Below are positions 1 through 64,000 of a stretch of 64,000 nt of DNA, piece after piece (position 1 is the first letter of the stretch; each line of letters begins with the position of its first letter). Origin of the DNA: Macrostomum lignano (taxonomy: Eukaryota); NCBI GenBank assembly GCA_002269645.1, contig NIVC01001698.1, positions 184,635 through 248,634 of the forward strand. The letters run 5' to 3'. Under the pieces are notes generated by a model. That model searched no databases, was not told the DNA's origin, and was given only the letters and a program-made list of their open reading frames with translations. Position numbers and translations under genes: made by a program.

Positions 1-729
1 ATCAAGCCTCGGCAGTAGGCAAACGATCACCTTTTAAGTTATAGTCTTTCAAGCATTCTGTCATCACCCCGACGCCATCGGCACCTTTAAGGGTGACACC
101 AGATAACCACCAGATGGTTAAAATTTGAACTACCAAGGGGTGCCAGTCTGATAAAGTAGATTGAGAAAGTTTCTGGCAGATTTGCTACGTGCTGATTTCT
201 CTACTAAATTCGCTAAAACACGAGCGTAATGCCAAAAAATTGTCTTGATTAATGTTTAAACAAAAACAAGCGATAAAATCGTCATTTTAAGAGCCTACAT
301 ACGAGTATGCGGTATAATATATCAATGTAAATTTTGAATGGCTATAAGCACAAGTGTCAGTGTATTTAATGATTGGCAAAAATATGATTCTTAGTACTTC
401 CAGCTGACCCCTGAGCCTAAGTATAACAGCGGCCCTGATCTACATATCACAGTTAAATTTGTAAAATGAAAAACAGTTATTAGATATGAAATGTGGATAA
501 ATAAAATAAAGCTAAAGCTGTTGTGGCAAAACTTGCAAAAATCTGAGCAACAATTTTTGAGATAAAATGGAAGTTAAATTCTATAAAAATAATGGCTTGT
601 AAAAGGCAAAGCTGTGTTAGTACAATGGCACGCAGTTGGATTCACTACTGGGCATTGTGCAATAAGCTCAGGTTCCTAAAGAGAACATGCGCTTAGACAC
701 AGAAAGCATAAGCAAGCAGCTTGATGCAT

Positions 730-3281
730 CCCAGTGAAAAATGATTCATGGATTCCACGTGGGTTCCACGTGGCCATGTGGAATTTAAATGTTTCTTTAA
801 TTTTTGCAAATAATTGACTTAAAGATGACATAATGGTATGCAAAGTATTTTTTATGCATTATTTTTTTATTTTTACTGTCCTAATGTTGATGTGGATTTT
901 ACAAGGAATTCATGAGAAATAAGCGTATATTGATTCAACATGGAATCCACTTCGATAAAAAACTGTGATACACCTTATTTAGACGTTTTTATGAAATTAC
1001 TAAAATTAATTATTATATTTATATGCTTTTAAGTAAAAATTATTATCTAAAAGCTAAATTATAATCGGAAAATAAGACACTGTTTGTTAAAATAGACAAA
1101 ATAGAAGTTAACAATAAAAAACGTTTCGTACGTTTTAAAATTAAATTAATTTTATTTTATATTCGTCAATGTCTTGGTCCAAGGCCTTGAAAGATAAAGT
1201 GCCTTGTTTATGGCTATTTAAGCACCTTAAAAATTTTAGTAGACCTAGCCTATAGGCAATAACTTACGAGTATAAGGCCATGGCCTCCATGGGATTAGAA
1301 ATTAGATAAATCAGTATTTTATCATAGATAGGCCTAATACTTTTGGTAAAATCCATGATAAATTTATTTAGGCCTAGGCCCTATCCAATTTCTAGGAATC
1401 CCATGGCCATGTCCATAGATTGGCTACTCATTTTTTAACTTAAATAGGCCTTTAGAAGTTCATAATTTCCTCTTAGTCCTACCTATCTATTTATATGTAT
1501 GCTTATTAGGCCTATTTTAAGCTAGGCCTATAACTATCAATTTAGGTCCTTCTATTTTAATTAAGGTTGGGAGTTGGGACTAGCTTGACTTTGTGAATTG
1601 TGACTAGTCAATCTAGTTAATCTGTTAAAAATCTATTAATTTATGATTTTCTTCAAAAAAGCCTATTAGCATCTTTTGGACTTGTTGCATTTTTAAAAAC
1701 AGTATTATTAATTATAATAAATAATTCTGCATTTACACTTGCAACTTGCTTTTGGCATAGCTAGCCTAGCAGATCCCTAAGGTTGCTATTATAAATAAAT
1801 AATGATTATTGTAAATTTGATCTGATTTAGGCCAAGTCCAGAATTTAATAGCCATAGGCATAGGGCATAGCTATTTAGGCTTAGGCCTAATGTTAAATCA
1901 TACTAGGCCAGCAAATATAAAAAAACATGCATTGCTTTGCCTAAATACTTTATAGTTTAAAATCAATTTTAAAATAAAAAATTAAATTTATAGAAACATA
2001 GGAATATTAATTATTTTTGTATTTATTATTTTATTGGTTTATTGATTGACTTAGGTAGGGTTTTCTTTTTTGCTAGAGACAAAGTGCAAAATTATATCCT
2101 ATGCTCACTTTCAGGGTTTTATGATTTTAAGGCTTAGAATGCAATTTCTCTTTTTTCTTATATAAAGGCAGTGCAAATAAGGCTTCAACAGAAAAATAGG
2201 TAATGAAATCGCACCTAAACTGTATCCACTTTTTAATTTCAATTTTCAAGGTGCAATTTTAAAATTTAAGGCGCATATGCACACTTTGCGCTTAAAAAAA
2301 TAAACCTAGAACTTAGGCCTAGTTAATTTTAAAATAAACTTTATTAAGTATTCATCCTTAAATTAGTTTTATGAATTATATCAATATAATCTATCAATCT
2401 TAATTGGCAACAATTATTTTTCTATTTCATTTCAGCCTAACATTACATGGCCCATCCTCAAACTTGGATGTCACCTTGGTCTTTCCTTTGAAGAAGCATG
2501 CAAAGCTACTTGGAATTTGAATATAATATCTAGAATGCTACCTTTTGTGAAGCAATGGTAAGTTTTAGTTATAAACTGATTTTTTTCTGTTATCAAAATC
2601 TGTTATAAGATCAAAATCTATCAAAATCTATTACAAAATCTATCATCAATCTGTTATAAAATTCTGTAATTTAACCCCTTTCTTTTCTAAGGTTTCTCAC
2701 CTGACCTGAAGAAGCAGCATTCTGGCAATTGGCAGCAGCATGTTTCTGACTGTTCTAATTCTGGTGCATTATATTATTGTTAATTAATTAATGCTATTGA
2801 CAATGTCAATTTCAAATTATATATTATATCATATGCGCAGCGCAACTTTAAAGATATCAATATCTATATCTGTGTGTTTATTCTTTGTGTGCCAGTGACT
2901 CACTACTGTATATAAATACACCTTACTTATTGAGACATCCTTTTTGAATATATTTTTGTGCAGAAATATTTTTTCGCTATAGCTAGTGTTTTTATCTGTG
3001 TTTCAGTTTCTTTTATATGGTATTGAGATCTGGGGTTCATATGAAGTTTTGAGATCTGATATTATTTTGAGATTTAGGATGCAACAATTTATTATGGCAA
3101 CCAGTATAATGGCTGTTTACTCAATGACAATGTGGATTCTATGTGAAATACATAATTACTTCCATGTGGATCTTCCATGTGGAATCCATATCTCAATTCC
3201 ACATGGATGGACGGAGACAAATGCACATATGGATTTCATATGAAAAATCCACATGGAATCCATATACTTTTTTTCACTGGG
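730..3281. mobile_element. Non-autonomous DNA transposon, CMC/EnSpm-like, about 2.55 kb
   Basis: TIR CCCAGTGAAAAA at 730-741 and its reverse complement TTTTTCACTGGG ending at 3281, with similarity continuing into ATGGATTCC. AT flanks both ends (728-729, 3282-3283), a possible 2-bp TSD. Subterminal GGATTCCAC/ATGTGGAT-type motifs cluster at both ends. No transposase ORF. The superfamily call is inferred from CCC termini plus 2-bp TSD. Confidence 0.65.
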
Positions 3282-3569
3282 ATGTTGCTTTCAATAATTT
3301 GGCAATTCGCGCACAGGTACACCTGTTATATACAAAAACAAATCAGTAATTATTTAACGAAAATCTTTTGCTTCTGCGCCGCTCATATCAGAATGCAGGA
3401 TAGATTTCTTCTAGGAGCATTATATCAATCAGAATCAGTCAATTATAAATGCACAAGGAACAGTGGCAAATTACTAACTTTTTGGCAGCCAAATCAAAAT
3501 ACACGATGAACATTTCTATGGCGTAGGCAACTGATCCACTGTGCAAGTTTAGTTTGAAATACTCGTAGC

Positions 3570-3935
3570 CTATGGCTGAAGATTGTCTGTGACTCAAAAA
3601 ATATGGCTCAAAATACATGTAGTCCCGGGATAGCTCAAAATAATCTATGGTTCAAGATAGTCAATGGCTCAAGATACTTTATGGCTCAAAATAGTCTATA
3701 TGGCCCAAGATACTCTATGCATGGCTCAAGATACTCTATGGCCCAAGATACTCTATGGCTCAAAATAGTCTATGGCCCAAAATAGACAATGGCTCAAGTT
3801 TTTCTATGCCTCAAAATAATCAATGGTTTAAGATACTCTATGGCTCAAGATACTCTATGGCTCAAGATACTCTATGGGTCAAGATATTATATATGGCTCA
3901 AAATAGACTATGGCTCAAAAGTCTATGGTTTAAGC
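3570..3935. repeat. Degenerate ~17-18-bp tandem repeat (GATACTCTATGGCTCAA)
   Basis: Repeated ctctatggctcaagata-like units just downstream of the anoctamin stop codon. Confidence 0.8.
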
Positions 3936-3994
3936 TCTAAAGTACTCAGCGAATCAAAATAGCTCGTAGTTATGATTTTAAAACAGTCCACAGC

Positions 3995-4980
3995 TCAAAC
4001 TGCAGCCTCTGCCTCCTTACTCTCCGCCTGGTGCATCTGGCGGAACAGCGCTTTTCGTAGGACGCCGGCCGGCACCCTGGGCACCAGGCGCATGACCAGA
4101 GCTCGCAGCGCCAGCACCAGATGTTCAAACACCAGCACGAAGGACAGCCGGGCGGCCAGCACGTGCCAGTGCTCCGGTCGCCAGTTGTACGGCGGCTCCG
4201 GCTGGCGGAAGTCGCGGTAGTAGCAGATGGCCTCGCTGGAGTTCGCCACCTGCGAGGCGGCCTCAAAGTCGGCGGTGTTGAAGCTGGACAGGCGCCACTC
4301 GATGTAGCCGTCGAAGCTGCCGTTGCTGGCCGTCAGCCGGTAGACGAGGCGCGGCACCTGCTCAGAGGTGAACCCGACCACCACGGCATTGGTGACCAGC
4401 GATAGGGCACCGAGGGAGGACAGGATCTGCTCCCAGGCTCCGATGTCGCTGGCGCGGCGGGCCAGCGGACGGCGCATCAGGCGGAGCATCTTCCAGGCGT
4501 CGAGACGCAGTTCCTGCGGGTTGAACACCGGCCAGGACCCGATAATTAGTCGAGGGATTCCACTGACCCCCTGAGCATCCCTGAGGCCCTAACGAGCTCA
4601 CCATCACATTATTCAGCAGTGCAAACATTGGCGCCAACGGCATGGCGGCCATGAACAGGGTGAGGAAGCCGAACTGCAGCACCATCTCCAGGTACTCGTC
4701 AAACAGGTGCAGCTTTCTACTGGGCGCGAGGGCCCAGTCCTCCTCCCACTGCGGCTGCGGCGGCCGCTGCTTGCCGGCTTGCAGCTCGGCTGTCTACAGA
4801 TTTTTAGCCCGCATCCGCTGAACGATGAGGCGCTTGACCGTCGGCAGGCCCATCTCAGTGGCCATGCTCAGCAGCTGCTTGACCACGAAGACCACCAGCA
4901 TCTGGATCACCAGCTCCACCTGCGAACGGTGCGGGAAAATGAAACGGACTGCGAATTCAACCTCACTCACACGCATACAT

Positions 4981-5024
<44 letters not shown>

Positions 5025-8000
5025 TAGTCGGTCGCTACTGGCAGCCAGCGAGGAGGCAAAAACAGCCATACTAATTGCGTTGATTTTCGCTGTTAAGAGA
5101 AATTATTTATCAAAGAATGTATTCGCTACTCTATTTATAGTAGAAATACAGGCAAAGTACATTAAATAATGAAATTAGCGCACATAAATCCTGTTAAGAG
5201 TAAAAATATTCTGTTTTCAATTAGTCCCATCACAAAACCTTAATCATGCACGCATGTACAGCGGCCACCTGATAGGCAAGAATCACACTTAAATGTAAGC
5301 TCCTAGCCAAATAGCTGATGCGGCCGTGAGCGCGGAATCGAACCCATGGAACTATAGCGCAAGACTCAGAGGGTCCGTGCTATAAAGTACTACTAGGGTA
5401 TGAATTGACTCTATAAAGGGTCAGGAGTCTTGAATTTTCTGGGCTACTGGGGTAACACTACTGGGGTCACTACTGGGTTGACACTACTGGGGACGCACTA
5501 CTGGGGTCACACTACTGGGGTCACACTACTGGGGTCACACTACTGGGGTCACTACTGGGGTCACACTACTGGAGTCACACTACTGGGGTCACACTACTGG
5601 GGTCACACTACTGGGGTCACACTACTGGGGTCACACTACTGGGGTCACACTACTGGGGTCACACTACTGGGGTCACACTACTGGGGTCACACTACTGGAG
5701 TCACACTACTGCAGGGTCACACTACTGGGGTCACACTACTGGAGTCACACTACTGCAGGGTCACACTACTGGAGTCACACTACTGCGGTCACACTACTGG
5801 AGTCACACTACTGCAGGGTCACACTACTGCGGTCACACTACTGCGGTCACACTACTGCGGTCACACTACTGCGGTCACACTACTGCAGGGTCACACTACT
5901 GCAGGGTCACACTACTGCAGGGTCACACTACTGCGGTCACACTACTGCGGTCACACTACTGCGGTCACACTACTGCAGGGTCACACTACTGGAGTCACAC
6001 TACTGCAGGGTCACACTACTGCGGTCACACTACTGCGGTCACACTACTGCGGTCACACTACTGCGGTCACACTACTGGGGTCACACTACTGGGGTCACAC
6101 TACTGGAGTCACACTACTGCAGGGTCACACTACTGGGGTCACACTACTGGAGTCACACTACTGCAGGGTCACACTACTGGAGTCACACTACTGCGGTCAC
6201 ACTACTGGAGTCACACTACTGGAGTCACACTACTGCAGGGTCACACTACTGCGGTCACACTACTGCGGTCACACTACTGCGGTCACACTACTGGAGTCAC
6301 ACTACTGCAGGGTCACACTACTGCAGGGTCACACTACTGCGGTCACACTACTGCGGTCACACTACTGCGGTCACACTACTGCAGGGTCACACTACTGGAG
6401 TCACACTACTGCAGGGTCACACTACTGCGGTCACACTACTGCGGTCACACTACTGCGGTCACACTACTGCGGTCACACTACTGGGGTCACACTACTGGGG
6501 TCACACTACTGGAGTCACACTACTGCAGGGTCACACTACTGGGGTCACACTACTGGAGTCACACTACTGCGGTCACACTACTGGAGTCACACTACTGCGG
6601 TCACACTACTGGAGTCACACTACTGCAGGGTCACACTACTGCAGGGTCACACTACTGGGGTCACACTACTGGGGTCACACTACTGGGGTCACACTACTGG
6701 GGTCACACTACTGGAGTCACACTACTGCAGGGTCACACTACTGGGGTCACACTACTGGAGTCACACTACTGCAGGGTCACACTACTGGAGTCACACTACT
6801 GCGGTCACACTACTGGAGTCACACTACTGCAGGGTCACACTACTGCAGGGTCACACTACTGCGGTCACACTACTGCGGTCACACTACTGCGGTCACACTA
6901 CTGCAGGGTCACACTACTGCAGGGTCACACTACTGCAGGGTCACACTACTGCGGTCACACTACTGCAGGGTCACACTACTGCGGTCACACTACAGGGGAC
7001 GCACCATGCAGCCAGCCGGGTCGCACTCCTCTGGTCTGGCGTCAAGCCACAGCCTGGTGTAGCTGCCCGGCCGGCCGTGGAACTGGCCCTTGAAGAAGGC
7101 GATGTAGAACACCGAGGCGTAATAGTTGACGAACTGGAAGCAGTACATCTTCAACGTGTACGAGTTCTCGTAGCCAGCGTCCGTTCGTCGCAGCTCGAGC
7201 TCGGTGAGGCGCAGGGCCAGCTTGCTGTACACCAGGTTCAGCAGCATGATGCACGCGATGTTGAGCACGGCGGCTGTCAGCGAGGTGATGATGCGGGCCC
7301 GGCTGGTGGGCAGCGTGTCCAGCGAGGTCAGCACCTGTGAAGTTTGGATTCAGGATCAGTGTTGGGTCAAGTCGTGAGAGCACAGAGGGTGAGAGCACAG
7401 AGGGTGAGAGCACAGATGGTGAGAGCACAGAGGGTGAGAGCACAGAGGGTGAGAGCACAGGGTGAGAGCACAGAGGGTGAGAGCACAGATGGTGAGAGCA
7501 CAGATGGTGAGAGCACAGAGGGTGAGAGCACAGAGGGTGAGAGCACAGAGGGTGAGAGCACAGAGGGTGAGAGCACAGAGGGTGAGAGCACAGGGTGAGA
7601 GCACAGAGGGTGAGAGCAGAGCACAGAGGGTGAGAGCACAGAGGGTGCTCTCAGAGCTCCCACCTTACTTTACTAAGAGGCTTTTTTCACCTATGGATGC
7701 CAGAGGGGTGTCAGCTACAGAGGGGGCGCCAGGTACAGAGGGGCGCCAGCTACAGAGGGGCGCCAGCTACAGAAAGGCGCTAGCTACAGAGGGGGCGCCA
7801 GCTACAGAGGGGCGCCAGCTACAGAGGGGCGCCAGCTACAGAAAGGCGCTAGCTACAGAGGGGGCGCCAGCTACAGAGGGGCGCCAGCTACAGAGGGGCG
7901 CCAGCTACAGAAAGGCGCTAGCTACAGAAAGGCGCCAGCTACAGAGGGGCGCCAGCTACAGAGGGGCGCCAGCTACAGAAAGGCGCCAGCTACAGAGGGG

Positions 8001-10606
8001 CGCCAGCTACAGAGGGGCGCCAGCTACAGAGGGGCGCCAGCTACAGAGGGGCGCCAGCTACAGAGGGGCGCCAGCTACAGAGGGGCGCCAGCTACAGAGG
8101 GGCGCCAGCTACAGAGGGGCGCCAGCTACAGAGGGACGCCAGCTACAGAAAGGCGCCAGCTACAGAGGGGCGCCAGCTACAGAGGGGCGCCAGCTACAGA
8201 GGGGCGCCAGCTACAGAAAGGCGCCAGCTACAGAGGGGCGCCAGCTACAGAGGGGCGCCAGCTACAGAGGGGCGCCAGCTACAGAGGGGCGCCAGCTACA
8301 GAGGGGCGCCAGCTACAGAAAGGCGCCAGCTACAGAGGTGCGCCAGCTACAGAGGGGCGCCAGCTACAGAGGGGCGCCAGCTACAGAGGGGCGCCAGCTA
8401 CAGAGGTGCGCCAGCTACAGAGGGGCGCCAGCTACAGAGGGGCGCCAGCTACAGAGGGGCGCCAGCTACAGAGGTGCGCCAGCTACAGAGGGGCGCCAGC
8501 TACAGAGGGGCGCCAGCTACAGAGGTGCGCCAGCTACAGAGGGGCGCCAGCTACAGAGGGGCGCCAGCTACAGAGGGGCGCCAGCTACAGAGGTGCGCCA
8601 GCTACAGAGGGGCGCCAGCTACAGAGGGGCGCCAGCTACAGAGTGGGCATGACGGAGCTTGTCAACAACTCTTTTCAGAAGATATTCAGGCGGGAAAATC
8701 TCCCGTGGACAAGGCTCGGCCGAGCAATCTTCCTTGCTTAGGCACAGGTGCGCGTGTACTGAGCACTCTAAGTGGCCGTCCAGCATCCGGGACTTTGTTA
8801 TCCATGGCTAAGCAACAACCACTAGAGTTCCAAGGCTCACCGCCAGGATGCACAGCCGGTACACGATGACGCCGACTACAACAGCCAGCACCAGGCACAG
8901 CATGAAGGCCACGGTGGCGGTGCTCAGGCACAGTCTGGGGGCCCGCTGTCGCGGCGGCAGGCCCTCCTGCAGGAGCCGCCGGCTCTCCGCTGCAGCTTCG
9001 GCCTCCTCGTCATCGACAGCCTCCTCAGCCGCAACGTCATCCACGCGTCTCGGCAGCCGCGGAAGGATGCGCCGAACAAACTCCGGGCGGGGCGCCGGCT
9101 CCAGACGGAGGTCAGCAACGTCCCAGCAGCGGCGCAGCTCGGCCTGCCGCCGGCGCCAGAAGTCCAGCAGGCAGGCAGCCCACAAGGCGGTCAGGAGGGA
9201 TAGCAGGACGGTGGCCTCGTTGTCGAAAACGCGCACCATTCGGGAGTAGAGGCAGCTCTGGCCCAGGCGGGTGAAGTCGCAGGCCCGGTCGCAAGCCGGG
9301 CACAGCACCAGATCAGCGATCCGCGAATCTCGGCATACCTCATCGGCGGTGGCGTCCCCGGCAACGGTTGCTAAGCCATAGAAAAAGGCCAGGCAGCCCA
9401 GCGCGGCCAGCGGCACCAGCCACTTGTTGTAGAAACCCAGCCAAACAAAGTACATCGCGATCTTCTCGCCCAGGTAGCGACGCATGGGCTCCATGGGCTG
9501 CAGACGCCACCAGTGCTTGGCGGTGGCCCAGCTGCGCACCAGATTCTCCCGCTCGGGCTCCGAGTGCATAGGGTAGCAGTCAGCCAGGGCACCTGGCAAC
9601 GCCATCAGACATTTGAGGCAGGGGGCTGTATGCACTCTGGCGCACTCTAAGCGACATTGTCACACAACCGGCGGGAGGCATTACTGCCCATTCCGCCGAC
9701 TCCCCTGAGCAGGCATACAAGCGCGCGGATACGTACGCAATCATTCGCACAGGCACAACACTCATACACGAGTGTACAGTGGCCCTAACTTTATTTAACG
9801 TTAATCGTAGTCATGTACATTTCACTGTGCTTTGGAGGTTGACTCTCAAGGCCGTTAATTGCACGAGCAGAGCCAAGCCGAGATTCCAATTTAGCCCCAA
9901 AATAATGTGACTGCACTTGGAATCGAACCTGGGCCGCTGGTACATCAGAGCGCCCTGACAGTCAGCCATGGCCAAGTTCAAAGCTCTGGCAAATGGCATG
10001 ATTAGAAACCTGCTCACCCGAGGCCAGGCAGCCCGAAAACTCTGGCAGCAGGGCCAGAGCCTCGTAAAGCAGCAGCGAGCGCTGAGCCGGCGTAAAGAAT
10101 TTCTCCTGGTCCTCCGAGTTCAGGAACAGTTCCAGTCGAGCCTTCTGAAAGGGCGCCGAGTACAGGCGGTCTCGGTCCTGGTTGCAATCCTCCAGCGGCG
10201 CGCCGGCCACCGACTTCAAGCAGCTGACGGACACTTTCGAGGAGGCTGCGGAGGCGGCATCGTCGCCTTCGCCGTCCAGCTGCTGAGCCAGCGGCATCTC
10301 CAGCCGGCTGGCCTCGGCCTGCGCCGCCAGCAGGTCAAACGGCGCCCTCACCAGCAGGAAGCCGGCGGTTGCGGCGGCGCCACCGGCGGCAGCGATGACA
10401 ACGCCGGCGGAGGTGGGCGGTGGCCTCATCTGGACGGCCACGCCGAGGGAGGTCAAGCGCGCCCGCAAGGCACTCTGCTCCTCCTTCCGCTCCGGCTCAG
10501 TCGAGGCGCCCAGGGCCAGCACCAGGTCGGCGTGGAACTCGCCGCTGCCGCCGGTTTCGTCAATGCCGCAAGAATTCTGAGCCGGCTCTTCCTGCAGTTC
10601 ATGCAT
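3995..10606 (-). CDS. ANO: Anoctamin/TMEM16-family channel or scramblase; 5 exons; in-frame TAG in exon 4 (possible pseudogene or allele)
   Basis: Exons (minus): 10606-10018, 9592-8841, 7334-7005, 4919-4602, 4513-3995. All junctions GT-AG and phase-consistent; 2508 nt total. Motifs [81 protein letters not shown]. In-frame TAG at 4796-4794. Confidence 0.9.
4983..5021. repeat. (CA)n microsatellite in anoctamin intron
   Basis: Uninterrupted ac run. Confidence 0.95.
5225..5400 (-). mobile_element. Possible tRNA-derived SINE fragment (second family; related copy at about 9740-9970)
   Basis: Minus strand has B-box-like GGGTTCGATTCCG. The 9740-9970 segment has GGTTCGATTCC, and both share a GGCC(G/A)CTGTACA..CGTG(C/T)ATGA motif further 3'. 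Confidence 0.35.
5455..6993. repeat. Minisatellite, 14-bp unit GTCACACTACTG(GG/CG/GA) with a 16-bp GCAGG variant; fills anoctamin intron 3
   Basis: About 100 tandem units ending a few bp from the exon-3 donor. Source of the spurious 636-aa ORF. Confidence 0.97.
7376..7645. repeat. Minisatellite, 15-bp GAGAGCACAGAGGGT, anoctamin intron 2
   Basis: Direct tandem copies. Confidence 0.95.
7712..8642. repeat. Minisatellite, 17-bp GCGCCAGCTACAGAGGG, anoctamin intron 2
   Basis: About 55 tandem copies. Confidence 0.97.
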
Positions 10607-12684
10607 TCCCCACTGAGCTGTGGATTTTGTGTTCAAAACAGTCACAAGCACTAATCGGTTGAAAACAAAAGTTTATTTGTTTCAAATTAAGAATTTATAT
10701 CACCAAGTTAGGGTATATATTAGAGTTTTTCCATTTCTTATGATGGCATAGGATATTTATCTGATTTATCTGATATTTTTCTACAAATTTAATATTAATG
10801 AATAATAAATGTCAAGGTGAAGAACAAGACAGCTATGAAATATGAAAGATTTACACACGATCAAATAAATTTAATGTAGTTACTTTTCAAACAAAACTAG
10901 AAGTGCATTTTATTTCATGTAAAAACTATAACTAATTAGAAACTAATTAGAACTAATTAGAAACTAATTATGATTTAAAATTTTGAAACTTAAATGAATT
11001 TAATCCTGCTATTGGAGCTAAAATAAAAAAGTTCAAACTTTTGTTGAAAATATTTAATTCGTGAAAATTCTAACCTTTCTAGAGATCTTTTTAAACGCCA
11101 AAATTTTACGTTGTCGTGTTTTTTTGCTTTTTGCAAATATGATGCGTTATGAAAGAGTCTTACTTAAACAACTCTTAAATTTAATTATACAACACAGTAA
11201 TTACAGTGTCGAGGCAAAGAAGCTAAAAAGAATGAAATCGAATGATATCTTAATCCGATTTTCACTAAAAATTGAGCTAGTGCTGTATTTTAAGGTATAT
11301 ATGTAATTCTATTATCAAATATTAGTATCGATGCCGGAAGTGAGTCTGTACCTGTGACTCTGTGCCAGAAAAAAATAGCCTTGACAGTTGACATCAATTG
11401 GGGCCGTCAATTTTTAAATAGGTACTTATAGAGGAAGTTAAATTTCAGGAACGCTTTTATTGAATAATAACAGAGCTACAGTTTAAAAAGCGTTAGAGAT
11501 GCTAATGTAACAGTAAATTTATCGGCAAGAATGTTTTTCAATTTTACACCCAAACTTTTTATTTAAATTTATCTGTTTCTTTTGTTTTATTACTATGCAC
11601 GAGAAATGTATTTTCCGGACATAACTAAACCATCAACTATATCCGTATTCGGATCACAGACCTCTTGTAATAAGCTAGTTTGAACAGAGTCTTATTTAAT
11701 TTTGGGTATTTTTATTTAATATTAAAATACATAAACCAAGCGCTGTAATTCTTCTTTGACCTAAAATGTATTCGAGATTCAAGAACATAAAATAAAGTTT
11801 TTAAGGATAGGCACAATTTATATGAATTGATAGTACATGTAGTATAGATATACCGGTATACCCACCTCCAGTTGCCAAAACCATGCGGCAAACTAAATAG
11901 TTTTTATATGAGCGATAAATGTATATGCTACGAGAGTACATTTAAACTTCACCGGACTAGGATCATCAGGGACTATGCTTAAACTAGATATTTAAGTTTA
12001 AGTAGTAGTCCTTTACTATAGGATTAGAAAATCTGCTCATTAATCATCCGTTGACACGACGAACTGACAATTGAGTTTTGACCATTGTGACCATGAACAT
12101 GATTTAAACTGCTGTTATCAAATCTTATCAGCTGCGTACAAAAATTGATACAAGTACAATTTTCAGAGTTCGCTTAGCAGCTCTGCCTGAGCGCTGCTGC
12201 TTGAATTTCGAGCATGCAAAAATGGCTACAGAAAATGCATGTACCCGTGCTATCGGAAAAAATTGTAGTACTAAGGGACTTTCAACTCATTATGTACTAT
12301 CAGAAACAGCCATCCCACGCTACCAGGCCCGGGGCAGGTATACAATTACCCAGCAGAACTAGCGCGAGTCCCTCTTAAACCCCGAATTTTATTGCTGCAA
12401 TTGTATTTTTTACCTTAAATTTTCCACCACGGTGTCGCCTTATCAGTAAAGCTCGCTCAGCCGCTACTTTTCACCTTATAGGTTATCTTATCTCTAAGCC
12501 TACTCCAGCAACTTTCTCACTTTCCTACTTACAACCCCCTCCCTAGCTAAACTTTGACTTTGACAACACTGAATCTGTATATAGAGAAGTTGAAAGGGGA
12601 AGGACACAGAGAGAGAGAATTAGAGGTTAGAGCCAATTTTGCGCCACGGTATTCTCTGTACCTTTGCGACACCCCGCCGCTACA

Positions 12685-15600
12685 ATGGGCTGTCTGCCAC
12701 GCATCAAAAGTCCGAAGGTGGCTGTCATTCTGCTGACCTTCTACGCCTTCACCAGCGGCTGCCTCTCCACCTACCTGGTGTCCATGATCAGCACCCTGGA
12801 GAAGAGGTTCGAGTGGCCGACCTCCCGGGTAGGCTGGCTGTTGGCCGCTGACGACCTCGGGTACCTCACCACCGTCCTGCTGGTGGCCTACTACGGTGGC
12901 AAGGGTCGGCAGAGCCTGGTGCTCAGCCTCAGCGCCTTCTTCCTCTTTGTGTCGGCCTGCATGCGGGCGCTGCCCTACCTGCTATTCGGACCGAAGTTCG
13001 GGGTGGACCAAATCCGCGGCCTGTTTGGCGGCGCCGTCAACGCCAGCATCGGATCGGCGAACAGCACGGAGACCCTCATAGAGGTTCTTGTACCTAATCT
13101 AGCCCATCAGCAGGCGGTCTCTTTTGCCATTCAGTTCGCTGGCGGCGTTGTGCAGGGTGTCGCAGCTACGCCGTTCTGGAATGTCGGAATGGCGCTGGTG
13201 GACGACATGGCGGGCCGTAACAGCGGAATCTTCATGGGTGAGTCGCTTGCACCAGGTGTAAACCAGGGAGTGGGGGCTGGTTGGGGTGTAGGAAATCTAG
13301 AGAGGCCCGGAGTGGGGTGGGTGGCTGATTGGGGTAGGAAATCTAGAGAGGCCCGGAGTGGGGTGGGTGGCTGATTGGGGTAGGAAATCTAGAGAGGCCC
13401 GGAGTGGGGTGGGTGGCTGATTGGGATAGGAAATCTAGTGAGGCGCTGGAGTGAGAGGGTAGAAAATTTGCGGAAGAAGAATAGGGGTTAGGGAGCAATA
13501 TGGTTATGCTGAATTTATTAAAGATTTAAATCCAGTCAGTTGGTCACCAATCACGTGACAGTCAGCAGATGAAATTTCGTGCATTTTTCGCGCTTTATCG
13601 AGCACAAAAAGGAGTCAATGCATTTTTACGCGGGCCAATTAAGCAGGACATTTGAAAGTCGTGCTCAGAATTGAGCGAATGGGAGCAGCGGCTATCTCTC
13701 TAGAGGTGGCACAGGCTCAGCTTATCTGGCCGCAATTCTCTCACTTGGCACCGAAGCACAAAGACGGCAAGATTTTTTGGCCAGGGCAATGCCAGAGCAA
13801 ATGTACCCTCCTTGAATTTTGACTTGAACTTTCCTTGACTTGAAATTTTGAGATAAAAGCATGGATCTTCTTGAATTACAATTTTTTCGGATTTTTAATA
13901 TCCTTTTGCCCTCAGCTTGCTGCATTTATCCAATTAACTATACCTGACAACTATAAAATATATTCACCCTCCGGTCACCCTCCGGTCACCCTCCGGTCAC
14001 CCTCCGGTCACCCTCCGGTCACCCTCCGGTCACCCTCCGGTCACCCTCCGGTCACCCTCCGGTCACCCTCCGGTCACCCTCCGGTCACCCTCCGGTCACC
14101 CTCCGGTCACCCTCCGGTCACCCTCCGGTCACCCTCCGGTCACCCTCCGGTCACCCTCCGGTCACCCTCCGGTCACCCTCCGGTCACCCTCCGGTCACCC
14201 TCCGGTCACCCTCCGGTCGGCCTCCGGTCACCCTCCGGTCACCCTCCGGTCACCCTCCGGTCACCCTCCGGTCACCCTCCGGTCACCCTCCGGTCACCCT
14301 CCGGTCACCCTCCGATCACCTTCCACTCGCCCGCCCCAATCCCGCAGGCTTCCTCTTCCTGGTGCGCACAATGTCCCCAATCGTCGGCTTCCTGTTCGGC
14401 AGTTTCCTCATCACGGTGAACGAAGGCCTGGTGCTGCGGCCCGAGGAATTCCCGCAGGGCCTCAAAGATCCGATGTGGGTCGGCGCCTGGTGGCTGGGCA
14501 TCGTTGTAGCCGGTGAGTCCGTGGGTTCGATCGCCAAATGAGAGTTCAGCTGCGGGTGCAAAACTCGACTCGAGCTTGACTGACAAGCGGCCTCGAGGCC
14601 TGCCGCGAGTATCTTATCGTCTTATCTTGGGCGCTTTGTGCCTCAGTGCGACTGAGGATCCAGCAAAGGATTTCCGACGTTCCCGATTCCTGGAAATGAA
14701 GATCGCGTGATCTCAATTGAGAATATCTATCGAGTCGCACCAGCAGTCTGTAGACTGTATTTAAGTCTGAAAGACTAAAATATTATGCTTGATTTCCGGG
14801 CAGAAAAGAATTTATTATTTGCTTGGCCTTCCATTGGTAGTAGCTAAGAATCTCACCTGGAAACCTGGAAAAACCAAATTCTACATAACTCGAACGAATG
14901 CACCAGGGAGATGCAGAATTCTTGGAAATTCAGTCTAGCAGCCTCGCACCGCCCCCGCAGGCTGCATCGTGCTGGTGAACACCCCGCTGCTGGCCATGCT
15001 GGACGTCAAGGGGCTGCGCAAAGCCGGCGAAGACGACCGCGCCAAGGGCCGCGACGAGGCGCCCCCGCCGGTGGCGGCAGCGGGAATGGCGGCCGCGCCC
15101 ACGACTTCGGGCAACGTGGACGCCATTGGTAGCATGACCAGCATCGCCGGCCGGGGCCTCGACATGAGCAACGTCAGCTGCTTCGGTGAGTCCGTCTGGA
15201 GCTCGGATTGGATAGCTGGATTGAAATTCTACTGACAGTGGCATGATTCACCCTAACCCTACTGTCAGTAGCATGATTCACCCTAACCCTACTGTCAGTA
15301 GAATGATTCACCCTAACCCTACTGTCAGTAGCATGATTCACCCTAACCCTACTGACAGTAGAATGATTCACCCTAACCCTACTGACAGTAGCATGATTCA
15401 CCCTAACCCTACTGACAGTAGAATGATTCACCCTAACCCTACTGTCAGTAGCATGATTCACCCTAACCCTACTGTCAGTAGCATGATTCACCCTAACCCT
15501 ACTGACAGTAGCATGATTCACCCTAACCCTACTGACAGTAGCATGATTCACCCTAACCCTACTGACAGTAGCATGATTCACCCTAACCCTACTGACAGTA

Positions 15601-18600
15601 GCATGATTCACCCTAACCCTACTGACAGTAGCATGATTCACCCTAACCCTACTGACAGTAGCATGATTTACCCTAACCCTACTGACAGTAGCATGACTCA
15701 CCCTAACCCTACTGACAGTATATTATTCACCCTAACCCTACTGTCAGTAGTATCGTTCAGCCTATCTTTCTCATAGGTAATTTATTCAGACCTGAGCCAA
15801 CGCCCTCTCGCACTTATCAGAGCTGCTGCAGTTCATCAAGGAGCTGTACAGCAACACCGTGTTCCTGACGCTGTACCTCGGCACAATATTCGAGTTCGGA
15901 GCCTTCATCATTCTGATCGGCTATTTTCCCAAGTTTATCGAATCGCATTTCTACGTCAATGCGAACACGGCAAATATTATGTCCAGTGAGTTGCTGGCAG
16001 ACGCTTTTCAGGACAAATGTCAGACACATTTCAGGACAAATGTCACACACATTTCAGGACAAATGTCAGACACATTTCAGGACAAATGTCAGACACATTT
16101 CAGGACAAATCTCAGACACATTTCAGGACAAATCTCAGACACATTTCAGGACAAATGTCAGACACATTTCAGGACAAATCTCAGACACATTTCAGGACAA
16201 ATGTCAGACGCTTTTCAGGAGAAATGTCAGACACATTTCAGGACAAATGTCAGACACATTTCAGGACATGTCAGGCACAAATGTCAGGCACATTTTTGGA
16301 CAATTCTCAGAAACATTTCAGGAAACATTTCATGACAAATCTCAGATGCATTTCAGGACAAATCTCAAACACATTTCAGGAAAAATCTCAGACACATTTC
16401 AGGACAAATCTCAGACACATTTCAGGACAAATCTCAGACACATTTCAGAACAAATCTCAGACACATTTCAGGACAAATCTCAAATGCATTTCAGGACAAA
16501 TCTCAGATGCATTTCAGGACAAATCTCAGACACATTTCAGGACAAATCTCAGATGCATTTTAGGACAAATCTCAGATGCATTTCAGGACAAATCTCAGAC
16601 ACACGTGAGGAATAATCTCAAAACATGTCAGGTCACATGTTAGACCCAGGAGTAATGTCAGACAGCCTGATCACCCACCACCCGCCACCATCTCAGGCGT
16701 GAGTCTGGCCGGAGCCTCGGCCCTGGCCATCATGATCAGCAGCCTGGTGTCGAAGGTGTTCCCCATGTCGGTGACGCACATGAGCCTGTACCACGCCGTT
16801 GTCAACACGATCTCGGCGACGGCATTCCCAGTGCTGTTTCTGTTCCGCTGCGACAAGGTGGACATGGTTGGGCCGCACAACTTTGAGCAGGACGGACAGC
16901 TGGCTGAAATGTGAGCAGCTTTGTAGTTTCGATAGAGTACGAAATGTACTTTAAACATAGAATCGTGCATAAAATTAACTTTGGTGTCATTTCAGCGAAA
17001 GAAACACCAAGTCAGCACGTTTTAACGCGCAATATCATTCCCAGATATAATAAGAACAGTAAAACAAAACTTCTACATTCTCTACAATATTGAGTAATCA
17101 AAACCTGATAATTGTCGAAAAACGGGCAGCTCGCAATGCGGCCCATTGCACAATAAAATTCCGCATTCGACCCACCAGGACCTGCTACGACCCGGCCAGC
17201 TGTCCCAAGTACGCCTACAACCCCGTGTGCGTGGGCGGCCGCAGCTTCATGACCCCCTGCCTGGCCGGCTGCACCAAACTGCCCGACCTGAACGATACGA
17301 CTGTGAGCTCTCCACAGGGAAAACACTTTTGACCCATCTGACCCACCCAAACCATTCTTGAACCAACTGACCCACCCAAACCAGTCTTGACCCAACTGAC
17401 CCACCCAAACCAGTCTTGACCCAACCGACCCACCCAAACCAGTCTTGACCCATCTGACCCACCCGACCCGAGCCACTCTTGACCCAACTGACCCACTCGA
17501 GCCACTCTTGACCCAACCGACCCACCCAAACCAGTCTTGACCCATCTGACCCACCCGACCCGAGCCACTCTTGACCCAACTGACCCACCCGAACCACTCT
17601 TGACCATACTGACCCACCCGAACCACTCTTAAACCAACTGACCCACCCAAACCAGTCTTGACCGATCTGACCCACCAGAACAGTCTTGATTCACTTGACC
17701 CACCTAAAACAGTCTTGACCCATCTGACCCACCAAAACAGTCTTGACCCATCTGACCCACCAAAAACACTCTTGACCCATCTGACCCACCCAAGGCACTC
17801 TTGACCCATCTGACCCACCAAAACAGTCTTGACCCATCTGACCCACCAAAAAACACTCTTAACCCATCTGACCCACCCAAGGCACTCTTGACCCCTCTGA
17901 CCCAGCTGGAAAAGATTCGAGCTCCCCAAACGCGGCCCACCCGCAGCCGGGCTACGCGAACTGCCTCTGCTCGAACCAGACCGGGTCGCCGGGCATCTGC
18001 GCACCCCAGTGCAGCAACGTGTACGCCTACCTGGTGCTGTTCTTCTGCATCAGGGTGGTTGGCACCATCGCGGCAGTGCAGTTCACCCTCATCATGATGA
18101 AGTAGGAGCTGAAACCATACGAGTAACCTATTGTGTCCAAATTCATTAGCTCAGCTTTCAAACACCGCTTCAGAATTCCCAGCTCGCGCGAGATGAAGCC
18201 GCTGGCCATGGGTTCGATTTCCTTTCTGTTTGGCCTGCTGGGTAAGCTGGCTTCATCCTGTAACCCCACCCCACCCAAACAAAGTTTATTTTTATAGCGT
18301 ATATCGTCGGCGGTAAAAGTTTTCCATTTCTATTGACGCGTTCCATGCCACCTCTGTGTGCAACATGGCAAAGGACTCTCCACCCGATCCCTTCACGAAG
18401 ACCTCGGCCTGTCTGTGGGGACTGTCCACTCGGTCCTTCACGAAGACCACCTGGGCCTGTCTGCATGGGGTCTGTTCACCCGGTCCTTCACGAAGACCTC
18501 GGCCTGTCTGTGGGGACTGTCCACCCGGTCCCTCACGAAGACCATCTGGGCCTGTCTGCATGGGGACTGTCCACCCGGTCCTTCACGAAGACCTCGGTCA

Positions 18601-19477
18601 GTCTGTGGGGACTGTCCACACAGTCCCTTCATGAAGACCTCGGCCTGTCTGTGGGGACTGTCCACATGGTCCTTCGCGAAGACCCGGAAGCGGCCACATT
18701 TGGCCGAAAAAAGGTTGTTTTATCCACTGGGACAATGATGCCTCATTCACTCGGCAGTCAGGATGAGGGATTTTTGCCAGGAACTTCTTCAATATCGTCG
18801 ATCGAGCATCAACCGAGCTCACGGGATCTGGGCCCAGCAGACTTTTGGTTGAAATGGGAGCTTTCCGGTATCCAGATTGTTGGCAACACAGTGCGAACCA
18901 AGTGGGAACGAGTCGTGAGGAGCCTTCAAACTGTCGCATTCGCCCAGACCCCACCACCGCAGGTGTGATCACTGCCCCACCACCCCACCACCGCAGGTGT
19001 GATCACTGCCCCACCACCCCACCACCGCAGGTGTGATTACTGCCCCACCACCCCACCACCGCAGGTGTGATCACTGCCCCACCACCCCACCACCGCAGGT
19101 GTGATCACTGCCCCACCACCCCACACCGCAGGTGTGATCACTGCCCCACCACCCTCACCACCGCAGGTGTGATCACTCCCCCGGTAGCCGGAAAGCTCAT
19201 TGACACGGTGTGCATCGTCGAGAATCCGTCATCAAGTGGGCGCAGCTTCTGCCTGTTCTACGACACGGACCGGTTCCGGCAGCTGGTGCACGGCATCGGC
19301 GGCTGCTTCCAGGTGCCGTCCTGCCTGCTGTTCTTCCTCTCCTACTGGCTCAGCCGCAGCCGCTACCCAGTGGAGAAAGACGAGGTCACCCGGCAGAAGC
19401 TCCGGCGAGCTCAGAAGGCGGCGGAGGCTGGCGGCGGCACGGGCGAGGAGCTGCAGCGGCTGCCCACATCGGGGTAG
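12685..19477 (+). CDS. SLCO: Organic anion transporting polypeptide (SLCO/OATP family), about 659 aa, 9 exons
   Basis: Exons: 12685-13237, 14348-14512, 14961-15185, 15821-15985, 16697-16910, 17179-17302, 17947-18101, 18174-18241, 19167-19477; 1980 nt, phases consistent. Motifs ISTLEKRFEW, DPMWVGAWWLG, Kazal-like CPKYAYNPVC..FMTPCLAGC, PPVAGKLIDTVC. Confidence 0.92.
13291..13465. repeat. 46-bp tandem repeat (about 3.5 copies), SLCO intron 1
   Basis: GGAAATCTAGAGAGGCCCGGAGTGGGGTGGGTGGCTGATTGGGGTA repeated. Confidence 0.9.
13985..14315. repeat. 11-bp minisatellite CCCTCCGGTCA, SLCO intron 1
   Basis: About 30 near-perfect copies. Confidence 0.97.
15228..15750. repeat. 30-bp minisatellite CTACTG(A/T)CAGTAGCATGATTCACCCTAACC, SLCO intron 3
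   Basis: About 17 copies; each has a CTACT-N3-AGTAG inverted repeat and a CCCTAACCCT motif. Confidence 0.96.
16000..16625. repeat. 23-bp minisatellite TCAGGACAAAT(G/C)TCAGACACATT, SLCO intron 4
   Basis: Tandem copies with degenerate edges. Confidence 0.95.
17327..17905. repeat. ~28-30-bp minisatellite TTGACCCATCTGACCCACCCAAA..., SLCO intron 6
   Basis: Degenerate tandem copies; same family as 20015-20720. Confidence 0.92.
18299..18930 (+). mobile_element. Internally deleted mariner (Tc1/mariner) transposase relic in SLCO intron 8
   Basis: Translations give repeated LGLSVGTVHxVLHED (mariner HTH-like), KRPHLAEK..IHWDND (cf. HHDNA) and IEHQPSSRDLGPADFWLK (cf. the mariner YSPDLAPSDF motif). Frameshifted; no right TIR seen. 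Confidence 0.7.
18948..19180 (+). repeat. 34-bp tandem repeat, each unit containing the SLCO exon-9 splice acceptor (7 copies)
   Basis: Unit CCCCACCACCCCACCACCGCAG/GTGTGATCACTG. AG ends at 18962, 18996, 19030, 19064, 19098, 19131 and 19166; the last copy runs into GVITPPVAGKLID. Confidence 0.9.
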
Positions 19478-20014
19478 TTCAGACAGAGCCTGGGATCGAA
19501 TCTTTATGACAAGAAACCGTTTCCATTGAAGTGGAAATGAAAAAGCCTGACTTTTGCAATCGGAAAGCAAAACCCTTTGCCGAACAGAATACTCTAGACA
19601 GCTTATTCTCGATAAAGAATTTTGCAATCAAAGCGGACCTCCGATGACTCGCTGCTCGTCTGATACCGTAGGCCTAGGCAGGCGCAAGAATGCCTCCTGT
19701 ATGAAAACCTTAGTAGTAGGAAACTAGAAGTCTTCCAAATACTGTGTACATGCATGCCTGTAGTTTCCCCATTAAGATTCACAGATTCTGCAGAACTTTG
19801 CCATTTCTGATCTTCAATGCTTCGGTAGTGCAACTCGTAGTTTACAGCGCAGATGCTATAAATATACGAGTGGAATTCAACACTGTCAACTTTTAAAAGC
19901 AAGGCACTTCTGACTCGGTGGCGAAAACCTCTTTCAACCAATATCTACTTCCGATACTTCCAAACCGTCAGACCCACCAGATTCTTCTGGATCAAACGAT
20001 GCTTGACTCATCTG

Positions 20015-20720
20015 GTCGAACTTGACTCGTCTGACCCACCAAAACCCTCTTGACTCATCTGACCAACCAAAACCCTCTTGACTCGTCTGACCCACCAAAA
20101 CCCTCTTAACTCATCTGACCAACCAAAACCCTCTTGACTCGTCTGACCCACCAAAACCCTCTTGACTCATCTGACCAACCAAAACCCTCTTGACTCATCT
20201 GACCAACCAAAACCCTCTTGACTCATCTGACCAACCAAAACCCTCTTGACTCGTCTGACCCACCAAAACCCTCTTGACTCATCTGACCAACCAAAACCCT
20301 CTTGACTCATCTGACCAACCAAAACCCTCTTGACTCATCTGACCCGCCAAAACCCTCTTGACTCGTCTGACCCACCAAAACCCTATTGACTCGTCTAACC
20401 CACCAAAACCCTCTTGACTCATCTGACCCACCAAAACCCTCTTGACTCGTCTGACCCACCAAAACCCTCTTGACCCATCTGACCCACCAAAACCCTCTTG
20501 ACTCATCTGATCCACCAAAACCTCTTGACTCATCTGACCCACCAAAACCTCTTGACTCATCTGACCCACCAAAACCCTATTGACTCATCTTGACCCGCCA
20601 AAACCAGTCTTGACCCATCTGACCCACCAAACCATTTTTGACTCATCTGACCCACCTAAACACTCTTGACTCTTCTGACCCACCCAAAAAATTCTGACCC
20701 ATGTGACCCAGACCCACCAA
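20015..20720. repeat. 28-bp minisatellite TTGACTCATCTGACCAACCAAAACCCTC
   Basis: About 25 copies, intergenic between SLCO and HMBS. Confidence 0.95.
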
Positions 20721-21616
20721 AAAAACGGTTGAAGTGTCTTAAAATTAGTTCGAATGACATCTCCGAAAAAAGTTTAACAGGTAGCCATGAACATCTATCA
20801 GTTTATCAAGAAATCGTATGATGCAACAAGGTATTGATTTTGTGAGCCAACAAGTGTCTGCAAAGGCAGTTTATTTTGTATCAATGATGCGTCAAAAAGC
20901 ACAGCGCGTGTTTAGCCAGCTACAAGTAATCGATTACTTCCACCTGGCAGCACTCATCAAGAATGAGTTTGCAGGCAGCTAAAAAGAGAACAGAATTAAA
21001 CTGACGCACTCTGAGTGAGTTCAAAACAGAAACTACGGCTAAATAATGCAAGCGGATAAATATGGATAATTTAATGAACTGCTCAATGTCCTGAAGCTAC
21101 TACTACTTTAGTAGCTAAATCTAGTAGTATTCTACGCTAATAGTTTTACAAGAGAACCAAAAATTCATGCACCGTTTCGAAGCCAAAGTTAAAATTTTTT
21201 AAATGAAAAGCAACATGAAAACTACGAGAAAAATCAGCTTTCGTTTTTCGCAACACCCGCAGCTGCCTACTGCCAAGCTGCTGGCAGTAGTCAGGATAGG
21301 AAAAAACAAGCGGGAAAATTTAGAATTTTCTTCACAACAAGATAATTATTCTCTTGCTTTTTCTACAAAAACATTAAATACAGCAAAGCAGCATTACTGA
21401 AGACGAAAGCTAAATATTCTAAATTTTTTGGGACATCTGACAGATGCTCACAACAGCTTTGGTGGCGCGGTCAGTTCCTACTCTGTGAGCCAAGCAGTGA
21501 TTCAAGTTCCGTAGGAGAAAAAAATAATATATTTTAGTATTAAACAGCTCGGACCCCAGCCCAGCACCGCACAGCTTCCAGCCCCATCAAACATCACAGG
21601 GAGGCCAGCGGGCCCC

Positions 21617-23686
21617 TCAGCAGCTGGGCTGCGCGTTCGCCTGCGGCACAGGCGGCGCCAGCTTGCCGGCTGCCGATTTTGCCGCGGCCTTGGCGGCGGC
21701 CAGCACCGGCCCGGCGCCCAGCGCCAGCAGCCCGTCGGCCACTCGGCGGCCCAGCCGGACACAGGCGGCCAGATGGCGGCGGTCCCGCCCGTCCGGCTCC
21801 GGGTAGTGCAGCCCGATGAAGCGCTCGGGAGACTCCGGAGACTCCGCTGCCTCCGCCTCCGCCTCCGCCTTCGTCGCCTCGCCGGCCGACTGCCGACGTC
21901 GCTTCGCCGACGTCGGCCCCGCCTCCTCCTCGCCAACGTCCTCCGTCAGCGCCTCGTCAGCCTCGAACTCGAACACCTCTGTGCCGTCCACCGACAGCAC
22001 GCGCGCCTCCAGCTTGAGCCGGCGCGGCGCGTCACCGGCCGCCTCCGACCAGACAGAGCGAACTCCGAGCGGCACCGAGCACCCACCGTCCAGGGCGCGC
22101 AGCAGACTGCGCTCCGCCACCGCCTGCGGGCATTTGGGAATTCGAAACTGTTGAGAATATTCATCATGGAAACTAACCAGCCTCACAAACTGGCACTGAC
22201 CAGCCTCATAAACTGGCACTGACCAGCCCCATAAACTGGCACTGACCAGCCTCACAAACTGGCACTGACCAGCCCCACAAACTGGCACTGACCAGCCCCA
22301 TAAACTGGCACTGACCAACCCCTATAAACTGGCACTGACCAGCCCCATAAACTGGCACTGACCAGCCCCACAAACTGGCACTGACCAGCCCCATAAACTG
22401 GCACTGACCAGCCCCATAAACTGGCACTGACCAGCCCCATAAACTGGCACTGACCAGCCCCATAAACTGGCACTGACCAGCCCCACAAACTGGCACTGAC
22501 CAGCCCCATAAACTGGCACTGACCAGCCCCACAAACTGGCACTGACCAGCCCCACAAACTGGCACTGACCAGCCCCATAAACTGGCACTGACCAGCCCCA
22601 CAAACTGGCACTGACCAGCCCCATAAACTGGCACTGACCAGCCCCACAAACTGGCACTGACCAGCCCCACAAACTGGCACTGACCAGCCCCATAAACTGG
22701 CACTGACCAGCCCCACAAACTGGCACTGACCAGCCTCGCAAACTGGCACTGACCAGCCTCACAAACTGGCACTGACCAGCCTCACAAACTGGCACTGACC
22801 AGCCCCACAAACTGGCACTGACCAGCCTCACAAACTGGCACTGACCAGCCCCCGAAAAAACTGCACAAAGCCCCATCAGACTCCGCCCCCGCACCTCCAG
22901 GAAGCTGTCCCGGTGCAGCAGGGGCCGCAGCAGCCGCACAGTGTCCTGATCGTCATTGCGGCACTGCACAGCGAGGGCGCCCTGTCCCACAGCGGGCAGG
23001 CAGTGCTGCAGGCTGCAGGCGATGCGATCAGTCCAGCCCATGCGGACGAGACCAGCCTCGGCCAGGATCAGGCCGTCCAGCCCGCACTCCTGGGCGTTCA
23101 GCTTTCGCCACCGGGTGCCGAGGTTGCCGCGCACGGACTGGAAGCGGAGGCCCGGGTGCGCCCGGCTGAGCTGCGCCGAGCGGCGGAGGCTGGACGTGCC
23201 GATGACGGAGCCGGGCGGCAGGCCGGCCAGGTCCTTGACGCCGGCCTCCACGTGGCGCGGGTGCAGGACGAGGGCGTCGCGCGGCAGCTCCCGGCGCAGG
23301 ATGCAGGGCACGGCCAGGCCATCCGGGCACTGGGTGGGCAGGTCCTTCAGCGAGTGCACCACCAGCTGCACCTGGCCGCTGAGCAGGGCGGCGTCCAGCT
23401 CCTGAGTGAACAGGCCTTTGTCGCCGATGTGGGACAGCGCCCTGTCCAGGATCTGGTCCCCGATGGTGTCCATGTGGACGATGCGGAACTGGCGGCCGCA
23501 GTCCGGGCCGAGCTGACGCAGCACCTCATGCGTCTGGCGCAGTGCCAACTCGCTGCGCCGCGAGCCCACCGAGACGACGGGCAGCGCCGATGCTGACACC
23601 GAAGCTGCAGAGTCCGCATCGCCAGCAGCTGAGCTCGCGCTCGCAGAGTCGCCGCCGCTGTCCGTCCTGACAGAGGCCGGCTGCAT
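21617..23686 (-). CDS. HMBS: Porphobilinogen deaminase / hydroxymethylbilane synthase, 432 aa, 2 exons
   Basis: Exons 23686-22895 and 22123-21617 (phase 0). Motifs VGSRRSELALRQT, GDKGLFTQEL, VHSLKDLPT, GTSSLRRSAQL, RGNLGTR, PAVGQGALAV, ERSLLRALDGGCSVP (cofactor Cys). Confidence 0.95.
22172..22852. repeat. 23-bp minisatellite AAACTGGCACTGACCAGCCCCA(T/C), HMBS intron
   Basis: About 30 copies filling the intron. Confidence 0.97.
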
Positions 23687-23814
23687 TGCTGATTGGCTGA
23701 GGATTTCTATTGGAATTCAATAGAACTGCCAGTCCCCGAACTGCGGAACTGAAATCAGGTTTATTGACAGCTGCTTAGCCGCAGGCCTGCGATCGCTAAT
23801 TTAACCCTAAATTA

Positions 23815-24210
23815 ATCCTAATCTGACCCTAATTCGACCCTAAGTTGATCCTAATGTGACCCTAAGTTGATCCTAATTCGACTCTAAGTTGATCCTAATG
23901 TGACTCTAAGTTGATCCTAATGTGATCCTAAGTTGATCCTAATGTGACTCTAAGTTGATCCTAATGTGACTCTAAGTTGATCCTAATGTGACCCTAAGTT
24001 GATCCTAATGTGACTCTAAGTTGATCCTAATGTGACTCTAAGTTGATCCTAATGTGACTCTAAGTTGATCCTAATGTGACTCTAAGTTGATCCTAATGTG
24101 ACCCTAAGTTGATCCTAATGTGACTCTAAGTTGATCCTAATGTGACCCTAAGTTGATCCTAATGTGACTCTAAGTTGATCCTAATCAGACCCTAAGTTGA
24201 TCCTAATTTG
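23815..24210. repeat. 22-bp minisatellite CTAAGTTGATCCTAATGTGACT upstream of HMBS
   Basis: About 17 copies. Confidence 0.95.
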
Positions 24211-25093
24211 ATTAGGTCAGCAAATAAATAAGAAGTCAGCTCAGCTGAGCTATAGACAGCAAATATATTATCTGCAGTGGAATCAGCCATAGGTAAAATT
24301 ATGTGTACAAAAATAAAAAGAGTCAATAATCAGGAGAACAAACCTGACTAAACAAAGGAATAGAAAAAGCTGTGCACCAAAGTCTTTAAGGCGGTTGACA
24401 AAACATGCACAGATATAGTGTAGCCAGTGCAGCAAAGCAGATATAGACAATATCGGAGCGTGGGAAATGCCCCGCTTCTGTGCCGCTCGCCAAGCAGAAC
24501 AGCAGAACAGTAAAAAAGAGAATTTTTGTAGGATTTATTTGACTCTATTTGAAAATCTACCCTCCCTGCAGACTGGATTGAATGCGAAGGCCGTATGCGA
24601 GAGATTCAGATAAGATAGCACATACACTGGCATTGCAGCCAGTGCGTAAATCTCCTGCAATCGCTAAAATAATTTAGAATAGAAAAGTGGCTGGCTGCTC
24701 AATAAACAATCTTGATTGGAATTATTTTGCAGCTGGTTGGCTGCTGTTTTTTTTATTGAATTTGCTGCTCGCTGAGCAAAACAGGCAACCCCACGGCGAC
24801 ACTTTAAATTTATCTAGCAGAATAATTTACTTTTTCTTACTCATATACTACTAGCAGTATCTTTGAAGAGTGTGCTTTTTAGTATTGAAAAAACAAGTCA
24901 ATTTAATCCAAGTGAACTAGCGAGTGATAGTTATTACGAGCATTACTACACAAGGAAAGATGAGGGATTAATAAAACCGAATAGAAAAGCATGTCATTAT
25001 TAATTTAAACAGGCAATTCAGGCTCAAATTGCGGGGCTAATTAAATATCAAAGTAGAATTTGAGCTCTTTAGGAACTTTAAAATGGATTATTT

Positions 25094-26150
25094 CAATCCA
25101 GGTGTTTTTCAAACGTCCATGGCTAACGCTACGGAGTTTAGTCAACACTACTATCAGTAGTATTTGAGTTCAATCCAGGTGTTTTATTTTTCAAACGTCC
25201 ATGGCTAACGCTACGGAGTTGAGTTAAAACTACTATCAGTAGTATTTAAAATCAATCCAGGTGTTTTATTTTTCAAACGTCCATGGCTAACGCTACGGAG
25301 TTGAGTTAAAACTACTATCAGTAGTATTTAAAATCAATCCAGGTGTTTTATTTTTCAAACGTCCATGGCTAACGCTACGGAGTTGAGTTAAAACTACTAT
25401 TAGTAGTATTTGAGTTCAATCCAGGTGTTTTATTTTTCAAACGTCCATGGCTAACGCTACGGAGTTGAGTTAAAACTACTATCAGTAGTATTTGAGTTCA
25501 ATCCAGGTGTTTTATTTTTCAAACGTCCATGGCTAACGCTACGGAGTTGAGTTAAAACTACTATCAGTAGTATTTAAAATCAATCCAGGTGTTTTATTTT
25601 TCAAACGTCCATGGCTAACGCTACGGAGTTGAGTTAAAACTACTATCAGTAGTATTTGAGTTCAATCCAGGTGTTTTATTTTTCAAACGTCCATGGCTAA
25701 CGCTACGGAGTTGAGTTAAAACTACTATTAGTAGTATTTGAGTTCAATCCAGATGTTTTATTTTTCAAACCTCCATGGATAACGCTACGGAGTTGAGTTA
25801 AAACTACTATCAGTAGTATTTAAAATCAATCCAGGTGTTTTATTTTTCAAACGTCCATGGCTGACGCTACGGAGTTGAGTTAAAACTACTATTAGTAGTA
25901 TTTGAGTTCAATCCAGATGTTTTATTTTTCAAACCTCCATGGATAACGCTACGGAGTTGAGTTAAAACTACTATCAGTAGTATTTAAAATCAATCCAGGT
26001 GTTTTATTTTTCAAACGTCCATGGCTGACGCTACGGAGTTGAGTTAAAACTACTATTAGTAGTATTTGAGTTCAATCCAGGTGTTTTATTTTTCAAACCT
26101 CCATGGATAACGCTCCGGAGTTGAGTTAAAACTACTATTAGTAGTACTTG
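25094..26150. repeat. 82-bp tandem satellite, 13 copies, immediately 3' of the JmjC-like gene
   Basis: CAATCC recurs at 25094, then every 82 bp from 25171 to 26073. Each full unit carries TTTATT (AATAAA on minus). Confidence 0.95.
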
Positions 26151-26209
26151 AGTCAATACTACATAGCTACTTGTGCAGGCAGCCTCCAGTTGCGAAGGCA
26201 TCAGTAGTC

Positions 26210-29200
26210 TCAGTCGAACTCGGCCCCGATGGCGATGCTCATGTCGCCATCCAGAATCCTGGTGCCGTGGTACCACAGCGTGGTGTCCAGCGCGATGACC
26301 TGGCCGGGCTCCACAACCACGCTGATTGGCTGGCACTGGTACGAGCACTCCAGCGGCGGCATCAGGTCCCAGCGCTTGCGGCCGCGCACCTGCGCCTGCC
26401 AGGACACGTGGCCGACATCGTCCACGTGCATGTGGGCGCCGTAGTTCGGCGAGCCCATGAACACCCAGTCGGTGCCGAGGGTCTCGGACTCGCGGGGCAG
26501 GAAGTACGGCCGGGAATAGTAGGAGCGGAGGATGGCGGCCACCCTTGGCGAGCAGTTGGACCAGCCGACGTACCTGCAGTGCGGCAGACAGTTGATTAAG
26601 AACAGATCAGTTTCAATTAGAATCAACTCCATCAATACTCCGTTTCCTGTCTGAAGTCTCCTCCGCATTGAAGAAAATCGTTTCCGGGGGAAGGAGAACT
26701 GATGGCAGAAAACTTAACTGATATTGACTTGCAGATTCGCATTGACTAAGCGAGGGTACCAGGGACCATTCCGCCCCTGACCAGTCCAGGAGACTGTGAG
26801 GCGGCCAATGACCATTTCATCCCTGACCAGTCCAAGAGACTGTGTGGCGGCCAAGGACCATTCCGCCCCCGAGTAGTCCAGGTGACTCTAGGGGCGGCCA
26901 ATGAAGATTCCGCCCCAGACCAGTTCAGGAGACTGTGGGGCGGCCAAGGACCATTCTGTCTCAAGCAGTCCAGGAGACTGTAGGAGGCGGCCAAGGACGA
27001 TTCCGCCCCCAAGCAGTCCAGGAGACTGTAGGAGGCGGCCAAGGACGATTCCGCCCCCGAGCAGTCCAGGTGACTCTAGGGGCGGCCAAGGACCACTCCG
27101 CCCCAAGCAGTCCAGGAGATTCTGAGGCGGGGGGGGGGCAAGGACCGTTCCTTCCCTACCCCGCCCATCAGATAAGCTAGCTAGCCCGCAGTTCATATGC
27201 CGCATAAACCCAGACCAAAGCCCCTCACCAAGGCTTGAACCCGGGCTCCATGCGGGCCTGCGCCTCTGGCATAGCGAACACCTGGCCCAAATTGGCGAAC
27301 TCGGATTTGTATGGGAAGAACTGGCAGTGCTCCTCCTCGGCCGAGGCCGGGCTGTACAGACTGCGGAAGAAGTCGAAGTTCATGTGGTTCAGCTGCCAGC
27401 CGCGGGAACCATCGGTGACAACGACGGGCACGCGAGCGTCGACGAATTCGCGCTGGAATTCGGCAGGGTCCAGGTTGGACCTGCGCGGCACCGCAGTGAG
27501 GTTGCGGCAGAAATTGCAGTCGGGCACAACCGGCCTCAGCAACTGCATAGTAATCGCCTCAGGCAGCAGCGTGGTGGGGCTCACCTGCCAGGTGTTGTAT
27601 TTTATACTGTTCAGCTTGCTTCAATTAAATGCCTCCGCCATCCTTGACCCCCGTGTCCTCCCTTCTCCACCCATTCATGTCCTCCCTTCTCCGCCCATTC
27701 ATTTCCTCCCTTCTCCGCCCATTCATGTCCTCCCTTCTCCGCCCATTCATGTCCTCCCTTCTCCGCCCATTCATGTCCTCCCTTCTCCGCCCATTCATGT
27801 CCTCCCTTCTCCGCCCATTCATGTCCTCCCTTTTCCGCCCATTCATGTCCTCCCTTCTCCGCCCATTCATGTCCTCCCTTCTCTGCCCCTCCGTGTCCTC
27901 CCTTCTCCGCCCATTCATGTCCTCCCTTCTCCGCCCATTCATGTCCTCCCTTCTCCGCCCATTCATGTCCTCCCTTCTCTGCCCCTCCGTGTCCTCCCTT
28001 CTCCGCCCATTCATGTCCTCCCTTCTCCGCCCATTCATGTCCTCCCTTCTCCGCCCATTCATGTCCTCCCTTCTCCGCCCATTCATGTCCTCCCTTCTCC
28101 GCCCATTCATGTCCTCCCTTCTCCGCCCATTCATGTCCTCCCTTCTCCGCCCATTCATGTCCTCCCTTCTCCGCCCATTCATGTCCTCCCTTCTCCGCCC
28201 ATTCATGTCCTCCCTTCTCCGCCCATTCATGTCCTCCCTTCTCCGCCCATTCATGTCCTCCCTTCTCCGCCCATTCATGTCCTCCCTTCTCCACCCATTC
28301 ATGTCCTCCCTTCTCCGCCCATTCATGTCCTCCCCTCTCCGCCCCTCCGTGTCCTCCCTTCTCCGCCCATTCATGTCCTCCCCTCTCCGCCCCTCCGTGT
28401 CCTCCCTTCTCCGCCCCTCCGTGTCCTCCCTTCTCTGCTCCTCCGTGTCCTCCCTTCTCCGCCCATTAATGTCCTTCCTTCTCTGCCCCTCCGTGTCCTC
28501 CCTTCTCCGCCCATTCATGTCCTCCCCTCTCCGCCCCTCCGTGTCCTCCCTTCTCCGCCCCTCCGTGTCCTCCCTTCTCTGCTCCTCCGTGTCCTCCCTT
28601 CTCCGCCCATTAATGTCCTTCCTTCTCTGCCCCTCCGTGTCCTCCCTTCTCCGCCCATTCATGTCCTCCCTTTTCCGCCCATTCATGTCCTCCCTTCTCC
28701 GCCCATTCATGTCCTCCCTTCTCCGCCCCTCCGTGTCTTCCCTTCTTCGCTCCTTCGTGTCCTCCCTTCTCCACCCCCGTGTCCTCTCTTCTCCGCCCCT
28801 CCGTCTCCTCCCTTCTCTGCCCCTCCGTATCCTCACTTCTCCGCTCCTCCTGTCCTCCCTTCTCCGCCCCTTTTCAAATATCAGCCCCACAATCTGCATC
28901 CCAGACTTCTCACCAGACACGCCTGGTCCATCGGCAGGCGCAGCAGCTGGCTGCCGATGAAGCCGATAACGGGCTCCAGCTGGCTGGCCAGCTCCGGCCG
29001 CAGCATCGGCACCAGCAGCAGCACCAGGAAGGCCAGCGCCACCATAGAGGCAACCAGTATGACAAACAGGAAGCCGATGAAACAGTAGCAGCCAGCGGTT
29101 CGAACCCGAGACCTCCAGTTGTGCAGGCGGGCAAGCGCGGGGTCCAGCTCGGCCAGCAGCTGCCACTGGTCATCATTCAACGGTCGGGCCAGCAGCGCCT

Positions 29201-29243
29201 CCAGCAGGCGGGCGGATTCGGTGGGCGCCTCTTTGCCATCCAT
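26210..29243 (-). CDS. N-terminally membrane-anchored cupin-like/JmjC-domain protein, 349 aa, 3 exons
   Basis: Exons 29243-28914, 27584-27229, 26573-26210 (1050 nt, phases 0 and 2). Hydrophobic segment CYCFIGFLFVILVASMVALAFLVLLLV; PVVVTD; GAHMHVD (HxD); SWQAQVRGRKRW; WYHGT (distal His). Confidence 0.85.
26755..27125. repeat. Degenerate ~49-bp tandem repeat, JmjC intron 2
   Basis: GCGGCCAAGGAC(C/G)ATTCCGCCCC..AGTCCAGGAGACTGT units. Confidence 0.85.
27645..28865. repeat. 24-bp minisatellite CCCTTCTCCGCCCATTCATGTCCT, JmjC intron 1
   Basis: About 50 copies; source of several spurious long ORFs. Confidence 0.97.
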
Positions 29244-29954
29244 AACGGAGGAACAAGGGATGGGGGAAGGCTGGGGAGCTGCGGAGACGTTCGGACTCTT
29301 GGAGCTGCTTTTGCTGAAAGCAAGAGCGGAGGGAAACTGGATGAGCACCAATTTAAATGGAAAGCAAAAGGCGAGAGACGAGGTTGGCTGCAGATGCCGC
29401 ATTGCCCAACCCCAGGCCAAGCGAGCAGCCACTCTCAGCCAAGCCAACCGGCTTATCAGTAAAAATGGGATGCCAGCAGGCGGCTCTGGCGTTAGCGTGA
29501 CGAATGAGCTTTCACCCACTCGTGCTCGAAGGCCTATCGTTCAGAGAACAACTCGAATCGGGATAGCAGGGCGGCTGGGGCTCAAATCTCAGTGGCAAAT
29601 ATTCATCTGCAAACTCCTAATTAAAAACTGGGACTCCCCTGCCTGATGAAAACGGTACCCAGGCCAAGAAGCGTCCTAGAGTCACTTGCGTCGCCCAGTC
29701 ATCGTAGGTAACACAGGTAAAATAGGAAAGATGACTCTAGACGACTCTAAAACGACAAGATGTCACGGTTACACAATAGAAGTCGTCAAAAGTTGTTAAA
29801 GAGTCGCCCAAGAGTAAATTTGAGGCATTTGATTGTCTGCGACTCTGAAACGACTCTGGATTGACACAAGTGATTTTGACTCTGGGACCATCGAGTTTTA
29901 CCTGAGGCATGCTGGAGTCGCTGTTGAGTCACTGAGTTGCGTCTAAAGCGCATC

Positions 29955-30740
29955 TGGCTCATTCCATATAAGATGGACATATTTGGAAAATAGAAAAAAG
30001 TCAATATTTTTGCTTGCCATTGCCTAATTAGCCTATTTTTTTACCAAATGTTTATATTGTGCAATATATACAATCTAAGAATAAAGGAATGGTAAAATGT
30101 TGGATTAGTATGTTATCAATTGGCAAAGTCATTTTTGTAAAAATTTGGACATTTTTCGAAGCAAAAGACATCATTAAGATTTTGTACCTTTTAAAAACAA
30201 ATAGAAAGCTTTTGAAGGTTGAAACAAACTATAGATAAAAGTATAGTACTTGCATCATCAGATAAAAGCATTGGTGACCAAATAATCTATTATATTTCTA
30301 ATGTATTAGTACCTCAAAGTTACTGAATTGACAGAAAAAAATATGTTACGACCATAATGTTACGACCATAAGGCTGCCTTTTCTTTTGTATCTTTGTTGC
30401 CTTTTGAGTTTATATATTCTAATAAAAGAGTATGATTTCTAAAGATGTTCTTAGTCAAATTTTAAAAATGTATTGCAAAATATCAAAAATGAAAAATGTT
30501 ATAAGACTTTTACCTTTTAGTTTCTATATGTCAAAAATCCTGTTGTTACAACCATAAGTGTCATTTAAGGTTTAATAGCATCTATACTAATGATGATATC
30601 TATATGAAACTCTATAAATATATTCTAGACAAAATAATCTTTCATTTAAAATATTGGTTTAGTATATTCTATTATTAGATTTCATTTTATAAGTAAAAAT
30701 AACCTGTCATGTTACGACCATGCTTATATGGAATGAGCCA
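29955..30740. mobile_element. MITE, about 786 bp, unclassified
   Basis: Perfect 18-bp TIR TGGCTCATTCCATATAAG (29955-29972) / CTTATATGGAATGAGCCA (30723-30740). Internal GTTAC(G/A)ACCAT motifs at about 30347, 30359, 30546 and 30711. TC flanks both ends, but the TSD is uncertain. Confidence 0.7.
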
Positions 30741-30930
30741 TCTGCATCACTTTATCAGTAACACGACGGATGGCCTGCATAGCAGGCCATAGAGCCTTTC
30801 CACTCAAAACTGTTCTTTATGCCGTGCAGTCTGTGGGTAAATTGATGTCAACTCAAGCTCGCTATTCCAGACTGCTAATTCTGCTGAGCCGAACGATTGA
30901 CCATAGATATCTGTGTGGCACTGCAGTTAA

Positions 30931-33601
30931 GGACTGATGACCTGCATGGCAGGCCATCCGCTAATTCAGCAGAAGCAAAGACACGGTATTACGGTGTAGT
31001 TCAGATAATTTTATTTATGGAAGAGAACAAACCGTTATTAAAGTGAATATTTTTTACTTCTTACTCAGTCTGACAAATAGCAAAAAGAACCCGCGGTTTC
31101 AACAAGAAGAACTTTACAAATTTGTTAAAATACGAGTACGCCGAGGCTTCAACAGAAATGAGTAGAAACGAGTATAAACTTTCAGGAATTTACCACGTCA
31201 ATTACTGAGAAGAAAACTGTTGATTAATAAGTTCAATGGGCCTAAGTACAGGGATATAATTTATCATACCATCAAAATATAAAAGAGATTTATACACGAA
31301 AGCAATTGAATCCACATATAGAGTTAATTCAATTGTGCTATTTTCAATTTATTTATTATTTGCCAATGCATTTGTTCCACAATGGACATCTCCAGGTCTT
31401 CATTAATACTCGTAATTTAATAGTCAGAAAACGATTCAGCACAATTGAATTTATTTTATATGTTGATTCTCGCTTTCGTTTATCTACTTTTTTTTCAAGC
31501 GAGCTACTTTACCTAAAAGCGATTTAAACAACAGATTATGGCAGAAATTTCAACTCAATGTATCAAGTTTTTTTAATGTGAGTTAGAATTAACAAAGGCA
31601 GAATTAGTTCTCCGTGTGCCACTCACGAAAGCATTCACCAATGCACAGTCCGGGTGACCCTTGGCAGCTGGAGCAGACAAAGACTGTCTTTTTCTGAACA
31701 CCATTTTGCCAGCAGACTCTGCATCTTTTGGCAGGTCTTTCTTGAGCTGCTGTCGCTGGGAGACGCTGAGCGTAGTGGCCATTGTTCTGCTGTGCCGGTT
31801 CATTCACAGGAGCAGCCCGTTTTCTGCCAGTACCAGAGTTGATCATTAGCTGACGCACAGTTGTGCGCAGAAATGAGAGAAATTTAGCGGACCCACCAGC
31901 CTTCGAATACAAAATCTAGCAATTGTGTACCCCCTGAAGTAGCAGGTGAAAACCTAGGCGGTGAAACCAACGGTAAGTCTTACGACAGGCCAAGTACGGC
32001 TGCAGAGAACCATCCAGCCTGTCCACTCCGCCCATGTTCTTGGAGTAAACAACAGCCGTAATCGGCTTTGTCACCACCTCCTGCTGACCGCCACGTCGAA
32101 TTCGGGTGATCTCGGCGGTACCAGCAATGCTCTTGGTGTCGATGAAGTTAACCGTCTTAACTCCACTTTGCTTTCGATCAACAAGCTTCACAGCAAGCAG
32201 GCCCTCTTTTCGAGCAAATGCACATGAGTTGGCAGGAAGAGCCAGCTGCCGTAGACAGTCGGGGATCCCGCGATCTTGTCAAACTGTGCCCGTCAGAAAT
32301 GTGGATTTAGACAGCAGGAACTCGGCCAGTCGAGCCGAAGTAAACCAGCTGTCCGTGAACAGGTGGTAGCCAAGGTTTAAAATCTGGCTGCTCAACTCAA
32401 CCACAATGCGCTCGCTGATAGAAAGGTGGTCACACTCCAGCCCTTGTCCAAATTTCCTGTTTTCCGCATCTGTACTGTGGATTAAAAAGTTCCACATGTA
32501 CCCTGTCTGGGATTCACATAGACAGTACATTTTGATGCCAAACTTGTTTCGCTTGCTTGGTATGTACTGACGAAAAATCAGGCGTCCTTTGTACAGCACT
32601 AGCGATTCGTCAATGCAGATGTTTTGCTCTGGCAAATAAGTATTCTGCATTCCCAGCTGCACAATTCTAAGAAACGGTCGAATCTTTCTTAGAGGGTCGT
32701 TCAAGTCTGCAATTGCGGTGCAGTCGTAGAAGCGCAGGAAGTGCATGATCTGTTTATATCGATCTCTTGACAGGCTTGAAGGCTGCTGCATGAAAGGGCA
32801 CTGGTCGAATGGGTCCGTAGACCAGTAAAGGTGCAATTCCAGCTTCTTGCTCAGCCCCATGAAAAAGTTGGTCGCTATCACCTTCCTGATCTCGTTCAAT
32901 GTGCAATTCTTCCAAGTCTTCAAGATTGGTGGCAACTCAGCTGGCTCACCTCCTTCAGCTTGAAACCTTTCTAATTCAAACCAAGCTTTCTTGTTGGTCC
33001 ACTCGCACAGCTTGTTCATCAGCGCATCAGTTAAAAATAGGTCGAAAAACCATTGAATATTGTTGTCTGGATCAGCTGGCGCCACCAAATCTGGGTGCAG
33101 GCCAGAGGTCGCCATGAATTCCGAATCTGGCTCCTGCAAACCATTCTCTCCTGGTACGACGCGTTGCCAGCCACCTATTTCTTCATCCACGGATGCACTG
33201 TCTAGATCGGAGGCCTCATCGGACGAGTCAGTAGTGGAATCGCTGCTATCTTGATCCTCGTCATCAGACATCAGCTGCTCAAAATCTGGCTCTTCGTTGA
33301 GTGATGCCATGAAAACTGCTCGTATTCTGTATGCCAACTCTTACAAAATCCAAACTCTTATGCTAGGTTTTTTACAGTGACTTTCCTAACCACATTCATA
33401 AGATGTCATAAGACTCCAGGTCTTTAGCGGACAGTCAAACCAACTGTCTATGACATAACTTTAAAGTTATTCAACCTGTCAACGCAGTGACAACTTCCAG
33501 TACAATTTTTCAGTCAGGAGCTGTGACACTGAGTACAAACACGCCCATAGACAATATCGTAGTTGCCTGCAGCCATGGCCTGCATAGCAGGCCATCCGTC
33601 T
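30931..33601 (-). mobile_element. piggyBac DNA transposon, about 2.67 kb, TTAA-flanked
   Basis: TTAA at 30927-30930 and 33602-33605. Imperfect TIRs GGACTGATGACCTGCATGGCAGGCCAT vs AGACGGATGGCCTGCTATGCAGGCCAT (about 21/27 match) enclose the transposase. Confidence 0.85.
31604..33310 (-). pseudogene. piggyBac transposase (568 codons) with two in-frame stops and no frameshift
   Basis: ORFs 33337-32279, 32191-31916 and 31912-31604 share one frame. Catalytic Ds in IDESLV, FTDSWF, MGGVDRLD; C-terminal Cys-rich CRVC..CSSC..C..C..WH. Stops: TGA at 32281-32279, TAG at 31918-31916. Confidence 0.9.
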
Positions 33602-33812
33602 TTAAGTGAGGAGATCAGAAGGTTTACAAAACTTAGAAAATTTTCTATGGCCTGCTATGCAGGCCACCCGTTCGCAATTGAGATGATATGTTTTCAATTC
33701 GTCAGGAAGAGGTTATGAATTAGACTAAGTAGAAATCAGTCTTCTTGAGTTAGTAGAAAATAACATGGCTGTTAGACAACTCTTATAATTCTACAACTCA
33801 GGTGATGTTCTC

Positions 33813-34454
33813 TAGTGTTCCGCCATAGCCGTAGCTACAGCTACGGGATCCTACAGCAAATACAGTAAAATAGGTGCCTATGGCAGCTACGGATATGCCT
33901 ATGGTAGGTAGCTGCTCTTACAGCTACAACTACAGAAATATGGTACTTGTTGTCACATTCTGTAGATTCCTGTAGCCATAGTTATTCATGTTAAAACATT
34001 GAAAAAATATTAGAAACAGGTAGAGTAAAACAAAGATACTTTTAGTAAACTGTATTATCAACTTAGAAACTTTTAAAATATACCTTAAAAAGTACAATAA
34101 AGCACTAGCAAACTCTAATTTTTTTATGTGAAAAAGTTTAGCATTAGTACTTTCAGTAACAATTAAGTATTGTTGCTTTAAAAAAAGACAAAATATAATC
34201 TTACAAAGGCAATTGAGTGTTTCTTTTATTTTCTAACTTAATTTGCAGTTGTTTAAGCACCAGGTTATCTTCTTGATTAAAAATATTTTGTTTTCTAGAC
34301 TTTTTGTTAAAACTACGGCAATGGCTATGGGAACTACGGGAATATGGTAATATTAGGGTCCCTACAGCTACAGAATACGGAGAATTGGAATAAGCCGTAG
34401 TTTTGCTTACAGCTACGGCTACGGTACATAGACCCTCCTTATGGTGGAACACTA
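33813..34454. mobile_element. hAT-superfamily MITE, 642 bp
   Basis: TIR TAGTGTTCC(G/A)CCATA; exact 8-bp TSD ATGTTCTC at 33805-33812 and 34455-34462; subterminal TACAGCTACGG/CCGTAGCT repeats. Confidence 0.9.
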
Positions 34455-34634
34455 ATGTTCTCATGACTCAAAAGTTGCCTTTCAATCATATTATAGTTGT
34501 TTAAGTCATTAAAAAGCTACAAGTCACCCTAGCATTGCTAGAGCCATTAGTGAGTTGTTTGCAATGACTATTGATTCTTGTCATGGTAATGTTTTCAATG
34601 GTCTTGAAGCCTATCTGAGACTTTTTAAATAACT

Positions 34635-34925
34635 GTCGACTTATAACTTAAAGGTTAGGGGTTCAATTCATGCCCCAATTGGAACAATTTGTGTCCTTAA
34701 GCAAGAAACTTGACTCTGAATTGTTTTAGCTCACCTAGCTATAAAATGGATGCCAGCATTAGCTGGGTAATTGAGGGTATATGTGGTGACCCCCTAGTCC
34801 TTAGACTAAATAGCCAAAGGTAGCCTTTAGATACATTGCGCAATAGCTGCTGCTAAGCTTTTGGTTGAACATCTGCCTAATTAGGGCCTAGGGCAAGTGT
34901 ATTAAATGATTATTAATATTATTGA
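34635..34925 (+). mobile_element. CORE-SINE copy, heavily C->T / G->A mutated
   Basis: Aligns end to end with the reverse complements of 40918-41215 and 43195-43496. Confidence 0.85.
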
Positions 34926-36328
34926 CTACAATAGCAAAAAATAAAAGCTATAAAGGAATTTATATTAGTCTGGAGCCATCAAAGAGTGAATAGGCAAATG
35001 AGTGTTTAGAGATACCAAAATGAAAGATGCCATTATAAATAGATAAATCTAGGATAAGTAGACCTTGAACTAAAAGATTACCAAGTAAGACAAAAAATAA
35101 AGAAAATTTAATCATAGTAGCTAAAATAATTTAGGAAAGAGAAGCCAATATTGGGCAATGAAGGACAATCACTATTATATGAGACTTGGATAGATTATAA
35201 ATACTTGTATATGGCAATATCAAAAATTTAAGTCTAAGAGTATGCTTCAATAACTAAATTGTTACCAAACTAATAATTGACACAAAATATGCCAAAAAGC
35301 CCTAGTAGCCTAGCTTTGCTGCTTAGGTTTAGAGAGTAGAAAGTTATGGCTAGAGTTGGATTAGAGCTACCACTTGTTTATGACTAGTTTTGGATTAAAA
35401 GCTTTAATATAATTGCTTAAGTATACTTATTGCCAATATATAGGGTATAGATAATTATATATCATTTTAAATTATATTTTAAAATAATGAATAAGACAAT
35501 GTTTGATAATTAATATAATAGATACTATGCATATACATAAGCTTTTTATCATTTTTATGAGGTAATAATGAGGCCATATTAATGTAAGACAATCTTATAA
35601 ATTATATTTAGTTTTAGGCTTATATCTAAAAATCTATTTTTTTTCAATGAAATATTTTAAAGTAAGGATTATTTTATTAAATATTTTTAACATTTATAAG
35701 AGCTTCATAGGCCTAAGTGCCTTTTTAATTTTGATTATAACCATCTAATATAGAGCCCTGTCTGATAAAGCCTATGAAAATAATATATTTATTAATATTG
35801 ATTATTTCCGATTTTAAAAATAACAACAGGCCTACAAAAGTACTATAGTCTAGAGATAGGCCTATAAAGAAAAAAAACTAAAAAATTATATCAATGCATA
35901 CATTAAAAAGGCATAAAAATTGGTTAGAGTTAGAGAGACCTATAAGCATTATATTGAAAATATTTGTATACAGGTACAAAACTAACTTTTTGGTTTAAAA
36001 TGATCAATAGTGCCCTAAGCCATAAGTCTTTAACTTATGCCTACAAAGGCTAAATGGACAAAAATGTACTACAAAAGTCTTACAATTTTAGAATACAAAA
36101 AGTTTTATAACATTTCATTACATGACAAATTGTCAAAAGTAAGGCATCCTCTTTTTTTAAATACCTGCACCCGGGCCTGCAGCAATGACCACGCGACTGG
36201 GCGGGCCGAGGTGGTGACGCCCGCAGACGGGAAACTTTACAAGAAGCCAGCAGTAAAACAAAAAATTGACTCAGAATTTGAAATATTGAAAATTACTAAC
36301 TACAAAGAATAATTTAAGTGGCGCACCC

Positions 36329-36672
36329 ACAAAGGGCCTGTCAACTTAAGCTCATAAAGTGGAGCCCGAGTAACCTATATACACAAATGATACGTCATTC
36401 TGCTCACCGTGACACCAAGAAGCAGGGTTTGGCAAAAAAGCGACGAATATTGGACTTGTAAATAATTAAGGGACTATTATACGTCAACTTAAGCTCATAA
36501 ATCAGAGTCCCTGTAATTATCCCCTTGCTTGTTCTCCCCTATCCCAAGTCCAATTTTAGTCACTGCCAAACCCTGCTTCCTGGTGTTCACTGTACGTGAG
36601 CAGAATGACGGATCATTTGTGTACATGGGTTACTCGGGCTCCATGAGCTTAAGTTGACATGCAGGCCTTTTG
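36329..36672. mobile_element. Fold-back/MITE-like element with ~100-bp inverted arms
   Basis: 36333-36433 is the reverse complement of 36563-36667 (TCAACTTAAGCTCAT..GGAGCCCGAGTAACC..ACACAAATGAT..GAAGCAGGGTTTGGCA). Confidence 0.7.
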
Positions 36673-37019
36673 TTGAAGGGGGCGGATTCTGGAGGGTAAA
36701 GCTTTAATTTTTTTGCCTTTGACTTTTTTTCAGGTCCCGCCTGATAATTTCAATAATTCAAGTCTTCAACACCAGAAAATTTTTTTAAGAATTTTTTTAA
36801 AAACTGCATTTAGATTAGTTTTTACCTTAAGTTAGTTTCTTACGGAAATGATGTTTAAAAAGCAAAAAATCAGCAGCCCTGAAAGTAAGCTCTAGTCTAA
36901 AATATCAGCATCCCCTGTGTTTGGCATCGAATTCCTCTACTTACAGTGAGCCATGGCTTAACTCTAACTCTTCCTTTAGCTTGGCCTATCAACAAAAACT
37001 TCTAACAGACCCTTGGTTG

Positions 37020-37870
37020 CATCTCAGCAGCATTGAATCCTCCTTCATGAGCCACAGCATTTCAGCAATCCCCCATGCATGAGCTTTGACGTAGCTCAGC
37101 AATCTCCCCGTAAGCCTCAGCAATTCCCCCATTAGTCTTTTTATGATCTGAACCCTAACCCTAAAACTCTAACCCTGTTAAGAGTCACAGCAACAGCAAT
37201 TCCGCATGAGTCTTGACATCTTAGCAACCCCCCATGAGCCACAGAATTTTAGCTACAGTATTCTCCCGGCCATTTAATAATAAATCATATAATATAAGAT
37301 CTATGGTCTCGACATCTCAGCAATTTCCCTCTCATGAGATCTAACATCCTATAAATTACCTCAATGAGTCTTTTATGGACAGGGCGATTCTTTTATTGCT
37401 GAACCCAGCTTTAACCCAGACGAAAGCCACATGCAGCATTTTAGCAATTCCCTACCACAGATCTTGACATTTCAACGATTCCCTCCATGAGCCTTGACAT
37501 CCTAGCAATTCCTCAAACGAGTCTTATGGTTGAAATGACAATATCAACCATGCTACATTGTCATGCTTTGGCAAGTAAATATACGAGCCGTAAGACGTGG
37601 ACAAAATTATACAGTTTAGGCAATTACGTCTAGCTCATAGACTTGTATTAGTGATATAGATTCCTAAATTTAGAATTCTATTGCATTTTTAGTATACTTG
37701 ACTAGCAATTGCCCCCCCCCGGGAGGACACAAAACTGCACCCCCTAAGCTTGCCATCTCAGTAATTCCCCCAGAAGCCTCGACATTTCAGCCATTTACCC
37801 AGTAAGCCTTCAGATCTCGTCAATTCACCCAGTAAGCCTTGCCATCTCAGCAATTCCCCCACGAGTCTTA
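37020..37870. repeat. Degenerate dispersed copies of the AGCCTTGACATCTCAGCAATTCCCC repeat
   Basis: Several diverged units; same family as 48466-49718. Confidence 0.7.
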
Positions 37871-38502
37871 AAGGCTAACTTCTTTGACCAAAAACAATAC
37901 TTTAAGCTATTCCAGAACTGATCAATTCCAGAAAAAGTACATTTAATTAGTATTGCCATTGGCAGCTCAAGCAATAACTAAAAATTAACTTTTTGTTCAA
38001 ATAAACGTTTTAACTTATAAAAAATCTACGCTATTTCAACCCCATTTGCCTCGCGTAGGCACAGGAAATGTTTTTAAATACGAGTCGTAATCAAAATTGA
38101 CACCTCTGCAAGTCTCAGCAGCTTTGGGGAATAGAGGAATTATTTATAGCATCAGCTCGAGAATTGAAGTTTAGTCTATGGCCATATAAACATATTGAGC
38201 TCTCACTGAGAGAAAAATACTCAAAATTATAGATCTTCTAATGTAAAAATTTGAAATTAGAAAATTAGTTGTGCAGTTTTTAAGGAGATGTGAATCTTCC
38301 ACTCAAAGAAAGTCAGAAAGAAAGTCAGAAAGTGAAAGTGAATTGAAAAAAGACCTTAGACAAATAAAAAATCCATTTTAAGCTGCCCAAAGTTTTTGCA
38401 TGTGTGTTTCATCTAGCTGCTGCGCAAAAATAAGTAGCATATGGCAGACATGGCTAGCAATAAAAAGTACGAGCTATTTTTACTCGTAATTGCCTGTCAC
38501 AG

Positions 38503-38705
<203 letters not shown>

Positions 38706-38928
38706 AGAAAATCGCCTGCTCTGCCATGGCCCAGAAACCGAGTGCGAACTCGCTACACCTGAATACGTCAAGCGTCACAGAGTCACCTGGCGCCCTTATC
38801 TAATCCTTCAATTTAGTAATGCCAGCCAACATGCAGTAGAAGAATGAAATTGCGGAGAACTTTCTGCTGCACGCAAATTTCTGTTCGGAGTCGGGCAAAC
38901 TGGCCTTAACTAAATTGACTCAATTAAA

Positions 38929-40542
38929 ATGAATTTTATTATCAGAGGTGTTCTGGGCCTTGTGCTTTTCTTCGTTTTGTTTAATGTGGCCCGGAATCTG
39001 TTCTACGACCTGTACGCCAGCAACTGGCACAGGGCCAGCCGAGAGAACACGGCTGGCAAGCGGGTGCTCATCACCGGCTCGAGTCGAGGCATCGGAGAGG
39101 CCCTGGCGCATGTCTACGCGGAGCTTGGCGCTCACGTGACTGTCCACGCGAGGCGGTTGGACTCGCTTGAGAAGGTGTGCGAAAACCTGCATGCATCCAG
39201 AGAGCCAAGAGGTCTCTGCAGCAGCATGATGAATACAGAATAGGGAAGCCAGTGCTTCGATAGGAAGATGACGTTCATGCTAGCCTACTCAAAAAAATTC
39301 TCTTGCTCGCAGATTCGAGCCGAGTGCCGCCGACTCGGCGCTGCCAGTGTGCACGCAGTCGCCGGCGATATGTCCTCGCCGGGCAGGGCCGCTCAGGTGG
39401 TGGCTGACGCGGCAGCTGCGATGGGTGGCGGCCTGGACATCGTGGTGGTGAACCACATCAGCCCGTCAGAGCTGACAACGTTGTCGCGGGCGATGCCCGA
39501 CTCTGCTCAGAAGCAGCTGGCCGCCATGCAGACGAACTACTTCAGCTACGTGGAGGCCGCCCGGGCCGCCCTGCCGCACCTGGAGAAGTCGGCCGGCAGC
39601 CTCGTGCTGATCTCCTCGGCCGCCGCCCGCCTGCCCATCCCCTACTGCTACGAGTACTGCGCCTCCAAGCGCGCTCTGGAGGGCTTCTTCTCGACGCTGC
39701 GCCAGGAGCTGGCGCTGAACGGGTCCGCCGTGCACGCCGGCCTGGCTGTCCTGGGCCTGATTGGCACAGATAGCGCCAGGCAGACTGTGCCGTGAGCAGA
39801 GTTTTACGTTACTCGTAGAAATTAAGTTAGCGTTATGTTAGACAGCATATGCATGATTGCTATCGGGGACTGACTGAGTAAAGACGGGATGAGCACGAAA
39901 GCAAAATTTCACCGATGCCGAAAAATCCTTCAAAGCCCGTCACAAGACTGACAACTTTTGTCACGTCTTTGAAAGGCTTGTGAAGTAAACTCCCAATGAC
40001 ATTGTCCTGCGAAACAATATGCTTTGACGTAGCCCTTCAGTTTAGGCAGGTGTAGGCAGGTGACTGTACGAGAAGGTGACTTAGTAGGCAGGTGACTAAG
40101 AAGGCAATAAGGCAGGTTACTTAGAAGGCAGTAAGGCAGGTGACTTAGAAGGCAGTAGGCAGGGGACTAAGAAGGCAATAGGCAGGTTACTTAGAAGGCA
40201 GTGAGGCAGGTGACTTAGAAGGCAGTAAGGCAGGTGACTTAGAAGGCATAAGACGAGTGCGAGGTTCCTGGCTAAGAGAAGCTTCTACATGTATAAAAAG
40301 ATGAAAACAGCGCTCCGGTTTCCCCCAATATTCCACATGACCTGGACTGCAGCAAGTACAGCAAGGGCTCCAACTTAGACTTTGCGTCTCCGGCGGCCAC
40401 GGCGCTGGACGTCACCGCCATCCCAGTCGGCCGGCTGCGCGAGCTGGCGAGTCCCTGGAAGATGCGAGTGCCTCTGCTGCTGGGCGGCTGGGCGCCGGAG
40501 CACATTGAGCGGCACCTGCAGGCTCTCACTAGGATCCTCTGA
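38929..40542 (+). CDS. Short-chain dehydrogenase/reductase, 11-beta-HSD1-like, 304 aa, 3 exons
   Basis: Exons 38929-39174, 39313-39791, 40353-40542 (915 nt). N-terminal membrane anchor, TGSSRGIG, VVVNHI, catalytic YCASK, VLGLIGTDSA. Confidence 0.88.
40040..40250. repeat. ~24-bp tandem repeat AGGCAGGTGACTTAGAAGGCAGTA, SDR intron 2
   Basis: About 8 degenerate copies. Confidence 0.9.
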
Positions 40543-40917
40543 GGCAGAGGTGCAATTTTCTAATGCCGTTGATGAAGCAGAGGAGACAGGAACACAAGAA
40601 CATGCTGTTCAAGTTTGAAATAAAATTTTACTGTCAGATTTCATTATTGATTTTTGCTTCATGTACAACTAGGCTATAAATGCTACACGCATATCATTGT
40701 CACTTAAGAACTGCTTCCCTCTATTGGCAGTAATGCCCCTTTCTCGATTGCCATAGCGAAGAGATCAAGGAAGCTATACAAGCTAAAATTTTAACCCGTA
40801 TCAAATTTCAAACGAGAACAAGATCCCAAAAACGTGGAGTTGCTGGACTTACAAATTCATGGAAACAATAGCGGCAATAGCCGATTTGAGTCGATTTGAA
40901 CTGAGCTTCATTCACTT

Positions 40918-41215
40918 AATTAATAATAATACTAACTGATTACACCTGCCCCAATTGGGCCAGATGTGCAACCGACAGCTCAGCCGCAGCCATTGCTGCG
41001 GGCTGCGAATCTGATGGCTGCGAACGGCTGTTCAGTCCGAGGACTGGGGGGTCGCCACACACACCCTCAATTACCCAATGCTGGCACCCATTTTACAGCT
41101 GGGTGAACTGTGAAACAATGCAGAGTTAAGTGTCTTGCTCAAGGACACAAATTGTTCCAGTGGTATCGGGAATCGAACCTCCGACCTTCAAGTCATGAGT
41201 CCGACGCTCTAACCT
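40918..41215 (-). mobile_element. tRNA-derived CORE-SINE
   Basis: Minus strand: B box GGTTCGATTCC, CORE-like GTGTCCTTGAGCAAGACACTTAACTCTGC..CTGTAAAATGGG, (ATT)n tail. Confidence 0.85.
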
Positions 41216-42133
41216 CCAATCTACAACCCCTACAGTTAAGCAAAAGTTTATAAATAGTAAAATAAAAATATTCAAGCACTAAGGCTGATGATCTGAACTC
41301 TGATCAAGAATTTCTATTTGCAACTTTGGAGCCATCTTAGGTTAAAAAATATCGCAAATTATCGCAAATTTTCGCATCGATGATGGTAACTTTAGGCTAA
41401 CTTCATTTTTTAGCTAAAATGCAGAATTAATGCGCATTTTCATCCAGATTCAGTTCACTTTAGCTAAAAGGTCGCCTGAATGACGTCAGCTTCATCGAAA
41501 GCATTGTCGATCAGCAGCTTCGAAGCGGCTGCCTATGGACACTTAGCTCTTGTGCTACGAATCGAGGATCAAGGTTTGAAGCAGCAATGCATGCTGCAGT
41601 AAGACTACCGGTACGCAAGCTGCTGCAAAAGGTGGCTACCTAAGGTTACAGCAGCTCAAGAACCCACCTTTGCAGTAAGACGGCCTGCATGGTAGCTGTG
41701 AGTTGCAAACTTGGCTTGATGCAGCAATTCATCCAGCTCATGGAGATTTGGGCTTGAGGCATGAGCACCTGAACTGACGGGGAGGCTGCATCAGACACTG
41801 ACAGCTTTTCTCTTCAAGAGTCATTGCTACGAGGAAGCAAGAATGAAAGCCAAAGCTGGAGATTTGAACTTCGCGGACATCTTTGTTCATTTTATATGAG
41901 CTGCAAATGAAGTGGCCAAGAGTTGGATCAGAAATGGTACCACCAAAATTTCTGCCCACCGAAGTGCTTGAAGAGTAGTAAGACTGCGTGCTGCTAGGAG
42001 GCCGCGTGAGCTGCACCAAACAGCGATGATCTCAATGGATCTCATATAGCGGCCGTGGCAAACCAGTCCAGCTCCGGACGTGACAGTTTGTTCGGTCCTC
42101 TGTGCGCCTGGACCTTCTGTGCAGCAGCGCGCT

Positions 42134-42750
42134 GAGCCCTGGTCCCGTCATCCAGACAGAGCTCAGATCGCAGCACCGAGCCCTGGTCCCGTCATCCAGA
42201 CAGAGCTCAGATCGCAGCACCGAGCCCTGGTCCCGTCATCCAGGCAGAGCTCAGATCGCAGCACCGAGCCCTGGTCCCGTCATCCAGACAGAGCTCAGAT
42301 CGCAGCACCGAGCCCTGGTCCCGTCATCCAGGCAGAGCTCAGATCGCAGCACCGAGCCCTGGTCCCGTCATCCAGGCAGAGCTCAGATCGCAGCACCGAG
42401 CCCTGGTCCCGTCATCCAGGCAGAGCTCAGATCGCAGCACCGAGCCCTGGTCCCGTCATCCAGGCAGAGCTCAGATCGCAGCACCGAGCCCTGGTCCCGT
42501 CATCCAGACAGAGCTCAGATCGCAGCACCGAGCCCTGGTCCCGTCATCCAGACAGAGCTCAGATCGCAGCACCGAGCCCTGGTCCCGTCATCCAGACAGA
42601 GCTCAGATCGCAGCACCGAGCCCTGGTCCCGTCATCCAGACAGAGCTCAGATCGCAGCACCGAGCCCTGGTCCCGTCATCCAGACAGAGCTCAGATCGCA
42701 GCACCGAGCCCTGGTCCCGTCATCCAGACACAGCTCAGATCGCAGCACCG
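42134..42750. repeat. 44-bp minisatellite GAGCCCTGGTCCCGTCATCCAG(A/G)CAGAGCTCAGATCGCAGCACC, 14 copies
   Basis: Near-perfect period 44, no spacers. Confidence 0.97.
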
Positions 42751-43194
42751 AGTACACCGCGGCCAAAGCTATTGTAAAACCACTTGATACAGAAATTCTA
42801 CATTTGCTCAATTCTGTTCATTTTAATTCACACACGCTCAAAACAGCGCATACGCAAGACAGGTTTGTTAATCCAGTTAGGAAAGTGCAGCCACTCGCTG
42901 AAAAAAGAATTTTTAATTTTTTATCATAGCCCACGACACCAAAAACACCATCTTCGCAGCTATGAAGTCCCGAGCACGCGAGTATTGCAGCACTGTGGGT
43001 GCTATTCATTGAATTCGCAACCGCGTCCATCGGCGGCCGGCTTCGAGGCGGCTAACTGGATTTGGGTTGCTCGCGGCAGACTGGCCCATAAGAGTTGCAA
43101 GCTTTAATTATGCATGGCTCACAGAAAGGAGCCATTATGAGCAGGTTTCATCAACAGAACCGGGAATGATGTGGTCTTCATCATCTTCATCTCT

Positions 43195-43496
43195 AATAAT
43201 AATAATAATAATAAAATTGATTACACCTGCCCTATTGGGCAGATGTGCAACCGGACAGCTCAGCCGCAGTTATTGCGCGGCAAATCTGAAGGCTGCGAAC
43301 GGCTGTTCAGTCCGAGGACTGGGGTTGCTACACACACCCTTAATTATCCCAGCTAATGCTGGGACCCTGAAGCTGGGTGAACTGAAGCAATGCAGAGTTA
43401 AGTGTCTTGCTCAAGGACACAAATTGTTACAGTGGGATCCCGAGTCGAACCCCCGACCTTCAAGTCGTGAGTCCGACGCTCTGACCACTGGGCCAC
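43195..43496 (-). mobile_element. tRNA-derived CORE-SINE, near full length
   Basis: A box TGGCCCAGTGG, B box GGTTCGACTC, CORE-like segment, (ATT)n tail; homologous to 40918-41215. Confidence 0.88.
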
Positions 43497-43894
43497 AACG
43501 CCAACCACAATCTGCGCTCGAGTCTAAGAACAGATAGCAAAGAAAAAAATGCAAGCCAACAAGCCGAGACCAAAGTTGCTGAAGCATTTTATAAATTTAT
43601 TGATTGCGCCTTTTGCTCTCTCGGTCGGACATCTTTCGCAAAAAGATTTTCAATTAGGCTACACAAAACTGCAAACTGTCGCCAGAAGATGCGAAGATTG
43701 TGGAACGCTGAGCTTCAACAGAGAGACAGACGGAGACAGAGGGAGGAAAGGGTCTATAGCGGACTTCAGTAGCTGTATTGGGGTTCACTCCCAGTGATTG
43801 AGACAGTCTGGCCTACGGGGGATGGCTTGTTTTTAGTGCAAGTTGCCTCGCTATTCCTTTGTCAGAGTGCTTTCTCCTGCCGAAAGTCAATGGC

Positions 43895-44468
43895 TCAGAA
43901 GTGGCCATTCTCCACCGACAGTCGGCAGTCTTGGTACCGCGTCACCATGACGCGCAGCCGCGGCCCTTTGTGCGGATCGCCGAGGGCTCGGCTGAACAGG
44001 GCGTTGAATTCGTCTGCGGGATTCGCGGTGGTTCGAGGAGGAAGTTCTTGGAGCGCGGGGTTCAGCTCTTATGTCAGCTGTGATCGAAGTTGCTGACGAT
44101 CAAAACTGATTGTTCGTTACTTTGAAGGGCAATGAAAGGGGGACAAATGCGATCGGTAAATCGAAAACGCAGCTTTTCTGACGTACACTATGCTGGGGGA
44201 ATCTATATACGCGGACACTGATGTACCAAACATTTATATACGTACACATCGGTATCGGCATCGACGCATTTCTCTTACCGTCAGTCATAGTTCGGCGCAT
44301 AATCTTCTCGGCCAGGTGCTTCATCTGGATAAAAGGATTTCGACCGCAGATTCGCTCAACCTCGGAGTCCTGCGCCAAGGCCCCCTGGAGGCTGCAGCAG
44401 CAGCAGCAGATGACTAGCAGAAGGGCCAGGCCGAGGGCCGACCTCGGCAGACTCTTCAGCTGAGGCAT
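43895..44468 (-). CDS. Small secreted orphan protein, 102 aa, 2 coding exons
   Basis: Exons 44468-44279 (donor GTAAG) and 44013-43895 (acceptor CCCGCAG), phase 1. Signal peptide MPQLKSLPRSALGLALLLVICCCCCSLQGALA, then QDSEVERICGRNPF...YQDCRLSVENGHF. A probable 5'UTR-exon donor (CAG/GTGAG) lies at about 44550. Confidence 0.65.
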
Positions 44469-44658
44469 TTCTCTAAGAGATAAAGAAGGAATGAGGATCA
44501 ACAAGCAGAACAGAAACAAGAAAAAAGATTTTGCAATGGAGTACTCACCTGAGTTTGATTTCGGTAAATTAATGAAAACTGGGGCGAACGAGAAGGCAGA
44601 AGCGCGAGCTGGTCGGCAAAGTCAGCAGCTGGAAGGACTGGGCGGACTCGGGCAGCAT

Positions 44659-44665
44659 TTTATAA
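44659..44665 (-). promoter_or_regulatory. Candidate TATA box for the secreted-protein gene
   Basis: TATAAAA on the minus strand about 110 bp upstream of the putative UTR-exon donor. Confidence 0.3.
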
Positions 44666-46688
44666 GCTCTCTTGAGCCAATCTCAGGCCGTTAGCGCTGA
44701 GCTGCCCTGCTCAGGTCTCCGTGCAGCCTCCCGATCCCCCAGCAGAGCAAATGGGAGAGTTCAGTCCGAGACCACCCGGCAACTCTCCCGCAGTCTGTTG
44801 CTCGCATTATCACCGACACTAAGCCGCGGCTGGCAGTCGTTGCTGGGCTGGCCAGCTTACAGAAACAGCGATAATCCGGTAGGCTGAGGACCGATTGGCA
44901 CGGACCCAACCCTGGGTATCAGTTTCCCCCAAGCTGCTCGAAGTCCACTCATTCGAATTCGAGATCACGCGCGATGTCGCAAGACCTTGTCATTCATGTC
45001 TCAGCCATCAGCTGCAGGCCGAGATCGCGGACTCACGCAGATCGAATGCTGCAGCCTTGGCGGCTCTAGATCCCGAAGCACTTGGGAGCAGCTGAGACTG
45101 AATCAGCCTCTTCAATGCCTTCCTCAGAAACCAAGTCGTGTCTGCGGTTTACATCGCGGATTTTGCAGGCTCCTCACCTGTCATAGCAAGCTAAAAAGTT
45201 GTGAGCACCGGTGCAAGAACTGCTCAAATTCGACTAGTCACTGGCATGGCGCGCCAGGATTTTCTCTCCGGCAGTCGTGACGAATTTTATAATTCTCTGC
45301 CGTACTCAGGCATACAACACGATCGAGCAACTGAGTTGGATGGCTGGCTGCACCTCGATTACGAAAATTGAATTTTGAATTTGCACTTTTTGGCAGTTTG
45401 CTGCGAGTACATAGCACCAAGCCATTTGGCTGCGGTCGCACAGCCGACAAGCAAGCGCTGCTGCGGGCGAACTCGGACCATTTGTTGCATCGGATTAGGG
45501 ATTAGCAAAGCTCGCAGCGGCATTAGGACGACGGTCATTTTGGAGTCCCAAGACAGTCGCACAGGCTGAGTGCCTCGCCTAGCCAGGCACTTTGGCGGCT
45601 TCGGCAAGAAGCCCCGGCCAAGCAGACTCGGAGGCGCCTCGGACAGGCATATTTGGCAGCTTCTTCGGAATTGAAGAGAGCTGGAGCATTCGGGACAGAG
45701 GCACAGAAATAGATGCCCAACCCATTGGCATCAATTAGCTCCGGTTGAGATTAGCCAAGTCGCATTATCTTCCTATGTGACTTGTGGAGCTGGCAAATAC
45801 CTGCCATTTGCTTCGAAAAAGCACGGTCGATCTCAACATTGTAGGGAGTTGACAATGAGATTTCCAGTCAGACTAGGAACCAACGTGAGAAAGAGATGTC
45901 TAATAAAGTAAGTCTAGGTAAACCGGATGTCAAATAAAAGGGACTAAAATCGCCAGACAGGCACAAATTCGTCATACAAGAAGTGCAGCTGTGGATGCAG
46001 ATTCAGGAAGTCAATGAAGTGCAGCAGTGGTGACGCGGAACGGTCGGTTATTAGAGTGGCAGGCCATGTGCAATGGCAAAAGGTTCGGGTGGACGCCGCT
46101 ACAGAACATGTGTATATTGATATATCTTGCAACAAAGTGTTGCGAAACATAATAAATACTAACGATTGTGAATCAAAAGTCGGAATTCACTGTTGCACAT
46201 ATAATTTGAGCTTAGTTTCAGTAGAAAGCATCATCTAAATTGATTATACTGCTATTTTATAGTAGAAAAATGGAAGAATGCAATAATTTTCATTGCGTAA
46301 GAGCTGGTGTTCGAATAAAATGAATGGAGAAGAGAATAGGGCTAGGCCCGAATTCAGGTGACAGGTGACGCAGTCAGTCTATAGATGCAGTCTCATAGTG
46401 CTTGTATAAAAAATCAATGCTTTTGCTTGTAACAAATCTGAACCTTATGAAAGACACAAAATTTGCTAGTGGTTGGCTCACGATAGTACTGTAAATAGTT
46501 ATTGTAGTAGTCTTAGACAAATCGGGAGCTGATTTTAAAGAATGTGCTTTCCAATAGTTTAGCCATACAGACAGAGTACGCAGTGAATTTCTAGTTAGAA
46601 AGTACGAAAAACTCTAAACGGACGCCCAATTGAAAGTAGTGTATAACTAACTAATGGAGTGGCATATCTTTGTGCTTCAGTATCTGCG

Positions 46689-47129
46689 TTAACCACTGAG
46701 TTGCTCAGTCTTGCCCGGCAGCTCCTCGTTGTGGAAGATTCTGTGCTGGAAGGTCACCGAATCCAACTGCTGCCATCGCTGCTTCCGGTGCCGGTGCCAG
46801 GCTAGCAGCAAGCCGCCCAGCAGCAGCAGCAGCGCCAGGCCGGTCAGCAACAGCACAGCAACGGCCACCTCTCGGTGCCAGGCGTCACCGCGGCCGCCAG
46901 CCAGCAGGGCGGAGCCGCGGCTCTCACAACGCTGGCCGACAAACGGCGCCAAGCAGCTGCAGCGGTTGCAGACGGCATTCAAGCCGCTGCCGGTGCACTG
47001 CGCGCAAACGCCGTCATTGAAGCAGTAGCGAATGCACGCCTTGGGCAGGGCCTTGAATGGCGATTGGAGGCAATGCAATTCCGGCTGCACTTCAGCTTTG
47101 CTAGACAGACTCAGGCTCAGGTCGAGATT
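46689..47129 (-). CDS. Single-EGF-domain transmembrane protein (exon; 5' end unresolved)
   Basis: CIRYCFNDGVC...CSCLAPFVGQRCE EGF-like pattern, TM VAVAVLLLTGLALLLLLGGLLLAW, basic stop-transfer HRHRK, tail FQHRIF. In-frame acceptors at 47130 (TAG) and 47085 (CAG); no in-frame ATG upstream of the EGF domain. Confidence 0.7.
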   Translation of the reverse strand, partial: NLDLSLSLSSKAEVQPELHCLQSPFKALPKACIRYCFNDGVCAQCTGSGLNAVCNRCSCLAPFVGQRCESRGSALLAGGRGDAWHREVAVAVLLLTGLALLLLLGGLLLAWHRHRKQRWQQLDSVTFQHRIFHNEELPGKTEQLSG

Positions 47130-47922
47130 CTAGACACCGACGCAAAAGTTCCCGAAGACATTTTCCCGAGTGGAAACACTTCACTGGACATTTACGTATT
47201 GAGGCAGGGGACATCTAAGTCTACTAGGACAAGCTAGCCAAAACTGAATAGTGTATTAGATAAAATAGACCCTGCTAAGCACTGTTAAAACAGCTGAGCC
47301 TTGCAATGCCGTCACCAATTTGCACCTGTGCTAAGGCCAAGTACACTTGCTGCAGTGCACACAGTGCAGTACAGCGCAGCACCGGTCAAAGTTCGAATCC
47401 GCTGGTCTAACGGCGCCACACCCCGCGCAGAGACAAGAAATTTCTAAGCAACGGAATTGAAGTGAAAGATTTCTTATCTGCCTGAGAAACTGCCTGATAA
47501 AAAGAGCAAAATTAAAAAGAACGCCAACACATTAAGCCTACTGCTTAACTCATCAGAATGTATTTAAGAATTCAAATGTGTGCTTTAGAATATAACAAAG
47601 CAACTCGTGGAAAAGTGGCAATTTAAAAAAAAGTTGATGAATCAAAAAACGCATTTATGTAACCAATAAGAATATTAAAAATGAGGGCGAGCAAATCACT
47701 CTTCAAATCTGTTTCAGGCTGTCATTCGTCCGAGAAGATGATGCAATCAGGGTCTAATGGGCTGCAGCAAACATGCGCCAACTTCGCAACAATTAAGGCT
47801 GGGCATCCCCCGCCCGCATGGGCAAACTGTACCGCCTGTCTGCGAACTTAAAAAATTGAAAGAAATGGTTCGGTTCTCACTCAGAATTGGCGTGGGGTCG
47901 CAGCTCGATCAGGCTTTGCTGC

Positions 47923-50900
47923 TCACAGCTTGGCCTTGAGCTCGCCAACCCGCGACTGGAACTCGCGCAGCTTCATGGCCAGCCCCATGTTGCCCTGCAT
48001 CTTGAGCTTGCCGCTGAAGAACGCCTGCTGCGGATTGAGCTTGCCGAGCATCAGCTGCACCAGGTCCTGGTCCGAGATCGTGATGGTCACGTCAGCCTTG
48101 CCTGCGGGGTTGGGGATCGGGCGGTAGTGGGCTGTGACGAATTCGCTGCCCAAACCACCGCTTCCTGTGGGGCCAGAGCGCGCATCGGTTATGATTGTTA
48201 GCAGAGCACTAACCATCTTTAGTATATGGACTAGCAATCTAGTGCCCCCCTTCGGGGCGGCGAATAAGCAAGGGACGAAATATATTTATGTGAATCCTTT
48301 AAAATGAAAGCACATTTTCTTAAAGGCATTTATTCTTCAGTTTCATAAATCACCTAAATAAATTCTTAATCAAGTAAAATTTTTAGGGACAAAGATTTAG
48401 GGAGCCAACAAAGAATGGAATATTTTTTGGATAAACTACGAGCTACATGTAGCTTCTGACTTCTCAGCCTTGACATCTCAGCAATTACCCGAAAGCCTTG
48501 ACATCTCAGCAATTCCCCGAAAGCCTTGACATCTCAGCAATTCCCCGAAAGCCTTGACATCTCAGCAATTCCCCGAAAGCCTTGACATCTCAGCAATTCC
48601 CCGAAAGCCTTGACATCTCAGCAATTCCCCGAAAGCCTTGACATCTCAGCAATTCCCCGAAAGCCTTGACATCTCAGCAATTCTCCGAAAGCCTTGACAT
48701 CTCAGCAATTCCCCGAAAGCCTTGACATCTCAGCAATTCCCCGAAAGCCTTGACATCTCAGCAATTCCCCGAAAGCCTTGACATCTCAGCAATTCCCCGA
48801 AAGCCTTGACATCTCAGCAATTCCCCGAAAGCCTTGACATCTCAGCAATTCCCCGAAAGCCTTGACATCTCAGCAATTCCCCGAAAGCCTTGACATCTCA
48901 GCAATTCCCCCATAAGCCTTGACATCTCAGCAATTCCCCGAAAGCCTTGACATCTCAGCAATTCCCCGAAAGCCTTGACATCTCAGCAATTCCCCGAAAG
49001 CCTTGACATCTCAGCAATCCCCCCATAAGCCTTGACATCTCAGCAATTCCCCGAAAGCCTTGACATCTCAGCAATTCCCCGAAAGCCTTGACATCTCAGC
49101 AATTCCCCGAAAGCCTTGACATCTCAGCAATTCCCCGAAAGCCTTGATATCTCAGCAATTCCCCCATAAGCCTTGACATCTCAGCAATTCCCCCATAAGC
49201 CTTGACATCTCAGCAATTCCCCCATAAGCCTTGACATCTCAGCAATTCCCCATAAGCCTTGACATCTCAGCAATTCCCCATAAGCCTTGATATCTCAGCA
49301 ATCCCCCATAAGCCTTGATATCTCAGCAATTCCCCCATAAGCCATGACATCTCAGCAATTCTCCCATAAGCCTTGACACCTCAGCAATTCCCCCATAAGC
49401 CTTGACATCTCAGCAATTCCCCCATAAGCCTTGACATCTCAGCAATTCCCCCATAAGCCTTGACATCTCAGCAATTCCCCCATAAGCCTTGACATCTCAG
49501 CAATTCCCCCATAAGCCTTGACATCTCAGCAATTCCCCCATAAGCCTTGACATCTCAGCAATTCCCCCATAAGCCTTGACATCTCAGCAATTCCCCCATA
49601 AGCCTTGACATCTCAGCAATTCCCCCATAAGCCTTGACATCTCAGCAATTCCCCCATAAGCCTTGACCTTGACATCTCAGCAATTCCCCCATAAGCCTTG
49701 ACATCTCAGCAATTCCCCTGTATCGCAGAAGGGTGAGCTCGAACTCAGCTTAATTGACCACTCGCTCAATGTGACTGCCTTGAGGGGAGACGCAAGAGTA
49801 CGAGTATTCAGCTGCGTACTAACCATGCACAGTCAACTCTGCAAAACTTGCAGCGCTCAAGAGGGGGTTGTGGTCTTCAAGAGCCGGTGGACTATTCATA
49901 GCCTACTGCCTACTGGACCTCCTCGAGACTTCACAGCAAACAACAGCCGCAGCAGCCTGCGCTCACCTTGTCCGTTGAACTCCACCTTGCCGCGCCCGTT
50001 CTTGCAGTCCACCAGCCACAGGCCGACTTTGCCGCCTGGCCCGCCGGTCACCTTGAAAGCGAACACACCGTTCACCTTCTTCACAATCTGCTCGCCCTCC
50101 GTCTCCAGGCCCTGCCCGATGATGCGGAAAATCTTGGCGCTCTGGAACTCGTCCTGGGAGTCCCCGGCGCTGACGCCAGCGACACTGGCAGCGGTGACCG
50201 CCGCCTCCGGGAAGCCGAGCTGGTAGGCGGCCACCACCACGGCGCCACCAAGGCCGATGTTGTGCTGCAGGGCGCGCCGGCAGCCGGGAACCTGGCGCGG
50301 CCCGGCCAGCCCGCGCAGCTGCCAGCAGAGCTCGGTGCACTGCGCCAGGCCGGTGGCGCCCAGCGGGTGGCCCTTGGAGATCAGGCCACCCGATGGGTTC
50401 ACCACGAACTTGCCACCGTAGGTGTTGTCGCCACGATCGACCAGCTCGCCAGCTTTGCCTGGGAATGCAGGATTTGATGAGTAAGGAATTAACATTGAGA
50501 CTTCTGGCGACTGAGTGGCTTAGGAGAGATTCTCATATGAGAGATTCTTATGTGGCGTATGGGAGATTCTCATGTGGCATATGGGAGATTCTTATGTGGA
50601 AATTGGGAGATTCTCATGTGACACATGGGGGTTCTCATGTGGCTTAAGGGAGACTCTCATGTGGCATATGGGAGATTCTCATGTGGCTTAAGGGAGACTC
50701 TCATGTGGAATATGGGAGATTCTCATGTGGCTTAAGGGAGATTCTCATGTGGCATATGGGAGATTGTTATACGGCTTAGAGTGTTGATTCCTGTTCTGGA
50801 GCCGGGATGCCACTCAGGCACTGCTCACCTGGTGGGCAGAGCCCCAGCGCCTCGTAGGTGAGCAGCTCGTTAGCAGAGAAGCAGTCGTGCAGCTCAACCA

Positions 50901-53900
50901 CCTGGAATTGGTCTGGTCGCAGGCCGGTCTTGGCGTAGACGGCCTGAGCAGCCCGGATAGTCATGTCGTAGCCGACCATCTTGATGGCCGACTTGTCGTT
51001 GAACACCGAGGGCAGGTCGGTGGCCATCTCGACGGCCAGTAGCTCCACGGCCTGGGCCTAATGGGCCAGTCAGGATGGCGAGGATAATGAGCTCAGTGCT
51101 CATAGAATAAAGCAGGATCGATCTGAAATCCCATGTACCCAATCTGAAATCCCAGGTACCCAATCTGAAATCCCAGGTACCCAATCTGAATCCCAGGTAC
51201 CCGTTCTGAAATCCCAATTGATCCCAGTGATAGATAGTTATCCATTCAGTCAGGGAAAGCAGTCTGACTGCAATTCAGAGCCATCCCACTCTCCAGGTGA
51301 CCATTGGCATGATTCAACGCCAGCAAAGGCGGCTCACCTGCAGTCCGTAGCGCAGCACGAACTCCTCGTTGGCCAGCACGGCGGCGGCGGCGCCGTCGGA
51401 GGTCGGGCAGCACTGCAGCTTGGTCAGGGGCGCGTAGATCGGCTGCGAGCTGAGGATCTCCTGTACCGAATAGACGTCAGTGAACTGCGAGTTCGGATTG
51501 TTGGCGGAGTGCCGGTGGTTCTTGGCTGCGATTTTGGCGAAGTGCTCCGGCGTGGTGCCGTACATCTTCATGTGCTCGCGGCCGGCCGCGCCAAACATCT
51601 GCGCCGCAATTGGCGCCGCCTCCAGGCCGTGCCGCTCGGCAAGGACCTGTGGGGGAGTTCGAAGTACTTTGCTTAATAAAAACTAGGGTAACTTTTAATG
51701 AACAGGTTAATTAAGAAAGGTTAGTGAGCAAGAAGGGAGAACGGGAAGAGCAGAGACAGAGTTCACAGAGGACAGGGGGGAGAGGACAGGGAGAGCAGAG
51801 GCTGAGGACACTGAGGACAAGGGAGAGGACAGGGAGAGCAGAGGCTGAGGACACAGAGGACAGGGGGGAGAGGACAGGGAGAGCAGAGGCTGAGGACACT
51901 GAGGACAAGGGAGAGGACAGGGAGAGCAGAGACTGAGTTCACAGAGGACAAGGGAGAGGACAGGGAGAGCAGAGGCTGAGGACACTGAGGACAGGGGGGA
52001 GAGGACAGGGAGAGCAGAGGCTGAGGACACTGAAAACAAGGGAGAGGACAGGGAGAGCAGAGGCTGAGGACACTGAGGACAGGGGGGAGAGGACAGGGAG
52101 AGCAGAGGCTGAGGACACTGAGGACAAGGGAGAGGACAGGGAGAGCAGAGACTGAGTTCACAGAGGACAAGGGAGAGGACAGGGAGAGCAGAGGCTGAGG
52201 ACACTGAGGACAGGGGGGAGAGGACAGGGAGAGCAGAGGCTGAGGACACTGAGGACAAGGGAGAGGACAGGGAGAGCAGAGGCTGAGGACACTGAGGACA
52301 AGGGAGAGGACAGGGAGAGCAGAGGCTGAGGACACTGAGGAGTCATGAGGACAAGGGAGAGGACAGGGAGAGCAGAGGCTGAGGACACTGAGGACAAGGG
52401 AGAGGACAGGGAGAGCAGAGGCTGAGAACACTGAGGACAGGGGGGAGAGGACAGGGAGAGCAGAGGCTGAGGAAACTGAGGACAAGGGAGAGGACAGGGA
52501 GAGCAGAGGCTGAGAACACTGAGGACAGGGGGGAGAGGACAGGGAGAGCAGAGGCTGAGGACACTGAGGACAAGGGAGAGGACAGGGAGAGCAGAGGCTG
52601 AGGACACTGAGGACAAGGGAGAGGACAGGGAGAGCAGAGGCTGAGGACACTGAGGAGTCATGAGGACAAGGGAGAGGACAGGGAGAGCAGAGGCTGAGGA
52701 AACTGAGGACAAGGGAGAGGACAGGGAGAGCAGAGGCTGAGGACACTGAGGACAGGGGGGAGAGGACAGGGAGAGCAGAGGCTGAGGACACTGAGGACAA
52801 GGGAGAGGACAGGGAGAGCAGAGGCTGAGGACACTGAGGACAGGGGGGAGAGGACAGGGAGAGCAGAGGCTGAGGACACTGAGGACAGGGGGGAGAGGAC
52901 AGGGAGAGCAGAGGCTGAGGACACTGAGGACAAGGGAGAGGACAGGGAGAGCAGAGGCTGAGGACACGGAGTAAGAATGGAGAGGACAGAGGCGAGTCCC
53001 AAGCAGGTCAAATCGCAAGCCCCAACCTCAACGTGACGCTCGAGGGGCGAGGCCCGGTCGCTGAAGGTCTGGCCAAGGGAGCCGCGCTGCATCTTCTCGA
53101 ATCCGAGCGCCAGCACGCAGGCGGCCCGGCCGCCGCGGACCAACTCGGCAGCCAAGTACAGAGCAGTGGAGCCGGTCGAACAGTTATTGTTGACATTGAC
53201 AACCGGGATGCCAGTCAGGCCGATCTGGTACAGGGCCCGCTGGCCGCAGGTGCTGTCGCCATAGACATAGCCGCAGACGGCCTGCTGCACAGAAGCATAG
53301 CCCAGCCTGGCATCAGTGAGCGCCTTGTCCACTGCCTCCTTGGCCATGTCTGGGTAGTCAAAGTTCTCCCGGCGCCCTGGCTTCTCAAACTGTGACAGGA
53401 AGTGGTTGGTTGGATACATTAAATACTCTTCATTGTTTAGGTTAAATTTGCTTGTTAAGGTTATGCCTTTTCGATCCCATCTGTTTAGGATTTAATAGGC
53501 ATAACATTTTAACGTCCAGAAATGGACACTTATTAAAAGTTATAACCACTCAAAAAGATGTTTTTGGTGGAAAAATGTTATGCACATGATACTAGATACT
53601 CATATGATATATGCATTTTTTGTTGTAGTTTTTGTTTGCAAAAAAGCCAATTGCTAAATTACTTCTATGGAAAAAAATTATACTATTTAATTATATTTAA
53701 TGAAGTTTCAGTTCAATAAAGTTTGTCTTCATTTTTCAGATTAATTTTAAAAACAAAAATTCATATACTTTAATAGTTATACACAATGAAATATAAAGCA
53801 AAGTTTTTCATCATGAAAGTAAAAATGAATGATTAAGATAATATGTATTTGAATATTAAAGTAAAATGCACTATTTGTGTGCTGAGAATTATTGTGGGTT

Positions 53901-56238
53901 GTTTGAAAGGTGTTTATAATGTTAGGCATATAATAATAGTTTATGATAGGCCTAATTTTGTTGAAAATATTTTTTTTGTGTTTTAAATGCTATAAAAATA
54001 AAAAAATGACTTTTCATAGCTCTTTTTTTGATAAATATAGTTGTTATTGTCTTCTTTGATATGAGCAATCTATTTAAATAAAATTTAGTGCAAAAAGCAC
54101 TTTATAAGAAAAATAAAATAAAAAAGGTTACAAAATATATCAGTTTTATTGCCAGTAGTTTGTCTTTTTATCTCTTTTATATCAAAAATGGGACTGCACA
54201 TTAGTTTTGCAGAATGACAAATTCTATTTAATTCACTATACATTTGGCTAGGGAATATATCATAGCATATGAATGCAAGACTGCTTTAAATTCTTTTTGA
54301 CATTCTCTAATTTTTAATGACTAATCTTATGTATTTTAACCACAGGTCAGTTGGGAAAGTCTGCACAAACTTTGTATATAGATATATATAAATAGATATA
54401 TACATATATATAGACTTTGAAACAATTCATATTGAAAAAGAAATGTTACAAATAAACAAAAAACAAAATCAAAGACACCAGAGTAAAAATGAAAAGTTAC
54501 AAAAAAGTTTATTGCCAATATACAATGGTAAAAAAATATATATAGGCCTATAAAATTTCTAAGTTTCTAAAAAAGTTATATATTATCTCTAGATTGTATT
54601 TTGTTAAAACACTGCTTAAAAGTTAAAAAGAAAAAAACCACAAAAAAGCATTTTAAAAGTCCAAGTTAACCAATTTGCAATTTTTTGTTTCACTTTTTTT
54701 AAATAATAAACAATTAATTTTAAAACTTGTAGGCCTTAAAGAAGGCTAATTTTTTTGCTACTTACAAAACAAAAAGTAATCTGTGTTTTACTTTTTATTT
54801 TATTTAAAAATATGAAGTATTTCTAAGGATTTCAAAGTTTTTCTAAAACCACATAAACTTGCAAAAATTCATACTAATTTAAAGTGCAAAGTTTGCTAGT
54901 GAACATCTTTCTCTAAAAATAAATATACCACTAATTCCTTGTTGCAAAATAATCTTTAAGTTGTTTTCTTTCATTTAAATATCAACTTGCATAGTATTAG
55001 TATTTGTAATATGCCTATATTTAGACTTAAAAAATTTTGCCAATTTTTAGGTAAAAAATGGTACCACAAAATGTGAACCTAGCATCCAAATCAAATGCTT
55101 CCTGTATGCTTTGTAAGCAACGAAGAACAATGAAATTGCACTAAAACATGTATCATTGTGGCGTGTATGCAGGAAAAAAAGAATTTTCCAAATCGCTTTA
55201 GTAGAAGCTAAGTAAAATACAATTTTCCAATCCTTATGGGAATTCCAATGTGTTACCAGGCTTCCAAATCAGATGCTTACTGTATGTTTATTAAGCAACA
55301 AAGAACAATATAATTACACTAAAACATGTATCATCACGGTGTGTATGCAGGAAAAAAGAATTTTCTAAATTGCTTTGGTAGAAGCTGAGTAAAATGCAAT
55401 TTTCCGATCCTTATGGGAATTTGAATGCTTAAATAATATACTTACGTTGAATACAATTTATTGCAAATGAACTCTACAAAATACATGTCAAGACTAACGA
55501 AAGTGATAAACAAGTAAACCCTTAAAAATAATGTTAAATATGTTGTAGAATTATAGAGTGTAACATTATAAGATACTTAAAGTTGAAAAAATATATTATT
55601 ATAGCTTTTCTATTATTTTTATAAGAGTCATTTTAGGTCGTAATTAAACTTACTGTTTTAACAAATCAATTTAATAAAAATAAAGCTATACGTAAATAAT
55701 TTGTACTTTTATAGACTTTTTTACTTTTTTAAAACTTATAAATTAAAACATTTAAATTAAAATTTATTAAAATTAAAATTAACATTAAAACATTTATGTT
55801 TTAAAATAACTTAAAACATAAATTTATTTTATAGCTTTATCACTTCAAATTGCCAAAAAACGAATTTTTATGAAACTTGCCCCTGATTTTTGGATTTCGC
55901 CATATAGGCCTAATATAAAGCCAAGGTCCAACATGAAAGAGAATTAAAATAAAAATCCTGTGTTTACTGTTCATTTATTTTTTCCACAGGTGCACATATA
56001 TTAAATTAATTATTATGCTGCAGTTAAAATAATTTTATGGGTTTCTATTTGGCTTTTAGGTCTTGGAAAGGCTAAAATTTTCTTCAGACATAAGCTCATC
56101 ATGATCCACACTATGGGTGACATATGACCTCGAAAGAAAAAGAAAAGAAATGTTTACAAAACGGTTTTTCAGCCTAGCCCTAGGGCTTACCTTGGTCATT
56201 CCAACACCAATCACATACACGCGCGGTGATGCATTCAT
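47923..56238 (-). CDS. SCP2: Sterol carrier protein X (peroxisomal thiolase + SCP2 domain), 539 aa, 6 exons
   Basis: Exons 56238-56191, 53389-53027, 51646-51338, 51057-50829, 50458-49967, 48101-47923 (1620 nt, phases consistent). Motifs [68 protein letters not shown]; C-terminal PTS1 AKL. Confidence 0.96.
48466..49718. repeat. 28/29-bp minisatellite AAGCCTTGACATCTCAGCAATTCCCC(GA/CAT), SCP2 intron 5
   Basis: About 44 copies; the CCGA variant dominates the left half and the CCCAT variant the right. Confidence 0.97.
50520..50765. repeat. 22-bp repeat GGGAGATTCTCATGTGGCATAT, SCP2 intron 4
   Basis: About 11 degenerate copies. Confidence 0.9.
51120..51215. repeat. 21-bp repeat TCTGAAATCCCAGGTACCCAA, SCP2 intron 3
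   Basis: 4-5 copies. Confidence 0.9.
51745..52970. repeat. 43-45-bp purine-rich minisatellite, SCP2 intron 2
   Basis: GAGAGGACAGGGAGAGCAGAGGCTGAGGACACTGAGGACA(AGG/GGGGG) units. Confidence 0.96.
55085..55421. repeat. 178-bp tandem duplication (2 diverged copies), SCP2 intron 1
   Basis: TCCAAATC..CCTTATGGGAATT starts at 55085 and again at 55263. Confidence 0.9.
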
Positions 56239-57302
56239 TTTTATAGAAGTGTTTAGAATCTTAGTTTTATTCAAATCAGAGATAAACGGTGAATCGTGCG
56301 GAAGAATCGCTGCTGTAAGAACCCAGTCTGTTGAAGCTTTACAGTATGCTTTATGATGTGGTGGCGGCGTGTGAGTGACGTCGATTGAGTTAAGTGGTTT
56401 AGTCAAATTCAAATACTTTTCGATGAAACAGTTATGAAAGAATAACAATTGTGGGTAAATTTAATTCTTGGTCGGTTCAAAATTAGCCTAGATTTGCATT
56501 TCCACATAGCAAATAAAAAACTACTTTTTTACTAAATATCGTTTTATTCAACGACGAAACCAAGATATTTCATTAATTTGTAACGCAATAAATCGTTCTG
56601 CTTGCCCTTCGCCCCTGCCAGTTAAGGCTTGAGATGGATATCTCGATTACAAGGAACACTTTGAACCATTTAATATTTTCCTCGAATCGCCACGAAGCTC
56701 TGATTTCACGAACCTTTTTACAAAACTACGAAAGTGCAAGTCATCCGATTTAGTTTCGATTCAGCTGAAAATAGTATATAATGTACTAATTAGCTTCCGT
56801 TGCTGATGTTGATCCCTACATAATTGCTGACATGTATTGACTTCAAGGACATGATATGATACAAGCTCAGTAGTATAAATGACTTTCCTCTCACCCAAAT
56901 AATATAAAGCGAAGAACTTTATCATTAAATTTGTAAGGTAAAAAGCAGCACATTTAAAAAAATCGACGAGATTCTGTTGGAAATGTAATAATCAGCTAAC
57001 TATCTGAAAGTTTGATCTATTTCAAATAAATTTCTGCATGAAGTTCATCTATCAAAATTGATTATGTCATGGTAAAATAATAATACTTGCATCATTATTA
57101 ACAAAACATACAAAAAGACGAAAAGGGGTATTTGAAATATAGCGTTACAGCAATTGCAAACACGATGATTTAGTAAACAGTGACTAACATACGCTCGTAC
57201 TAACAATAACTGGGACATCATTGGGAAAGAATAAAGTCAAAGTTGTCGTCGGGCCATACAGACATAAAAGTAATGAAACTAGCGAGATTGATCATCAGTC
57301 AG

Positions 57303-57615
57303 TCAGTCCGAGTCAGTCTTAGTCGGTACCACAACAATGGGCCTGGCCGAGTGCTGCAGTACGTAATCGCTGACGGAGCCCAGAATACTGCGCCGGATGC
57401 CATTGTTGCCTCGGCAGCCGACCACTACAACATTGACGCCCATCCGCTTGGCGGCTTCCACGATGGCAGCGCCGGGGCTGGAAGAGTCATTGCTGGTGAT
57501 GAACTTGCAGCGGAGGCCGCGCTGACGACACTCGACCAGCATGGACTGGCGCAGCTGCTCAGCCCGCCGACGCACCGCCCGGAACCGCTTGTCGTATTCG
57601 TCGTATTCAAATGTG
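57303..57615 (-). CDS. Universal stress protein (USP) domain gene, terminal exon only
   Basis: SPGAAIVEAAKRMGVNVVVVGCRGNNGIRRSILGSVSDYVLQHSARPIVVVP matches the USP G-x2-G-x9-GS motif. Acceptor CTGCAG at 57618-57616; upstream exon not found in the window. Confidence 0.85.
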
Positions 57616-58915
57616 CTGCAGAACAAGTAGAAATTACTATATAAAAACAACATACCTAGATGCTCTGAAACATTTTTCCTCGAGCAGGAAGAAATCTATA
57701 GACTACAAACTCTTAGACTAGGCTAGAAGACTGTTTCCCCGACCAGCGATATAATAATTTCAGGGCTGTGGGCACCCAGTGCAACGCTATCGGCGAGATC
57801 GCCCCGTAGTAGTAGGGGAAATGTGGACTCTGCCGCAGGAATTTCCGTGGGAAAACCACGGGCCTATGTGTGTAAACATAGCGCCTATGTAAATGCATTG
57901 GTGGACTCTGCCGCAGGGAAAGCCACGGAATTTCCATGGGGGGGGGTCGGAGAGCGAAATATACGGGCTTTTCATATTACCGATTCCAGAACCAGAATCG
58001 GTTCGAAGCTTTTCATATTGTCTGTTCCGTCTTCATAGTCGGTTCCAAAACCGCGATCCGATTCTGGAATTCGGTTCGAGAAATTTTCTCGATCTTTTAT
58101 CGTATTTCTATAGAAACGAAAGGACGAATTTGAAATAACATTTCAAACATTTCAAAAGAATACTAGTTTCTAGATTTTAAATGAAAATGTTTTTTTTCCT
58201 TTGAGAAGTAATTAAGCTAATTAGACAAAAAAAGAAAAATTTGACGCTTTTCATTTTCCTACTCGATCTTCAATGAAAAGCCGAATAGAGCTCTATGTAA
58301 ATGGATTGGTGGACTCTGCCGCGAGGAAAGCAGCATAAGTTCCTGGGAAGCCCAAAACTGATTCTCTAAAAATAGTAAAAAACTTCTCTAGTGTACATTA
58401 GCCATAGTTAATTGAGAATTGGGTGAACCTGGCTTCCGATCTCCACAATATTTAAACTTTGTTGGCAGTGGGAATACATAGGCCTATGTTCATGAGTTCC
58501 TCCGCACTTTTGTACGAGTCTCGCAAATTGGACTGAATTTGTTGTGAAAGTGAGCTTGCAAAGAGCCGTTTATTGCCTTGTTATTGTTTTTCTTGATACT
58601 GCTGATTTGGCCGCGGGGAAGTGGGGTGCAGGTCTGGGGTGGAGGTCTTTAGAACTATCTGATGCACGCGACGGGGGGAATGTTATCAGTTTTATTATTA
58701 TTATCGTTCAATAACGGTAAGAAAATAATTAGTGCATACACATATGTAACGTGTAAACATATCTGTGTGTGTGTGTATATAGGCGATATTGCCTGGTGAT
58801 TTGGATATAAGGACTGAAAAATTCTACTGAGCCATTAAAAATAGATTTTGTTGATATTTAAACGGACTTCGAAATTTCAAATTTTCACAAAAAACCCTTG
58901 ATTAAATTTTAAACC

Positions 58916-59827
58916 ATGAGCCATTCTCGGTGCCCATCCTACGTTCATGAGGTGTGTGTCACCTGCAATATTAGTATGCTCGGTGGACTAAAGCACCATG
59001 TAGCGAATGAAGGCTGCAGTGTCACCCGATGGCTACTATGCCATGAATGCCAGTCCGTTGAACTCTTCACTGTTAGAGGCCAAATAAAGAGGCATAAAAA
59101 TCATTCGACTGTTAACTGGAGCTCTGCTGAAGACCGCGAGCTGGCACGCATTACTGCTCTGGAAGTTGCACGTCAAGAGGAACGCAACAGGGCGGCAGAA
59201 CGCATTCGAGAGCCGGTGAGCACTTTGAGTCAAGTTATCACGAGCTTATGCGGCCGATCAACGAACACTGGTGACCAGCCCAACGCCCAGCCTGCTGCTG
59301 CTTCTGCTGCTCTACTCGACGGTGATGTCGGAGCTCCCCTGCTTGATGCTGCTGATGGAGGTGGCACCCCTGACTTCGAGCTGAATGAGCTGGACACCGC
59401 TTTCTTCGAGAACCTCGATGGTGAGCCTGAAGCACAGGAGCAGCAAGAAATGCAACAGCAGCAGCAGCGGCGTGCAATCCCTGTTCCCGGAAAAAATATG
59501 GAGCGTGCCAGGATGCTGGCAGAAGTCAGCCTGTCCGACGTGATTCGTGATATGGACTCAGGCCCTGCGCCTCCACCACCGCCACCACCGACTGAGGTTC
59601 AGCCTGCGGTCGAAGTCAGCCTGTCCGACCTGATTCGCGATATGGACTCAGGCCCTGCGCCTCCACCACCGCCACCACCGACTGAGGTTCAGCCTGCGGC
59701 CGCTAATGAAGTGCAGCAGCCAGCACCTCTCTGCATCCAGCTGGTTCTGCCCAACAGTGTTACGGGTGAATATTGGATTGACTTGGGAGGGGCTTTCCGT
59801 ATTCGCCTGAGCAATTCTCAATTCTAA
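58916..59827 (+). CDS. Intronless 303-aa protein with N-terminal Cys/His (zinc-finger-like) region and a duplicated 30-aa Pro-rich segment
   Basis: CxxC..HH and CxxC..HxxH spacing. A 90-bp duplication (59522, 59612) encodes EVSLSD(V/L)IRDMDSGPAPPPPPPPTEVQPA twice. Confidence 0.6.
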   Translation: MSHSRCPSYVHEVCVTCNISMLGGLKHHVANEGCSVTRWLLCHECQSVELFTVRGQIKRHKNHSTVNWSSAEDRELARITALEVARQEERNRAAERIREPVSTLSQVITSLCGRSTNTGDQPNAQPAAASAALLDGDVGAPLLDAADGGGTPDFELNELDTAFFENLDGEPEAQEQQEMQQQQQRRAIPVPGKNMERARMLAEVSLSDVIRDMDSGPAPPPPPPPTEVQPAVEVSLSDLIRDMDSGPAPPPPPPPTEVQPAAANEVQQPAPLCIQLVLPNSVTGEYWIDLGGAFRIRLSNSQF

Positions 59828-60601
59828 ACTAATAATTCTAATGTACCAGTCGTTAAATATTAATTTAGCAACATTTTGTGTTGAATTAAATTGCGAGATG
59901 ATTATCCGTATATTGAAAAAGTGAATAATGTTTATTTTTCTTTTCAACATCTCATTGCTATTTTTAAAGTTCATATTTATGCAGGCAGTGCGCGTTGATC
60001 AATTGCAAGCTGTGCTTGGGTGTGAATGCAGATTGGGTTTGATTCTGGTTGGGTTTGCAATCTCCTTCTTTAACTTGTGCTTCTAATAATGTAGCGTATC
60101 ATTGCATTTTTAAAATATAAGTTTTAAAGCGCAATGAAGCGCAGAATTTTGGAAAAGTTTTCAGCTTTGAGTTATTTTGAATTTTTAGAATTCGTTTCAT
60201 AAGACCCTTTTATTAAACCCTTTATGAGACCCCGAAATTTGGCACGTAACGACAAGACCCGAAGTACAACTTTCGAAAATATGTACACTTAATACGAGCG
60301 TATATCCACAAATTAGGGATTTGAATTTACTTTTGCAAGAAAAAATAATTTCACAAATATGTATTTCAGCAAATTTCCTCCTCTAATTCTCATCGAAAAT
60401 GCTCTAAGCCGTGTCATCAACCGAACCGAGATGGCTTCTTCGAGAGACACTTCATCATCATCATCAGCAAGTGATCGGCCGCTTGAGTCTACCAATTTTG
60501 CTATCGAAATCGAACCAACCAGTGAGTCAATCCAATGTGATTAGTAAAGCCAGTAAAGTAGACTCTTCCCTCTATAAATACAAGCAAAAGTAGTCACGAA
60601 A

Positions 60602-61057
60602 CCCGATTCCCGATTCGCCGATTCACCGATTCCCGATTCACCGATTCACCGATTCACTGATTCCCGATTCACCGATTCCCGAATCGCCGATTCACCGATT
60701 CCCGATTCGCCGATTCACCGATTCACTGATTCTCGATTCACCGATTCACCGATTCCCGATTCACCGATTCCCGATTCGCCGATTCACCGATTCCCGATTC
60801 CCGATTCCCGATTCACTGATTCCCGATTCCTGATTCACTGATTACCGATTCACCGATTCCTGATTCGCCGATTCCCGATTCACCGATTCCCGATTCGCCG
60901 ATTCCCGATTCACCGATTCCCGATTCGCCGATTCCCGATTCACCGATTCCCGATTCGCCGATTCCCGATTCACCGATTCCCGATTCGCCGATTCCTGATT
61001 CACCGATTCCCGATTCGCCGATTCCCGATTCACTGATTCCTGATTAACCGATTCCCG
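60602..61057. repeat. 7/8-bp minisatellite CCGATTC(C)/CCGATTCA/CCGATTCG upstream of PolB
   Basis: About 60 mixed units. Confidence 0.95.
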
Positions 61058-61131
61058 CACCATAATGAGGTGGAATTAGGATTATGATTTATAAATTTTA
61101 ACTGTCGAGTGAAACGCGTACACCCAACAAC

Positions 61132-64000
61132 ATGCTAATTCATGCAGGCATTCAATTCAGCTCGGCTATTCACGCTAGTGCGCATGATGACACGCTGCAG
61201 GTCAGACGCTTCACTCCAGCATCAAGAGGTCTCGAGCCATTTCATTTTTTATCATCAACGAAGTTTGCAGTGCTACAGGCTGTTGAGATGAGATTCGATT
61301 CATCCGAGAATAAATCTATTCGAGCGCAGCTTAAGTTCAACATTAGAATGGTGAGAATCAAGGAAGCTGCGGTAATCAATGCAGAAGATAAGTGGATCGC
61401 ATGCGGTCTTGAGCTTCTCTCTGATCTAAGAGATTTTGAATTGTGGTGGTTGCAGCAGTTTTCTGAGCTGGAACGCAAGATTGATGCCTACAATTCAAAT
61501 GGGAGCGGTTGGATAGTTGAGCAAATCAACTATTTTGATCTGTGCTCTGCCCTCACTGATCGCATTCGCTACTATCGTGGACGATGCGCGAATTTTTCTT
61601 TGCCCAATCAGCTGGCCGTTAAGAAGGCCATAATCAACCCACCGAGCGATGGAAACAATTGCTTTCTGTTTGCCTGTCTCGCTTACCTGCACAACAGAGA
61701 TCCAGGTGTGATGAAGTCTTGCCATCGACTAACAACTTACAGCAGATGGTTGGATGAAATCGATCTGAGCGGCATCGCACTACAGTCGCAATTTCCGATT
61801 TAGACGTTATAGAGGAAAAGAATTCCGAAATCTGTTTCACAGTTTTTAGCTGGGAAGATGATGAGGCCTATGTCATTCGCCAGCCTCTTCCTGGGATTTG
61901 TGCCTCTCGCAAGGTTATTCCTCTACTCTTGCTTCGCAACTCCAGCTCCGATGATGCTGATGATGATGATGGTGGTGATGAGAATTGTGGGACTGGACAC
62001 TGGTGTGCAGTTTCGAACTTGGACCGGCTCCTGAACAGCAAAAAAGGTCTGAGGAATCGCAAATGGTGTGAGAAGTGCATTTCTCCGTTTCGATTCCAGG
62101 AAGAGTTGGAGCAGCATCGAGACAGCTGCAATCCTCAACTGAAACCAGCCATCATGGAGCGCATGCCTGATGCAAGTAGCAACACAATGCAGTTCATGGC
62201 TTGGGAAAAGACAATCAGTCCCCCATTTGTTGTCTACGCAGATTTTGAAGCTCTGAACACCCCACGTGAACCAGTGAAGCCTGAAAGAGAAGTTACTGTC
62301 ACCAAGTTAACTGAGCATGTACCTGTAGCTGCTGGCTACATTGTTATTCCAAGAGAGGGTATGAGCAGCAAAATTCTGAGGCCGAGTGAGGATGTTTTCC
62401 TCTGCAGCGGACCCAATCCGAATTCTGTCGTGAAACAGTTTTTGGCCTCACTCGAACGTCTTGCTCGTGAAGTTTATGGTTGGAATACCGAGTTTAGTCA
62501 TCAGATTGCTGACAGAAACAGTGATGACAACAGGCGCAGCTTTCAAGATTCCACACAGTGCTATTTATGCAATGCAGTGTTCATTTCATCTTCTGACAAG
62601 CACTGGGATCACGACCACCTCAGCGGTCAATACAAGGGTGCTGCCTGCGCTTCGTGTAACCAGCTTGCTCGGCTGAAACGGCGATTTTTGCCAATAGTTT
62701 TCCACAATCTTCGCGGATATGACCTGCATTTGATTTTCTCAACTGCGCTGGGTGACATGACTGGTTGGAGGGTGAGCGTCATCCCCCAAACTGCTGAGTC
62801 GTACCTCTCCATGAGGGTCGAGTTCCAGATTGATGAGTATGAGAAAGATGGCGTTAAAAAGCCCCCTGTTTTTCACGCTACAATTCATCGACTCACTGCA
62901 ATTCCTACACAGCAGTCTCTCTCAACTTATTAAGAACTTGCCGGAGGGACAACTGCCCCATCACTAATGCGATGCGATCAAAGTATCCAAATCTCTCAAG
63001 CGATGTACTGTTTAGTAAGGGAGTTTTCCCGTATGATTATCTCTCGAATTTGAATGTGCTCGATGATCGCCAACTACCAAAAGTAGAAAGCTTTTTTAAC
63101 CGACTCACCAACAGCCACTGTACCGAGGCGGAGTATCGGCATGCGCAGAAGGCCTGGACTGAATTCGAATCTACAACATTGCGCGATTACATGCTCTGCT
63201 ACTTGGAGCTGGACATCAGGCAACTAGCAGATATCTTTGAAGGGTTTCGAAGGCTGAGTTTGCAGGAAGACAAGCTAGATCCGGTGCATTTTGTGTCAAC
63301 TCCAGGCTTATCATTCGCTTCTGCACTAAAGTCTTCTCAAGTCAAGATCGAACTGCTAACTGACCTCGAGATGTATAAAATGTTTGAGAAAGGAATTCGG
63401 GGTGGAATGTCTTTTGTCAATGTACATCATGTCCAGAGCGAAAGTAGTGATGATGATAATGAACCAGCAGGTAGGAGTTTACTGGCTGTTGATGCTAATA
63501 ACCTTTATGGTCATGCGCTCACAATGCCCTACCTGTTGGCGGCTTTCGCTGGCTCAGTCAAGAGGAGCTGTGCTCCTGTCCGAGTGCCGCTTTCTTTCCC
63601 TGGATGATGACGCTCCAATCGCTACCTTGTCGAAGCGGATTTGCTCTACCCAGCCGAATCCACACGGCAACGGAGGATCTTCCATTCGCCCCAGAGAAAA
63701 GGTGTCCGAATTTCGAAGAATTTCCGCAGTACATCGAGAATTATGGGTACTGCTTCAACATGACAATGATCATTCTCATCATCATCAGCAGCAGCAGCCC
63801 GACGCGAACACGACTGAGAATCCTACCGTTGCGCGCTACCGTGGAGTACAAAAAATTAATGCTCACATGGCCACAACAAGTTTCCTATGTACTGCACTCG
63901 TCTGCTCTCCGATTCTATCTATCGCACGGAATGAAGTTGCATGGACTCCACAGGATGATCGAATTCAGGCAAGAACCTGTCTTCGCGGACTACATCAAGA
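61132..64000 (+). CDS. Protein-primed family-B DNA polymerase (Polinton type) with C2H2-like and endonuclease-VII-like modules; frameshifted, 3'-truncated by the window
   Basis: NCFLFACL, CEKC..EQH..C, PFVVYADFEAL, CYLC..DHDHLSGQYKGAACASCN, FHNLRGYDLHLI, FIDSLQFL, KGVFPYDY, LADIFEGFR..LDPVHFVSTPGLSF, EKGIRGGMS, DANNLYGHA, and (frame-corrected) PLPVGGFRWL and DLPFAPEK. Confidence 0.88.

What the first reader, a model, noticed from the sequence alone, without database searches (positions are those of the whole stretch)
34635..36170. RIP-like CpA/TpG->TpA and CpG hypermutation of a SINE copy in an animal genome
Seen: hand alignment of the SINE at 34635-34925 against its two siblings (40918-41215, 43195-43496) shows about 15 sites where both siblings have CA or TG and this copy has TA (e.g. 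CCCAGTCCTCGGACTGAACAG -> CCTAGTCCTTAGACTAAATAG; GGTGTGTG -> GGTATATG; CTTGAGC -> CTTAAGC). About 6 CpG sites changed to TG, CA or TA, and only a handful of other substitutions occur in the alignable part. The adjacent 34861-36170 has a single CpG (35809) while GGCC/AGGCCT/CTAG remain common. Established: CpA->TpA on both strands of repeats is the signature of repeat-induced point mutation in ascomycete fungi; ordinary animal CpG decay gives TG/CA, and reaching TA needs a second CpA hit. Inference: a locally targeted CpA+CpG methylation/deamination genome-defence process acts on repeats in this animal. I am not aware of this being described for flatworms but cannot check the literature.
Basis: partly seen in the sequence, partly recalled or inferred. 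Interest (0 to 1): 0.85.

Follow-up and report, generated by a model that had tools for sequence, protein, structure and literature searches.

The report
Methylated-tract decay of a flatworm SINE
One old SINE copy in the flatworm Macrostomum lignano has lost its CpG and many CpA sites because it lies in a 2.3 kb tract that behaves as germline-methylated DNA; this is regional decay that also affects single-copy DNA, not a fungal-style repeat-induced point mutation defence.

Summary
Copy A (34,635-34,925) carries 36 C>T/G>A changes against a 55-copy consensus: CpG 12/28, CpA 17/47, CpT 5/36, CpC 2/41 (CpA vs CpC+CpT p=3.5e-4). It also carries 17 transversions, so it is old, not freshly hypermutated. 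The RIP reading fails. 52 of 55 sampled copies, including two within 8.5 kb, are unaffected. The single-copy flanks (33,900-36,170) are equally CpG-free. 33 of 36 changes predate the whole-genome duplication and fit steady accumulation. The second RIP index is not met. The genome is M. lignano Mlig_3_7 and encodes DNMT1 and DNMT3. Between homeologs, CpG turnover is 65% of CpG positions inside the tract against 3-4% outside, with independent decay of the same CpG to CA and TG. That marks a regionally methylated tract. The CpA>TpA excess is genuine in this copy, and converted-query searches show it recurs genome-wide, strongly for CpG+CpA and modestly for CpA alone. Its cause is unsettled: non-CpG methylation in methylated tracts, or a roughly twofold genome-wide CpA/TpA transition bias acting on old DNA. 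Interest is moderate: a first sequence footprint of mosaic methylation in a free-living flatworm.

The parts
34635..34925 (+). Copy A: old tRNA-derived SINE copy with CpG and CpA sites converted to TpG/CpA/TpA (sense strand is window +)
   Evidence: Alignments; 20.7% diverged from the consensus; CpG 12/28, CpA 17/47, CpT 5/36, CpC 2/41, 17 transversions; 1 of 14 CpGs intact; tRNA head of the family confirmed
33900..36170 (.). AT-rich, CpG-poor tract (about 2.3 kb, GC about 0.25-0.35) that contains copy A; inferred germline-methylated domain
   Evidence: CpG positions and 100-bp profile; 34,930-36,165 is single-copy apart from homeologs; 15/23 CpG positions differ between homeologs vs 2/67 and 13/313 outside; YpG 6.4% vs 1.6% outside, p=2.5e-4
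34316..34422 (.). Residual CpG cluster (CTACGG-like short motifs) in which different CpGs have decayed in each homeolog
   Evidence: Alignment. Across the whole tract 33,900-36,170: CG/TG 9, CG/CA 6, CA/TG 3 (independent decay of one ancestral CpG in both lineages), CG/TA 1
40918..41215 (-). Sibling SINE copy B, not hypermutated
   Evidence: 5.1% from the consensus; C>T at CpG 1, CpA 0, CpC 1, CpT 1; 13 CpGs
43195..43496 (-). Sibling SINE copy C, not hypermutated; also present in the C387 homeolog
   Evidence: 6.6% from the consensus (scored on its near-identical twin L002); ortholog L003 at 94%; 13 CpGs
29957..33712 (-). piggyBac-like element absent from the C387 homeolog (insertion/deletion polymorphism at the left edge of the tract)
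   Evidence: The homeolog joins 29,956 directly to 33,713; DDE_Tnp_1_7 E=1.2e-49 on ORF 32,279-33,340(-), continued in 31,916-32,278(-)
1269..2835 (.). Another AT-rich, nearly CpG-free tract of the same compositional type
   Evidence: Two CpG-free stretches (1,269-2,209 and 2,291-2,835); GC 0.28-0.30, GpC o/e 1.65-2.13
53515..55120 (.). Another AT-rich, CpG-free tract (1.6 kb, GC 0.235)
   Evidence: No CpG over 1,608 bp; GpC o/e 1.89
38914..39795 (+). Nearest recognisable host gene (short-chain dehydrogenase exons), CpG-normal
   Evidence: adh_short E=3.7e-22 and 5.7e-9; CpG o/e 0.95 in 39,001-40,000

Best explanation
Copy A is an old insertion of a tRNA-derived SINE of Macrostomum lignano. 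It lies inside a discrete ~2.3 kb tract (33,900-36,170) that has long been cytosine-methylated in the germ line. 5-methylcytosine deaminates to thymine, so CpG sites in the tract, in the repeat and in single-copy DNA alike, have been converted to TpG/CpA at a rate more than ten times that of neighbouring DNA, and this still continues. The TpG/CpA products and original CpA/TpG sites are then converted more slowly to TpA, which drives the tract towards AT-richness. It leaves only cytosines followed by C or T (GGCC, AGGCCT).

Shown: the regional, CpG-dominated, strand-symmetric, steady and repeat-independent nature of the decay, and the presence of DNMT1 and DNMT3. Inferred: that the tract is actually methylated. 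Also inferred: that the CpA>TpA step comes from lower-level non-CpG (CpA) methylation by the DNMT3-type enzyme in the same tract, at roughly one-eighth of the CpG rate. It is not triggered by sequence homology and is not RIP.
For: Regional CpG hypermutability over one time span (since the WGD): 15/23 CpG positions differ by a transition inside the tract, against 2/67 in the right flank and 13/313 in the GC-richer segment (p=4e-14). On pyrimidine-site denominators, YpG is 6.4% vs 1.6% (p=2.5e-4). Transversions are equal inside and outside (OR 1.15). Three sites read CA in one homeolog and TG in the other, so one ancestral CpG decayed independently twice.

CpG products are the canonical ones: copy A CA4/TG3/TA2 with 1 of 14 intact; L067 CA7/TG4 with 3 intact and no transversions. 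Changes are strand-symmetric, 18:18. The 3' context explains the pattern (p=1e-4) and the 5' context does not add to it (p=0.12).

Against a control copy of equal transversion age lying in CpG-normal flanks (L049): CpA 17 vs 4 (p=0.0024), CpG 12 vs 3 (p=0.014), CpC+CpT 7 vs 5 (p=0.77).

Genome-wide: the CpG+CpA-converted consensus gives 40 hits of 176-251 bits, while the CpC+CpT-converted control reaches 178 bits at most. For CpA alone on a CpG-free 116-nt stretch, 14 hits reach >=110 bits against 1 for the control.

AT-rich DNA is bimodal for CpG (o/e 0.08 vs 1.01). Mass balance: in AT-rich depleted bins the CpG deficit (-18 per kb) reappears as a TpA surplus (+23 per kb) and not as TpG/CpA (+0.6). 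In mid-GC depleted bins it reappears as TpG/CpA (+21). A forward simulation using copy A's own rates best reproduces the dinucleotide profile of depleted tracts (RMSD 0.117; 0.234 without the CpA preference; 0.36 context-free).

DNMT1 (RFD plus catalytic domain) and DNMT3 (ADD plus catalytic domain) loci are each present three times. Published statements agree: DNMT1 and DNMT3 retained, low 5mC (PMC11292947, PMC9246332, PMC10658182).
Against: No methylation data were available for this locus, so methylation of the tract is inferred from sequence alone. The literature reports only low global 5mC in adults.

The CpA component is not clearly tied to the tract. After the WGD, the ~2-fold YpA transition excess occurs both in the tract (OR 2.1, p=0.034) and in the adjacent, less depleted right flank (OR 3.3, p=0.037). 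Polarised homeolog triples show no CpA excess in depleted bins (CpA 4/150, CpT 4/171, CpC 1/69). L067 has CpG-only decay (CpA 4/47 vs CpC+CpT 4/77). If a general 2-fold CpA bias is assumed, copy A's excess is only p=0.086.

Across 52 ordinary copies, flank CpG depletion does not predict CpG loss in the copy (rho -0.15, n.s.). The polarised evidence rests on one locus and its homeolog. The 'control' copy L049/L053 could owe its transversions to subfamily differences and not to age. Composition alone cannot separate 3'- from 5'-context models.
Confidence: 0.6

Rival explanations
1. The regional CpG methylation decay is as in the best explanation, but the CpA>TpA excess has nothing to do with methylation. 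It reflects a genome-wide, roughly 1.5-2-fold higher transition rate at CpA/TpA steps acting for a long time on an old copy and an old tract.
For: The post-WGD YpA excess is seen in the tract and in the flank alike. CpG-normal triples also show YpA 1.36% vs 0.83-1.0%. Polarised triples in depleted bins are flat. L067 shows CpG loss without CpA loss. With an assumed 2-fold bias, copy A is only marginally unusual (p=0.086). A general bias in old copies could also produce the modest CpA-only asymmetry.
Against: The 52 ordinary copies show CpA 0.030 vs CpC 0.028 and CpT 0.021, only about 1.2-fold; under that bias copy A has p=0.004. Control copy L049 of equal transversion age has 4 CpA changes against 17 (p=0.0024). 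The cleanest CpG-normal homeolog segment is flat (YpA 1.0%, YpT 0.7%, YpC 1.1%). The TpA surplus separates CpG-depleted from CpG-normal AT-rich bins.
Confidence: 0.25
2. A RIP-like, homology-triggered genome defence mutates repeated DNA at CpA and CpG.
For: C>T/G>A transitions dominate, with a CpA>TpA component. TpA/ApT rises to 1.19 against 0.61-0.83 in siblings. About 40 other copies carry the same type of damage. DNMT-domain genes exist.
Against: Thousands of near-identical copies persist, and 52 of 55 sampled copies are unaffected, including two within 8.5 kb. Single-copy flanks are equally affected. The damage is CpG-dominated. (CpA+TpG)/(ApC+GpT) is 1.44, not <=1.03. Accumulation is steady, not a burst. 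The element is about 300 bp, below the ~400 bp Neurospora threshold. A Neurospora-like CpA-only model fits the tract composition worst (RMSD 0.58).
Confidence: 0.03
3. There is no regional process. Copy A and its tract are simply very old DNA that drifted to the genome's AT-rich, CpG-poor mutational equilibrium, while GC-rich neighbours are young transposon and satellite insertions.
For: Copy A is old (17 transversions, about 11 times the post-WGD transversion divergence per lineage). A young piggyBac-like element is inserted at the tract edge in one homeolog only. Accumulation is steady. In the pooled homeolog groups, AT-depleted bins evolve about twice as fast overall (transversions 1.33% vs 0.59%).
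Against: Over the same post-WGD interval, CpG turnover differs about 15-20-fold between the tract and neighbouring DNA while transversions do not. L067 lost 11 of 14 CpGs with zero transversions. L049/L053 is as old by transversions but keeps 11 of 14 CpGs. AT-rich DNA falls into two CpG classes (o/e 0.08 and 1.01).
Confidence: 0.07
4. An AID/APOBEC-type cytosine deaminase edited the SINE, either its cDNA during retrotransposition or the locus DNA.
For: TCA 7/10 and TCG 5/8 are the hottest trinucleotides and GCA is the coldest (2/14). TpC is depleted in the tracts. A 5'-TpC model fits composition about as well as the pure 3' model.
Against: Perfect strand symmetry (18:18) excludes single-strand cDNA editing. 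The 5' context is not significant once the 3' context is in the model. The unique flanks are affected. ApA/TpT does not rise as TpC>TpT predicts. No APOBEC_N match in the genome; the NAD1 search was uninformative.
Confidence: 0.03

Closest known systems
Methylation-driven CpG decay in mosaically methylated invertebrate genomes (5mC deamination, CpG o/e bimodality)
   Same: Near-total CpG loss with TpG/CpA products, strand symmetry, regional extent covering repeat and unique DNA alike, bimodal CpG o/e, DNMT1 plus DNMT3 present.
   Different: The depleted tracts seen here are AT-rich non-coding DNA, while the recognisable exons nearby are CpG-normal. That is not the classic gene-body pattern. 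In the most depleted tracts the TpG/CpA products have themselves gone on to TpA. No methylome is available to confirm it.
Repeat-induced point mutation (RIP) of ascomycete fungi
   Same: C:G>T:A transitions, a CpA>TpA component, raised TpA/ApT, and the end-product of AT-rich blocks next to GC-rich DNA.
   Different: Not homology-dependent, not confined to repeats, CpG-dominated, steady and not punctuated, second RIP index not met, element shorter than the Neurospora length threshold, and most copies untouched.
Non-CpG (CpA) methylation by DNMT3-type enzymes (vertebrate neurons, oocytes, ES cells); non-CpG methylation reported in the cestode Taenia solium (as cited in PMC10658182)
   Same: The per-site order CpG > CpA > CpT > CpC in copy A (43%, 36%, 14%, 5%) is, from my own knowledge, the order of DNMT3 non-CpG preference. 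CAG is the most-hit CpA context (9/17).
   Different: No direct evidence of mCA here. The evolutionary footprint of mCA deamination is not an established signature in animals. The CpA effect is not clearly tract-specific after the WGD.
APOBEC3 hypermutation of retroelements in vertebrates
   Same: Heavily C>T/G>A-mutated individual copies of a retroelement among many intact ones.
   Different: APOBEC editing is strand-asymmetric and defined by the 5' neighbour. Here it is symmetric, defined by the 3' neighbour, and extends into the flanks.

Membership tests
RIP (repeat-induced point mutation) | C:G to T:A transitions dominate the changes | tested here: met
   36 of 56 substitutions against the consensus are C>T/G>A
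RIP (repeat-induced point mutation) | Strong CpA>TpA dominance over other CpN (Neurospora type) | tested here: not met
   CpA 17 against 19 other CpN: dominance 0.89; CpG per-site rate >= CpA and 13/14 CpGs lost
RIP (repeat-induced point mutation) | Homology dependence: duplicated copies (>~400 bp, >~80% identity) are all hit | tested here: not met
   Element about 300 bp; more than 2,000 candidate copies; 52 of 55 sampled copies unaffected, including two within 8.5 kb (criteria from PMC2621366)
RIP (repeat-induced point mutation) | Mutation confined to the duplicated segment | tested here: not met
   Single-copy flanks 33,900-34,634 and 34,926-36,170 are equally CpG-free and show the same homeolog differences
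RIP (repeat-induced point mutation) | Both RIP indices: TpA/ApT >=0.89 and (CpA+TpG)/(ApC+GpT) <=1.03 | tested here: not met
   Copy A 1.19 and 1.44; AT block 1.11 and 1.25
RIP (repeat-induced point mutation) | Punctuated action (one or a few sexual cycles after duplication) | tested here: inconclusive
   C>T:transversion 33:15 before and 6:4 after the homeolog split (p=0.71) fits steady accumulation, but the numbers are small
RIP (repeat-induced point mutation) | RID/Masc1-type methyltransferase-like gene | not testable with these tools
   Three PF00145 locus types were found; two are DNMT1 and DNMT3 by accessory domains. The sequences could not be fetched for phylogeny
Methylated-domain CpG decay (5mC deamination) | CpG depletion with TpG/CpA as products | tested here: met
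   CpG fates CA/TG in copy A and L067; homeolog CG/TG 9, CG/CA 6, CA/TG 3; mass balance in mid-GC depleted bins
Methylated-domain CpG decay (5mC deamination) | Regionally elevated CpG transition rate independent of repeat status | tested here: met
   15/23 vs 2/67 and 13/313 (p=4e-14); YpG 6.4% vs 1.6% (p=2.5e-4); transversions equal
Methylated-domain CpG decay (5mC deamination) | Maintenance and de novo DNA methyltransferases encoded | tested here: met
   PF00145 with PF12047 on C3325/C112/C866 (DNMT1); PF00145 with PF17980 on C305/C2545/C3236 (DNMT3); agrees with PMC11292947 and PMC9246332
Methylated-domain CpG decay (5mC deamination) | 5mC actually present on the tract in germline cells | not testable with these tools
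   No methylome data accessible; Wasik et al. 2015 is not held
Non-CpG (CpA) methylation footprint | Per-site C>T order CpG > CpA > CpT > CpC | tested here: met
   43% > 36% > 14% > 5% in copy A; 3' context p=1e-4
Non-CpG (CpA) methylation footprint | CpA>TpA excess co-localises with CpG-depleted (methylated) DNA | tested here: inconclusive
   For: copy A vs L049 (p=0.0024); TpA surplus only in depleted AT-rich bins. Against: the YpA excess is also in the less depleted flank; triples flat; L067 is CpG-only
AID/APOBEC editing | Specificity set by the 5' neighbour; strand-coordinated clusters | tested here: not met
   5' context p=0.12 after the 3' context; 18 C>T: 18 G>A
AID/APOBEC editing | Deaminase gene in the genome | tested here: inconclusive
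   No APOBEC_N hit. No NAD1 hit, but nothing rang in its controls. Divergent clades were not searched.

The most novel reading that the evidence does not exclude
Macrostomum lignano targets dense cytosine methylation, in CpG and at lower level in CpA context, to discrete non-coding tracts that include transposon insertions. Deamination then erodes them in two steps (CpG > TpG/CpA > TpA) into AT-rich, GGCC-retaining blocks. This would be an animal, homology-independent analogue of the AT-isochores that RIP creates in fungi, and the first evolutionary footprint of non-CpG methylation in an invertebrate.
Probability: 0.25. Interest if true: 0.6.

Novelty: new member of a known kind. Interest (0 to 1): 0.3.

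Why it matters
[quoted passage not shown] The sequence itself argues that germline methylation there is mosaic. It is strong enough to erase CpG completely from some kilobase-scale non-coding tracts (o/e 0.08) while leaving other AT-rich DNA untouched (o/e 1.01). It can swallow transposon insertions. That gives concrete loci and a testable prediction for methylome work in a regeneration model. It also raises the narrower question of whether CpA methylation leaves a mutational footprint in an invertebrate. It removes the more dramatic claim of RIP in an animal.

Tried and rejected
All later genome searches gave coordinates and scores only.

(2) All-against-all BLAST of the held 356 kb for other repeat families with AT-rich and GC-rich copies found none besides this SINE.

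(3) A profile (nhmmer) search for further degenerate SINE copies found none.

(4) My first homeolog test divided transition differences by C-bearing sites. I rejected it for the CpA question because T>C at abundant TpA sites inflates it. It was redone with pyrimidine-site denominators, which weakened the CpA claim and kept the CpG claim.

(5) Correlation between flank CpG o/e and CpG loss across the 52 ordinary copies was not significant.

(6) Composition-only forward simulation could not separate 3'- from 5'-context models without a combined model.

(7) Rfam at gathering threshold and ARAGORN on the window found nothing. The tRNA head was only detected in a near-consensus copy.

(8) Wasik et al. 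2015, the only M. lignano bisulfite data I know of, is not in the library.

(9) The subfamily explanation was rejected: no copy is closer than 82% to copy A except its own homeologs.

(10) An early impression that the damage was a 'burst that stopped' was rejected after comparing C>T:transversion ratios before and after the split.
Full report
SOURCE. The window is G000:C1698:184,635-248,634 of a 764,410,778-bp, 5,269-contig assembly. This matches Macrostomum lignano Mlig_3_7, which has 5,270 scaffolds and 764,424,962 bp (PMC5730564). The difference of one scaffold and 14,184 bp fits removal of the mitochondrial scaffold. PMC10733133 also counts 5,269 scaffolds and describes three subgenomes at 1.9-2.4% SNP divergence.

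CHECK OF THE OBSERVATION. Copy A (34,635-34,925) aligns with siblings B and C only when reverse-complemented. Where B and C agree, A has 50 private changes, against 8 for B and 12 for C. 29 of A's are C>T/G>A: 14 at CpA/TpG, 10 at CpG and 5 elsewhere.

I built a consensus from 55 distinct genomic copies. Its 277-bp body has 47 CpA-type, 41 CpC-type, 36 CpT-type and 28 CpG-type cytosine positions. Copy A has C>T at 17, 2, 5 and 12 of these, plus 3 A/T>G/C transitions, 17 transversions and 6 gap columns. CpA against CpC+CpT gives p=3.5e-4 and CpG against CpC+CpT gives p=2e-4. The changes are strand-symmetric, 18:18. In a logistic model the 3' neighbour explains the pattern (p=1e-4) and the 5' neighbour adds nothing significant (p=0.12).

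The CpG-free stretch next to the copy and the excess of GGCC, AGGCCT and GCC are real. The family is a genuine tRNA-derived SINE (Rfam tRNA 34.3 bits).
- The other substitutions are not 'a handful': there are 17 transversions, so the copy is old.
- CpG damage is larger than stated: 13 of 14 CpGs are gone.

NOT A SUBFAMILY, NOT UNIQUE. Searching the genome with copy A finds only its 100% twin (C1305), a 92% homeolog (C387) and ordinary copies at 82% or less. The TA states are therefore not inherited from a master copy.

I then made two artificial queries from the consensus. One had all 75 CpG+CpA positions converted and the other had all 77 CpC+CpT positions converted.

| Query | Hits | Identity | Bits |
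|---|---|---|---|
| CpG+CpA converted | 40; copy A ranks fifth | 75-82% | 176-251 |
| CpC+CpT converted control | best hit | 75% | 178 |
| CpC+CpT converted control | the other 39 | 71-75% | 132-159 |

The control's lower hits sit near the 72% expected for unmutated copies. 35 hits of the first query exceed the control's best. The decay type is recurrent and context-specific.

A CpA-only version used a CpG-free 116-nt stretch with 25 conversions in each query. It is asymmetric too, but modestly: 14 hits reach >=110 bits against 1 for the control.

WHY IT IS NOT RIP.
- 52 of the 55 sampled copies have nearly flat per-site rates (CpA 0.030, CpC 0.028, CpT 0.021, CpG 0.040). This includes B and C, which lie within 8.5 kb of A. 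These were top-scoring hits, so the sample is biased towards intact copies, but thousands of such copies exist.
- The 1.24-kb AT-rich block beside A is single-copy except for its homeologs and is just as CpG-free.
- RIP's second index fails: (CpA+TpG)/(ApC+GpT) is 1.44, against a threshold of <=1.03. CpG decay keeps refilling CpA/TpG.
- 33 of the 36 C>T changes are shared with the C387 homeolog. The C>T:transversion ratio is 33:15 for shared changes and 6:4 for private ones (p=0.71). This fits a steady process over the copy's life and needs no burst.
- A Neurospora-like CpA-only model reproduces the tract composition worst (RMSD 0.58).

WHAT IT IS. The CpG-poor tract spans about 33,900-36,170, with a small residual CpG cluster at 34,316-34,422. 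The comparison with the post-WGD homeolog gives every region the same elapsed time.

| Region | CpG positions differing by a transition |
|---|---|
| Tract 33,900-36,170 | 15/23 |
| Right flank 36,171-37,686 | 2/67 |
| GC-richer segment 42,354-44,986 | 13/313 |

The contrast gives p=4e-14, while transversion divergence is the same inside and outside (OR 1.15). On pyrimidine-site denominators, YpG is 6.4% in the tract against 1.6% outside (p=2.5e-4). Three sites read CA in one homeolog and TG in the other, so one ancestral CpG decayed independently in both lineages. That is the signature of methylated CpG.

A second hypermutated copy, L067 (C2790), lost 11 of 14 CpGs to CA or TG with no transversion at all. 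It sits at the edge of another AT-rich, CpG-free tract. A copy of similar transversion age in CpG-normal flanks (L049/L053) keeps 11 of 14 CpGs.

Across the held 356 kb, AT-rich 400-bp bins fall into two classes: CpG o/e 0.08 (44 bins) and 1.01 (62 bins).

The genome encodes DNMT1 (RFD domain 6-7 kb from the catalytic domain on C3325, C112 and C866). It also encodes DNMT3 (ADD domain beside the catalytic domain on C305, C2545 and C3236) and a third PF00145 locus type, presumably DNMT2. Reviews say the same and report low 5mC. No APOBEC_N domain was found.

THE CpA COMPONENT. It is genuine in copy A. Evidence that it is linked to methylated tracts:
- Against control copy L049, CpA is 17 vs 4 (p=0.0024) while CpC+CpT is 7 vs 5 (p=0.77).
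- In mid-GC CpG-depleted bins the CpG deficit (about -27 per kb) reappears as TpG/CpA (+21 per kb). In AT-rich depleted bins the deficit (-18 per kb) reappears as TpA (+23 per kb) with no extra TpG/CpA (+0.6).
- A forward simulation used copy A's own rates (3': G 8, A 1, T 0.35, C 0.1; 5': T 1.6, A 1.2, C 0.75, G 0.65). It reproduces the dinucleotide profile of the depleted tracts best (RMSD 0.117). Dropping the CpA preference gives 0.234.

Evidence against the link:
- My first homeolog test overstated CpA, because T>C at abundant TpA sites entered the numerator. With proper denominators, the roughly 2-fold YpA excess is present in the tract (p=0.034) and also in the only partly depleted right flank (p=0.037). 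It is absent from the CpG-normal segment.
- Polarised triples from five other homeolog groups show no CpA excess in depleted bins (4/150, 4/171, 1/69), although majority-rule polarisation is imperfect.
- L067 shows no CpA excess.
- Under an assumed general 2-fold CpA bias, copy A's excess is p=0.086; under 1.2-fold it is p=0.004.

My best reading is that the CpA step is lower-level non-CpG methylation in the same tracts. From L067 and copy A I estimate it at roughly one-eighth of the CpG rate, which is inference. The per-site order CpG>CpA>CpT>CpC matches DNMT3 non-CpG preference as I know it. A tract-independent CpA/TpA transition bias remains a serious rival.

SURROUNDINGS.
- A piggyBac-type element (29,957-33,712; DDE_Tnp_1_7 E=1.2e-49) is absent from the C387 homeolog.
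- A short-chain dehydrogenase gene (38,914-39,795) is CpG-normal.
- Similar AT-rich, CpG-free tracts lie at 1,269-2,835 and 53,515-55,120. With the tract around copy A they cover about 8.5% of the window.

VERDICT. The interpretation as RIP-like repeat defence is not supported. The best explanation is decay of a regionally methylated tract that happens to contain an old SINE copy. The novelty is modest: a first sequence footprint of mosaic germline methylation in a free-living flatworm, plus an open and testable question about CpA.

LIMITS. The polarised evidence comes from one locus and its homeolog. No methylation data were available. The ~40 similarly damaged loci could not be fetched.

Noticed in passing
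window 61,758-63,607 (+): Adjacent ORFs match Endonuclease_7 (E=1.4e-7) and a type-B 'organellar and viral' DNA polymerase (weak: E=1.9e-4, 20.9 bits, below Pfam's cut-off of 25.8). This is possibly part of a Polinton/Maverick-like or other virus-like element.
   Followed up: no
window 29,957-33,712: A 3.76-kb piggyBac-like segment is present in C1698 and its twin C1305 but absent from the C387 homeolog, so transposon gain or loss occurred after the whole-genome duplication.
   Followed up: partly
window 34,635-34,925 (copy A) and L063: Five of copy A's 17 transversions are G>T at TpG (TG>TT); the homeolog has four and the control copy L049 has one. They occur at the same dinucleotide that is hit by transitions, and they are unexplained.
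   Followed up: no
G000:C1305:16,574-19,753 vs the window: C1305 carries a 99.9-100% identical copy of this locus, far closer than the 1.9% L1-L2 subgenome divergence reported in the literature. It is probably assembly redundancy or a haplotig.
   Followed up: no
held loci, polarised homeolog triples (CpG-normal class): Apparent T>C at TpA is about three times higher (21/850) than at TpG, TpT or TpC in CpG-normal DNA. It may be mis-polarised CpA>TpA on the shared L-subgenome stem, or a real TpA>CpA bias.
   Followed up: no
window 5,000-9,000; 22,000-23,000; 27,000-29,000; 51,744-52,966; 38,454-38,850: Large GC-rich, strongly skewed low-complexity or tandem arrays: for example 52,001-53,000 has GC skew 0.55, AT skew 0.74 and CT/AG o/e 3.7, and a (GA)n-type microsatellite lies at about 38.5 kb. 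They account for much of the window's GC bimodality.
   Followed up: no
pooled homeolog groups (L005-L075): In pooled homeolog groups, AT-rich CpG-depleted bins show about twice the transversion divergence of CpG-normal bins (1.33% vs 0.59%). Inside the window's own tract, transversions are not elevated (OR 1.15).
   Followed up: partly
window 12,631-13,374 (+): An exon-like ORF matches the OATP organic anion transporter family (E=9.6e-25).
   Followed up: no
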